From a virus (Duplodnaviria > Caudoviricetes): a DNA stretch of 56,408 nucleotides. The DNA lies in IMG/VR virus record IMGVR_UViG_3300032156_000011, positions 1 to 56,408 of that record, one strand, 5' to 3'. The notes under the pieces are model-generated. The model saw only the letters and a program-made list of their open reading frames with translations. It was not told the DNA's origin and did not search any database. The position numbers and the translations under genes were made by a program. Positions 1-56,408 of the stretch are shown here, piece by piece. Each line of letters begins with the position of its first letter. Position 1 is the stretch's first letter.

Positions 1-60
1 TAATTTTTCCGTAACGGCACGATATAGAATAGATGCTATAATTGAATCATAGAGAGAAAG
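1..60. repeat. Terminal direct repeat (identical to 56349-56408); indicates circularisable contig
   Basis: Exact 60-bp match at both ends. The same sequence also occurs internally at 4491-4550. Confidence 0.95.
34..42 (+). promoter_or_regulatory. Extended -10 promoter (TGCTATAAT) for early genes
   Basis: TGnTATAAT upstream of an AAAGGAG RBS and ORF 118; identical copy at 4524-4532. Confidence 0.7.
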
Positions 61-117
61 AAAACCGACCGGCGAACGAGCGCGAACCCGGACGGAAACA
101 GAAACCGAAAAGGAGAT

Positions 118-513
118 TTGAAAATGAACAAGTGTCAATTTTGCGGAACGGAACTCCAAAACAAGCGCGCAAAGAATTGCGCAGAGTGCAATACGATCAT
201 GGCAGACGCAAACAAGCGCGGCGTCTACGGTTTCGTGATGGAAGCGGTAGCGCAAGCGCGGAAGGACGGATTGACCGGCGACGCGATGCACCAAGCGATG
301 CGGAGCGCGGCGAAGCTCGGCGCGGGGAAACGCGCAGAGTGGTCGGCGGAGTACAAGCGCAATCTGGAAGCAAAGCTTGCGCAAGAGCGAGAGGCGCGGA
401 AAGCGTGGAAAGAGACCGCGCACATGGACGAGGAGGAATTGGACGGTCAAGCGCAGGCGCACCGGACAACACCACGCACCGATATGGACATTGAAGATCA
501 AGCGACCTGGTAA
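118..513 (+). CDS. Hypothetical early protein with two CxxC motifs (putative Zn finger)
   Basis: AAAGGAG RBS; CQFC...CAEC. Confidence 0.75.
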   Translation: MKMNKCQFCGTELQNKRAKNCAECNTIMADANKRGVYGFVMEAVAQARKDGLTGDAMHQAMRSAAKLGAGKRAEWSAEYKRNLEAKLAQEREARKAWKETAHMDEEELDGQAQAHRTTPRTDMDIEDQATW

Positions 514-518
514 GGATC

Positions 519-640
519 GGGAGGGGGCTTGCTCCCCCTCGTTTGCTCCTCTAAAAAAAAGGGGGGGGGGCAAACGAGGGAGTGGAAGCCGACCGCAGCG
601 CAAGTAGGCGGCGGAAAACAAGACCAAAAGGAGAATTGAA
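519..640 (+). other. Conserved structured intergenic element (hairpins plus RBS), copy 1
   Basis: CCCTCGTTTGC (536-546) pairs with GCAAACGAGGG (570-580); homologous to 4812-4944. Confidence 0.7.
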
Positions 641-1066
641 ATGGGATTCAGAGAGTATCTTTCGGATAGGGCAGCCGAATACGCTGCTCTTCAACAGAGT
701 TACGCCACCTGGCTCGACGCGGAAGGTGGTCAGCACCCTGGTACGTTCGGGTATGTTTTCAGCGATGCGCTGGGAGCTTTCTGCGCGCATTCGCTGGGTA
801 CGGCGGCCCCGTTCGAGCGGGATGAGAACGGGCATCTGATCCGCTATTCTATCCTGAGAGGTGAGAATCCCCCTTCCCCCGAAGAGTGGCACAGCTTCGG
901 GGACCAGGCGCGTTATTCTGCTGCTTGCGACGCCGCTTTAAGCGGGGATGATGCATCTTTCCGCGATATTTTGGTGGAAGAGGCGGTTGATCGCGCTCGG
1001 TATGACTGGGCGCGATCAGAAGCGGGCCGGGAGTATGCCCGCCTGCAAATCAATGCTGGATGGTAG
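641..1066 (+). CDS. Hypothetical early protein
   Basis: AAGGAG RBS, 141-aa ORF. Confidence 0.75.
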   Translation: MGFREYLSDRAAEYAALQQSYATWLDAEGGQHPGTFGYVFSDALGAFCAHSLGTAAPFERDENGHLIRYSILRGENPPSPEEWHSFGDQARYSAACDAALSGDDASFRDILVEEAVDRARYDWARSEAGREYARLQINAGW

Positions 1067-1241
1067 GCTTCGGCCTCCCCACCTGTTCCTCGCCGATGGG
1101 TTCCCCCACAACCGCTAATAAGCCAAGTGGGGGTCCGGCATCGAAGCCGGACGGCGATTTGTACAGCGCGTTGGGCAAGACAGCGAGGACGCGAGGGGGT
1201 GCGAGGCCCTTCAAAGCGGGAAACGTAGGGGGTACAGCGCA

Positions 1242-1679
1242 ATGAGCAACGAGATCAAAGTTTTGACCGTCCGGCAACCCTGGGCCAGCTTGATCATGGC
1301 CGGCGTCAAGAACATCGAGAACCGTTCCCGGCGGACATTGCACCGGGGACCGCTGGTGATTCACGCGGCGGCTGGATACTACCCGGACGCGGAGCAAGCG
1401 GAGCGCGAGTTCTGCGCAAAGATCGGCGCGGCTTTTCCCAAGTCGCTCCTCAGGGGTGGGATAATCGGGGTTGTTGACCTGGTGGGGGTGGTTTGGGAAG
1501 TGGGGGAGCCTGGCAGCAACTTTGAGACGGATGACGCGGCGCTACCCGACCCCCTCGATGGCTCTTGGTTCTTGGGGCCTTACGGGTGGGTGCTGGCGAA
1601 TCCGCGTCCCTGCGAGTTCTACCCCTGCAAAGGGCAACTGGGACTTTGGCGGATTCGTGAGGATTTGATCAAGTTGTGA
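1242..1679 (+). CDS. ASCH domain protein
   Basis: LTVRQPWASLIMAGVKNIENR...RGPLVIHA...GQLGLW signature. Confidence 0.9.
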   Translation: MSNEIKVLTVRQPWASLIMAGVKNIENRSRRTLHRGPLVIHAAAGYYPDAEQAEREFCAKIGAAFPKSLLRGGIIGVVDLVGVVWEVGEPGSNFETDDAALPDPLDGSWFLGPYGWVLANPRPCEFYPCKGQLGLWRIREDLIKL

Positions 1680-1811
1680 ATCCCGACTGAGGGATAGCGG
1701 AGTTCGTTTGGGGATAAGGTTTGGGGTAGTACACAGGCTCGTGTACTCCTCACTGGGTATTAGCGGTAGGACTGGGCCTACCGCTTTTTCTTGCTCCCCT
1801 TCTTGCACATT

Positions 1812-2114
1812 TCAACCCCCGTACTCTTCAACAAGCGCCCTTGCCGCCAGCACGTTGTCAATGACCGCATGGCCGACGTTAGGTCCCAAGTGCGGGTGTA
1901 TCCTCTCCCAAAACCTGACCTGGCTATCCCGCAGCCGTTCCCCCGGCGCTTTCGTCTCCACAAAGACGGTCACGTTGTTGCGGACGATAATCAGGTCGGT
2001 TATGCCGGCGTGCTGCTTACGCTCTTTGCGGTCGGTGCTCAGGTCAAAGACTTCCCAACCGGCGTCCGTGAAAATGGCCTTGACCTGCGCCTTTAGTTCG
2101 CTCTCAGGTCCCAC
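1812..2114 (-). CDS. VRR-NUC domain (PD-(D/E)XK) nuclease
   Basis: ESELKAQV...GITDLII...VFVETKAPGERLRDSQ. Confidence 0.85.
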   Translation of the reverse strand: MGPESELKAQVKAIFTDAGWEVFDLSTDRKERKQHAGITDLIIVRNNVTVFVETKAPGERLRDSQVRFWERIHPHLGPNVGHAVIDNVLAARALVEEYGG

Positions 2115-2315
2115 CTACCCCTCCCGCGTATTTTCCCGCATCGCTCTCCAAACCATCTCACGGCGACGCGCCTCCGCCGCGCTCTTTTCTTTTTGACAAA
2201 CGGGGCACCAAATATACCCCATGCCGCGACACCCCGCACAGTTGGAGATAGGCGCACCATCGCAACCGGCGCAGGTTATTTTTCCGCTGCCGCCACACGT
2301 TTTGCACGCGCTCAT
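2115..2315 (-). CDS. Small DnaJ-type CxxCxGxG zinc-finger protein
   Basis: CKTCGGSG, CAGCDG, CAGCRGMG, CPVC. Confidence 0.75.
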   Translation of the reverse strand: MSACKTCGGSGKITCAGCDGAPISNCAGCRGMGYIWCPVCQKEKSAAEARRREMVWRAMRENTREG

Positions 2316-2396
2316 TCCCCACCCCTGAAAGGCGCGGCGATCACGACGGTCTGCGCAGCCGCCTCACTGGTCTCGTTTTGATGGGCGCGTGCCCGT

Positions 2397-2421
2397 TGCT
2401 CTACCACTGAGCTACCCCGGC
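2397..2421 (-). pseudogene. tRNA 5'-half remnant (acceptor 5' strand plus D-arm)
   Basis: Minus strand reads GCCGGGG-TA-GCTC-AGTGGTA-GAGC-A; no T-arm follows. Confidence 0.6.
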
Positions 2422-2724
2422 ATGTCGTTTTACCGTCCACCTTTCCAAAGCCTGGTCGAGCAGTGTTCCAACAGCCGCCCCCACCCCCACCCCGGCAAAC
2501 GACAGGAAGGCCGACCCGACCGCCGGGACGCCGTGCGCCGCGTGCGCCTCCACAAATGGCAAAGCCACGAGCACGCCGGTCGCCGACCGGTACAAGGCCG
2601 GGTCTTTCAGATGCGGCTTGACCAGTCTGCAAAATACCTCGTGCGCCAGCAGTCCGGCAGCCGCGCTCAAAGCAATGAGCCATGTTTGACTGATTCGTTT
2701 CATAGTCCTAGTTGTTGTGCGCAC
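2401..2724 (-). CDS. Small membrane protein (lysis-cassette associated)
   Basis: Two to three hydrophobic segments; downstream of holin/endolysin-like genes. Confidence 0.6.
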   Translation of the reverse strand: MRTTTRTMKRISQTWLIALSAAAGLLAHEVFCRLVKPHLKDPALYRSATGVLVALPFVEAHAAHGVPAVGSAFLSFAGVGVGAAVGTLLDQALERWTVKRHAGVAQW

Positions 2725-3047
2725 GTCGTTACTTGCCCGGTCTTCGGGTCAATCCCATTGCGGTGCAAAATTGACCGCAATTCCACGATCTCTTGCCGCA
2801 GTTCTCTAACGTCGCTTCCCAGGCGGCTAATCTCTGCACGCAATTCCCCGTTTACGTCCAGGAGCGCCTTCGTTGCCTTGCTCTCGGAATCTCTAATCGC
2901 CGCTTCCGCCCTGCTATCGGCATCTCGCATTGCCGCTTTCGCTTGCAGAATAGCCGCCCTCGCCTGCGCCTTGTAGTATACAGCAGAAGATATTACCCCG
3001 ACGAGGCTACCGAGCGCGACTATCAAGGAAACGGGGTCAATGTTCAC
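2700..3047 (-). CDS. N-terminal TM plus coiled-coil protein (holin/spanin-like)
   Basis: TM helix followed by heptad-rich coil; lysis context. Confidence 0.65.
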   Translation of the reverse strand: MNIDPVSLIVALGSLVGVISSAVYYKAQARAAILQAKAAMRDADSRAEAAIRDSESKATKALLDVNGELRAEISRLGSDVRELRQEIVELRSILHRNGIDPKTGQVTTCAQQLGL

Positions 3048-3835
3048 GCCGCGCCCCCATCCGCCAACGCGGGCGGCTCAGGGCCAAGCAGGTGAGCGCC
3101 TACCAACTTCCACTGCACGTAACTCTGCCCACCCGCCGCCATGCGCTTGTTTCGGTCGTAAGTGCAACGCAGGCTCGTGATTCCGCCGAAGAGGGGGTCC
3201 ATCACGCGCAAATCATCGTAGGGGCCGCCGGTCGGGTCGGGGACGTACTCAGTAGCCAGCAACCAGTGGTAGGCGCTGCCCAGGGGGATGCAGATGATCA
3301 ATGGGCCGGCGGACAACTCCCGGCGAATCAAGTCCAGGTCGGCGGACGTGTTCCGCCACTCCGGGAATCGGTTACTTCCCGACACCTTGACGAACCGGCA
3401 GTGGAAGGCGTATGCCATCGCGGTCTCACCCCGTTCGCGCAGATATGGCTCTAGGCGCGAGACGAAAGACATAAAATTTCCCCGGAACACTCCGGCGGCG
3501 TTCATGATCGCAACCCATTCCGGCGGCGTCCCGGTGTAGCCGTGATACGCCGCCCATGCCCAGTAATCCATCGCCAGACAACCGTTCAACCCCCACGTCG
3601 CTGCCGTCGTGCTCCCTGGTCCCCGGGTGTAGCGGTCGTTGGCCCAGGGGGAGGGCCAGCCCTGCCGCCCGCCAGGAACCTCCCACCCCCAGTAGGTTGG
3701 ATGGCGTCCCACAGGCACACCCGCCTCCATCCGTGCGGCCTTCTCAGCGGCCAGGGCCAGTTCTTTCGCAACGGCCAATTGCGCGTCCCGTAGGTCGCGC
3801 AGGTTGGCGCTGAGGGGGGCGGTGTCGGTGGTCAT
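3044..3835 (-). CDS. Putative endolysin, C39-like cysteine peptidase
   Basis: GCLAM (Cys), HWLLAT (His), VMDP (Asp) arrangement; flanked by membrane proteins. Confidence 0.7.
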   Translation of the reverse strand: MTTDTAPLSANLRDLRDAQLAVAKELALAAEKAARMEAGVPVGRHPTYWGWEVPGGRQGWPSPWANDRYTRGPGSTTAATWGLNGCLAMDYWAWAAYHGYTGTPPEWVAIMNAAGVFRGNFMSFVSRLEPYLRERGETAMAYAFHCRFVKVSGSNRFPEWRNTSADLDLIRRELSAGPLIICIPLGSAYHWLLATEYVPDPTGGPYDDLRVMDPLFGGITSLRCTYDRNKRMAAGGQSYVQWKLVGAHLLGPEPPALADGGAA

Positions 3836-4257
3836 TTAGCGATGATGGTGGGACCGCGCTGCATGACCAGCTTGTACCACGCCGTCCCGCCGAGGTAGAA
3901 AGACGCCGAGGATAACACGTAGGGCCAGTACGATTCGATGACCGGCCAGGCGTTGGGGGGAATGATGGCAATCATGGTTTGGGCCAGGATGGGCAAGCCG
4001 AGGGCGAATAGGGACACGACCAGGTGCTTGTTGTCGCCAGTGAGGGCCTGGAACCATTCCAGGCGCGTGAGGATCGTAGAGATAACGGCGGCGCTGAGGC
4101 CGGAGCCAGCGACGAGCTTCAGCACGTCCAGAAGACCGGCTGGCTGGCCCGCCTCTTTCACCATGAGCGCGGCGACAACGACGACGAGGGCGACGTCGAC
4201 GACGACCTGCAAGACGACGCTGGCAACGCGCTTGAGCCAATACTGAAAATCGGGCAT
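3832..4257 (-). CDS. Putative holin (multi-TM membrane protein)
   Basis: About four hydrophobic segments; GGAGG RBS; first gene of lysis cassette. Confidence 0.65.
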   Translation of the reverse strand: MPDFQYWLKRVASVVLQVVVDVALVVVVAALMVKEAGQPAGLLDVLKLVAGSGLSAAVISTILTRLEWFQALTGDNKHLVVSLFALGLPILAQTMIAIIPPNAWPVIESYWPYVLSSASFYLGGTAWYKLVMQRGPTIIAK

Positions 4258-4285
4258 TTGAAACCTCCATTCGAGAGTTGTCCTA

Positions 4286-4314
4286 ATTGTACTCGAAAAT
4301 CATGGACGTGTCAA
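4286..4314 (-). promoter_or_regulatory. Sigma70-type promoter for lysis cassette
   Basis: TTGACA-17 bp-TACAAT on minus strand. Confidence 0.8.
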
Positions 4315-4423
4315 GTCCCAATTCGGCGGTCGGGGTGCTACCTGGCGCAGATCGGCGACCTGGCGCGGGCGTCCTGCTCCCACCCCGCTCCCCGCAATCC
4401 TGGCGCGGAACCTGGCGGCGAGC

Positions 4424-4563
4424 GGTCGAAAGTGACAAAGTTCCCCCAAACATCCGTGCTAAGCTTGTGTTACAGTCCGTAACGCAATTGTAATTTTTCC
4501 GTAACGGCACGATATAGAATAGATGCTATAATTGAATCATAGAGAGAAAGAAAACCGACCGGC
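4424..4563. repeat. 140-bp exact direct repeat (other copy 56282-56408 joined to 61-73)
   Basis: Direct sequence identity; contains TCCGT direct repeats and an extended -10. Confidence 0.95.
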
Positions 4564-4607
4564 TCAGGAGCAAGAACCCGGACGGAAACCAAAAAAGGAG
4601 AAGGGAA

Positions 4608-4811
4608 ATGAAGGATCAGGAATTGTACCAAGGCTTGGTAGAGTCCCTCCGATCGGATGGGGCCAAGAGAATACGGGTTGTGGGAACGAGGATTGTGGGG
4701 GGGTACGCCTGCCCGGTCGTCCGGGCGACTTTCCCCGCAGGCAGGTTTGAGGCCGTCCAAGAGGATGGCATCGGATACAAAGAATTAAAGTGGGTGGAGG
4801 TGAAAAGGTAA
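4608..4811 (+). CDS. Hypothetical early protein
   Basis: AAAGGAG RBS downstream of the duplicated promoter. Confidence 0.7.
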   Translation: MKDQELYQGLVESLRSDGAKRIRVVGTRIVGGYACPVVRATFPAGRFEAVQEDGIGYKELKWVEVKR

Positions 4812-4944
4812 GATGGGGAGGGCGGGGGGGGGGCTTGCTCCCCCTCGTTTGCCCCCTAGCCGGGGATGGGAGCAAACGAGGGAGCGGAAGCCGACCGCAG
4901 AGCGCAGGCGGTCGGGAAACTTAATCAAAAAGGAGAATTGAGAA
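4812..4944 (+). other. Conserved structured intergenic element, copy 2
   Basis: CCCTCGTTTGC (4842-4852) pairs with GCAAACGAGGG (4872-4882); then CCGACCGC...GCGGTCGG hairpin. Confidence 0.7.
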
Positions 4945-5163
4945 ATGAGCAACATGGCGGCTGGCGCGGCGCGGGAAGTGAAGGAAAACGGTGGTGGTGA
5001 TGAGGTCCTTGCGCGGTTCGGAGGAGAGTGGTCGGAAGAATTCTCCGCTTACATTTTTCCTGACGGCTCGGCTGGCGCGTTCACTGACTTGCGCAACGGC
5101 GCTCAGGAGCGCACGTCGGCGGGGGAGCCGGTGCTGCACTTTGTCACGGTGAGATTGCGGTAG
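4945..5163 (+). CDS. Hypothetical early protein
   Basis: AAGGAG RBS, ORF. Confidence 0.7.
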   Translation: MSNMAAGAAREVKENGGGDEVLARFGGEWSEEFSAYIFPDGSAGAFTDLRNGAQERTSAGEPVLHFVTVRLR

Positions 5164-5299
5164 AGGCTCCCGCTCCCCCCTCTGCTCCCGATCCCAACGA
5201 TGGGGAGCAGGTGGGGGCGCAGAAAGCAGGCGACCAGCGCACCCGACGGCGCAAACACAACCCCCGTCCGGTCGGGCGGACGGGAAAGGAGTAAGAGCG

Positions 5300-5569
5300 A
5301 TGAAAACCGACAAAGAGGTTCTTGAGCGTTTGGAGGAGCGGATTGCCCGGCTCCTCATGTGCAGCACGGATGAAGACGAGGAGCACGCTTTTGCTCTCGC
5401 GGTAACGTTGTCTGCTTTGCGGCAGGCGATTGCTCAGGAGCGCACGGCGGCGGCGATGGGGCGGATCGCTGACGCGCTTACCTATAAAGTGGGCGACGAT
5501 GAGCGCAGTCAAATAGCTCTCGTTGCCAACCGCATCCTCGTTGCCAGCATGGGAAAAGGCAGGCAGTGA
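5300..5569 (+). CDS. Hypothetical protein
   Basis: AAAGGAG RBS; overlaps next start. Confidence 0.7.
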   Translation: MKTDKEVLERLEERIARLLMCSTDEDEEHAFALAVTLSALRQAIAQERTAAAMGRIADALTYKVGDDERSQIALVANRILVASMGKGRQ

Positions 5570-5805
5570 TGGACGCCACAATCCACCTCAACCATTATGA
5601 CGCCATGCTTTCTATTGGAGAAGGTGACGCTTCGCCGCCCCACCCGCCCGCCCCACCCCTCTCTGGTTACGTGTCCGCTTTCTACCACAGGGGCGGACAT
5701 GGTGACGTGCTGATTGCGGAACCACCACCTGGCGAGTACGGCCCGCGCTTCTGGCGCGACCCGATGCGCAGAGTGTGGGTAGAGATCGCGGAGGCGTGGG
5801 GATGA
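5566..5805 (+). CDS. Hypothetical protein
   Basis: Stop/start coupling at both ends. Confidence 0.6.
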   Translation: MMDATIHLNHYDAMLSIGEGDASPPHPPAPPLSGYVSAFYHRGGHGDVLIAEPPPGEYGPRFWRDPMRRVWVEIAEAWG

Positions 5806-6002
5806 AAGAGGTTGAGCAAGTAGCCCGCTACTGGGCAGAGGACGCGGCCAGTGCTGCGCCGGCGGGGGCTAATCGGTACGTGGTCGCCACGGCGATTGCA
5901 CGGATAGCCCGCTTGGTTTTCAGGCTCGCATTTTGCAAGAGCCAGGAGATCGGGCACCGCGCTGCTAATCAGGAAGCCAAGCGGCGCGGGGGACAACTAT
6001 AA
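5802..6002 (+). CDS. Hypothetical protein
   Basis: ATGA overlap with upstream gene. Confidence 0.55.
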   Translation: MKEVEQVARYWAEDAASAAPAGANRYVVATAIARIARLVFRLAFCKSQEIGHRAANQEAKRRGGQL

Positions 6003-6011
6003 AGGAGAGAC

Positions 6012-6431
6012 ATGCAGAAAATATTTGTAGCTTACTGGGAGTCACAGGCCGAGGTCCGGCGCGTAGTGTCAGAACTGCGCGTCATGTTGGGGGGAAGCCG
6101 GGGAAGTCCGACTTTCACGAAGGGGGTTCGGGGAGCGGAGATCGTCTTTTACGACTCCGATGGCCGCTACCCGACTCTCGACGGCGGGACATTCGCGCAG
6201 AGCGGCGGGGTGAAACTCGCCGTCGGCAGCGATAGCTTTGAGGTCTTGTTCCCCCCGCGCCACGACGCGCACGCTCCGATGTTCCGGCGCGGTCACGTCC
6301 GCCAAGAACTCGACGGCGATGAAGCTGCCGCTTTCCTGGCGCACCTGGTGAGCGGTTTCAAAGCCGCTATGGAAGATGATGCACGGCGGACGTTGGAAGC
6401 CGTAGCGGTACTCGCTGAGGCGACGGCATGA
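6012..6431 (+). CDS. Hypothetical protein
   Basis: AAGGAG RBS. Confidence 0.7.
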   Translation: MQKIFVAYWESQAEVRRVVSELRVMLGGSRGSPTFTKGVRGAEIVFYDSDGRYPTLDGGTFAQSGGVKLAVGSDSFEVLFPPRHDAHAPMFRRGHVRQELDGDEAAAFLAHLVSGFKAAMEDDARRTLEAVAVLAEATA

Positions 6432-6787
6432 TCGTCTTGCGCTTTTACCCCTCCCCGCGCTCCTCAGTCGTCTTGGACATGGGGCGGGGGCGGGAAAAGG
6501 AGGTTATATTCCCAACGCTGCAACGGGACTGGGTGTGCGCGGTGCCAGATTGTCACAGCCCGCTGGCCGTTCTCAGAGACCCGGACGGCGTGACCCGCGC
6601 ACACTGTACGAAAGACGCCAACCACCCGGCAGACTTTGTACCGCTGGCTTGGGTGGAGGCGCAAGAGGCCGCGCAGGAAGAGGCGATTGAGGGCCTTCCC
6701 GAAGACTTGCGCAGGCTGGTGAGGGGAGAGGGCAGAAAGTGCGCCCCCAACTTCTCAATATTCAGTTTGGAAAAGGAGCAACTATGA
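6428..6787 (+). CDS. Hypothetical protein (Cys/His, possible Zn binding)
   Basis: ATGA coupling; CAVPDC...HC...H. Confidence 0.6.
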   Translation: MIVLRFYPSPRSSVVLDMGRGREKEVIFPTLQRDWVCAVPDCHSPLAVLRDPDGVTRAHCTKDANHPADFVPLAWVEAQEAAQEEAIEGLPEDLRRLVRGEGRKCAPNFSIFSLEKEQL

Positions 6788-8085
6788 GTGACAGAGGAAC
6801 ATTGAAGGGGGTGCGCCCGCGAACCGGCCTACCCCCGTTGGGGACAATCCGGCTCGGTTTGCGCAAGCCGGGGGGAGGGGCGATGGCGACGGAGTACTTT
6901 GTGCTCCGTGACGCCCCGGACGTTGCTGACGCGCTCGGTACGAATACGCCGACAGAGATCGAGGTCGTGTTGCTCGGCAACGGGATTACCGAAAACGTGG
7001 TTTCGTTTTTCCAGGTGTTTGCCGGCGGTGTGGCCGGGAAGCGGGGGTTTCTCATTTGCCAGGGTGACGGCGGCGAGATGGAAACCCTGTACCCCCACAC
7101 CATTAAGGAAAAGGACGGCAAAACCGTCGTCGGCAATGGGGCAGGCGACCAGCGGGTCGCCAACGGTATCGCGCAGGTGGACTTCCGCCTTGTCTCAGGC
7201 GGGGAGACGATTCAGTTTCACCCTGGCGACCGGGTGACGTGCCCCGGAAAGAGCAACATGGGACGGTACTTGCACTGCGCTGCCTGTAGCATGCGAACCT
7301 ACCTGCACGTATACCCGGTGTGCGTCGCCAAGCCTGGCAAGCAGGAGATCGGCGTGTACAAAATCTCTACCGGGTCCTGGTACTCCTGGTCCCAAATCCT
7401 GGCGACTTTGGAGGTCGTCCATGCCAAAGCTGGCAGGGTTTCTGGTATTCGCTACATCATGCGCATTGTCCAGCGCGACCGCCCATACCCCGGAGAGGAC
7501 AAGAAGCGGCACATGACGACAAAGCCCGCTTTTGAGTTGATTCCCCTGGGCATGGACTTTGATCGCCTGCTACAACTGGAGCGTGATGCCGTCTTGCGCG
7601 CCCTGCCTGCCCCGGATGATGACGACACGTTTGACGCCGACCTGGTGGTAGAGGATGAAGAGATCCCGGGTGATGGTGATGCGGAGGGGGTAAAGACGAC
7701 CCCCACCCCCACCCCGCTGGCTTCTCAGCGCCCCTACCTTCCCACGACCATCCTCCAGCAGATGCGCCAGCAGTCCGGCGACTGGGTGCAGGGCGTGCTG
7801 GCGGACTGGTCGGACGCGCGCAAGGGGAACACGGAGCAACGCATACCGCCGCCGCCGGAAGAACTCCAGGCGGTATTCGACTTCCTGGGAGACGACATGG
7901 TGGTCGTCGCGGGCTACCTTTTCGACACCACCCCCGACGGCATGAGCGCCGGGGAGGTCGGTGCGTTGCTCATTTTGATCGAGCAAGAGGAATTGGCGCG
8001 GGCAGAAGTGGCGCAGATCGTTGCGCTGGCGGCGGCTGAGTTGTCCGCGCAGAGTGAGGCCGGCAGAGAGCCGGGGGAGGGGTAG
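6784..8085 (+). CDS. Recombination directionality factor-like (Gp3-like) protein
   Basis: N-terminal LPPLGTIRLGLRK...TEYFV motif, Cys cluster, GVYKISTGS; acidic C-terminal part. Confidence 0.65.
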   Translation: MSDRGTLKGVRPRTGLPPLGTIRLGLRKPGGGAMATEYFVLRDAPDVADALGTNTPTEIEVVLLGNGITENVVSFFQVFAGGVAGKRGFLICQGDGGEMETLYPHTIKEKDGKTVVGNGAGDQRVANGIAQVDFRLVSGGETIQFHPGDRVTCPGKSNMGRYLHCAACSMRTYLHVYPVCVAKPGKQEIGVYKISTGSWYSWSQILATLEVVHAKAGRVSGIRYIMRIVQRDRPYPGEDKKRHMTTKPAFELIPLGMDFDRLLQLERDAVLRALPAPDDDDTFDADLVVEDEEIPGDGDAEGVKTTPTPTPLASQRPYLPTTILQQMRQQSGDWVQGVLADWSDARKGNTEQRIPPPPEELQAVFDFLGDDMVVVAGYLFDTTPDGMSAGEVGALLILIEQEELARAEVAQIVALAAAELSAQSEAGREPGEG

Positions 8086-8086
8086 G

Positions 8087-8419
8087 ATGGCAAGGCGTAA
8101 AATGAGGTCATTCGCGGACGCTATGGAGGAGCGGCAGCAGGTCCCGGTCTGGTTGTCAATCGCGCTGTACGACCGAGTGCGGCAGATGGCGGCGGACAAG
8201 GGTGCGACCATCGTTTCACAGTTCCGATGGGCCTTGCTCATGGCTGTCGAGGCCCACGAGGCTGGAAAGGTGCTGGTTATCGCGGACGCGGTGCCTGCCC
8301 CAAGCCCCCACGTCTTTGAAGGTGAGTCGAGAGAAGCCCTCAGCGACGGGGATTGGGCGAAGTTGTTGGACCTGGTAGAGCACAGACAACGCCAACTGCA
8401 AGAGGGGGGTGGGCGGTGA
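8087..8419 (+). CDS. Putative ribbon-helix-helix DNA-binding protein
   Basis: QVPVWLSIALYDRVRQMAADKGATIVSQFRWAL fits the RHH pattern. Confidence 0.55.
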   Translation: MARRKMRSFADAMEERQQVPVWLSIALYDRVRQMAADKGATIVSQFRWALLMAVEAHEAGKVLVIADAVPAPSPHVFEGESREALSDGDWAKLLDLVEHRQRQLQEGGGR

Positions 8420-8640
8420 GTGACCCGCCCATCCTCATACCCGGCCCGCTTCCGGCGATGGGAGAGCAAGTCACCTTCATGACGGCGGAGGGCAAGGAGT
8501 TGACCGGCGAGGTCTACCGGGGCGGCCCGCTGTCGGGGTACGCGGGGGTGCTGGTCGGCGAGGTACGAGAACTGGCGGGAGGGGTGAAGGAATACACGAA
8601 AGCAAAAGAGTACATTTTAAGGGAGGCAAAGAGGAAATGA
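8416..8640 (+). CDS. Hypothetical protein
   Basis: GTGA coupling. Confidence 0.55.
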   Translation: MSDPPILIPGPLPAMGEQVTFMTAEGKELTGEVYRGGPLSGYAGVLVGEVRELAGGVKEYTKAKEYILREAKRK

Positions 8641-9257
8641 ACGAGCAAGATTTGAAAGACGCCAAGAAGGATTTCCTGGACAAGATCGCTGAGGAAATAT
8701 CCGAGGTCCATTCTATTCAGAGAGGAGAAGAGAACGCATGCGCCTACGCGATGTACGAATCCGCGCACGCTACGTTGCGGCTGGCCCAGGCGACCTTGCT
8801 GGCCGCCGAACCGCAAGTGTGCGTAGGCGGGGAGTGGTCGCCGCCGATTGTCGGGGTGCGCGAGGTTGCCCCCGACAACGGGTGCGCGGCGCGGGTGCGG
8901 GAGTTGCTTGGCGTCCTGGACAATAGGACAGCGAGCAGTGGCATGACGACGGGGGACTTGAAAAACTTTGCCGAGCTAAAGCGCCTCGTTTTAGACATGC
9001 TCGGCAACCCCCTCTACTGGGCCGTCGAGATCGAGACGGCAGGGCGGGCCGCCGAGATCGCCGAAGTGCTGCGCGACTGGGCGCACGTTATTGCCCGCAA
9101 TGAGCATGACAAAGGATTGGCTACAGCGGCGTCCCGCAACCCACAGGTACGCAAGCAGGCGAAAGAACGCATCAGCGAGGCCGAGTTGTACGCCGATTTT
9201 CTCGACCGCATCGTTTCCTACTTCCAGAAAAAGGTCGGCGAGGAGCAGCCCGAGTGA
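8637..9257 (+). CDS. Hypothetical protein
   Basis: ATGA coupling, 206 aa. Confidence 0.7.
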   Translation: MNEQDLKDAKKDFLDKIAEEISEVHSIQRGEENACAYAMYESAHATLRLAQATLLAAEPQVCVGGEWSPPIVGVREVAPDNGCAARVRELLGVLDNRTASSGMTTGDLKNFAELKRLVLDMLGNPLYWAVEIETAGRAAEIAEVLRDWAHVIARNEHDKGLATAASRNPQVRKQAKERISEAELYADFLDRIVSYFQKKVGEEQPE

Positions 9258-9496
9258 TCCGCCAGCCCCGCCCCGGCCAGCGCGTGCGCCTTCACTACGC
9301 CGTAGCCCGCCAGCACTTCTTTGCACGCTGGCAGGACTGTACCGGCGTGGTCGAGTTCGTGGCGGGGTTTTCGTCGGCGAAAGTTGACGGGCGGCGGGTG
9401 CGGACACCGCGAAACGTCCAAGTCCTGCTTGACGACGGCAGGCGCACGGTATGCCCGCGAGGGAACCTGTACGCGGTAGGCGAGCGGGCGACTTGA
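9254..9496 (+). CDS. Hypothetical protein (SH3/KOW-like)
   Basis: PRPGQRVRLHY...GVVE...NVQVLLDDG. Confidence 0.6.
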   Translation: MIRQPRPGQRVRLHYAVARQHFFARWQDCTGVVEFVAGFSSAKVDGRRVRTPRNVQVLLDDGRRTVCPRGNLYAVGERAT

Positions 9497-9520
9497 CAGA
9501 ATCCGGGAAACCTGTATAAT
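9493..9520 (+). promoter_or_regulatory. Sigma70 promoter
   Basis: TTGACA-16 bp-TATAAT. Confidence 0.8.
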
Positions 9521-9617
9521 ATGAGTAGGCGCGGCGGAGTGGCGACCGCCTGAAGGAAGCGCCGAAACCTAGAGCAAGAGCGATACCATGAAAAAGTCAA
9601 AAGTTTGCAATCTCAGT

Positions 9618-9725
9618 CAAACAGCCCTACTTGTGGACGCTGCCTCGATCCTCTCTAGGAGGGTTCGGGGTCGCTCCCGGCCCTGTCGCTCAGGGTCGAG
9701 TCACGTCCGCAAGTAGGGCTGTTTG
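9618..9725 (+). ncRNA. Putative c4/CI-like antisense RNA (nested hairpin)
   Basis: 22-bp outer stem (one G-U pair); internal loops complementary to the upstream leader. Confidence 0.55.
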
Positions 9726-9741
9726 CTTTGAAAGGAGTAAA

Positions 9742-10023
9742 ATGACAATCCAACAGTGGGTAGAAAAGTATCTGGAAGACAACGGCGTTTTTTTCGATGG
9801 TGACCGCGCCGGTATCATGGGTGTGTTGAAAGCGCCCGGATATTTCCCAGACATGGATACCAGATGGGGAGCACGGTTTGAGGGTTACCCCAAGCAACTG
9901 TATGCAGTCTTGTTGCTGTATGTCAGAGATGCTGCGGTGTCCTGGATAGATGCAAACAAGCCGCAAGCATTCTATCGCGCATGTTTTGACGGCAGCTTGA
10001 CCGCGCAGGAAGTGACGCCATGA
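9742..10023 (+). CDS. Hypothetical protein
   Basis: AAAGGAG RBS then ATG. Confidence 0.75.
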   Translation: MTIQQWVEKYLEDNGVFFDGDRAGIMGVLKAPGYFPDMDTRWGARFEGYPKQLYAVLLLYVRDAAVSWIDANKPQAFYRACFDGSLTAQEVTP

Positions 10024-10435
10024 AAGCACTCGACCTGGTAGAGGCACGCCGCGCAGAGTTGGCCGCACAAGAGGCCGCCGAAAAGGAGCGCAGGCAGCAG
10101 GTAGAGGCCGAGCGGGGGCGCCTCGTCCGGGATGTCTACCAGCCGCAGGTCGTCGCGCTGCTGGTTGGACTTGGCCTGGACGCTGAAGAGATCGCGGCGG
10201 GGGTGTCCCTCACACCCCAGACGTGGTTCAAGGGCACCACACCTTACAGCAATGTGTACCCCTTGCTGTCAATTCCGGGATTCAAACGGATCGGCGTGTC
10301 GCTGCTTTTCCGAATCGGCAGCGGCTTAGAGATGGCCGAGAAAAGTCACCCGTTTTTCATAGCTGAAGCGGACTGGACCGCGAAAAGTTTCGACACCATC
10401 GCCGACGCTCTGTGTTTCGCGCAGGAGGTGAAGCC

Positions 10436-10439
<4 letters not shown>
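10020..10439 (+). CDS. Hypothetical protein
   Basis: ATGA coupling. Confidence 0.7.
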
Positions 10440-10950
<511 letters not shown>

Positions 10951-10954
<4 letters not shown>

Positions 10955-11385
10955 CCACCCCCACCACCCCCACCCCCACGACCTGGGGTGACGCGCTTCC
11001 CTGGGCGATTGAGCAACTTGACGCCAAGACCGCGCTGCCAGTGATGGCAAGCCTGTACGTCTCCCCCGCTGAACAACGACTGCTAGACCTGCGCCAACTC
11101 TTGAACTTCACGGAGGGGGCGTTCGGCGATGTCAATGCCGACTTTTACGAGTTGCGCGTTAGTATAGAGAGGATGGCGGGATTTCTGACGGGTGGATACA
11201 CAACGGCGGCGGCTGTCAGCGCATTGCGCGAGAGAATCCGCTTCCAAGTCGCAGACCGCGTGCGCCAGTACGTCGAGAGCGCCGCGTTGCTCGACGGCCT
11301 GCTGGCCGACCACGACTTGGCCGACTTGATTCAGGCCGACGACCTGGCTGGTTTCCAAGCGGCGGTTGCGGAGGTGTTGAAGTGA
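10951..11385 (+). CDS. Hypothetical protein
   Basis: GGAGG RBS, coupling. Confidence 0.7.
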
Positions 11386-11888
11386 CCGCGATGACTTGGG
11401 CGCAGGCGTTCAAGGAAGTACGGGAGCACGTCCTGGGGATCCCGGGACATGCAACGTGTTATCCGCTAGTTGACCTGTTGGCCGCGATTGATATACTGGA
11501 GCGCGAGATTGCCGACAGACAAAAGCGCGGCATACCGCTCCTCTCATTCGAGATGATGGCAGGAACTATCATGCGCCGTAGTAAACGCACTGGTGAGGAA
11601 CGGGGTAAGGTTTACGGTAGGGTGGGTATGGAAGTTGAGTTCGGAGACCCCGCCAGATTCGTTAAAAAATTGTGCGAGTGGGCAGACGACCAGGCGCAAC
11701 CGACGCCGACAAGTAAGCGTGATCGGTACGCTCTCGGCAGGATCGCAGCGGATCGGCTGGCTGAGTACAATGAGGCGCAGGACGCACAACCGACGCCGAC
11801 CTGCCTGCCGACCGGGGGGCGCGAGTGGGACCCGGACGAGCAGGGCGGTGAGCTGTTCGCGTGCAAACCGGGGAGGGTGATCGAATGA
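11382..11888 (+). CDS. Hypothetical protein
   Basis: Coupled ORF; internal AQPTPT repeat. Confidence 0.65.
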   Translation: MTAMTWAQAFKEVREHVLGIPGHATCYPLVDLLAAIDILEREIADRQKRGIPLLSFEMMAGTIMRRSKRTGEERGKVYGRVGMEVEFGDPARFVKKLCEWADDQAQPTPTSKRDRYALGRIAADRLAEYNEAQDAQPTPTCLPTGGREWDPDEQGGELFACKPGRVIE

Positions 11889-12286
11889 GCGATAGACTGG
11901 TTAAAATGTACGACGCGCTGGAAAGTGACCGGGACACAGTGCTGGCAGAGCGCGACGCCCTAGCCGCCCAACTCGCTGAGGAGCGGGGGCGGGCGCGGCT
12001 TGTCGAGAAGATTCTGCGCGCATTGTTGGAGGAGTTACACCGCCTGGACGCTGAAGGACGTGGCGGGTGGACGAACACGGCGAGGGACAATGCACAAATT
12101 GATCTGAGCGCCGTGCGGGAACACCACGGCTTGTACCGCTGCCCGGACGCGGATTCGTGCGTAAGTAAGGATTGCTGGGCATGGAGGAAACACGAGTGGG
12201 AGACAGCGTGTGGCGTTACCAGTGTTGATCGAAAGTGCCTGAAGGTAAACAAGCCATGCGTCCGGGTCCAGGACGGCGAGGAATGA
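11885..12286 (+). CDS. Hypothetical coiled-coil/Cys-rich protein
   Basis: ATGA coupling. Confidence 0.65.
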   Translation: MSDRLVKMYDALESDRDTVLAERDALAAQLAEERGRARLVEKILRALLEELHRLDAEGRGGWTNTARDNAQIDLSAVREHHGLYRCPDADSCVSKDCWAWRKHEWETACGVTSVDRKCLKVNKPCVRVQDGEE

Positions 12287-12423
12287 CGACGGGCGTACAG
12301 CGCGCGGGTGCAACTCCCGCGGCCCGTTTAGCCGCAAATCTCAGAAGCGGCGAGGTCGGGCGTCCGACCTGCAACTGCTGGCTGGCTACGCTCACGACGG
12401 CGCGGACGCCCGCGCCGCCGTAC

Positions 12424-12452
12424 TTGACACCCTGGGCAACTTGTGGTAGAAT
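12424..12452 (+). promoter_or_regulatory. Sigma70 promoter with extended -10
   Basis: TTGACA-17 bp-TAGAAT, with TGG preceding the -10. Confidence 0.8.
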
Positions 12453-12508
12453 GAGCGTGTCGGGGGAGAAATCCCCGGCTGGCCGTCGCGGGCCAAAAGA
12501 TACACGGC

Positions 12509-12593
12509 AAGGCGCTTTTTCCCTGCGCCGGTAGCCGTAACTGAGTGTGTCCAGTAACCGCGACCGGCAACCGACGTAGGGAAAAGGCGCTTT
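12509..12593 (+). ncRNA. Second putative antisense hairpin RNA
   Basis: 29-bp stem with three G-U pairs and two mismatches; loop complementary to the leader and to the downstream start codon region. Confidence 0.5.
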
Positions 12594-12613
12594 TGCGTCA
12601 AAGGAGCAAAACG

Positions 12614-12934
12614 ATGGACACATTGATTGACAAAGACGGATTCATTGCACTAAAACTTCCCCCTTCCCGGAATTGGGAGGAACCTTTTTGGAATGTGGAG
12701 GGGATTTTACCGGAAGGACTAGCCCTTCTTGCGGGTCGGCCAAAAGTTGGCAAGACCTGGCTGGCCTTGCAGATTGCAACGGCGGTTGCAGCGGGCGGGC
12801 TGGTTCTTGACCGGAAGGCAAATCAAGGGCGCGTGCTATACCTTTACTTGGAAGGCAGCGAAAGGCAAGCGCAAGGACGGCTTGCAGCGCAAAGGATGGG
12901 GGGCGGCCCTATACCTGAAGGAGATCAATGGTAA
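12614..12934 (+). pseudogene. Truncated RepA/AAA_25-type ATPase (N-terminal fragment)
   Basis: VEGILPEGLALLAGRPKVGKTWLALQIA...VLYLYLE, but the ORF ends after ~106 aa with no Walker B. Confidence 0.7.
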
Positions 12935-13926
12935 AGACAGTCACAGTTTTTGCGGCGCAATCAATAGCCGACGGGGAGCAGCGCGGGGCGACCATCATCA
13001 TAGGAGAGCCGTTCCCCGACGCCAGTACAGCCTGCTACGATGGCCCATTACAACACATGATAGATGCGCAGGCTATCGCGGACGCGCTGTGGGAAAACCT
13101 TCCTGGGGGGACACTCGACCGGCTGGTAGTGGCCCTTATGCAGCGAAAGTTGAGCCTTTACGTGAAGGCTTACCCGGACATGTTCCCTGAAACGGCAGCG
13201 CCACAGGTTGCGCCAGCCGAGCACAAACTGTTGGTTTGTGAGGCCGCGAGCCTTTGCTTGTGGATAAAGGACGGCGGTCGGCCTTGCGGACACGACACCC
13301 CCCATCACCGTACGGAACGTTGTTCGTGGATATGCTCTTATCATGACGGTGTGGGGGATTGCACCCCCTACACCCCGCCAGCCGCCCCCGCTGCGCCCCC
13401 GCCCCCCGCTTCCATTATTTCAGAAAGCAGCGTTGTCGGAGCCTTGTTTGACTTGGTACGGCTATCAAAAGTCGTCTTGTCCGGTCAGGACGTGAAGCCG
13501 GAATTTACGCAGGCTGTCACGCACGCTGACCACGTTCTCGACTTGGTTGGCGACGCACTCAGAGAGGGGGCGATACTTTACCCCGCAACAATTCCCGCTG
13601 CGCCCCCGTCGAGCGAGGTTGCGGCGGCGTTGCGCAATTTGGCGCATGCTGTCAATGCTTATGCCCCGCCTGGTACTGATGTAGCCATCATGGGAGCAAC
13701 GAGAGACGCAATCGCACTGCTAGGCCGCCTCGACGCAGGTGAGACGCCCGAGCCAGACTACCCCGCGCCCCGGTCGGTTGAGGATGCGGCGAGGATGGCG
13801 GAAGCGTTGCGGGATTGGTTCGAGGAAAAAGGGATGGGTAATACTGCCCGCAAAGCAAACGAGCTAGTTGCTCTGACAGAACTGACTCGGACGGAGACGA
13901 TGGCAAAGCAGGAGGCCGCCAAGTGA
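12928..13926 (+). CDS. Hypothetical mosaic protein
   Basis: GGAG RBS; Pro/Ala linkers between modules. Confidence 0.7.
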   Translation: MVKTVTVFAAQSIADGEQRGATIIIGEPFPDASTACYDGPLQHMIDAQAIADALWENLPGGTLDRLVVALMQRKLSLYVKAYPDMFPETAAPQVAPAEHKLLVCEAASLCLWIKDGGRPCGHDTPHHRTERCSWICSYHDGVGDCTPYTPPAAPAAPPPPASIISESSVVGALFDLVRLSKVVLSGQDVKPEFTQAVTHADHVLDLVGDALREGAILYPATIPAAPPSSEVAAALRNLAHAVNAYAPPGTDVAIMGATRDAIALLGRLDAGETPEPDYPAPRSVEDAARMAEALRDWFEEKGMGNTARKANELVALTELTRTETMAKQEAAK

Positions 13927-14915
13927 CCGCCGAATTGCCGCCGTTCACCCCCTCATTCGATTGGGTGCGGGATGGGTTGGGGGACACGTCCGCCAGGGTC
14001 TACGGCGCAGTGTTCCGGTTCTGCCAAATGCGCGAGGGTGTTTGCCGGGCAGGACTTGACGAGATCGCCCGGCGCGCAGGCGTATGCAGAAGGACGGCCA
14101 AGACCCACCTGGACTTGCTGGTAGACCTGAAGTGCATTGCCGACCAGACCCCCAATCTACGAAACCACCCCCACCGATACACGGTAGCGGGGTGTAAGAG
14201 ATTCACAGTGCAAGAGTTGCACAGTGCAAGGGCTGCATTGCTACAGTGCAAGAGTTGCACCCCCACAGTGCAACAGTTGCCTACTGACAGTGCAACAGTT
14301 GCACTAGAGGATACATACAACCAAGAGACGAGAGAAGAGACCGCGCCCCCCTCCCCTGCCGCCATTGACGATTTTCCATCTGACGAGACGCTGGCCGCGC
14401 TTCTACGGGATACCGAGGAACTTGAAAAGCGCAGACGTGACGCTGAGACCGTCAAGCGGTTCAAGGCAGATTTTCCCCCAGGCACAGTTGGCGACGGTCG
14501 GGGGATGCGTAAGGGAGACCGAACGCCATATCAAGAAGACCTGGAAAACCCCCTCGTTGCCGCCGTTTTCGATGCGCTGGACGGCTTGGACGACGTTCCA
14601 GGGGGGCTTATCACGCATACCGATGATGAACGGCGGGTGTGTTCCGAGAAGATAGTCAGGCGGTTCAGAGCGGTTACGCCTGAGCAGATAACCTGGGGCG
14701 TCCGGTTGTGGGGCGTCACCAACTGGCGCGAGGGGGCAACGACGCTGTACAGTAAGGGCGTTCCTGCTGAGATCGCGAAATCAATAGCCGCAATCGTCGC
14801 GGCTACAGGCAGGGGTGAGGACCCGGAGCAGGTCGTGCAGGCCGCGCAGGAGAGGGCGCGGGGTAAGGCCGGCCCCGCTGAGATACCACTTGCCGACCAA
14901 ATGAGGATGGTATGA
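13923..14915 (+). CDS. Phage replication initiator (N-terminal HTH)
   Basis: ARVYGAVFRFC...CRAGLDEIARRAGVCRRTAKTHLDLL; directly upstream of DnaB; contains iterons. Confidence 0.8.
   Translation: MTAELPPFTPSFDWVRDGLGDTSARVYGAVFRFCQMREGVCRAGLDEIARRAGVCRRTAKTHLDLLVDLKCIADQTPNLRNHPHRYTVAGCKRFTVQELHSARAALLQCKSCTPTVQQLPTDSATVALEDTYNQETREETAPPSPAAIDDFPSDETLAALLRDTEELEKRRRDAETVKRFKADFPPGTVGDGRGMRKGDRTPYQEDLENPLVAAVFDALDGLDDVPGGLITHTDDERRVCSEKIVRRFRAVTPEQITWGVRLWGVTNWREGATTLYSKGVPAEIAKSIAAIVAATGRGEDPEQVVQAAQERARGKAGPAEIPLADQMRMV
14205..14304. repeat. Putative replication origin iterons
   Basis: Five ACAGTGCAA copies at 14205, 14221, 14243, 14265, 14287; most extend to the near-palindrome GTGCAA(G/C)AGTTGC. 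Confidence 0.75.
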
Positions 14916-16225
14916 GCCAGTCAATAGCGCCCCCATCTGATCCGACTTTCGAGGAGCTCGTCATAGCCTCCCTGCTCCTCGACCCGACTGCCATTGCCGC
15001 AACCGCCGACCTGTTGAGCGCGTCAGATTTCTACGTCCACCAGAACGGTGCGGCGTTCCGGGCAATCGTGTCCCTGGACGCCAGCGGGCGCGACGTGGAC
15101 CCGGCTACCGTCCAGGTTACAATGGCAGCGGATGGGGTAGAGGTCGGCATGGATTGGTTGGCGCTATTGCTCGATTCTGTGCCAACCGCCCTGAACGTCC
15201 CGACGTATGCGAGACGGGTTGCTGATTTGGCCTACCGACGCCGGGCTATCGAGGCGATGTCTCAGGCCGTCGCGTTCGCCTATAACGAGAAGGCCGACCA
15301 GGGCCAGGTAGAGGCGGCGGTAGAGGGGGCAATGCGTGCGGCGCGGAACGGTACGTACACGGCGCGGGCAGCCTCGGCGCTGGAATCCGCCAACCTGGTG
15401 ACGGGGGCGGCTGAGGATTGGGCAGCCCACCCGCTGAAGCCTGGGCAGGTGCGGGGGATTTCGACGGGACTGGCCGACCTGGACACCCTGTTGTATGGGT
15501 TGGGAGTTGGATTGCATTTAGTAGCGGCGCAACCATCTGTCGGCAAGACAGCGTTTTGCTTACAGGTAGCCGCGAATGTGGCGACGGCTGGCGGGCGGGT
15601 GGTCTACTTCTCTTCCGAGTCCGGGCATGAGGATATTGCCATGCGCTTGATTTCTGGAAAATGTGGGATATACCTGAAGGACATTCTTAACGGTCTAGAT
15701 CATGAGGACTATCTGCGCTTTCTGGCGGCGGCGACGTGGTTCTCCGAATTAAGGTGGGAGACTATTGAGGGGGCTTTGTCGGCGCGGCAGATCGGGCGAG
15801 AACTGCGCATCCGGGGTGACGTGACGCTGGCCGTCGTGGACAATTTGGAAGTCACCACATCCGCCAGCGGAGGTAACGATAAGGATTATGTTAAACTGCG
15901 CTCGACGGCCTATGCTCTCATGGATGTGGCAAACGAGAATAGGTTGCCGCTTATCCTCACGATGCAGGCGGGGGTTAAGCAGACGGACAGTCGGCCAGAT
16001 CGCAGGCCAACTTTGGCGGACCTGTATGGCTCAGATGGGCCGGCGCAGGCTGCGCACGTCGTCCTGCTTCTACACCGCCCCGACCGCTGGCAGTTTGATC
16101 CCAGTCAGTTAAAACACGAAATTGAGGCGCAGTGCTGGAAAGACAAAATACACCACACTGGTCTTGGGCGCATGTGCGTTTTCCAGTTCTGGAAGCAGGG
16201 CCAGGTACGAGACAGGGCGAAGTAG
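14912..16225 (+). CDS. dnaB: DnaB-like replicative helicase
   Basis: N-terminal EELVIASLLLD...DFY; GISTGLADLD; AAQPSVGKT Walker A; RPTLADLYGSDGPAQAAHVVLLLHR. Confidence 0.92.
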   Translation: MSQSIAPPSDPTFEELVIASLLLDPTAIAATADLLSASDFYVHQNGAAFRAIVSLDASGRDVDPATVQVTMAADGVEVGMDWLALLLDSVPTALNVPTYARRVADLAYRRRAIEAMSQAVAFAYNEKADQGQVEAAVEGAMRAARNGTYTARAASALESANLVTGAAEDWAAHPLKPGQVRGISTGLADLDTLLYGLGVGLHLVAAQPSVGKTAFCLQVAANVATAGGRVVYFSSESGHEDIAMRLISGKCGIYLKDILNGLDHEDYLRFLAAATWFSELRWETIEGALSARQIGRELRIRGDVTLAVVDNLEVTTSASGGNDKDYVKLRSTAYALMDVANENRLPLILTMQAGVKQTDSRPDRRPTLADLYGSDGPAQAAHVVLLLHRPDRWQFDPSQLKHEIEAQCWKDKIHHTGLGRMCVFQFWKQGQVRDRAK

Positions 16226-16261
16226 CCGCATCCGCGACGGTCGTTTCCTGGAGGGGTAAAG

Positions 16262-16471
16262 ATGGCAACTTTTGACGCAGTTAGCAGCGTGGTTGTCTCC
16301 AACGTCTGCAATCGGTGCGGCGGGGAGATAACTATAACCACAAAGGCGGAGTTGAGCAACGGCGTGCTGTACGTCACGCAGTACGTCGAGCCGTGCAAGA
16401 CGTGTCAGCAAAGCGCGGCGTATGCTGGATACCAAGAAGCCTTTGAGGACGGCCAAGAGGGGGAGGGGTAA
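16262..16471 (+). CDS. Small Zn-ribbon protein (paralog of 16474-16671)
   Basis: CNRCG...VEPCKTC...EDGQEGEG. Confidence 0.75.
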   Translation: MATFDAVSSVVVSNVCNRCGGEITITTKAELSNGVLYVTQYVEPCKTCQQSAAYAGYQEAFEDGQEGEG

Positions 16472-16473
16472 AG

Positions 16474-16671
16474 ATGGCAAAGATCGAGACGACCGCCGTT
16501 GCAGAGTTTGAAGCGCAGTGCAACGAGTGCGGCGATACCCTAACCGTCACAGTTGAGGTAAAGCGTTGGGAAACAGTTGTACTCGTAGAGCCTTGCAGGA
16601 CGTGCCTCAGGCACGCCAAACAAGAGGGCTATGACGAGGGCCTTGAGGAAGGCCAAGAGGGGGAGGGGTAG
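16474..16671 (+). CDS. Small Zn-ribbon protein (paralog of 16262-16471)
   Basis: CNECG...VEPCRTC...EEGQEGEG. Confidence 0.75.
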   Translation: MAKIETTAVAEFEAQCNECGDTLTVTVEVKRWETVVLVEPCRTCLRHAKQEGYDEGLEEGQEGEG

Positions 16672-16674
16672 GCG

Positions 16675-17067
16675 ATGGGGCTGCCAACGATAGAACGAGA
16701 CCGCCCGGCTGACGTGGAGGACATGAGCCAGTGCGTCTTTATTGCTAATAAAAAGGTGCGCGTTAACACCTTCCTTGCTCGGCCCGACCCGGTGAAGATT
16801 ACCCGCCGCGTCTACATCTTCTGCGTGGAGTGTGACGACTGGTACCCCGTCGTCGCCTTCCAACGTCTCGATATGGTTTTTCGCCAGGGCGGACGGGTAG
16901 AGGTTGACCTGGGGCCGGCCCCCGGCGACTGGGAATTTCAATGCGCCAACTGTCGGGAGGACATTGGGTACATTCTGGAAAGAGGGTCGCCCGGAACCGA
17001 GACCAAGTTGATTGACGCCATTTTGGACAAAGAGGACAAGTGGACTTTGAGGATACGGAGGGAGTAG
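16675..17067 (+). CDS. Hypothetical Zn-finger protein
   Basis: CVEC...CANC. Confidence 0.7.
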   Translation: MGLPTIERDRPADVEDMSQCVFIANKKVRVNTFLARPDPVKITRRVYIFCVECDDWYPVVAFQRLDMVFRQGGRVEVDLGPAPGDWEFQCANCREDIGYILERGSPGTETKLIDAILDKEDKWTLRIRRE

Positions 17068-17072
17068 ACGCA

Positions 17073-17444
17073 ATGGAAGAGTGGCAAGTGAAACTGCAAG
17101 AGGTTGTCAGTCGCCTAAATGCGGCAGCCCGCGCCGCCGGGTACTCGGTAAAGTGCTACAAGCCGACCGGGACCGGGTGCGAGGTTCGGTACACGAATCT
17201 CCTAACGACAATCGAGGAGACGAGCAAGGTGTACCCGAATTTGGGCGCTGCGCTCGACGGCGAGATTGACAGGTTGGAGGAGAAGGCGAAACCGCTCCCA
17301 TTTTGTGCGTTCCCCGCGATGGGGTATTGGGAGATTGACGGCAAGCCTGTGTCTAGCAAAGAGGCGCAAAGCGGGTTGCACCCCCGCGCTATATGGCGGG
17401 AAACAGAGATAGCGAAAGCATACGGCGCTGGCAGTAGCCGGTAG
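17073..17444 (+). CDS. Hypothetical protein
   Basis: GGAG RBS. Confidence 0.7.
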   Translation: MEEWQVKLQEVVSRLNAAARAAGYSVKCYKPTGTGCEVRYTNLLTTIEETSKVYPNLGAALDGEIDRLEEKAKPLPFCAFPAMGYWEIDGKPVSSKEAQSGLHPRAIWRETEIAKAYGAGSSR

Positions 17445-17464
17445 CCGCACAGAAAAGGAGACAA

Positions 17465-17680
17465 ATGAAAACTGCAACGATAGTCAGAGAGGAAAAGACC
17501 GTGCCGGACGGCCAGAGCGAAATGTGCTGCGGCGGCCACAGAATCCTGCCCGGTGAGACCTACATCCTGTGGACGTTGGACGGGACGGACATTTCATTTG
17601 CGTCCCACTCCCCCGAATCCCCCATCGGCTTGGAATGTGCTGGACGCGCTGTTGAGGAGATATTCGATTGTGTGCGGTAG
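17465..17680 (+). CDS. Hypothetical protein
   Basis: AAAGGAG RBS. Confidence 0.7.
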   Translation: MKTATIVREEKTVPDGQSEMCCGGHRILPGETYILWTLDGTDISFASHSPESPIGLECAGRAVEEIFDCVR

Positions 17681-17701
17681 CCGCGAAAGGAGTTGACAAC
17701 G

Positions 17702-17908
17702 ATGCAGATATTCCAAGTAACAGTCTCCGAAGGAGATTGGACGTTCTGCCCAAGTGTTGCCGCCTTGACTGTTGAGGACGCCGTTTCCAGCGCGGTACGA
17801 GAATTTGAGGAGAGGCACGGCCCTCAGAGCAGTGAAATATTCGCCACTTGCGATGGCGTGCGATACTCCGTTTCTCGCCGAGTCGAGTACAAGGTGACGC
17901 GGGTATAG
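17702..17908 (+). CDS. Hypothetical protein
   Basis: AAAGGAG RBS. Confidence 0.7.
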   Translation: MQIFQVTVSEGDWTFCPSVAALTVEDAVSSAVREFEERHGPQSSEIFATCDGVRYSVSRRVEYKVTRV

Positions 17909-17927
17909 CCGCGAAAGGAGTTGATAC

Positions 17928-18176
17928 ATGACAGAGTACGGCGTTACGATAATAGAAGGTGGGGAGAGTGTGGTTGTTAAACGTGCGGCCAATTCGCTAG
18001 AGGCGGCGTGTAAGGGAGTAGAGGCGATAGACAGGAGAAACGCAAAACCCTACTTGGCAATGAATGGCGAAATGGTAGTGGTTGAAGTTTCGTGGGTATC
18101 GCCACAATTGGGAGAACGGGGGCGCAAAACGTACACCATTAAGTGTGATATGCTCCCAACTTACTGGGAATATTGA
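17928..18176 (+). CDS. Hypothetical protein
   Basis: AAAGGAG RBS. Confidence 0.7.
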   Translation: MTEYGVTIIEGGESVVVKRAANSLEAACKGVEAIDRRNAKPYLAMNGEMVVVEVSWVSPQLGERGRKTYTIKCDMLPTYWEY

Positions 18177-18238
18177 TTCATGGTTTGCATAATAGGAGAA
18201 TATGCGGAGCATGAATTATACAAGACAAAAGGAGAAAA

Positions 18239-18466
18239 ATGAGTTCATTTGGTGAGAACTGCCCGTACTGTGGCAGTGGCGAAGTTACTGCCAGCACAGA
18301 ACCGGACAGCGAGGGGGAGTGCGAGTACCATTGCGATGCTTGCGGGGAATACTTTGTCGCTGAGGCTCATTATGACGCTGAGGAGCCAGACGAGGATTAC
18401 CAAAAGGATCGGGCTGCGGAACGTGAAAGCGACCACTATGCTGTAGCGATGGGATTTGACGAATGA
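18239..18466 (+). CDS. Small acidic Zn-ribbon protein
   Basis: CPYCG...CDACG; RBS. Confidence 0.75.
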   Translation: MSSFGENCPYCGSGEVTASTEPDSEGECEYHCDACGEYFVAEAHYDAEEPDEDYQKDRAAERESDHYAVAMGFDE

Positions 18467-18666
18467 CCACCCCTCCTGCCTGCCCTATCCGCCATAAAAT
18501 TCGTGTTCAGCTTTACGAGCGCGATGATATGACTGCTATACTGGTAACAGAGATCAGCACGAACACAGGACGCATCTTCTTGACGATTTATGCGCCAAGT
18601 ACTCCTTTTTTCAAAGAGATGTGGCAGATAATAAATTTTGCAGGACGGGTGCGGTGCTTGCAATGA
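18463..18666 (+). CDS. Hypothetical protein
   Basis: ATGA coupling. Confidence 0.55.
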   Translation: MTTPPACPIRHKIRVQLYERDDMTAILVTEISTNTGRIFLTIYAPSTPFFKEMWQIINFAGRVRCLQ

Positions 18667-18812
18667 CCACCCCGCCCACCTGCCCAATCTGCTCCCGCCC
18701 GCGGGGGTGGGGGGGGGTTTTGGGGTGGTCCGGGGGGGGTGTTGGGCGGGGGGGGGGGGGGGGGGGGGGGGGGGTGGTGGTGGTGTGAATACTGCCCGCC
18801 GGGAGGCTTGAG

Positions 18813-19625
18813 GTGAGAGTTTTACGGCCTGCATCGCGGTACTATGGCGGAAAGTGGGTGCTGGCCCCGTTCGTCATTGCGAACCTTCCGCCCCACTATC
18901 TGTACTGTGAGCCGTTGGGTGGGGCGGCGTCCGTGCTGTTGCGCAAGTCCCCGTCGGCGTGCGAGGTCTACAACGACCTGAACAGCGGGGTGGTAAACTT
19001 CTTTCGCGTGCTGCGCGAACGTCCTGACGACCTGGCCCGCGCTGTGCGCCTGACTCCGTACAGCCGCGAGGAGTTCCGCATTTCTCAGGAGCCGACAGAC
19101 GACCCGTTGGAGGCGGCCCGCCGGTTCGCCGTATGGTCTTGGCAGGGACGGGGTAAGGCCGGTGTGATGGACAAGAGCGGATGGCGGTTCATGTCCAGGC
19201 CGACCAGGGGGAGCGTTCCGCCCCGCGATTGGGACATTTCGGAGAATATATTGGCGGTTGCAGAGCGTTTCCGTTACGTCCAGATCGAGAATGATACCGC
19301 GATGCGGGTCATTCCACGATTCGATGGCGTGCAATCGCTCTTTTACGTGGACCCGCCGTACACGCTGGCGGAACGGTCGAAACGGACGCGGGGTTACGCC
19401 AACGACTTCACCGACGCCGACCACAAGGAGCTTGCCGACGTGTTGCACCAGGTAGCCGGGATGGTGGTCTTGAGCGGCTACCCGTCGGCGATGTACGAGA
19501 AGTTGTACAGCGGGTGGAAGATGGTGACGACGGCGGCCAGGGCGGACAGCGGGCGAGAGACTGTCGAGGCGCTTTGGTTGAATCAAGCGGCGGTAGACGG
19601 CCGGCGCGGGATGATGCTGCTGTGA
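18813..19625 (+). CDS. D12-class (Dam-like) N6-adenine DNA methyltransferase
   Basis: YYGGK, YCEPLGGAASV, EVYNDL, FYVDPPY, VVLSGY. Confidence 0.92.
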   Translation: MRVLRPASRYYGGKWVLAPFVIANLPPHYLYCEPLGGAASVLLRKSPSACEVYNDLNSGVVNFFRVLRERPDDLARAVRLTPYSREEFRISQEPTDDPLEAARRFAVWSWQGRGKAGVMDKSGWRFMSRPTRGSVPPRDWDISENILAVAERFRYVQIENDTAMRVIPRFDGVQSLFYVDPPYTLAERSKRTRGYANDFTDADHKELADVLHQVAGMVVLSGYPSAMYEKLYSGWKMVTTAARADSGRETVEALWLNQAAVDGRRGMMLL

Positions 19626-20080
19626 ACAAGCGCCGCTTGTACGCCGTCGCCTTGCTGCTCATTTTGTCGCGCCCCGAGCGCGTGTTGCCCAGCGCGCCGG
19701 CGTGGACGCCCCGCCCGCTGCGCGAGTCGGCGTACACCGGGCCCGGGTACCCGCAGGCGACGCCGACCAATACGCCGACGGCCCCTACGCCGACTCCCAC
19801 CCCCTCCCCCGTCTCTGTGTGCTGGCCTGGGCCGCTGTGCGAGACCGGCGAACGGGCGGACAGCCATTGCACGCGCTCCTGGACGTGCTGGCGGATGGAT
19901 TGCCAGCAGGCGACGGCGCTGGTCACGGTGGACGTGACCAACGGCGGGACCTTGACCGTCACCCGCTTTGCAGTGCTGGCGGGCTGCCCGGTGCTGGCCG
20001 CCGATGTCGTCACGGTGACAGCGGGGCTGGTCAGCGGGCTGGGAGTGAAGGTGCAAAACTTGATAGGGGGTGAACAATGA
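19622..20080 (+). CDS. Putative exported protein with Pro/Thr linker
   Basis: Signal-peptide-like N-terminus (KRRLYAVALLLIL); TPTNTPTAPTPTPTPSP; coupled both sides. Confidence 0.55.
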   Translation: MNKRRLYAVALLLILSRPERVLPSAPAWTPRPLRESAYTGPGYPQATPTNTPTAPTPTPTPSPVSVCWPGPLCETGERADSHCTRSWTCWRMDCQQATALVTVDVTNGGTLTVTRFAVLAGCPVLAADVVTVTAGLVSGLGVKVQNLIGGEQ

Positions 20081-20295
20081 AAAAAGCGCACATTGAAACG
20101 TGGTTCGAGGTTTACGTCAAAAACGATGCTGGAACGTGGTCGGCGGTTATGGATGTACCGGCTGGTCCGCCGTCAAAATTCTCTGCCGATACCGTTGGAA
20201 AGATGGTAGACGATTTGGTGGCGGATGGTCACGAGGTACAGGTTTACCACGTTGCGGTAATGCGAACTGTAGTAAAATTTGGGGATAGGGGGTGA
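20077..20295 (+). CDS. Hypothetical protein
   Basis: Coupled ORF. Confidence 0.65.
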   Translation: MKKAHIETWFEVYVKNDAGTWSAVMDVPAGPPSKFSADTVGKMVDDLVADGHEVQVYHVAVMRTVVKFGDRG

Positions 20296-20679
20296 GTGAT
20301 GACGGTAGCAAATGAGGCCATAGATAGAGCACTGCGCCAAATTACAAAGTTGCGGGAGACGTTCCCCGCCAACGACCCGAGCAAATTTGATTACGCCATG
20401 CGCCTCATGGAAATGGAAGTCATGATGCTCGGTTTCGACGTGATAGCCGACGCGATACGCCAGCCGGTGCGTGTGACCATCGTGCAAGAGGATGACGGGG
20501 AGTTGGACTTGCCGAAAGCGGCGGCGCTGGCCCGGCGCGTTGCGGACTTCACCGCCTACCTTGCTGAAAAAATGGCAGGCGACGCGGACGCCGTGCGAGT
20601 GGACGGGTGGGCGCAAAGCGTTGCAGATTCGCTGGCGAACCTGCCGGACTGGGCGGGAAAGATGACAGTGAGGGGGTGA
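20296..20679 (+). CDS. Hypothetical protein
   Basis: Abuts upstream stop. Confidence 0.7.
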   Translation: MMTVANEAIDRALRQITKLRETFPANDPSKFDYAMRLMEMEVMMLGFDVIADAIRQPVRVTIVQEDDGELDLPKAAALARRVADFTAYLAEKMAGDADAVRVDGWAQSVADSLANLPDWAGKMTVRG

Positions 20680-21036
20680 GTGATGCAAAGGAAAAAGGTA
20701 TGGCGGTACTACTGCGACTTTTGCGGGCGGGGGATGTGTTCAAAAATAGCAATGAGAAATCATGAGTTTGGTTGCACAATGAACCCCGACCGTGTTTGCA
20801 GCGTCTGCTCTAAAGTTGGTAAGGTTCAAACCACACCCTCCATAATACGAAATGCCTTGAATGATGGTGGTATAGATGCTGCTGAAGAAGCTGCCAACTT
20901 TTGCCCCGTTTGTGTTTTTTCCGCACTGCGTTTTGAGGGTGTGTTGAGGGATTACCCGTACTTTGAATTGAAGCGCCGTTTAGATAGCTTTTTAGATGAG
21001 TGGCGGGACCAAGAGCAAGAAGGATTGGTGTGGTGA
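20680..21036 (+). CDS. Cys-rich Zn-finger protein
   Basis: YYCDFCG...HEFGCTMNPDRVCSVC...CPVC. Confidence 0.75.
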   Translation: MMQRKKVWRYYCDFCGRGMCSKIAMRNHEFGCTMNPDRVCSVCSKVGKVQTTPSIIRNALNDGGIDAAEEAANFCPVCVFSALRFEGVLRDYPYFELKRRLDSFLDEWRDQEQEGLVW

Positions 21037-21297
21037 GTGATGCTTTCGCACCGTGTCGTGTGGGTTAAGATGCGCCGCAAGTCGCGCAAGTTGGCAATCC
21101 GCTACCACCGCGCCATAATCGAAATGTGCGCCCGGAGAGTTGACGCCGCCGCGCACCGCTACCGGGTGGAGGTGTTCTCGGAACCGGACCCGGCGCGGCT
21201 TGAGACGTGTGGACAGGTTGACAACTGCTCGGCGGAAGTGCTGCGAGAGCGGTTGCAGGAGTTGGCGAAGGAGATAAGGGAGTTGAAAAGTGGGTAA
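21037..21297 (+). CDS. Hypothetical protein
   Basis: Coupled ORF. Confidence 0.6.
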   Translation: MMLSHRVVWVKMRRKSRKLAIRYHRAIIEMCARRVDAAAHRYRVEVFSEPDPARLETCGQVDNCSAEVLRERLQELAKEIRELKSG

Positions 21298-22195
21298 AAT
21301 AAAAAAGTTGTACAAGACGTTCGGCCCACTGCCCCGCGCTTTTCGCGTGCTGTCCTGGGGGATTGGCGTCCAGTCAACCACCCTGGGCGTTATGTCGGCG
21401 CTCGGAATGCTTGAACGGCTGGACGCTATCATCACGGCGGACACGCTTTGGGAGAGACAGGCGACGTATGATGCGCGTGACTTTTACATGCAGTGGTTCG
21501 CCGACCACGATCTTCCGGTTTACATTGTCAGCGCGGGGAGCGTGTTGCAGATGGGGGCGCGTGAGCACGTCCACATTCCTTTCTGGACTGCGAACGGCGG
21601 GCCGCTAACGCGCCAGTGTACAAAACATCATAAAATCATGCCCGTTCGGAGATTGACGCGACAGTTGTTGAAAGAGCGCGACTTAGCTCTTGGTATTAAA
21701 AACCACTTTAGGAAAAGTGCTGTAGAATCATGGGTCGGATTCAGCATGGACGAGTTGCAGCGGGCAAAGGGGAGCGACGTGGCGTACATCTGCCAGCGTT
21801 GGCCTCTCCTTGAGCGCACAATGAGCCGCCAGGACTGCGAGCGGTTGTTAGCCGGCCTGGGCCTCCCCATCCCTGTCAAATCGGCGTGCATCGGTTGCCC
21901 GTACCGGTCTGCGCTTGACTGGGTAGAAATGGCCGAGCAAGCGCCAGACGAATTTGAGCAGGCGTGCAAATTTGACGAGGAGAACCGCCACAATCCGCTA
22001 AAGAGCGCTGGGAGCACGGCGAAAGCACTTTACATTTTCAAGGATGCGAAAGGACACCCCCTCCCGCTGCGCGAGTCTTTTCAAGACGGAACATTACAGC
22101 GGATGGCGGAAAGACAGCGCCGGGCAGCGCGTGACCAACTGGCGCTGTTTGATCTGGCGGATGCAATGTGCGGGGAAGGGGTGTGCATGGTATGA
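21290..22195 (+). CDS. PAPS-reductase-fold (adenine nucleotide alpha-hydrolase) phage protein, Cys-rich
   Basis: VLSWGIGVQST PP-loop variant, ADTLWE, RQCT..HKI.P, WPLL, KSACIGCPY. Confidence 0.8.
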   Translation: MGKIKKLYKTFGPLPRAFRVLSWGIGVQSTTLGVMSALGMLERLDAIITADTLWERQATYDARDFYMQWFADHDLPVYIVSAGSVLQMGAREHVHIPFWTANGGPLTRQCTKHHKIMPVRRLTRQLLKERDLALGIKNHFRKSAVESWVGFSMDELQRAKGSDVAYICQRWPLLERTMSRQDCERLLAGLGLPIPVKSACIGCPYRSALDWVEMAEQAPDEFEQACKFDEENRHNPLKSAGSTAKALYIFKDAKGHPLPLRESFQDGTLQRMAERQRRAARDQLALFDLADAMCGEGVCMV

Positions 22196-22452
22196 GCGCG
22201 TTTGTCGTCTTTGAGTTCCCCCACTCTCTGGCCGCCGGGCGCGACCCGTCGCCCTACGCCAAAGTAGCCCGCCGGATCGTGGTCGCCGACAACTGTTGCT
22301 TGCTCGACGTGATCAAGAAGCGGCCCGGCGTGGTTCTGCTGGCCGAAACCGACAACTGGCGCGACGTGTGCTGGTTGCTCGGCGGGCTGGTTGCTGAGGA
22401 GCAGGCCGTCGGGCAGGTGGTAGAGAGTCTACAGCAAGGCAAATTGTGGTAA
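22192..22452 (+). CDS. Hypothetical protein
   Basis: ATGA coupling. Confidence 0.6.
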   Translation: MSAFVVFEFPHSLAAGRDPSPYAKVARRIVVADNCCLLDVIKKRPGVVLLAETDNWRDVCWLLGGLVAEEQAVGQVVESLQQGKLW

Positions 22453-22467
22453 GTTTTGGAGGTTGAC

Positions 22468-22797
22468 ATGCCTAGAAAACACCCGGAAAACCGCATAAAA
22501 TATATCATGCTCATAGAAGGCCACAGGGTGGAATACTCGTACAGCTTGTACACCGTCCTTTCCAGTGATGGTGTGTACGGACACCCGGACAGGCACGGTG
22601 ATCGTGTCGTGTGGCGCTCTGACCGCGATTTCACACCTGCTGGTGGGGTCTATGGCCTGGTGGACGATTTTAACGCCAAGTTGCGGGAAGAGAAGCTCCG
22701 GCGCAAACTCGAAAAGCGGGCAGAAGATAGGAAAAGGAAAGAGGAGGAGCGCATACAGCAAAACGGCGGGTACAGGCAGGGGGTGCTATTTGAGTAG
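22468..22797 (+). CDS. Hypothetical protein
   Basis: GGAGG RBS. Confidence 0.65.
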   Translation: MPRKHPENRIKYIMLIEGHRVEYSYSLYTVLSSDGVYGHPDRHGDRVVWRSDRDFTPAGGVYGLVDDFNAKLREEKLRRKLEKRAEDRKRKEEERIQQNGGYRQGVLFE

Positions 22798-23902
22798 GGT
22801 GCGGGTGTACGCAGGCGACGCGCTGGCAGTGATGCGCAGGCTACCCGCCGGGTCATTCGACCTGGTTGCAACCGACCCGCCGTACTGTGGCGTCAAGGAA
22901 GAGAAGTGGGACAACCAGTGGGCCAGCCCCGCCGACTACCTGGCATGGATCGGCGACCTGTGCGCAGAGTGGGCGCGGCTGCTGCGCCCCACCGGGTCGC
23001 TTTACCTTTTCGCGTCTCCTCAGATGGCGGGGCGGGTGGAGTGCAAGGTCGCTGAGACGTTCAACGTCTTGAATAACATCGTTTGGGTGAAAGGGGACGC
23101 CAACGGCGGTGGTTTGTGGGCAAGAGCAGAAAAGGACGCGCTGCGCTCGTTTTTTCCGCGCTCCGAGCGCATCATATTCGCTGAGCACTATGGCGCTGAC
23201 AGTTACGCCGCCGGTGAGTCGGGATACCAGGCCAATTGCGACCAGGCGCGGGGATTCGTATTTGACCCCATCCGCGTGTACCTGCGCTCGGAGTGGGAGC
23301 GGGCGGGGATGAAAGCAGAGGACGCCAACACCGCGTGCGGAACGGCAAGCATGGCTGGACGCCACTATTTCACGCAATCGCAGTGGTGCATGCCGACCAG
23401 GGAGCACTACCAGGCAATGCAGAGGTACGCCAACCGCAACGGCGGTGAGTTCTTGCGCCGGGACTATGAGTACTTGCGCCGGGACTACGAGGACTTGCGC
23501 CGGGACTACGAGGACTTGCGGGAAGAATACGAAAGCCTGCGCCGCCCGTTCACCGTCACCGCCGACGACCAGTACACCGACTGCTGGACGGCGTTCCCGA
23601 CGGTTGCGGCCTACCCCGGAAAACACCCCTGCGAGAAACCCGCCACGCTCATGGAACACATCATCCTCACCAGCACGCTACCCGGTGCCCGGGTCCTGGA
23701 CCCGTTTTGCGGAAGCGGGGCGACCGGGGCGGCCTGCAAGAGGTTGGGGCGCGACGGGGTGTTGGTGGACAACGACCGCCACTGGGTAGAGGTTGCGCGT
23801 GACAGGGTAGCACACGCTGAGGATCGCCAGCTTGAGTTGCCGGGGTTGCAACAGGAACGGCGCTGCAGCAGGAGTTCGGCGGGACAGATGCGCTTGCTGT
23901 AA
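22790..23902 (+). CDS. N6/N4 DNA methyltransferase (beta class) with internal insertion
   Basis: GDAL..M, DLVATDPPY, NIVWVK, HPCEKP, VLDPFCGSG; TTG start inferred. Confidence 0.9.
   Translation: MSRVRVYAGDALAVMRRLPAGSFDLVATDPPYCGVKEEKWDNQWASPADYLAWIGDLCAEWARLLRPTGSLYLFASPQMAGRVECKVAETFNVLNNIVWVKGDANGGGLWARAEKDALRSFFPRSERIIFAEHYGADSYAAGESGYQANCDQARGFVFDPIRVYLRSEWERAGMKAEDANTACGTASMAGRHYFTQSQWCMPTREHYQAMQRYANRNGGEFLRRDYEYLRRDYEDLRRDYEDLREEYESLRRPFTVTADDQYTDCWTAFPTVAAYPGKHPCEKPATLMEHIILTSTLPGARVLDPFCGSGATGAACKRLGRDGVLVDNDRHWVEVARDRVAHAEDRQLELPGLQQERRCSRSSAGQMRLL
23452..23521. repeat. 21-bp tandem repeat encoding LRRDYE(D/Y) heptads
   Basis: About 3.3 copies directly visible. Confidence 0.9.
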
Positions 23903-23910
23903 GGAGAACA

Positions 23911-24195
23911 ATGGATTTCAAAATAAACAACAACCAAGTTAGCTCAAGAGGAGAAGGTGCCCACGTTTGGTACACGGCTGAGGTTGTGAAAGGCGTGATC
24001 TACCTACACGTCCACAACCACACAGAAACAGGGGCATGGGCATACCGGTTGGGGATAGGAAGTTCTGGTCATGACCGCTTGATCAAGGCTGAAGTTTCCG
24101 ACAAGATGGTAGTCGGTAGGTGTGCAGTCAAGCGCCTGCGAGAACTCCTAAACGCCGCATTGACTGCGTTGGATGGGGACATAACTTTCGAGTGA
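23911..24195 (+). CDS. Hypothetical protein
   Basis: AAGGAG RBS. Confidence 0.7.
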   Translation: MDFKINNNQVSSRGEGAHVWYTAEVVKGVIYLHVHNHTETGAWAYRLGIGSSGHDRLIKAEVSDKMVVGRCAVKRLRELLNAALTALDGDITFE

Positions 24196-24212
24196 AGGGA
24201 GATATTTCAATC

Positions 24213-24596
24213 ATGACGATTAAAACGACGTTTTTCAGCTTGGAAATGGGTACAGTGATGTGCGACGTTTGTGGCGGTGAGGTGGTGCGCGGGGAGTTCG
24301 TTGAGGTTGTCGGTGTTCCTGGCGCGTCCATTACCGCCCATACCGGCGGATGCTGTGAGATAGGTATGGACGTTTTACAGCACTTTACATGGCCCACTGA
24401 TTTTGTTCACATTTCCAGGTGGAAAGACGGTATGGTTGTTGGTTTTGATATGGGTTACGTGCAGCGGGCGTATCCCTACGCGCCGCCGCTACTTCTTGAA
24501 CGCTACTGGAACAACCCAGGGGGCGACCTTTATGAGAACGTCGAGAAGTTTGGCCCCGGCGTCCACCAACCACCTTCCCCCGGACGTCTTCTTTGA
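24213..24596 (+). CDS. Hypothetical protein
   Basis: GGGAG RBS; CDVCG. Confidence 0.65.
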   Translation: MTIKTTFFSLEMGTVMCDVCGGEVVRGEFVEVVGVPGASITAHTGGCCEIGMDVLQHFTWPTDFVHISRWKDGMVVGFDMGYVQRAYPYAPPLLLERYWNNPGGDLYENVEKFGPGVHQPPSPGRLL

Positions 24597-24726
24597 TGAT
24601 GGGACACGGCGCGCTGGGGCCTCCGGCGGCGGGTCGTTCACGCTCACGGAGACGTGGGCGTCTCGACCTGCGCATGTAGTCGTACACTTCTGACGCGCTT
24701 GGATACCTCTCCCCTACTCCTCTCAA

Positions 24727-25548
24727 TCACGCGAGGTATAATTGCCGCGTCTCATTCCACAATCTGCGAACGTGGTCGTCTACCTGCGCTGTCAGAACTG
24801 CACAGCGTCCCAGGAGCATGCCGATGAAGCCGCTCCATAATTCCGCCGGCCCAGACCGTGTACCGATTGCGAAGAAAGATGTCCCGTTGAACAAAGAAGC
24901 CGGTACTCCAGCTACCAACGAGTCTATGGTCAGATCGTTGTCGGATGGTGAGGCGACGTATATGCGCATCAGCACGCCCGGAACGAATAGACCAAACAGC
25001 ATATACCATTTACCCGTCTGCTCGATGTACGAGGACGCCACTTCCACGTCCCCAACAGCCGTCCCCAAATCGTTGCACCTGAATATAAATGAGCCTGTCG
25101 TCTGCGACCAGCCCAATCCCCAGGATCGCTGATTCCCAGTTGGATTGATCTTAGACACGACCCACCGGGTTGTCGCCAAGACGCTCGCCCAAACCCATCC
25201 GCCGACCAGGAATGAGTTATTCGTAGGCTCCTGCCAGGCAGCGTCTGGGGAGCTAAAATATCTCGTTGTACCGTTGTAAAGAACGCATGGGCCGCCGTTG
25301 AAAGTTGAAGTATAGTTAGAGCAGGTTATGACATTCTCGGTGAGCAAAGAACCGGCGCGGCCGTACAACCAGTTGGAGTTGTCTATCAAGTGACCGAAGC
25401 GTAGATTTCCTCCTCCGCCGGCGTGCGTGGATATGAAGGACTGACACCTTGCGCCGTCGCCGTAGAACTCCCCCCGCGCCACAAAGTCCCCGCGTAGAGA
25501 ATCAACCTCCCTCGTGTTTCTTTCCCGCGCAACGTCTCCGCCGCTCAT
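24727..25548 (-). CDS. LamG/concanavalin-A-like tail-tip (receptor-binding) protein
   Basis: SFLVGGWVW...WVVSK...GKWYML.G.F...RIYV...FAIG...WSGFIG; last tail gene. Confidence 0.75.
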   Translation of the reverse strand: MSGGDVARERNTREVDSLRGDFVARGEFYGDGARCQSFISTHAGGGGNLRFGHLIDNSNWLYGRAGSLLTENVITCSNYTSTFNGGPCVLYNGTTRYFSSPDAAWQEPTNNSFLVGGWVWASVLATTRWVVSKINPTGNQRSWGLGWSQTTGSFIFRCNDLGTAVGDVEVASSYIEQTGKWYMLFGLFVPGVLMRIYVASPSDNDLTIDSLVAGVPASLFNGTSFFAIGTRSGPAELWSGFIGMLLGRCAVLTAQVDDHVRRLWNETRQLYLA

Positions 25549-26693
25549 TTTCCTCCCTGTTTCGCCACGAGTTGGCGCAACTTCCCGATCCGCTCCCCGT
25601 TCACCGTAAGACCCCAGGGGGCCGCGAATCGGGCCTCTTGGATGAATAGGGCGCGGGGGTCTTCGTACATCTGCGCCAGGGTTTGGGGGATAGGACCCCA
25701 GGCGGTAAAGTCGCGGAAGAATAACCACTTACCCGGGCGCACGTCGCATGGGTCAACTACTCCCCCCGGGGGGCTGAACGTCTCCACAACGTCCCCCGAC
25801 AATGCGCTGTTCTGGTATGAAAAGTAGTTCGGGACTGGGTAAAAGTACGGTTTCCACTCCTCGAATATCCCCCACAGCCAGGGGTTGTCGTTGGCGTCCC
25901 CCTTTTCGGCGTGCAAGTCCAGGATGTCGAGGGCCGTCTGGTACTGGTCCCACAGCCTGGTGGTCAACCATCCGTTTTGCTCGACGTGCGTCCGGTCGGC
26001 TGATAAAATGCGGTTCGGGTCGGCGTCGAGGATCGTGTTGACGTGGGTGGTTAGCGTCACGCTGGAAGCGGACGCCGTGTATAGGTAGACGTAGGCGGAA
26101 GCGAACACCCATCCCCCCACACAGTCCAGGGAAAGGGAAACGTCCCCCCCGCCGGTGGAAAACTCGCGGGTTGACTGTGGGGATCGTTTTTGTGTCAAAA
26201 CTCCCCGCTGAGTACGCAAGGCGTCGGTCCACGTCAATTGCCCGCCACTGTGCCAGAACTCCCAAGACCCGTAGCGATCAATGCTGGCGGCGTCCTGGAT
26301 CAACGGCGTCACCTGCTGCGGACCGCTCACCGGTGGAATGGCGTCCGACTTATAGGCGAACGATACTCCCACCCGGTTTCCCAGTTCGTTTATCGGCCCG
26401 ACCGTGATGGTCTTTCCGCCCACCTGCCCGTTCACCGCCCCCACTATCCCTCGCCAGCAGTCTGACCCGGCGGCGTTTTTCACGATGACCTCCCGCCCCA
26501 GGCCGACGGTGAGCCAGCGGTCTATCTCATCCGGGGTTGCGGCGAGTTGCAGTGTTGCCGTGTCGTACCCCCGGCCAGCCGTAGCAGCGAAATCCAACCC
26601 CGTCACCTTCTCGTTGATCCGCTCGGCGTACCTCCGGCGGTCGGCAGGCCAGTATGGGGGGTCCTTGATCGTCACGCACACGCCGGAGTTCAT
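25545..26693 (-). CDS. Minor tail (baseplate hub-like) protein
   Basis: Follows distal tail gene; D..SIDRYG..E motif common in tail-tip proteins. Confidence 0.7.
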   Translation of the reverse strand: MNSGVCVTIKDPPYWPADRRRYAERINEKVTGLDFAATAGRGYDTATLQLAATPDEIDRWLTVGLGREVIVKNAAGSDCWRGIVGAVNGQVGGKTITVGPINELGNRVGVSFAYKSDAIPPVSGPQQVTPLIQDAASIDRYGSWEFWHSGGQLTWTDALRTQRGVLTQKRSPQSTREFSTGGGDVSLSLDCVGGWVFASAYVYLYTASASSVTLTTHVNTILDADPNRILSADRTHVEQNGWLTTRLWDQYQTALDILDLHAEKGDANDNPWLWGIFEEWKPYFYPVPNYFSYQNSALSGDVVETFSPPGGVVDPCDVRPGKWLFFRDFTAWGPIPQTLAQMYEDPRALFIQEARFAAPWGLTVNGERIGKLRQLVAKQGGK

Positions 26694-29600
26694 CTGTTCC
26701 CCCTCATGCTAAAGTATCTAGGATTGATCTGCCCGGTCACAGAGAACAGCCCCCAGGGGACAGACCTCCAGTTCGGGCAGATGATGGTGTAGGCGTCCGC
26801 GGTGTCCCAGTCGTTTTCCGCCCCGCCGGATAGCGTTCCGGTGATGGTCGTCGCCGTCACGCCGGTTATCACGGCGGAAGACCCGTCGGTCTGGTTCCAG
26901 ATGGTCTGCCCGACCTTGACGTTGGACGTTAGGAACGAGGCCGCTGAGTCTGTGAGTGTGGCCGCGTTGTTGGCCCCCGTGTGCGTCCCCGTCACCTCTC
27001 CGCGCATCGCCAGGACGTGGACGCTCTGGTCGGCGTTTGGCTCCAGGGAGATGGGGGCGGAACACACCGGGTTGTAGATGGACCTGGCGAAATTCGACCC
27101 CGATGCCCGGACGAACGCACGGACTTCGTGCATCGGATCGGTTACAGAGTCCAGGTCGAAATTATAACCGTTCTCGACTACCGATTCGTCACGGAACGCC
27201 ACATCCTCAACGTCGGCGAAACACCAGTCTACCGGGAACAGTCCCAGGTCGTACAGGTATACGGTTTTCGCTGCAACCGACGACCACACCTGGATTACCA
27301 CCTGCGTCTGGTCGGCGATGTCGGCGTTCGTGAACAATTCAGATGCGGGTATGGCTGCCTGCTGGAAGTCCAAGACCTGCCAGGGGTTCAGGTTTGGGAA
27401 CTGGCTGAACCGGGAGACGGTTTCGATCCCCCCGCTGCCCGTCCGAATCAATACCCGAACCAAGACCTCCCCCTGCACCGATGTCCGGTTGACCTGCTGC
27501 GCCCGCACGATGCAGCGGTGCTTTCCGTAATAGTTGACGGCGAACGATGGGCCGATGGTGAACGTGCAGACGTCCTGCCACTGCGATACGCCCGTCGTCG
27601 TGTGCGTCATGCGCCGACCGGAGGGGGCCTCCATGTCGTCGGTGAATACCGTCCCCACGCCAGCGGTTGCTGAAACTCCTGTGGGGTTCTGCTCGTCGGC
27701 GCAGTTTAGGAGAGAGACGAAAGAGGACCCCACCCCATCCTCCCCAATCGGCTTGACGGCCACGAGGAAGCGGCTGGCCCACCCGTCCGGCTCGGCCCCG
27801 CGCGGACCGTCCGCGTCACCCCGGCAGTTGAATACCAGGCGGGCCAGGGCTTGGAAGTCACCCGGAACCTGGTCTGCCGCTACGTGGAAGTGGTTCCAGT
27901 TCGCCGTGTACAGGGCGCGGTTTCCTTGCTGTGGGCTGGACGTTGCGGTCGCCCCGGTTATCGCCGTGATGCGCCAGCGAACCCAAAAAGCAGAAACGTC
28001 CGGGGCTGTACCTCCAAACAGAGTGAGCAGGTTCGCCACGCCAAAGTTGGTAGGTGTGCGCCACGACACGGGGTTCACGCCGGCAACCTGGAAACTCCCC
28101 GTCCCGTCGTATGTCGCCAGGGTAGCCCAGGCCGCCCCCGTCCAGTATTCCTTGACGATTGTCCAACTCGTGGCGGTCATTGCCCGCGTCAGGTCGAATA
28201 CCACGTTGTCTATTGGCCCGCTCGGTATGACAGGGGTGCTCATTCCGTAATAGGAGATGTCCCCTACCGCCGGGGTGGTTGGGTAGATGTTGTACGGGGT
28301 AGCCCCATTCGGCGGACGCGCCGTCCAGGTAACGGGAGCCGCGTCGAAAGTGTAGGCGTGCGTCCCGTTCGCCTCACACTGATTGTTGGCGACGAACACC
28401 TCGTCAAGGCAAGTCGCCGAGCGCCCCAGGTCTATGCTATCCCCGGAAAGCAACGTGATGATGTTCCCGACCTCCCCGGCGTATGGCTTCCCCAGGAGCG
28501 GGAAGTAGACGGCTGAGGCCAGGCCGGTTAAGGTCAGTTGTTGCGTCGGGCTTCTCCCCGTCCCGTCGTATGATATGACGGTAGCATATCCTGCCGCCGC
28601 TGCCCCAACCCCAACGCACAGAATCGAGTCCCCCAGGTATCCAGTGATCCCGTCAATGCGGTGGTTTATCTGTGGCCCGACGAATCCCCAGTTTATCCCG
28701 TCGCTCGATCTCAGGATGTTAGCCGTCAAGTTTAGAGCGTTCGTCTCGTGTAGAAACATGTAATCGTCGTTTTGGTACAACGAGGATATGAACGCGCCGA
28801 GTGTCGCAGACGTGTAAACGGCCTGCCACGCTGTCCCGTTCGTGCTGCGGAATATAGAGACCAAGTTTCCGGCGCTCGCGTTTCCACCTGTGGCAAGCAG
28901 CGCCGAACCATCACGTAACGCGAAGACGCTCCCGACGCCAGCGCCAACAGAACCTATTGCCAGGACAGGGGCAGCCCCCCAAGTGGCCCCACCATCAGTG
29001 CTTTTGAAAACTCCTGTCAATCCGGCCTGAGTACCAATCCCATACAGGTCTGTACCGAATGCGGTTATCGAGAATAGGGTAGAGGATACGAACGCCAACG
29101 ATTGGGCGGGGAGCCAGTTTGAGTTGTCCGCGCTGCGGTATACCCCCGCCGTCGTGTGGGCATACACGAAACCGCCGACCTCGCAAAAAGAGTACACCGT
29201 CCCGGCAGGTGGGGCAGCAGATGCAGTCCAAACCGCCCCGCCTGTAGACGTGCGCCACACCTGCGCCGTCTCTCCTGCCAGCATCACGCCGCCGGACGTG
29301 AGGAACATGGCATTGACGTTACCGACAGGCTGCGCCGTGTTCAGGGTCCAGCGGCCCTCGAAAAACCATCCCTCCTGCATCGCGCTAAGTTTGGAGCACT
29401 GCCCTACCCCAGGGTGGTTTCCAAAACAGAACGGCTTGCGCTCGATCTCCAACGGCCACTCCGGGAACGCTGCGCTGCACAGCTTCGTCCAGAAGGTGTC
29501 CGTTCCGTGCGGGTTTCCATCAGTCGTTGCCCGGTAGTTGACCACCTGCATAAAGCGCGGGTTATCCTCCCCTACTGCCTGGTCCTCGATCCACACCAGC

Positions 29601-29905
29601 CCCTTGTTCAGTGCCTTAAGCAGCAGGCGGCGAATGTTCTGCGTGTCGCGGATCAAGTCGTTGGGGGTTTCGTTGTGGACGGTGAGCAGGAACGTATCCG
29701 AGACGTTGCCGAATTTGTACGACACCAGGCTGCGACCATGCGACAGGGGCGAGTCGGCGTACACCCCGCCGTCTTTAGGCTCTGTCACCGCCGGCGTCCA
29801 GGACTGGCAGTAGAACCCGCTGAGAGAGTTCAACAAGTTAACGGTCGTCACGCCGTCGGTGATTATTAGGGTCTGGAATGGCCCCTGTCCTGTGTAAAAC
29901 ATCAT
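26690..29905 (-). CDS. Large distal-tail protein with BNR/Asp-box beta-propeller insertion
   Basis: Immediately after TMP; STDGGATW, STNGTAW, SSDGINW repeats. Confidence 0.75.
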   Translation of the reverse strand: MMFYTGQGPFQTLIITDGVTTVNLLNSLSGFYCQSWTPAVTEPKDGGVYADSPLSHGRSLVSYKFGNVSDTFLLTVHNETPNDLIRDTQNIRRLLLKALNKGLVWIEDQAVGEDNPRFMQVVNYRATTDGNPHGTDTFWTKLCSAAFPEWPLEIERKPFCFGNHPGVGQCSKLSAMQEGWFFEGRWTLNTAQPVGNVNAMFLTSGGVMLAGETAQVWRTSTGGAVWTASAAPPAGTVYSFCEVGGFVYAHTTAGVYRSADNSNWLPAQSLAFVSSTLFSITAFGTDLYGIGTQAGLTGVFKSTDGGATWGAAPVLAIGSVGAGVGSVFALRDGSALLATGGNASAGNLVSIFRSTNGTAWQAVYTSATLGAFISSLYQNDDYMFLHETNALNLTANILRSSDGINWGFVGPQINHRIDGITGYLGDSILCVGVGAAAAGYATVISYDGTGRSPTQQLTLTGLASAVYFPLLGKPYAGEVGNIITLLSGDSIDLGRSATCLDEVFVANNQCEANGTHAYTFDAAPVTWTARPPNGATPYNIYPTTPAVGDISYYGMSTPVIPSGPIDNVVFDLTRAMTATSWTIVKEYWTGAAWATLATYDGTGSFQVAGVNPVSWRTPTNFGVANLLTLFGGTAPDVSAFWVRWRITAITGATATSSPQQGNRALYTANWNHFHVAADQVPGDFQALARLVFNCRGDADGPRGAEPDGWASRFLVAVKPIGEDGVGSSFVSLLNCADEQNPTGVSATAGVGTVFTDDMEAPSGRRMTHTTTGVSQWQDVCTFTIGPSFAVNYYGKHRCIVRAQQVNRTSVQGEVLVRVLIRTGSGGIETVSRFSQFPNLNPWQVLDFQQAAIPASELFTNADIADQTQVVIQVWSSVAAKTVYLYDLGLFPVDWCFADVEDVAFRDESVVENGYNFDLDSVTDPMHEVRAFVRASGSNFARSIYNPVCSAPISLEPNADQSVHVLAMRGEVTGTHTGANNAATLTDSAASFLTSNVKVGQTIWNQTDGSSAVITGVTATTITGTLSGGAENDWDTADAYTIICPNWRSVPWGLFSVTGQINPRYFSMRGNR

Positions 29906-32880
29906 CCCCTCCTAAGTTCCCGGCGCACGGCGTCTACAGCCTCTTGGTTGCGCCTTGCCAGATCAGCGTTTCCGTAGATGTAGGTAGGCCCCATGTTCAA
30001 AACTACCGACCGGCTGTTGTTCGGGCTGTTTGTCACGTAACTACCCCCACCGCTGGCCCCGCCTGAGTACGGCATGGGCTGCATCTGCGAGATGGCCGAG
30101 TTGAACGCGGGCATGCGCATCGCCGACAGTTCGGACATTGCCCTCCCGATCCCGGTCAGACCACGCTCGAGTGGCGACGGGCTGTTGCCAAGAAACGGCA
30201 GCAGGGCGGAAATGTCAAGACTTTCAACAAGTTCGGCGAACGTATTCATTGCCACGGTGATGCCGTCCAAAATCCTTCCTACTCGCTCAAGTCCGGTAGC
30301 CAGAGGATTTATTGCCCGATCTATGAAGTACAGGAACGAGGGAACGAACTCTGTCATGACGATCTTTCCGAACGTCTGCATCACGGTGGTCAATCCCTGC
30401 AATCCTGGCAGTAGCATCGTCTGTATTACAACGGAGATTGCCTCCATCGTCCTGTTGATGAACACGAGTTCAACTCTTCCGAGAGATTGCAGGAATGGCA
30501 ACACGTCGTTCTTTACCACCTGCCCCAGGCGTGTAAGGTGCGGGCCAAATACCGTCCGTATCTGGTTTGACAGGAATGACATGCTCCCCGGTATCTCCAC
30601 GCGAATCATCCGCGAGAAGTTCGAGAACACCTGGTTGATCGTTTCCAACCACTCTCTAAAGAAACGAATCGTCGTGTCCTTGAACTCCGAGAACTTTATA
30701 ACCAGGCCGTCCAGCGCCGGGCCGATGGTGTTGTTCCATGCGTCCGTCAGCGGTTGGAAGATGTAGGCCAACCTCTCCATGAGCATGGCCTTCGCCGAGT
30801 CTACCGCTTCGCTGATTCGCGTCGAGATGTCCCACGTTCCCGGCGTTATCCCGGTCATGGCGTCCGTCAAATCCTGTACGGCAGAGGCCATGCTCTTGGC
30901 ACCGGCGGCGGCCTTATCGCTGTCAGTCTTCGTGTCCTGTGACTCTTTCGACAACTCAATCAACTGCGCAATCAGCTTGTCTTGCAGGGAGATTCTATCC
31001 TTGAGCACTTCCAACCCGTCTTTGGCGGCCTGCGCCTCTTTGTCCGCTGATTCTGCGGCGGTCTCTTGGGCGTTGATCTGCGCAAGTTTCGCGTTTAGTT
31101 GGGCCTGCGGAGCGCCAGCCCGCAGCATGTCGTTGTACTCCTCGGTGAGGGTGGTGACGCGGCGGCGAGCGGCTGCGGAGCGGAGTTCGGCGTTCCTCAC
31201 CCTGTCCTCGGACTTGGCGAGTTGCTCCTGAAGCCGTCCCAGGCGTGCGATCTCAGCGCCGAACGCGCCGGCGGCCCGCGTGATGTTCGCGTACACGTCT
31301 CCGCTTATCCCCCCGCCCCCGGAAATGCTGGCGGCGATCTGTTTGGAGATAGAGGCAAAGTCTGTACCGCTCAAGACCTGCTTGAGCGGCCCTTGAATCT
31401 TTTCGAGCAAGGAAAAGTCTCCCTCGGTGAACCCTTTCAGCACGGAGGCCAGCCATGCCGTCCCCCACTTGTCAAGGTCCGGGGCTACCTTCGGGGGAGA
31501 ACCGGGAGCAAGCCAAAAAGTGAGCACTGAGCCGATGGCGTTCATGGCCGCTACCAGGACCGTCGAGGTCGCCGAGACGATACCCTCGGCCAGGTTCGCC
31601 ACGATCTCGAAACCAAAGCGCAGCATCTCTGCCGACGTGTTGCTCATTTCACCGATTACGCCGGCGCGAAAGTTGCCGATGAAACTGGACAGGTAATCAA
31701 GCGCGGACGAAAACCCATCCGCAACGAGGGACGCCCCCGCGCCGATGTTGACCAGGATCGGGTACAGCGCCCCGCCCTCCGAGACCACTTCGGTAATAGA
31801 GTCCACGAATCGCATGACTGCGGTGATGACGGTAGCCCAGGCGGGCATGAGGGATTGCATGAGCGCGGCCTGCAACTCTGGAATAACGCGCTCAGTGAGG
31901 GAGCGCAGGGCTTTGGTTGGGGAGTGCATAGCCGCGTCGTACAGGTCGAGTAGAACCGCCCCGCGCTCCAGGACGGAATTGTACACGGCCTGCACTGATT
32001 CGTTCTCTGTCAGTTGGTCGGCGCTCTTTCCAAGAGTGGCGGCGTACAACTCCTCGGCGCGGGTAGTGTCAACCATGAGGCCCAAAGTGCGCAAGGTTCG
32101 GGTGTTGCGGGTCGTGATGCCGTAGATCAAATCCTCCATCGCCTCAGAGGAGCCCATGCCACCACCTTTTAGGATGGACGACCCCTGAGCGATGCGCACC
32201 AATTCTGTTGACCTGGACAAGTCCAACTGGTTACGGGTCATTTGCGCGACCGACTTGGCAGCTACGTCGTAACGGATACCCATGTCGTTTATGTTATCGA
32301 TGGCTTGCGTGATCTCCTCACGAGATAGGCCCATCGAGCGCCCGACCGCCAGCGCGGACAACTCCATCTCCTGAAACGTCCCGGCCATGTGCGCGCCCTG
32401 GACGAGGAAATTTCCAACAGCGTACGCGCCCTGGACGAGGAAATTTACAACAGCCTTAGCCGCCTGAGCTACAGCGGAGGCGATCTCTTTCATCGCGTCC
32501 CACAGGCTCTTCGCGGCGATCACTGCAACACCTATCCCAATAACAAGACCAGTAACAAGACCAGCTGGGCCTCCCAGGGCAGAGACGAGAGTACCAGCCG
32601 CCCCCGCTGCGCCAATCAACGGTCCTATCAATAGTCCGGCAGCCTTCCCAAAATTGGCAGTTGAGGACGCGGCCTGCGGCATGACCTTCCCTAGACCTGC
32701 GGCGGCCTGCGCAACGCTCTTGGTATACGCTTGGATAGCCCCCAGGTCTCCACCCGGCTTTCCAAGTTTCGTCAAGGTTCCGTAATACTGCTGCTCGGCG
32801 CGTTTTAGTTCTCTTACGAACTTGTCCACGCCAGCAGCTATTACCTCGACCCCTACTTTCTCAAATCCGGTTGCGCCCAT
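29902..32880 (-). CDS. Tail tape measure protein
   Basis: 992 aa, Ala/Gly-rich helical; GSPP and NSPS motifs; position after chaperones. Confidence 0.9.
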   Translation of the reverse strand: MGATGFEKVGVEVIAAGVDKFVRELKRAEQQYYGTLTKLGKPGGDLGAIQAYTKSVAQAAAGLGKVMPQAASSTANFGKAAGLLIGPLIGAAGAAGTLVSALGGPAGLVTGLVIGIGVAVIAAKSLWDAMKEIASAVAQAAKAVVNFLVQGAYAVGNFLVQGAHMAGTFQEMELSALAVGRSMGLSREEITQAIDNINDMGIRYDVAAKSVAQMTRNQLDLSRSTELVRIAQGSSILKGGGMGSSEAMEDLIYGITTRNTRTLRTLGLMVDTTRAEELYAATLGKSADQLTENESVQAVYNSVLERGAVLLDLYDAAMHSPTKALRSLTERVIPELQAALMQSLMPAWATVITAVMRFVDSITEVVSEGGALYPILVNIGAGASLVADGFSSALDYLSSFIGNFRAGVIGEMSNTSAEMLRFGFEIVANLAEGIVSATSTVLVAAMNAIGSVLTFWLAPGSPPKVAPDLDKWGTAWLASVLKGFTEGDFSLLEKIQGPLKQVLSGTDFASISKQIAASISGGGGISGDVYANITRAAGAFGAEIARLGRLQEQLAKSEDRVRNAELRSAAARRRVTTLTEEYNDMLRAGAPQAQLNAKLAQINAQETAAESADKEAQAAKDGLEVLKDRISLQDKLIAQLIELSKESQDTKTDSDKAAAGAKSMASAVQDLTDAMTGITPGTWDISTRISEAVDSAKAMLMERLAYIFQPLTDAWNNTIGPALDGLVIKFSEFKDTTIRFFREWLETINQVFSNFSRMIRVEIPGSMSFLSNQIRTVFGPHLTRLGQVVKNDVLPFLQSLGRVELVFINRTMEAISVVIQTMLLPGLQGLTTVMQTFGKIVMTEFVPSFLYFIDRAINPLATGLERVGRILDGITVAMNTFAELVESLDISALLPFLGNSPSPLERGLTGIGRAMSELSAMRMPAFNSAISQMQPMPYSGGASGGGSYVTNSPNNSRSVVLNMGPTYIYGNADLARRNQEAVDAVRRELRRG

Positions 32881-32883
32881 TCT

Positions 32884-33180
32884 CTATCGCGGCTCCTCTA
32901 CCCGCACACGTTCGTACAGCAGCCTGGTACGTTCCCCCTCGTCCAGAGAGTCCCACTCCTGGCGGGTCGCTTCGATTCGGCGCAGGGCCAGCATCTCGTA
33001 CTTGTCCCATGGGGGCAACCGTTCCCAATCGGCTACGGTCATGCGTCTCTCTTCGCGCATCCTGGCTATCGCCAGCGATTCGCTACCCCACCAGTCAAGC
33101 TCCTTGCGTCTCCTCTTCGCCAGCAGTCCCCGGACCTCCCGAACTGTCAGTCCGTCTGGCGCGCCCCATACTGGCGCGAA
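32884..33180 (-). CDS. Tail assembly chaperone C-terminal (frameshift) segment
   Basis: No good own start; WERLPPWDKYEMLA; open in the +1 frame of the upstream gene. Confidence 0.6.
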   Translation of the reverse strand, partial: FAPVWGAPDGLTVREVRGLLAKRRRKELDWWGSESLAIARMREERRMTVADWERLPPWDKYEMLALRRIEATRQEWDSLDEGERTRLLYERVRVEEPR

Positions 33181-33811
33181 ATGAGTCCTCCACGATGGAC
33201 AACACCTCCGGGTCTTGTCCGCTTGCGCGGCGAATCCTTGCCAGTATGGAAACGGTGTCCAATAACCCATTAGCGCCGCTTCCAAATATGTACCCGGTGG
33301 CGAATAAAATCTTGCGCTCTTTATCATCCCCCGGAACCAATCCGCCAAATCTCTCGATCTCAGCGGCCCACTTTTCAAGCAGAGAATCGTCAACCACTCG
33401 TATACCTTCGGTGACGACGATCTCGACAGTCGCATCGTTTGACTTTATGCTAAATCTCTTCTCAGCCTCTTCTTTTTCGCGGACGTACTCTTTCCACGCC
33501 TTTTTGTCTTCTGCTGGTGTATCTTTCCGACCCACCCACTCCTGGTCTATGTCCTGCTTGATGGACACCCCGCCAGCGCCGTGTATGATTCTATTTGGTA
33601 TGGGTGGAAACCCCCCATCCATTTCCATTCTCGATCTGATGGCTGAGGATACAGCCTCTAGTTTACCCTGGATCGGTAGACATTCGACCTCTACGCCCGT
33701 CGTCGTTGTATAGTAGATTGGCCCGGAAAGTTCGGCTATTCTTTTACTCAGGTCGTTCCCCAGGGCGTGCTGTGAACCGTCCTTTCGTCTCGTCGATCGT
33801 TTCTTTGTCAT
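33095..33811 (-). CDS. Tail assembly chaperone
   Basis: Between major tail and TMP. Confidence 0.7.
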   Translation of the reverse strand: MTKKRSTRRKDGSQHALGNDLSKRIAELSGPIYYTTTTGVEVECLPIQGKLEAVSSAIRSRMEMDGGFPPIPNRIIHGAGGVSIKQDIDQEWVGRKDTPAEDKKAWKEYVREKEEAEKRFSIKSNDATVEIVVTEGIRVVDDSLLEKWAAEIERFGGLVPGDDKERKILFATGYIFGSGANGLLDTVSILARIRRASGQDPEVLSIVEDSFRASMGRARRTDSSGGPGTAGEEETQGA

Positions 33812-33919
33812 TCCTATCCCTCCCTAGGATAAAGCCAACCCGATCCAAGCTGATGGAGGGTTCAGCAGGGACCGGGTTGGCGGTCTTGAAAAGTAATCGG
33901 CCCTCCCCCGATTGGTCTC

Positions 33920-35503
33920 TTACGACACGCCGCCGACGGGAAGCCCTTCCTCAATGAATACGAGGGACGTTGCGTCGGAAACCTCGCCGGCGGTGAAAAA
34001 GTGGTTGTAATTGTCGCACGGAAGGACAGCCACGCCGCCGGTGTAGTTGAAGACGGTCACGGCGTTGTTGGGGTCAAAGTACGTCTCCCAGTCCCACCCG
34101 CCGTTTACCGTGCGGAAGGTGACGACCAGGCGGGCCGTCCCGGTGTTCACAGCGCCACAGATGTAGCCGCAAAACTCGTCGGTGAACTTGATGTCGCCCA
34201 GGTTTTCGATTGTCCCGCCGGGAAAGTTGAGCGCGGCGTACAGTCGGGGCAGGTAGTCAACCCAGTTGCGCCCGCCGTCTGTCGTCCTGAACAGTTGGGC
34301 GATAGACGTGTTGGTGTCCTGTCCACACAGCCACACCTTGAACTGGGTGTGGACGCTCGCGCCGTTGTAGATCGAATCTGCCGTCCCGGGGGCCGTCGGG
34401 GAGTTGTTCCAGTGATCCCCGCCGTCCACGGTGTAGACCAGCAGTTGCAGGCCTCCCCCGGCCCAACCGTGATTCTCGTCCACAAAGTCAATGCAGCGGA
34501 TCGGCTCTCCGGCGGGGGAAGCGACGACGGTTTGCTGAACCCAGGTCGCCGCCGCGTCCACGGACTTGTAGATGCCGCCGGCGTTCGTTCCGAGCCACAT
34601 GCGGTTGTGCTTGGGGGCAAACAGCGCGTTGCCCCAACTGACGAACTCGCCGTCTGGGGTAGGAAGGTCAACCAGGTGCCACGTCACCGCCCCGTCGTCT
34701 GTGTACCCGACCTCGGCGGGGTTCCCGGCATCGGTCGTCCCTCGCGCAACGAGAACGCGGGACTGGCGGTTTCCCGTCAAGAAACACTCGACGGCGCTGG
34801 CTGCCTCGGTGACTGCGAACGGCAGGGCGGCACCGACGGTCCAAGTCTTACCAGCATCGTGGCTGAACCAGACGTTCGCCTTGATCGCAACGTCCCCGTC
34901 CGTCACAGCCACCAGGTCGTTGCAGGCCAGCACTTGCGGCCCGCACGCGCTGGCGCACTGGGAGACGCCGCACGAGGCGATGTCGCGCAGCGGCTTGGCC
35001 TCCGTCAATCCGTGCGTAGTGATGATCAGCGGCCAGTAGCGGGGGGCATTCGGCTCGGCCTTCAGGTCGAACGACTGCATGGAGTCGGTAGCCCCGTCAC
35101 CCTCAGCGACGGCACGTTTCATGAAATTGGTCGTCTTGGCGGCGGTGATGAACGGGTATTTCAACACCTGCCCACGGACGTAGGCGGAGAAGATGTCCGC
35201 AGGGCTTCCGCACACGTCGTGCGCGTAAAAGATGAACGGGCAGCGGTTCGCCAAAAACCGCTCCAGCCACGTCTGGTTCTGCTGCAATCGCGGCTCGATG
35301 GTGACGGTAGCGGCGGAGGGAGCTCCCTGCGTTCGGTGCCCGGACACGTAACGGTCATTCTCGTCCAGGCACATTGGCCCGGATACATCCCCTGGCGTCT
35401 CCCCGATCTCACCGACGTTGGCGCACAGGAGGGGGTAGGTCGGATCTCCTGGGGCAGATTGTACGAACACGGCCCCGTTCTTGTCTGTCAAAAAGTTTGG
35501 CAT
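33920..35503 (-). CDS. Major tail tube protein with C-terminal BNR beta-propeller
   Basis: Position; SHDAGKTW, TDDGAVTW, TVDGGDHW, TTDGGRNW, TVNGGWDW repeats. Confidence 0.7.
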   Translation of the reverse strand: MPNFLTDKNGAVFVQSAPGDPTYPLLCANVGEIGETPGDVSGPMCLDENDRYVSGHRTQGAPSAATVTIEPRLQQNQTWLERFLANRCPFIFYAHDVCGSPADIFSAYVRGQVLKYPFITAAKTTNFMKRAVAEGDGATDSMQSFDLKAEPNAPRYWPLIITTHGLTEAKPLRDIASCGVSQCASACGPQVLACNDLVAVTDGDVAIKANVWFSHDAGKTWTVGAALPFAVTEAASAVECFLTGNRQSRVLVARGTTDAGNPAEVGYTDDGAVTWHLVDLPTPDGEFVSWGNALFAPKHNRMWLGTNAGGIYKSVDAAATWVQQTVVASPAGEPIRCIDFVDENHGWAGGGLQLLVYTVDGGDHWNNSPTAPGTADSIYNGASVHTQFKVWLCGQDTNTSIAQLFRTTDGGRNWVDYLPRLYAALNFPGGTIENLGDIKFTDEFCGYICGAVNTGTARLVVTFRTVNGGWDWETYFDPNNAVTVFNYTGGVAVLPCDNYNHFFTAGEVSDATSLVFIEEGLPVGGVS

Positions 35504-35517
35504 TTCTCTGCTCCTTT

Positions 35518-35952
35518 CTACTTTCTCGATTCGTATTCACGGGCAGCCTGGTGAATCGTCCCGGCGTTCGGGACGTTGGCGGCCTCGTTGATTGCAACCA
35601 TCACGCGGGAACAATTGCGGCTAACGTCGCCCGATTCCCAGATACCCCGCGTGCGCAGCGCCTTTGCCAAGGGGACGACCATGCTGTCCTGAACGCGCCC
35701 GGCGAGCGCAGATTCCCAGTTCACCCCTACCGGCGCACCGGCTTCCAGGATGTCGGCGGGGCACGAGTCGCCGACCACAGCATCGCGGGGAACGTAGGCG
35801 CGGTGTGCGTCGTCCGCCGTGCGCCACTCCACGAGGGCGCTTTGCCCCTGTGCCCGTATCACCTTCACAGGAATGGAGACAGGCGCACGCTTTGCGCGGG
35901 CCGGCGTAGGGCCGGCGGCGTCTTTTTCGTTTTCGTCTTTTTCGTCTGTCAC
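35518..35952 (-). CDS. Hypothetical virion-module protein
   Basis: Coupled in head-tail operon. Confidence 0.65.
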   Translation of the reverse strand: MTDEKDENEKDAAGPTPARAKRAPVSIPVKVIRAQGQSALVEWRTADDAHRAYVPRDAVVGDSCPADILEAGAPVGVNWESALAGRVQDSMVVPLAKALRTRGIWESGDVSRNCSRVMVAINEAANVPNAGTIHQAAREYESRK

Positions 35953-36482
35953 TTCGCTTTCCTCTTTCCGCGAGCAATCGCGTTTTTCATTTCGCGGGCG
36001 AACCAGGTTTTAGACCACCTGGCTATGGCGGGTATGAAAGGGCGGGCCTTTATGCCTTTGATGTTTTCTTTCTTGATTCGCTTCACGAAAACCATAGGCC
36101 CGCTGGACGTTCCTGGACCCTTGTAACCAGGTCCCCGTACAGTGGTGTGTGGCTTGTAATTGGCGGGGAATGCCAGCACCCCGCCCGGCTTCTTTGGAAC
36201 GATGTCCTTTTTAGGTGGCTTCGTTCCCTCAGTTACCCAAATCCAGTATTTTTTGTTGGGACCTACTGCCCACACCCGGACGGTTATCCCCTCTTTGGTT
36301 ACGAACTTTGCCGCCTTAAATTCTGGTGGGTGGTCCCACGGCGCGACGATGTTTTGATGGTACTTTAGCACACGCGGCTTGACCACATCGTCAATCGTCT
36401 TCTTTACCTCGTCGGCTATCAGCGTCCACTTGGGATGCCCACTGGTGGCCTTCCGTATCGGCCTGAACAGAACGTTCGGCAT
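35949..36482 (-). CDS. HK97 gp10-like tail completion protein
   Basis: YWIWVTEGTK...GIKARPF motif; GGAGG RBS. Confidence 0.75.
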   Translation of the reverse strand: MPNVLFRPIRKATSGHPKWTLIADEVKKTIDDVVKPRVLKYHQNIVAPWDHPPEFKAAKFVTKEGITVRVWAVGPNKKYWIWVTEGTKPPKKDIVPKKPGGVLAFPANYKPHTTVRGPGYKGPGTSSGPMVFVKRIKKENIKGIKARPFIPAIARWSKTWFAREMKNAIARGKRKAK

Positions 36483-36780
36483 TTTCCTCCCTGAACGATT
36501 CTCTCGGCAGTCCGGGAACGTCGCGCACGTCGAAAAGTTGGCGACGGCCTGCCCGCACTTCGTAATGGCAGCACGAGGCCGACCCCACCCCCTGGTAGTC
36601 AGCCAGGGCGACAAGCAGCTTGAACCCGACCTCGCCCGGGAACTTGTCCCCGGACTTGCGCGTCCAGGCCAGCGAGAGGGGGAGACCTCCCCCACCACTA
36701 CCGCCGCCGCCTCAGCCCCAGGGGGACAACCAGCGCGGCCTGCACAACTCGTGCGCCGATTGAACCGCGTCGAAATCCAT
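36391..36780 (-). CDS. ORF with in-frame TGA at codon 23 (candidate selenoprotein / readthrough), 129 aa
   Basis: ATG overlaps the upstream TGA (TGATG); TGA at 36712-36714; frame stays open to 36391; SECIS-like hairpin downstream. Confidence 0.5.
36678..36693 (-). promoter_or_regulatory. SECIS-like hairpin GGGGG-AGGUCU-CCCCC
   Basis: Stem starts 18 nt after the in-frame UGA; AGGUCU apex as in the E. coli fdhF SECIS. Confidence 0.45.
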
Positions 36781-37460
36781 CACGGCGTCCTGGACCTCCG
36801 CCACGCATTTTCCCGTATCCTCCCCTCGGAGAACTCGTTGTAGTTGACCTCAGCAACGTCCAGGACCGGGTAGTCGCGCCCGGTTGCTCCCTGACAGACG
36901 GTCAACTCCAACTTGCGCAGCTTTTCAAGTTCGCCGCTGGCAAACTCGTTGTATGACGCCCGCACTTCGTCTGACAGGTCCACACCGATGCAGGTGCAGT
37001 TGTAGAACGCTCCCGCCAGGAATACGGCGATCTGACCCAGGAACGCCAGAGCGTCGGCGCTCTTTGGGCAGTTCAACTGATTCGAGGCGGCGAGGGCGGC
37101 GGATACCTTCGTTGACGTAAAGTTTAGGTATCCTTCGATGGTGGACCGCTGCTGCGCCGTCAGCGCAACGGCCCGGTAGTCGTCACCGGTGTCCCACAGG
37201 TTGTCCGTCCCGCCGATGAGCGAGGCCGTCAGCGTGTTGTAGGTCACGGCGGTTATCGTTCCCTGGCTGTTGTCGGTCAGGTTGTAGACGACCTGACCGA
37301 CGTTTGGAACGAACCCCATCTTCTGGAACTGCGCTCCGTTGTCAAGCAAGACGGTATCTCCGTTCCCGCCAGCGTGCTTTCCGGTCAGGACGGAAGCCGC
37401 ACAGAAGAACTGTGCCCACTCCCACGCTTCGGCATACCTGGTGGTCATGTTAAAGTCCAT
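36780..37460 (-). CDS. Head-tail adaptor-like protein with inserted beta domain
   Basis: RYAEAWE N-terminus and helical C-terminus; position after capsid genes. Confidence 0.65.
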   Translation of the reverse strand: MDFNMTTRYAEAWEWAQFFCAASVLTGKHAGGNGDTVLLDNGAQFQKMGFVPNVGQVVYNLTDNSQGTITAVTYNTLTASLIGGTDNLWDTGDDYRAVALTAQQRSTIEGYLNFTSTKVSAALAASNQLNCPKSADALAFLGQIAVFLAGAFYNCTCIGVDLSDEVRASYNEFASGELEKLRKLELTVCQGATGRDYPVLDVAEVNYNEFSEGRIRENAWRRSRTP

Positions 37461-37461
37461 C

Positions 37462-37491
37462 GGCGGGGTGGGTTGGAAGTCCCCACCCCGC
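37462..37491 (-). terminator. Intergenic hairpin (terminator or processing site)
   Basis: GCGGGGTGGG...CCCACCCCGC inverted repeat; no strong U tract. Confidence 0.4.
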
Positions 37492-37498
37492 TATCAGG

Positions 37499-37645
37499 TC
37501 ACTTTCCAACGATCCTCTCGACAGCCGCGAACACGGCGGCGGAGAACGCCTTGTCTTGCCGCGTCTCTTCGTCTTGCTCGTTGACAATCTGGCGCAGCTC
37601 AACGAGCGTTTTGGCGGTTTTCAATTGCTCGATCTTCTCTTCCAC
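37499..37645 (-). CDS. Small helical protein (48 aa), not in ORF track
   Basis: GGAGG RBS, GTG start: MEEKIEQLKTAKTLVELRQIVNEQ... Confidence 0.6.
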   Translation of the reverse strand: MEEKIEQLKTAKTLVELRQIVNEQDEETRQDKAFSAAVFAAVERIVGK

Positions 37646-37657
37646 TTCTTACCTCCC

Positions 37658-38626
37658 TTATGCCGGCGGCAAGATGGTCAGGCCATTGTCGCCGACCTCG
37701 GCCTCGGCAACGTCCGTGGCATAGTTCCCAGACCACACGTCGGCAGCACCACCAGCGTACCCGCCGACGATGGAATAGTCGCCTGGTAGATAGTTCCCGA
37801 CGACGAGATTGTCGTCCCCCGGGTTTCCGCCGACCGTCGTGTTGAGCACTTGCGTCATGCTGTAGGCGTAACCGGTCGGCTGGAACACGTTGCCGGAGAT
37901 CACCGACCCGTTGCAGGGGAAGATGGCCCCGTTGTCCGAATCCCAAAAGACGTTGCCGACGACGTGATTGCGGGAGGGGATAGCGAGGGGGGTGTCGTCG
38001 GCAAACAGCGGGATGGCCCCGCCGGGCGCGGCATTGTGGAACAGTTGGAAGACGTTGTTGACGATCCACACGTCGTAAGCGCCGTGCGACAGGATGCCGT
38101 ACAGCCCGACGGTCAAGCCGTCGAACAGGTTGTTCTGGATCACCGTGCGGATGGCGATGTCGTTTCCGGAGCCGTCCGTGTGGTGAATCTCGATGCAGGC
38201 GGAGGCGGATGGGCCGTAGAAGCGGAAACCCTCCACGCGCCAGCCGACGGCGTTCAGGCTCAGGCACGGCTCGTCCGCCGCCGCGCTTTCCCAGGCAGGG
38301 GAGTACGGGCCGTTCCCGCACCCCTGGATGGTCACGTAGGACCCGGTGTCGGGATAGTCGGGAGTGACCACGCTCTCCACGATGGGGGACAGGACCTTGA
38401 TCACGTCATAGTTTTGCAGGTTTGGATTGTCCACCGCCGCTTGCAGCGTGCGGAACGGACAGATAAAGTCCAGCCCGTCGCTCTGGTCGGTCGCTGCGGG
38501 GTTGGACGGGTCCACGTAAAAGATCCGCCCCCGCCCCCAAATCATCTGCGGTGACGCCCCCGTCCCCGGAACCCCCAGGACGATGGGGCGGCCCGCTTGC
38601 AATCCTTGCTGAATCTGCGGAAACAT
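37658..38626 (-). CDS. Right-handed beta-helix (pectate-lyase-like) virion protein
   Basis: IFYVDP...DG....PFRTLQAAVD; repeated I.NN.F / V.GN.F strands. Confidence 0.8.
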   Translation of the reverse strand: MFPQIQQGLQAGRPIVLGVPGTGASPQMIWGRGRIFYVDPSNPAATDQSDGLDFICPFRTLQAAVDNPNLQNYDVIKVLSPIVESVVTPDYPDTGSYVTIQGCGNGPYSPAWESAAADEPCLSLNAVGWRVEGFRFYGPSASACIEIHHTDGSGNDIAIRTVIQNNLFDGLTVGLYGILSHGAYDVWIVNNVFQLFHNAAPGGAIPLFADDTPLAIPSRNHVVGNVFWDSDNGAIFPCNGSVISGNVFQPTGYAYSMTQVLNTTVGGNPGDDNLVVGNYLPGDYSIVGGYAGGAADVWSGNYATDVAEAEVGDNGLTILPPA

Positions 38627-38635
38627 GCTTTCCTC

Positions 38636-38929
38636 CTATGCCCGCATAATCGTGCGCTGGCGGGCAGGCGTCTGGCGCTTGGACACGACGGTCGGCTTGG
38701 TGCTCAAGGCGGCGAGAAACGCCCGCGCCTTTTGCTCCTCAGCGAGGGGCCACAGGTGGGGGTCTTGCTTGCGCTCGGCGATGATCTGCTCGGCGATCTC
38801 TTTGGTCATGCCCCCGTAGCCCAGGCTCAGGAGGGCCTGGTGCGGCTCGCTGCCCACCCCGCCCCCGAACGCCGCCAGCGTCGCGCCGGTCATTCGCTCA
38901 ACATTCGATTGGTGTGTAATAGTCTTCAC
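38636..38929 (-). CDS. Hypothetical protein downstream of capsid
   Basis: AGGAGG RBS, GTG start MKTITHQS. Confidence 0.65.
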   Translation of the reverse strand: MKTITHQSNVERMTGATLAAFGGGVGSEPHQALLSLGYGGMTKEIAEQIIAERKQDPHLWPLAEEQKARAFLAALSTKPTVVSKRQTPARQRTIMRA

Positions 38930-38940
38930 GGTATCCTCCT

Positions 38941-40068
38941 CTACGCAGTCGTGCCGCTGCTGTAATAGATGCCCAGGGGATTCGTCACCCCCACCAGGGC
39001 GGGGTCGTCCCACGCGCCAACAATGTCCTCTACGTGGAACACGATGTCGCCGGTGCGCGAGTCGCCCATCGTGAAAGCGTCCGGGGCCGTTCCGCTCATG
39101 ATGCGGATGGTCGGCTGGTCCATGTAGACGACCGGCCCTGTCCACCCCTGCATGCCGACGACCGTGACGGTGTTGCAGCTCTCCGGCCCGGCGAACAGGT
39201 ACCAGGGGACGTTCGGGTTGGTGTAGGTGATGTAGGGGTCGATGTGGACGTTGGACTGGGGGAGGAAGGTCGCCATCGTGTTACCGTTCTGACCGCCGTA
39301 CTGAATCAGGTTTGAGAGGATTTCACTGGCCTGGATTTGCAGGATCGGCGGAATGACCAGGTGCAAACTGCGGAACGACAGCGGGCGGCCCTGCGGGTCT
39401 ACACGGCTCTGCATGGCCCCGACAGCGATGGTCAAGTTTGCCAGCGTCAAGCGGCCAGTGCCAGAAAACACCGGGGCGAGACCGACCAGGGTCGCTTGGG
39501 TGATGGGGTTGTCGTAAAGCGCCGACACCCACTCGTCTTTCCACCACAGCGCGGCCTGCGCCAATTCGACCGGGAATCGCATGAACTGCCCCAGGTCGTC
39601 GTTCTGGAACACCTGCCATGAAAAGTCGAATTGCCGGGAAAACTCCCCGACGCCGTACTCGATCATGTCCTCGTGGACCTCACCCGCCTCAGCGCCCTGC
39701 TTCTCGCCACGCGGGAGAAGCCCACCGGGGCGGCTCATGCGGAACCGCTGCACCTGGCGAAAGTCGGGCGCGGTGTCGGGGGTGGTGTACGCCCGCCACG
39801 TCCCGCCCAGGATTTGATACTGCTCCAGGAACATCCGCGAGATGGGGGCCTGGAAGTAGTCGAAAAAGTGGGCGGTGGTCATGGTTTCCGCCAACCGCGC
39901 CGGCCCCATCCGCGTCCCATCGCGCTCGATCTCGAGCAGCAGGCCCAGGTGTGTGTCCAACTCGGCGTCCGAGCGGGCGGGGGAGTTCACTTCTTTCCGG
40001 TCGGATTCTGACAGTCCGCGAAACTGCTTGTCCGCGTACTGTTGAATGAACTGTAAAATGTGTTGCAT
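38941..40068 (-). CDS. Major capsid protein (HK97 fold, Mu gpT-like)
   Basis: DFRQVQR, FSRQFDFSWQVFQNDDLG, HLVIPP; position after scaffold and cement genes. Confidence 0.85.
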   Translation of the reverse strand: MQHILQFIQQYADKQFRGLSESDRKEVNSPARSDAELDTHLGLLLEIERDGTRMGPARLAETMTTAHFFDYFQAPISRMFLEQYQILGGTWRAYTTPDTAPDFRQVQRFRMSRPGGLLPRGEKQGAEAGEVHEDMIEYGVGEFSRQFDFSWQVFQNDDLGQFMRFPVELAQAALWWKDEWVSALYDNPITQATLVGLAPVFSGTGRLTLANLTIAVGAMQSRVDPQGRPLSFRSLHLVIPPILQIQASEILSNLIQYGGQNGNTMATFLPQSNVHIDPYITYTNPNVPWYLFAGPESCNTVTVVGMQGWTGPVVYMDQPTIRIMSGTAPDAFTMGDSRTGDIVFHVEDIVGAWDDPALVGVTNPLGIYYSSGTTA

Positions 40069-40101
40069 TTCTCTCTGTCTCCTTTCTCTGTGTGGGGTGG
40101 T

Positions 40102-40611
40102 CTACGTCCCGCCGGCCCCACGCTGGATGATGACGCAGCGGACGGTGACGCCTTCCCTGGTGTTGCCCTTCGGGAAGGTGTCCCCCGCGTCGTTTGACCG
40201 GCCAACGTGACCGAACCGGGGGTTCGGGTCGCCGGCGCTGTTGTCGGCGGACAGGCTCAGGTGGCAGTCGTCGGGCATTGTCGCGCTGTCGTCGTAGTAG
40301 ACGGTATCGCCGACGTTGATCTCTCCCCATGTGTCCTCCGAACTCTGAGCGTAGGTCAGGACGTTGCGGACGTTGTGGCGATGCAGTTGGCCGGGATCGG
40401 CGTCCAGGATGATGCACGGAACGTCGCCGATGGTTAGCAGCGCCAGGATCGTCCCGGTGAGTTCCTCACCCCCCAGAACGTCGTCCAAGACCTTCGCTGC
40501 GTTTGATGGGATGACGGACGTTGAGTTTTCGAGACGATCAATCGGGATCGTCAGGTGGATCGGGTCCCCCTCGCTGGAGACCTGGTAATCGAGATGATAG
40601 GTGTCAAGCAT
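40102..40611 (-). CDS. Capsid cement/decoration protein (DUF2190-like)
   Basis: INVGDTVYYD...FG motif; between protease and MCP. Confidence 0.65.
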   Translation of the reverse strand: MLDTYHLDYQVSSEGDPIHLTIPIDRLENSTSVIPSNAAKVLDDVLGGEELTGTILALLTIGDVPCIILDADPGQLHRHNVRNVLTYAQSSEDTWGEINVGDTVYYDDSATMPDDCHLSLSADNSAGDPNPRFGHVGRSNDAGDTFPKGNTREGVTVRCVIIQRGAGGT

Positions 40612-40622
40612 GTCTTTCCTCC

Positions 40623-42392
40623 CTAAAGTTTTTTTTCTACTAGCGGGCAGGTTTGAAACCGTGCCCCGCCAGCACACGACCGCTGCGGTCGTTTGCCTCT
40701 TGGAGAGAGACCACCGTTTGGTTGTTTGAAACCGTGCTCCGCCAGCACACGACCTGAGCGGTCGTTTGCCTCTTGGAGAGATACCGTCGTTTGGTTCTGC
40801 GCGGTGAAACCTCCGCTCGGGTTTCCACTGCCGGTTTCACGCACCGCCCTTTCCGTCTCTCCCCTGATAGCCTCCCGCAGGTCGGCCTCGTCTGTGTACT
40901 GCCCGGATACCAGCCGGGTAACAGACTTGGGCGGCAGGGCCGTTTCAGCCAGTATTTCCAGGACGGCCTCTTGCCCCATCGCTACGGGCGGCGTTACCTC
41001 TGCAACTTGCTCCTCTGTTTCTACCTCCCCATCCCCACTCGCTGATTCGGCCAGGGATAGAACCTTCCCCCCCGCGCCGGCGGCGGATACGAAGTCAACG
41101 CGAGCGCCTGGCAAGATTTTCTCCACCAGGTCGTAGCTCTCTCCGCCCACCTGCCCCTTGCGCACGTTGCCGTTGCCGTAGATGGAAACCTCCATCGTGT
41201 TGAGTTGATTGGCGGCAGCCCGGCAGCGCGTCTTTTCTGCCAAGTTGGGGTCGTAGATGGTGGCTAAACCACGAAGCTCTTTTGTAGCCTCGTCCCACCA
41301 GTCCCGCGTGATGACGCCGACCTTCGTTCCTTCTCCGAGCGCGTTCGGGTCGTGGTCGGTAAGGAACATAGGAGCGCCGGTGAACGCGCCAGCGGATGCG
41401 GATAGCCCTGCGGGGGTATAGTACCTCCGGTCGCGCTTGTTTCCTGGGCCAGCCCGCACGATGGTCATTTCGACGGAAACGGGTGATCGCGGCCCGGTCA
41501 TTTCGATGGCGGCCTCTGCCAGGTCTGCAATGGCGGTAACGTCAACCACAGCGTCAACGAGACCGGACAGTTGGGCGTCCTCAGAGAACGCGGCCTCTGT
41601 CGTTTCGCTCTCTGATGTGGTGGGTTGGGCAGGTTCTTCCGCTCCCTCCGTCTGCCCAACTCCGAGGACTTTGTAGGTTCGCACAACGCGCTCCCACTCG
41701 CTGCGGTCAGAGAACTCGAAACCGCTGTCTGGCGTCTCCTCGTAGCCCACCCGGTACATCACGTCGCCGGGGTATTCGACCACGACAAGGGAAGAACCCA
41801 TGTCCGGGTCCTCGTTGAAAATGCTCATGGGGCACAGGTAAGAAACAGACCTGCCGGTCTGGTCGTACTGGGTCGGGAACTCTTCATTGAACGCCCGCTC
41901 CACTCGGCGGCAATAGTCCTGCAGGGACCCGTCGAACTCTGCCAACCCAGCGCTCTCAGCAACCGGCCAATCCATCTCCTCCTCAGCGTACAGCCGCTTG
42001 AGCGCCGCAATCGCCTGACGCTTGTTTGGGCCGGCGTACTTTTTCCCCCGGAACCCCTGCGGGCTGAGTAGGGCGGCGTGCGCCGCTCCCATCAGTTGGT
42101 GGTCGGGCTTCCCGTTCTTCTTTACCTGCAAGTGCCAGGTCGAGGCCGCCTGCGGCTCCTCCACGACCAGGAAGTCGGACGCCGGATACCGTACCCCGCC
42201 AATGGTCTTGTACTTTTGGGCCTCGGCGACGGGGGCGTCGGCCAACGTCGGCAGCGCGGCTTCCATTGCCAGGAAAAAGCTGCGGGCGCGCTGGGGGGTG
42301 ATCTCTGGGGTGGCGCTCTCAGACGACAGCGCAAGGCCGGTCTCGACGGCGGCCTGCGCCAGTTCTCGCAAACTCGTAAATTGTGGCAGCAT
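40623..42392 (-). CDS. Prohead protease/scaffold protein
   Basis: IVRAGPGN..RRYY, MFLTDH, EVSI, VDFVSAAGAGG; acidic scaffold C-terminus. Confidence 0.8.
   Translation of the reverse strand: MLPQFTSLRELAQAAVETGLALSSESATPEITPQRARSFFLAMEAALPTLADAPVAEAQKYKTIGGVRYPASDFLVVEEPQAASTWHLQVKKNGKPDHQLMGAAHAALLSPQGFRGKKYAGPNKRQAIAALKRLYAEEEMDWPVAESAGLAEFDGSLQDYCRRVERAFNEEFPTQYDQTGRSVSYLCPMSIFNEDPDMGSSLVVVEYPGDVMYRVGYEETPDSGFEFSDRSEWERVVRTYKVLGVGQTEGAEEPAQPTTSESETTEAAFSEDAQLSGLVDAVVDVTAIADLAEAAIEMTGPRSPVSVEMTIVRAGPGNKRDRRYYTPAGLSASAGAFTGAPMFLTDHDPNALGEGTKVGVITRDWWDEATKELRGLATIYDPNLAEKTRCRAAANQLNTMEVSIYGNGNVRKGQVGGESYDLVEKILPGARVDFVSAAGAGGKVLSLAESASGDGEVETEEQVAEVTPPVAMGQEAVLEILAETALPPKSVTRLVSGQYTDEADLREAIRGETERAVRETGSGNPSGGFTAQNQTTVSLQEANDRSGRVLAEHGFKQPNGGLSPRGKRPQRSCAGGARFQTCPLVEKKL
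40651..40797. repeat. ~73-bp imperfect tandem duplication
   Basis: Copies start at 40651 and 40724. Confidence 0.9.
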
Positions 42393-42417
42393 ATCGCTCT
42401 CCTCTGCGCACCTGCGC

Positions 42418-42471
42418 AAATAAAAAGCCGCCAGCATCGCCCCGGATTGCTCCTGAGCGATACTGGCGGCT
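42418..42471 (-). terminator. Rho-independent terminator-like hairpin in capsid-operon leader
   Basis: AGCCGCCAGTATCGCT...GGCGATGCTGGCGGCT followed by TTTTATTT. Confidence 0.65.
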
Positions 42472-42505
42472 AGGTTTCCCTTTTCCCGCGCTATTCGTTT
42501 GTATG

Positions 42506-42534
42506 ATTATAGCAGAAGTCAATCAAAAAGTCAA
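42506..42534 (-). promoter_or_regulatory. Sigma70 promoter for capsid operon
   Basis: TTGACT-17 bp-TATAAT with TGC extended -10. Confidence 0.8.
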
Positions 42535-43277
42535 GAGGCAAAATCTAGGTCGTATGTGTCACCTCTATTGAATGGCGAGACGAATGTACCCACCCTCCAA
42601 CCGAGCATGAATAGAGACGGCTTCCAGTACGGAGGCGTCCACCCACACAGCGAGGGCGCGCTCGGCCATAGCAGTTCTGTGGCGGCCGGCATGGGGCGAA
42701 GCAACTTGGATTCGCTCTGCCAAATCTCCTCATCGGTGTACGCGGTGCTATCCACTGTAACGCCACGCACGCGGGCCAGGCGCAGCTTGCCAATGTGCGT
42801 GAAGTTGGCGAGAAACGATTGCACCAGTTCCTTGTTACCGATGCAGCGGGCCTCATAGGTGTTGCACACCCGCGTCGGGGTCGGCATGCGCCGTTCCATC
42901 CAGGGACCGTTCCGAGTCGTCAAGTTCGCCTTGTTGTGCATGCTTCCGTCCGAGTTGCGCTTGTGGCGGATATAGGTATCCTCGACGTTCGGGCCAACCG
43001 GGTATAGAATTGAGGCGGCCCACAATGGGAAACCCGCCTCACTGCGCCACAGCATCTTTAGCGGCAACGGTATCCAGTACCCCTTCTCGCAATCAGGAAT
43101 CAAGTGGCCCTCCGTCGCTCTCTCCACCAGAGCGCGGGCCAGCAGGCCGTCAAAGTGAATCTGGTCGTAACTGACCATGTGGCTATTCGGCGCGAGATTG
43201 AACGTCACGCGCAACGGCTCGTAAGCGGCCTGCGCGAACGGCACGGTGTACTGGTCAAGTTCCGGCAAGTGGTTCAT
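42531..43277 (-). CDS. csf3: Type IV CRISPR-associated Csf3 (Cas5-like RAMP)
   Basis: PLRVTF.L...IHFDGLLA, PLPL...WAAS, HIGK.R, LLRPMP, GWTPPYW. Confidence 0.8.
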   Translation of the reverse strand: MNHLPELDQYTVPFAQAAYEPLRVTFNLAPNSHMVSYDQIHFDGLLARALVERATEGHLIPDCEKGYWIPLPLKMLWRSEAGFPLWAASILYPVGPNVEDTYIRHKRNSDGSMHNKANLTTRNGPWMERRMPTPTRVCNTYEARCIGNKELVQSFLANFTHIGKLRLARVRGVTVDSTAYTDEEIWQSESKLLRPMPAATELLWPSAPSLCGWTPPYWKPSLFMLGWRVGTFVSPFNRGDTYDLDFAS

Positions 43278-44062
43278 ATCATCCTCCGTATTTTTGGAAA
43301 GTCAATCGCCAGCGCATCGAACTTATCTGGAGCGATTTGCTTCAGGAAGGAGAACCGACCCAAGTTTGATGCGCTCTCGCCCAAGAGCATCGAGACTCGC
43401 CACTGCTTTCGCGGTATCCCAAGTTTTGCGTAAGTATCGTACACCGCATTGTACTGCAAGTTGCGTGATGCAATGTAGGCCCAAATGTCATAATCGTCCC
43501 ACCTGGAAATAGGGGTGAAGTGGTAATGCGTCTCCCCTTCTACGAATTGATACTTTATCGGGTAGAACTGTCCGTTCACGAGACTGGACATTCTGCGCCC
43601 GGCGCTCTCCCCCGCCCGCAACCCCATCGTAACCGTGTCCAGATTGAACATCCTCACGAAACGGTAACTTGGCTCCCCCACCATGAAGGCGAAAAAGTCA
43701 ACCGTGTCGTCTACCACTTCTGCCGCGTGTCCCCAATACCCGAATTTGCGGCACAGATCGGCAAGCGTCTGTTCCGATTCTAGTACCGTCACGGTTGGAT
43801 AGTGGTCGCGCAAGAGTTGGGCGTTCTGGTCGTACTCGGTCTCGCTTCCGCTAGAGAAGTATGCGGCGGGCACGTCCGGGAATATCCGCCGCACCAGGTC
43901 GAGCGTAACCGTGCTATCCTTCCCCGTGCTGAACGATACGCCGACCAGATGCTCTGCTACCACCTGAGCTATCAAGTCAATGGCGCGATCCACCTTCCGC
44001 TTGAACGCGGGAAGGCGGCTGTATGCCAGGTCGCCTATCGTCACAGCGCGAGTTTCGGTCAC
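43274..44062 (-). CDS. cysH: CysH-like (PAPS reductase family) protein of type IV-B locus
   Basis: VSFSTGKDSTV PP-loop, MGLRAGESAGR, TPISRWDDYDIWAYI...YNAVYD. Confidence 0.85.
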   Translation of the reverse strand: MTETRAVTIGDLAYSRLPAFKRKVDRAIDLIAQVVAEHLVGVSFSTGKDSTVTLDLVRRIFPDVPAAYFSSGSETEYDQNAQLLRDHYPTVTVLESEQTLADLCRKFGYWGHAAEVVDDTVDFFAFMVGEPSYRFVRMFNLDTVTMGLRAGESAGRRMSSLVNGQFYPIKYQFVEGETHYHFTPISRWDDYDIWAYIASRNLQYNAVYDTYAKLGIPRKQWRVSMLLGESASNLGRFSFLKQIAPDKFDALAIDFPKIRRMI

Positions 44063-44119
44063 TTGCCTTGATCCCTCGACCCACCCCCACCAGAGGACGG
44101 GCCAACTGGCTTTTGCTGG

Positions 44120-44347
44120 CTACACATAAGGACACCCCCTTTCCCCGGACAGATGGAACGTGTAGAGCCTGCCCGCATCATCCTCCCACAATAGTAATTG
44201 AAAGTCCTCCAACGCGGGCAGGCGACGCATGACTGTGCTGCGCGGACAATCTAGCAGTTGCGCGATAGCAGCGGGTATAACACCGGGATTCAATTCCACA
44301 GCGTTATAGATTCTCTCAGCCTCCTCCACGTCTACCATCCGGCACAT
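44120..44347 (-). CDS. Small winged-HTH protein (paralog of 44332-44577)
   Basis: IYNAVELNPGVIPAAIAQLLDCPRSTVMRRLPALE...LLWEDDAGRLY. Confidence 0.75.
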   Translation of the reverse strand: MCRMVDVEEAERIYNAVELNPGVIPAAIAQLLDCPRSTVMRRLPALEDFQLLLWEDDAGRLYTFHLSGERGCPYV

Positions 44348-44577
44348 GTTCCCCCTACTCTCACGAATTGGTAGAGCCTATCATGATCGTCTTCGTACAG
44401 AAGCATGCCGTATTTCTCCAACGTTGGCAACAACTTCTGGGCGCTACCCCTGCATCTGAATCCGGCCAACCTACCCGCCGCAGCAGGGATTACCCCCGGA
44501 TTGCTGGCAACCGCTTCGTACAACGCCAGGCAACGGCGGTACTTTTCGTCACGAGTAAGCCCACCCCGATGCGGCAT
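44332..44577 (-). CDS. Small winged-HTH protein
   Basis: LYEAVASNPGVIPAAAGRLAG...KLLPTLEKYGMLLYEDDHDRLY. Confidence 0.75.
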   Translation of the reverse strand: MPHRGGLTRDEKYRRCLALYEAVASNPGVIPAAAGRLAGFRCRGSAQKLLPTLEKYGMLLYEDDHDRLYQFVRVGGTCAGW

Positions 44578-44578
44578 G

Positions 44579-53803: not shown

Positions 53804-54292
53804 CTACCTTCCCGCCAGCGCCTTCGCCATCGTATCCCCATCCCCCGCCCGCACGTTCGCCGCGATGGATTCTACCACCACAGCGGGGTCGGCGTCCTGA
53901 CTGAAACCAGCGGCCCGTTCCAGTGCGTCAATCCGCACCCCGCCGTCCTCCCCCTGGTCGAGGGCCATGCGCCACAGGTGACGGACGGATTCTTCACCAT
54001 GCCGGGAAAGGGCCTCCGGCAACTGGAAGCGGGGAACGTCCTTGCGCCCCTGGGCGGCCCGGACCAGGTAGTCGTAAACCTCCGGGCAGGTGAACCCACA
54101 CAGCGCACGCAATGCCACGCTGCGGACGTTCAGGTCGGTGTCAGATTCCAACACGGCGTAGACGTGGGGCAGGGCTTCCGGGTCGTTGGTGTCTTTCAGC
54201 GCCCACAACGCCCGCTGCCGGTCCTCTGATTTTTCAGCCTTCAGCCCGTCGAGAAGCGGATGCAGGTCGTCTCTCTCGGTTGTTCTCTCCAT
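53804..54292 (-). CDS. HEAT-repeat (PBS-lyase-like) protein
   Basis: LLDGLK...RQRALWAL...EALPHV...D.NVRSVALRAL repeats. Confidence 0.75.
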   Translation of the reverse strand: MERTTERDDLHPLLDGLKAEKSEDRQRALWALKDTNDPEALPHVYAVLESDTDLNVRSVALRALCGFTCPEVYDYLVRAAQGRKDVPRFQLPEALSRHGEESVRHLWRMALDQGEDGGVRIDALERAAGFSQDADPAVVVESIAANVRAGDGDTMAKALAGR

Positions 54293-54482
54293 CGGTTTCT
54301 CCTTCAAAGTTTCTAAGCTCGCATAAATCGCACATTATGCCAAAGCCCTCTCCATGACCGCAAGTAAATGTATCATATAGAACATAATTGCATATCTGAC
54401 GCGCCTCCCTACTATGATTCCCACGCATAGTTTCAATACCAGTCATTATATCGGAAATGCTCAAACCAGTGCTCATTCTCAA
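54234..54482 (-). CDS. Hypothetical protein
   Basis: GAGG RBS; Cys motifs. Confidence 0.45.
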   Translation of the reverse strand: MRMSTGLSISDIMTGIETMRGNHSREARQICNYVLYDTFTCGHGEGFGIMCDLCELRNFEGETDGENNRERRPASASRRAEG

Positions 54483-54485
54483 ACC

Positions 54486-54845
54486 TCATATTTTAGTCGG
54501 GTCAATCCCGATGATGACGGTTACTGGAGGCTGTTGCCCTTCTCCAATGTCTAGTTTTCCAAAGGCCCGCTCGATCAACAGGTAATCCCGCTTGGGGTCT
54601 TTCAGCCAGCGGCGCAAGACCATTTCCATGTTCGTCGCCTTGTGCTTAGACCCATCCGCCACCGTGATGATGATGGGATTGCCCTGCCAGTCTACCGCAA
54701 TCTCGTGTAGGATGGAAACGGACAGGCTGCGCAACTCGTCGGCGGTCTTTGGCCGACCGTTGCGATTGATACGCGGGTCGCCTTTCTGGAATTGCCCCTT
54801 GCGCTTTATCTTTGTACTGTTTTCGACTGTATTACTGTCTTCCAT
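54486..54845 (-). CDS. Terminase small subunit-like protein (DUF5681-like)
   Basis: GQFQKGDPRINRNGRPK...LIERAFGK. Confidence 0.7.
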   Translation of the reverse strand: MEDSNTVENSTKIKRKGQFQKGDPRINRNGRPKTADELRSLSVSILHEIAVDWQGNPIIITVADGSKHKATNMEMVLRRWLKDPKRDYLLIERAFGKLDIGEGQQPPVTVIIGIDPTKI

Positions 54846-54846
54846 T

Positions 54847-56133
54847 TCAATCCTCAGCGCCTACCCGCTCAATCTCCAAGTCCGGGAAGGCCGTCGCCAT
54901 GCGCTCTAGCGTGACGGCGCAGTATTTCGGCAAGAGTTCTATGCCCAGTCCGCGCCGATTGTTCTTGTGCGCTGCAACGATGGTTGTGCCGCTTCCCAGG
55001 AATGGGTCGGCTATGGCGTCCCCATCATCTGAATAGTCGAGGATGATGCGGGAAAGCAACTCGACCGGTTTTTGAGTTGGCGCGTACCGCTCCCCCTCTT
55101 TACCAATCAAGCCATTGTAAACGACGGTGTACTTTTTAACCGAATGTCGCCCCGCCACGTTTGTCCAGGCCAACTCGCAATCCCCGAACGTTGGCATGGT
55201 GTTCTCTTTGTCCCACACAATCCAGTGTCCGCCAACAGGAATCAAGTCGGTGAAAAAGTTGCCCCCGAATATGATGGCTGTTTCTGCGCTTGCCAATAAG
55301 ATATCAAATGTCTGTTTCTCAGGGCGCTTACCGTCCCACGAATCCTTGTACTGGCGTCGGGGTATTTGTTTCCCACTTCCGCCAAAACCATCCGCCCCGC
55401 CGAATCCCTTGTCGCGCCCCACCCCATAGGGGGGATCGGCTACACATAAGGACGCCTTCCCCACGCCGGCCACACCGAGCAACCGCGCCCAGGTCTCTTG
55501 CTCCCTGCAATCTCCACAAATAATGACGTGCTCCCCGATGCGCCACAGGTCGCCGACCTCCACGCGCCACTTCTCTTGCAACTCCTCAGCGCGGTCAACA
55601 GGCGCATCGTCACCCGCGCCCGTCTCGCTCCCATCATCATCCTGCTCCTCAGCGGTCAGCATTGCGCCCAAGTTCGCCGCGTCGTTATTCCACGCGGTCA
55701 ACTGCTCGGCGTCCAGCCCCCACTCCTGCAACTGCGCAGCGTCCCACCCGGCCAGGGCGTCCCAGTCCCAAAACCCGGCGTCGGTGTTGGCAACGATGTT
55801 TGCCCGCTGGCAGGTGTCCGCGTCCCATCGCACCTGGCGGTAGGGGATGCTCCCGCCAGGCCAGGTAATGAAGCCGACCCGGACGGTCCCTTGAGCATCG
55901 GGGGCGTGCTCCTCGTCAATGAACTCCACGCGCACCCCGCGCTTGCCGATAGCCCGCATGTGTTGGTTGCCGCTGATAATCTGGTCAGAGTTCAGATCGT
56001 GAACAACTCCGCCCAGTTCGCCCAAGTCGGCCAGGGAGGAGCGCAGAGCGTCGAGTCGCTTCTTGGAAATACGGCGCGGGTTTTCGGCGAACGGAACGCC
56101 GACAGCGAACGGGGAAGGTGGTACTGTACTCAT
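54847..56133 (-). CDS. ParB-like N-terminal domain fused to N6/N4 DNA methyltransferase
   Basis: NPRRI...IISGNQ; GDLWRIGEHVIICGD, ADPPYG, WDK, PTQKPV, DPFLGSGTT. Confidence 0.88.
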   Translation of the reverse strand: MSTVPPSPFAVGVPFAENPRRISKKRLDALRSSLADLGELGGVVHDLNSDQIISGNQHMRAIGKRGVRVEFIDEEHAPDAQGTVRVGFITWPGGSIPYRQVRWDADTCQRANIVANTDAGFWDWDALAGWDAAQLQEWGLDAEQLTAWNNDAANLGAMLTAEEQDDDGSETGAGDDAPVDRAEELQEKWRVEVGDLWRIGEHVIICGDCREQETWARLLGVAGVGKASLCVADPPYGVGRDKGFGGADGFGGSGKQIPRRQYKDSWDGKRPEKQTFDILLASAETAIIFGGNFFTDLIPVGGHWIVWDKENTMPTFGDCELAWTNVAGRHSVKKYTVVYNGLIGKEGERYAPTQKPVELLSRIILDYSDDGDAIADPFLGSGTTIVAAHKNNRRGLGIELLPKYCAVTLERMATAFPDLEIERVGAED

Positions 56134-56140
56134 GATTCGT

Positions 56141-56169
56141 ATTATATCAGAAAACACGGTGAGAGTCAA
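56141..56169 (-). promoter_or_regulatory. Sigma70 promoter of packaging operon (probably leaderless mRNA)
   Basis: TTGACT-17 bp-TATAAT; ATG lies 7 nt downstream with no RBS. Confidence 0.8.
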
Positions 56170-56281
56170 GAAGCAATTTCCGGCGCGTGCTGGCGACCGG
56201 GGGTACCTGGCAGGCTGTCCCAGGTCGGCGACCTGGCGCAGATCGGCGACCTGCTGGCGGACGCGAAACGCAGCGCAATCG

Positions 56282-56408
56282 GGTCGAAAGTGACAAAGTT
56301 CCCCCAAACATCCGTGCTAAGCTTGTGTTACAGTCCGTAACGCAATTGTAATTTTTCCGTAACGGCACGATATAGAATAGATGCTATAATTGAATCATAG
56401 AGAGAAAG
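56282..56408. repeat. Copy of the 140-bp repeat (continues through 61-73 on circularisation)
   Basis: Identical to 4424-4550. Confidence 0.95.

Follow-up and report, generated by a model that had tools for sequence, protein, structure and literature searches.

An in-frame TGA conserved ahead of a small-protein gene in two distantly related phages: possible recoding and its alternatives

The frame that continues past an in-frame TGA in the phage genome analysed here (36711-36391, minus strand) is, to judge from its homologs, a genuine gene whose ~100-aa product belongs to an unnamed small-protein family of phages, and what is new here is, on the same comparative grounds, that the post-TGA frame is a real gene and that the TGA is conserved in a distant relative. 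All positions refer to the window, i.e. the whole stretch of 56,408 nucleotides that was analysed, which is a complete free virus genome of ~60% G+C for which no close cultured relative was found. The gene and its conserved TGA are real, there is no canonical start behind the TGA ahead of the first conserved motif, and there is nucleotide-level constraint around the TGA. Something other than plain initiation is supported, and the gene probably needs unusual translation. Our preferred reading, to which we give a rough probability of 0.4 from comparison of sequences, is that the UGA is recoded in some way; the residue decoded, as we infer it, may be selenocysteine (Sec), or Trp or Cys from a near-cognate tRNA.

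The layout of the locus is largely as first described. ATG 36780-36778 (minus strand) indeed overlaps, in a TGATG, the TGA stop 36782-36780 of the upstream 226-aa gene, its frame encodes MDFDAVQSAHELCRPRWLSPWG followed by TGA 36714-36712 (minus strand), and the same frame then remains open for 106 codons up to the closing TGA 36393-36391 (minus strand). A GGGGG/AGGTCT/CCCCC hairpin (36693-36678, minus strand) is likewise present and begins 18 nt past the in-frame TGA. The gap in the operon, however, which the initial annotation had put at ~230 bp, measures 297 nt from the upstream stop to ATG 36482 of the 177-aa gene. The features are as follows (G001 is a distant syntenic phage, L105, L106 and L108 are further relatives, L001 is a second IMG/VR contig and X4 a strain variant).

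36780 to 37460, minus strand: upstream 226-aa gene, connector-like by position, with homologs in G001, L105, L106 and L108
36715 to 36780, minus strand: 22-codon leader frame, ATG 36780 TGATG-coupled, with an in-frame GTG at 36783; covered by no homolog
36712 to 36714, minus strand: in-frame TGA, the same in L001, with its G001 counterpart at L006:2432-2434
36700 to 36724, minus strand: block around the TGA, 23 of 25 nt identical between the window and G001
36696 to 36698, minus strand: +1-frame GTG, 11 nt past the block's GAGG, opening a 249-aa ORF that runs into the 177-aa gene
36678 to 36693, minus strand: hairpin with a 6-bp stem (GGGGGA/UCCCCC) and a GGUC loop, predicted top of a longer irregular stem-loop (~36648-36724)
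36670 to 36672, minus strand: CTG, sole in-frame alternative start of table 11 from TGA to motif, with GGAGG 13 nt upstream
36638 to 36743, minus strand: low-divergence stretch, at least 2 differences in 106 nt in strain X4, which is ~10% divergent on either side
36478 to 36642, minus strand: conserved core, F-P-G-E-x-G-F to about residue 78, with five beta strands (alignment and AlphaFold model)
36391 to 36711, minus strand: small-protein-family ORF, 106 codons plus TGA stop 36393-36391
35949 to 36482, minus strand: downstream 177-aa gene, ATG 36482 with a GGAGG Shine-Dalgarno site; its G001 homolog is 41% identical

The small-protein ORF overlaps the downstream gene by 92 nt, and neither PHROGs nor Pfam gave a match for the read-through protein or its two neighbours. 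In related phages the family gene has its place in the head-tail module, occupying the same slot in G001 and following the 177-aa homolog in L108. TGA is, as had been pointed out, an ordinary stop genome-wide (it is the commonest, closing 47 of the 83 genes called crudely, often within an ATGA overlap), and with 38 of 89 calls in G001 ending on it as well, global recoding was rejected. So was a phage-borne suppressor or Sec tRNA, because the window and G001 genomes contain zero tRNA genes. A plus-strand 154-aa ORF (36379-36843) was also discarded as the mirror frame of the real gene, a six-class codon model favouring the minus frame.

That the gene is genuine is argued by its small homologs, which match the post-TGA part only, and by the family residues kept in both the window and G001. 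The family comprises 30 database homologs of 49-107 aa. In phmmer, nine of the 11 matches are 55-100-aa proteins that align only to query residues 22 onward, with single-sequence E-values from 1.6e-6 to 6e-4, and a profile search gave 27 matches reaching down to 1.7e-25; two long phmmer matches, P0004 (3,699 aa) and P0010 (778 aa), were left out of account because they are low in complexity or doubtful. The protein is predicted to consist of a Gly-rich disordered N-terminal tail, a small beta domain and an acidic C-terminal tail that aligns with the tails of 12 homologs. The motifs F-P-G-E-x-G-F, Y-x-F and D-x-R-D lie in the beta domain, between the tails predicted to be disordered, and G43, Y50, D61, R63 and D64 are invariant in the 32-row alignment. 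In an AlphaFold model, blocks spanning residues 31-70 reach a pLDDT of 92-95, and Foldseek, run with this model on PDB and BFVD, found no match at E <= 0.001, small beta domains at E 0.01-0.03 coming closest. Several searches came back empty: tblastn of the read-through protein against 50,697 phage records (zero matches), a word-based protein search with the whole read-through protein as query (zero matches), the ESM Atlas (no usable match), genome-contig scans with two family alignments (no confirmed match) and a scan of IMG/VR for the 'LLEC' subfamily (no match). Longer, fused forms of the protein were not found in a dedicated search, which is weak evidence. Neither database search returned a protein from this locus, meaning that gene callers miss this gene whatever its mechanism, and the locus thus stands for a class of phage genes overlooked for want of a canonical start.

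G001, whose neighbouring proteins are 34-41% identical to those of the window, keeps the in-frame TGA at the same place in the same slot, an outcome in favour of the initial proposal under one of the checks suggested with it, in a comparison where G001 is the sole TGA-bearing genome among relatives with readable DNA and where only two independent genomes show the arrangement. The TGA is in frame in both phages, 24 (window) and 23 (G001) codons ahead of the F of the motif, and the intervening stretch cannot otherwise be aligned. The two small proteins are 40% identical, keep all five invariant and most near-invariant residues, and have F-P-G-E-x-G-F-K in common, encoded with synonymous differences. 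The 16-nt core of the block around the TGA is one of just three syntenic exact matches of at least 16 nt between the two genomes, the remaining two falling in the terminase and major capsid genes. This 16-mer occurs in 87 stretches of IMG/VR and the block motif 94 times in all loci collected, a family ORF lying behind nine of the 94, all nine being either copies of the same two contigs or the locus of the window itself. Read in the +1 frame, the block gives P-G-A/T-E-A-A-A-V, with three differences that are silent or conservative, and the frame of its constraint is therefore ambiguous.

Strain variation was followed in contigs from four runs of four different studies, one of them near-identical and perhaps the source of the window itself. 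The L001 contig is 100% identical over 450 nt, TGA included, and no change at 36712-36714 is found among the strain variants listed, so that neither an assembly slip nor, very probably, the sequencing error that the initial annotation had named as a possible undoing accounts for the TGA. Strain X4 has 16 changes in 155 nt of the gene core versus at least 2 in 106 nt around the TGA; the latter keep the frame sense (GGC>GGT and Gly>Ser), and those in the core are distributed over third, second and first codon positions as 9, 5 and 2. The sole leader change among the strain variants listed (36744) is Cys>Arg in the leader frame and silent in the +1 frame. Two further strains show 3-nt gains or losses in a GGT repeat, which shift the distance from UGA to hairpin by ±3 nt.

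How the gene is started is the crux of the matter. In neither the window nor G001 does the frame contain an ATG, GTG or TTG codon from the TGA to the first conserved motif, and the first in-frame canonical starts past the TGA (GTG 36588 and L006:2531, respectively) lie behind it; since F-P-G-E-x-G-F-K is conserved, translation must begin upstream of the motif. The window leader has GGAGG 11-14 nt upstream of its start, and the G001 leader, which necessarily overlaps the preceding gene by 58 nt, has 28 codons from GTG L006:2348 with GGAG-N5 upstream. These leaders have only their final P-W in common. Codon statistics over such short windows are unreliable, as in the last 20 codons of the 226-aa gene they favoured the leader frame, though G001 conserves that tail.

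The N-termini of the homologs bear on this question. Six of the 30 have a long form, in which Met and 0-3 residues are followed by C-x-C, and the first Cys aligns with the TGA at the same spacing to the motif, so that another of the initially suggested checks, for Cys in homologs, comes out in favour in those with the long N-terminus. In the MAFFT alignment, the U of the window and that of G001 share an invariant column with the first Cys found in the six long-form homologs and in an L106 candidate, a weak seventh (hhalign probability 17%), the region being of low complexity and U having been entered as C in the aligners, which favours a Cys column. In BLASTP, the read-through product P0001 is collinear with P0008 from the U/C position into the core with one gap, and the G001 read-through product is collinear with P0029 into the core from 6 residues after that position. 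Because the other 24 of the 30 are without the long N-terminus, it is dispensable and a short form would suffice. The 22 codons upstream of the TGA are covered by none of the 30 homologs, whose starts lie 1-4 residues ahead of the aligned Cys or downstream of that. A stop of conservation at the TGA, which had been taken beforehand to speak against recoding, is thus found in a sense, since protein conservation ends there.

If the UGA is recoded, ribosomes would start upstream (in the window at ATG 36780, which is coupled to the preceding gene's stop, and in G001 at a GTG with its own Shine-Dalgarno site), and a fraction of them would pass the UGA to yield a leader-X-protein product, with the conserved sequence and structure around the UGA setting the efficiency. 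In favour of such recoding, both genomes have an in-frame upstream start with a frame open up to the stop, and the 25-nt block is 23/25 identical versus 34-41% identity of the flanking proteins. Against it, no homolog extends upstream of the TGA, the leaders share so little, and L108 and L106 have ordinary ATG starts for the family gene. What stands of the original proposal of 'Sec insertion or programmed readthrough' is therefore that some departure from plain initiation is supported; its selenoprotein half is unsupported, with no shared hairpin and no upstream conservation. A phage precedent for read-through is Qbeta, in which a complete, functional protein precedes the stop and has an extension added to it in a low-copy product. 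There, in an RNA phage, leaky UGA read-through of the coat gene gives the minor protein A1 (PMC8310308). The likeness is a phage UGA passed by a fraction of ribosomes for a low-copy product, which is here proposed from sequence; the difference is that in the present dsDNA phage an unconserved leader of 22-28 codons precedes the stop and the functional protein lies wholly behind it. Decoding of the UGA would add a rare example of a recoded stop codon in tailed dsDNA phages, one with the functional protein entirely behind the stop, and through it the amount of a small virion-module protein would be controlled or made to depend on host physiology. As an aside, GGC flanks the UGA on both sides in the window, and in G001 a TAC precedes it and an in-frame TAC follows 8 codons on, which would make stop-hopping possible; a match of this kind has a high probability of arising by chance.

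The rival that survives best, though we consider it unlikely, dispenses with recoding. The TGA would end a short leader ORF or be part of a GAGG ribosome site, the gene would begin at a rare start (CTG 36672 in the window, an ATA just before the motif in G001), and block and stem-loop would form a translational operator opened by leader translation. Translational coupling via leader ORFs and start-site hairpins is common ground in phage operons, and the present locus resembles it in its TGATG-coupled short ORF, its stem-loop holding a GGAGG and its tightly packed late operon, but differs in that a canonical start after the leader is absent in both phages. The CTG, 10 codons ahead of the motif, is near the Met of short-form homologs, whose short N-terminus suffices in 24/30, and its GGAGG lies within the hairpin; the ATA of G001 has AGGA 10 nt upstream, CTGAGG plus 6-7 nt plus ATG serves two other genes (starts 6428 and 54845), and the low strain divergence over 36638-36743 fits the structure of an initiation region. 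This explanation requires, however, two different rare codons at different places in two phages, and it leaves unexplained both the in-frame TGA and the collinearity with long-form N-termini. Spacing is a further difficulty, as Shine-Dalgarno sites in this genome usually lie 3-12 nt from the start and exceed 12 nt in 1 of 42 genes that have one. All 59 genes of a crude start survey possess a canonical start (36 ATG, 17 GTG, 6 TTG), a count that is uninformative on rare starts because the gene finder used accepts only ATG, GTG and TTG.

More doubtful is the specific form of recoding with which the initial annotation began, namely that SelB and Sec-tRNA read the UGA via the downstream hairpin, giving a U-x-G version of C-x-C. 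In bacterial selenoprotein genes, of which E. coli fdhF is the textbook case, the UGA is followed at once by a SECIS hairpin that is read by SelB. The phage locus is like them in having an in-frame UGA in a conserved ORF, a Cys at the aligned position (six of 30 homologs and the L106 candidate), a TGA in the G001 orthologue and, in both genomes, a hairpin past the UGA, within ~30 nt. The GGUC loop of the window, which would match the apex that the initial annotation gives for the fdhF SECIS, is the only GGTC tetraloop among the 122 perfect 6-bp hairpins with 4-6-nt loops that the window contains (61 on each strand), and the sequencing-run labels are of sediment and wetland metagenomes, none of those listed being from RNA. 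The hairpin described as SECIS-like is statistically unremarkable (fold z -0.23, -0.80 and -0.55 versus dinucleotide shuffles), and it is not conserved, the G001 hairpin having an AGAC loop at +19-22 versus the GGUC loop at +28-31; in 60-nt folds, neither the window (z -0.55) nor G001 (z -0.01) beats shuffles. A perfect hairpin of at least 5 bp lies 5-30 nt downstream of 111/787 TGA triplets on the plus strand and 77/640 on the minus strand (12-14%), Rfam found no family at E up to 10 at the window or G001 locus, and the UGA-to-hairpin distance varies between strains, as described above. SECIS-like structures also rise with G+C content (PMC12013277), and this genome is G+C-rich.

Other differences from bacterial selenoprotein genes weigh in the same direction. 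Protein conservation upstream of the UGA is missing, and the site lies 1-4 residues from the ancestral N-terminus in a Gly-rich tail that is predicted to be disordered (pLDDT ~50 in the AlphaFold model), outside any folded redox motif; the second Cys of C-x-C is Gly in both phages, the product is a small virion-module protein rather than a redox enzyme, and neither phage has a tRNA gene. Viral selenoproteins do exist in the form of the glutathione peroxidases of the poxviruses fowlpox and molluscum contagiosum (PMC8310308). The phage gene would be like these in relying on host machinery for a recoded UGA, as proposed here; unlike it, they are captured cellular enzymes of eukaryotic viruses with a eukaryotic SECIS. 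No phage selenoprotein could be traced in a literature search at the level of listings, and phages or viruses go unmentioned in the BSepDB paper. If Sec were used, this would thus be the first phage selenoprotein traceable at that level, and there is a slim prospect that it is the first natural one, with the first Cys of C-x-C replaced by Sec, a product arising solely from ribosomes that begin at the coupled leader and place Sec at the conserved UGA, and its supply dependent on host selenium and Sec machinery.

Further explanations fare worse. We give little credence to a decaying gene, in which the ancestral ATG and first Cys codon would have mutated and an untranslated frame would persist by inertia, the DNA being G+C-rich. 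TGG does stand here at the homologs' Met position and TGA at their Cys position, and the gene is optional among relatives (it is absent from L105 and sits elsewhere in L108), but the window and G001 proteins, for all their divergence, show no loss of an invariant residue and no stop or frameshift, and the X4 core changes favour third codon positions. Less probable still is a start at the +1-frame GTG behind the block (36698; L006:2445) with a -1 shift before the motif. In both phages GAGG is followed, after 8-11 nt, by a GTG of equal relative frame (the distance being 8 nt in G001), a spacing normal for the genome, and the G5 and C5 runs of the window could allow P-site tRNA re-pairing at -1. 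G001, however, is without a comparable run or slippery heptamer, such GTGs arise automatically from GGT-GGN Gly codons, the peptides of the +1 frame are rich in Arg, Ser and Pro and mutually unlike after 8 residues, and the residues of G001 in its own frame resemble long-form homologs from 6 residues past the TGA. Finally, an erroneous TGA, whether from sequencing or from assembly, or a start masked by a 1-nt homopolymer error can practically be dismissed in spite of the flanking runs (C5, G4, G5, C5), because besides the identical second IMG/VR contig the X2 contig (near-identical, and perhaps the window's own source) spans the whole stretch and the X3 and X4 contigs from two other studies span the TGA, because the 1-nt indels listed are a compensating pair in X5 (36758/36762) and net-3-nt groups in X4 (36439/36448 and 36838/36840), none of the indels so listed falling between TGA and motif, and because the unrelated assembly G001 has the same arrangement.

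The window genome is complete (56,408 bp, with direct terminal repeats), has a G+C content of ~60% and contains no tRNA genes. Within its late genes, which lie on the minus strand, the initial annotation had proposed a phage selenoprotein from a start ATG, an in-frame TGA, an open frame behind it and a hairpin. Every one of these elements is borne out in the sequence, while the gap that they occupy, put at ~230 bp, measures 297 nt.

Features of the locus
37460-36780, minus strand: upstream 226-aa gene
36780, minus strand: start ATG of the leader, overlapping the TGA stop of the upstream gene
ATG 36780 to the in-frame TGA, minus strand: leader frame of 22 codons
36714-36712, minus strand: in-frame TGA
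From 18 nt past the TGA, minus strand: hairpin with a 6-bp stem and a GGUC loop
From the TGA to a stop at 36393-36391, minus strand: post-TGA frame of 106 open codons, overlapping the downstream gene by 92 nt
36482, minus strand: start ATG of the downstream 177-aa gene, with GGAGG ahead

As the annotation had held, TGA is a normal stop in this genome, indeed the commonest (it ends 47 of 83 genes in a crude call, in many cases within an ATGA overlap). A separate observation is that the 226-aa and 177-aa genes (35949-37460, minus strand) share one frame in which a single TGA (36782-36780) separates them, this frame being open over the whole gap and giving a 249-aa ORF from GTG 36698; since a distant syntenic relative (G001) lacks the same feature, it is probably a G+C effect.

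Judged from its conservation, the frame behind the in-frame TGA is a real gene. A phmmer search of 1.84 billion representatives with the read-through protein as query (E <= 0.001) returned 11 matches, nine of them proteins of 55-100 aa aligned only from residue 22 on; two, of 3,699 and 778 aa, were set aside. A profile search gave 27 matches, 21 of them additional, for a total of 30 database homologs (49-107 aa, all metagenomic, one bearing an NCBI label as protein of a Phycisphaerales MAG). G43, Y50, D61, R63 and D64 are invariant in the 32-row alignment, F24, G26, E27, G29, L32 and L33 are near-invariant, and the acidic C-tail of the window protein, encoded in the overlap with the next gene, can be aligned to those of 12 homologs. 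With the family alignment as input, AlphaFold predicts a confident five-strand beta domain (pLDDT 92-95 for blocks over residues 31-70) and two tails at pLDDT ~50-60. There are no fold matches at E <= 0.001 among solved or viral structures and no Pfam or PHROG matches to the protein; the family is unnamed, its position in the head-tail module being the one pointer to a role.

The case for the TGA arrangement stands on two independent genomes. The second, G001 (IMG/VR contig 3300035101_000006, completeness estimate 82%), also has no tRNA genes and TGA as its commonest stop (38 of 89), and is syntenic with the window across the structural module (terminase 49% and capsid 54% identical). It carries the family ORF between the same two genes, whose proteins are 33% and 40% identical to those of the window (34% and 41% by MAFFT), and this orthologue keeps an in-frame TGA at its head (L006:2432-2434). 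The distance from the TGA to the F of the F-P-G-E-x-G-F motif, the first that is conserved in the family, is 24 codons in the window and 23 in G001, with unalignable sequence in between. Over this distance, neither phage has an in-frame ATG, GTG or TTG; the first canonical starts lie past the motif in both, and starting there would deprive the protein of the motif as well as of some of its first strand. Translation must start ahead of the motif, with no canonical start past the TGA to serve it in either phage. The two genomes are identical at 23 of the 25 nt of the block around the TGA (36700-36724). They share no more than three syntenic exact matches of at least 16 nt, one being the 16-nt core of this block and the other two falling within the genes for terminase and capsid.

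A long N-terminus, consisting of Met, 0-3 residues and then C-x-C, is present in six of the 30 homologs, and in a MAFFT alignment in which the U of window and G001 was entered as C, the U of both phages and the first Cys of all six fall together in a single invariant column. By BLASTP, the window protein is collinear with one long-form homolog (P0008) from G-U into the core with a single gap, and that of G001 with another (P0029) into the core, beginning six residues past U. Both phages have TGG at the long-form Met position and Gly at that of the second Cys. Because Met aligns with TGG and the first Cys with TGA, both the start and the first Cys codon of the ancestor have changed in window and G001, and these changes persist at a divergence that leaves the family protein only 40% identical.

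The reading we favour, with a probability of about 0.4, is UGA recoding of some kind, in which ribosomes from the upstream start would recode the UGA. As a single ancestral event, recoding would account for the TGA being in frame in both phages and for the conserved block, as well as for the Cys column and for the collinearity with long-form N-termini past the TGA. Its main rival, unlikely in our view but the most serious, is that the translated leader ends at the TGA and a rare start is used further downstream, the candidates being, in the window, CTG 36672, which GGAGG precedes by 13 nt, and, in G001, an ATA that AGGA precedes by 10 nt. The long N-terminus is dispensable (missing in 24 of 30 homologs), structure in the initiation region speaks for such a start, and CTGAGG ribosome sites are used elsewhere in the window genome; however, the two phages would require two different rare starts, and the TGA frame and collinearity would be left to coincidence. 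That the gene has decayed and is no longer functional is improbable, since a dead gene would have lost some invariant residues over the window-G001 distance and all are kept. More improbable still is a start at a +1-frame GTG behind the block followed by a -1 shift, for which G001 has no slip site. The block does read P-G-A/T-E-A-A-A-V in the +1 frame, where each of its three differences is either silent or a conservative exchange, and the sole change that strains show in the leader is likewise silent there, which calls for caution on recoding. The rest of the probability is assigned to no named reading.

Sequencing error has next to no chance of accounting for the arrangement: a second IMG/VR contig is 100% identical to the window over 450 nt at the site, and the TGA at 36712-36714 is unchanged among the differences listed for contigs of four runs from four studies (X2-X5), aligned over 36250-36950 and compared as strains, a list that may lack changes specific to X3 or X5. 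The X2 contig, which covers this whole interval and differs at a single point (36365), is near-identical to the window and possibly its source, and for this reason lends no independent support. The site is spanned by X3 (~98% alike), X4 (~89%) and one X5 contig (~91%). The 1-nt indels among the listed differences are a compensating pair in X5 (36758 and 36762) and, in X4, single-base indels inside net-3-nt groups (36439/36448 and 36838/36840), and none of those listed for X2-X5 lies between the TGA and the motif. Another X5 contig, of 151 nt, matches the window only at 36686-36719 (34 nt, 4 differences) between unrelated flanks and has, on the gene strand, an ATG after a GGAGG-like end; this match could be chance within Gly-codon repeats.

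The X4 differences listed number 20 in 215 nt at the start of the downstream gene, 16 in 155 nt of the family-gene core (nine at third, five at second and two at first codon positions) and two, GGC>GGT and Gly>Ser, in the 106 nt at 36638-36743, where ~10.6 would be expected at a 10% rate (Poisson chance of <=2 ~0.002, post hoc and assuming that every X4 difference up to 36744 is among those listed). This stretch, which points to a constraint at the nucleotide level, coincides with a predicted long irregular stem-loop (~36724-36648) whose 5' base holds the UGA. One GGT unit of the Gly-codon repeat behind the TGA (36691-36694) is lost in X3 and one gained in X5, which keeps frame and hairpin and changes the spacing between UGA and hairpin by 3 nt.

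Within recoding, insertion of selenocysteine is decidedly doubtful. The hairpin presented as SECIS-like is no more stable than shuffles (z -0.23 to -0.80), a perfect 5-bp hairpin follows 12-14% of all TGA triplets in the window genome, the G001 hairpin is at a different place with an AGAC loop, and neither locus has Rfam matches at E up to 10. According to a method paper, SECIS-like predictions increase with G+C and genuine bacterial SECIS elements may differ greatly from one another (PMC12013277), so that the missing shared hairpin weakens selenocysteine rather than excludes it. Conservation on both sides of the UGA, the feature usually looked for, is absent here: none of the 30 homologs reaches upstream of it, and the leaders of window and G001 have only the final P-W in common. 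The UGA itself falls in a predicted disordered Gly-rich tail. No close cultured relatives of the window phage were found, nor any natural phage selenoprotein in the accessible parts of the literature on phage selenoproteins, SECIS and in-frame UGA; the available text of a recoding review names selenoproteins for poxviruses only and read-through for Qbeta (PMC8310308), and the words phage, virus and viral are absent from the BSepDB paper's main text (PMC13326102).

A capsid-based scan identified six more phages, and in three of them the sequence reaches far enough downstream for a judgement. In L108, a family member with an ATG and a strong GGAGGAGG site lies behind the 177-aa homolog, and L105 has no gene in the window's slot, because of which the family gene is optional and movable. 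The slot in L106 holds an 83-aa gene (L106:11313-11564) with ATGA overlaps at both ends, its ATG overlapping the upstream stop, which starts M-S-C-C and has its first Cys in the same MAFFT column as the U of window and G001; weakly related to the family (hhalign E 0.0014, probability 17%), it is possibly a very distant member. Among the genomes examined, the TGA arrangement is confined to the window-G001 clade.

Several minor observations concern other genes. The 226-aa connector-like protein (36780-37460) has an inserted ~80-aa domain at residues ~18-98, which is absent from its G001 orthologue and present in that of L106 (228 aa). The same domain recurs elsewhere in G001 (20516-20755; 41% identity) and inside a protein of 959 aa that a different IMG/VR contig encodes (L002:1563-1778; 49%). 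A 527-aa structural-module protein (33920-35503, minus strand) with BNR/Asp-box and Ycf48-like (PSII_BNR) propeller matches is kept in G001, L105, L106 and L108, directly past the head-tail genes. The major capsid protein (38941-40068, minus strand) has PHROG matches annotated 'major head and protease', and among cultured relatives it comes closest, at 26% identity, to the product of a Methanoculleus virus gene with the annotation Clp-protease-like prophage protein. A long GCC triplet run (10705-10800, plus strand) lies within the gene at 10412-10954, with a similar run in G001 near 25526. Accessory and replication genes at 43274-44062, 54847-56307, 22565-23902, 14912-16225 and 6838-8085 comprise a PAPS-reductase-domain protein, two N6/N4 DNA methylases, a DnaB-type helicase and a Gp3-like recombination directionality factor domain.
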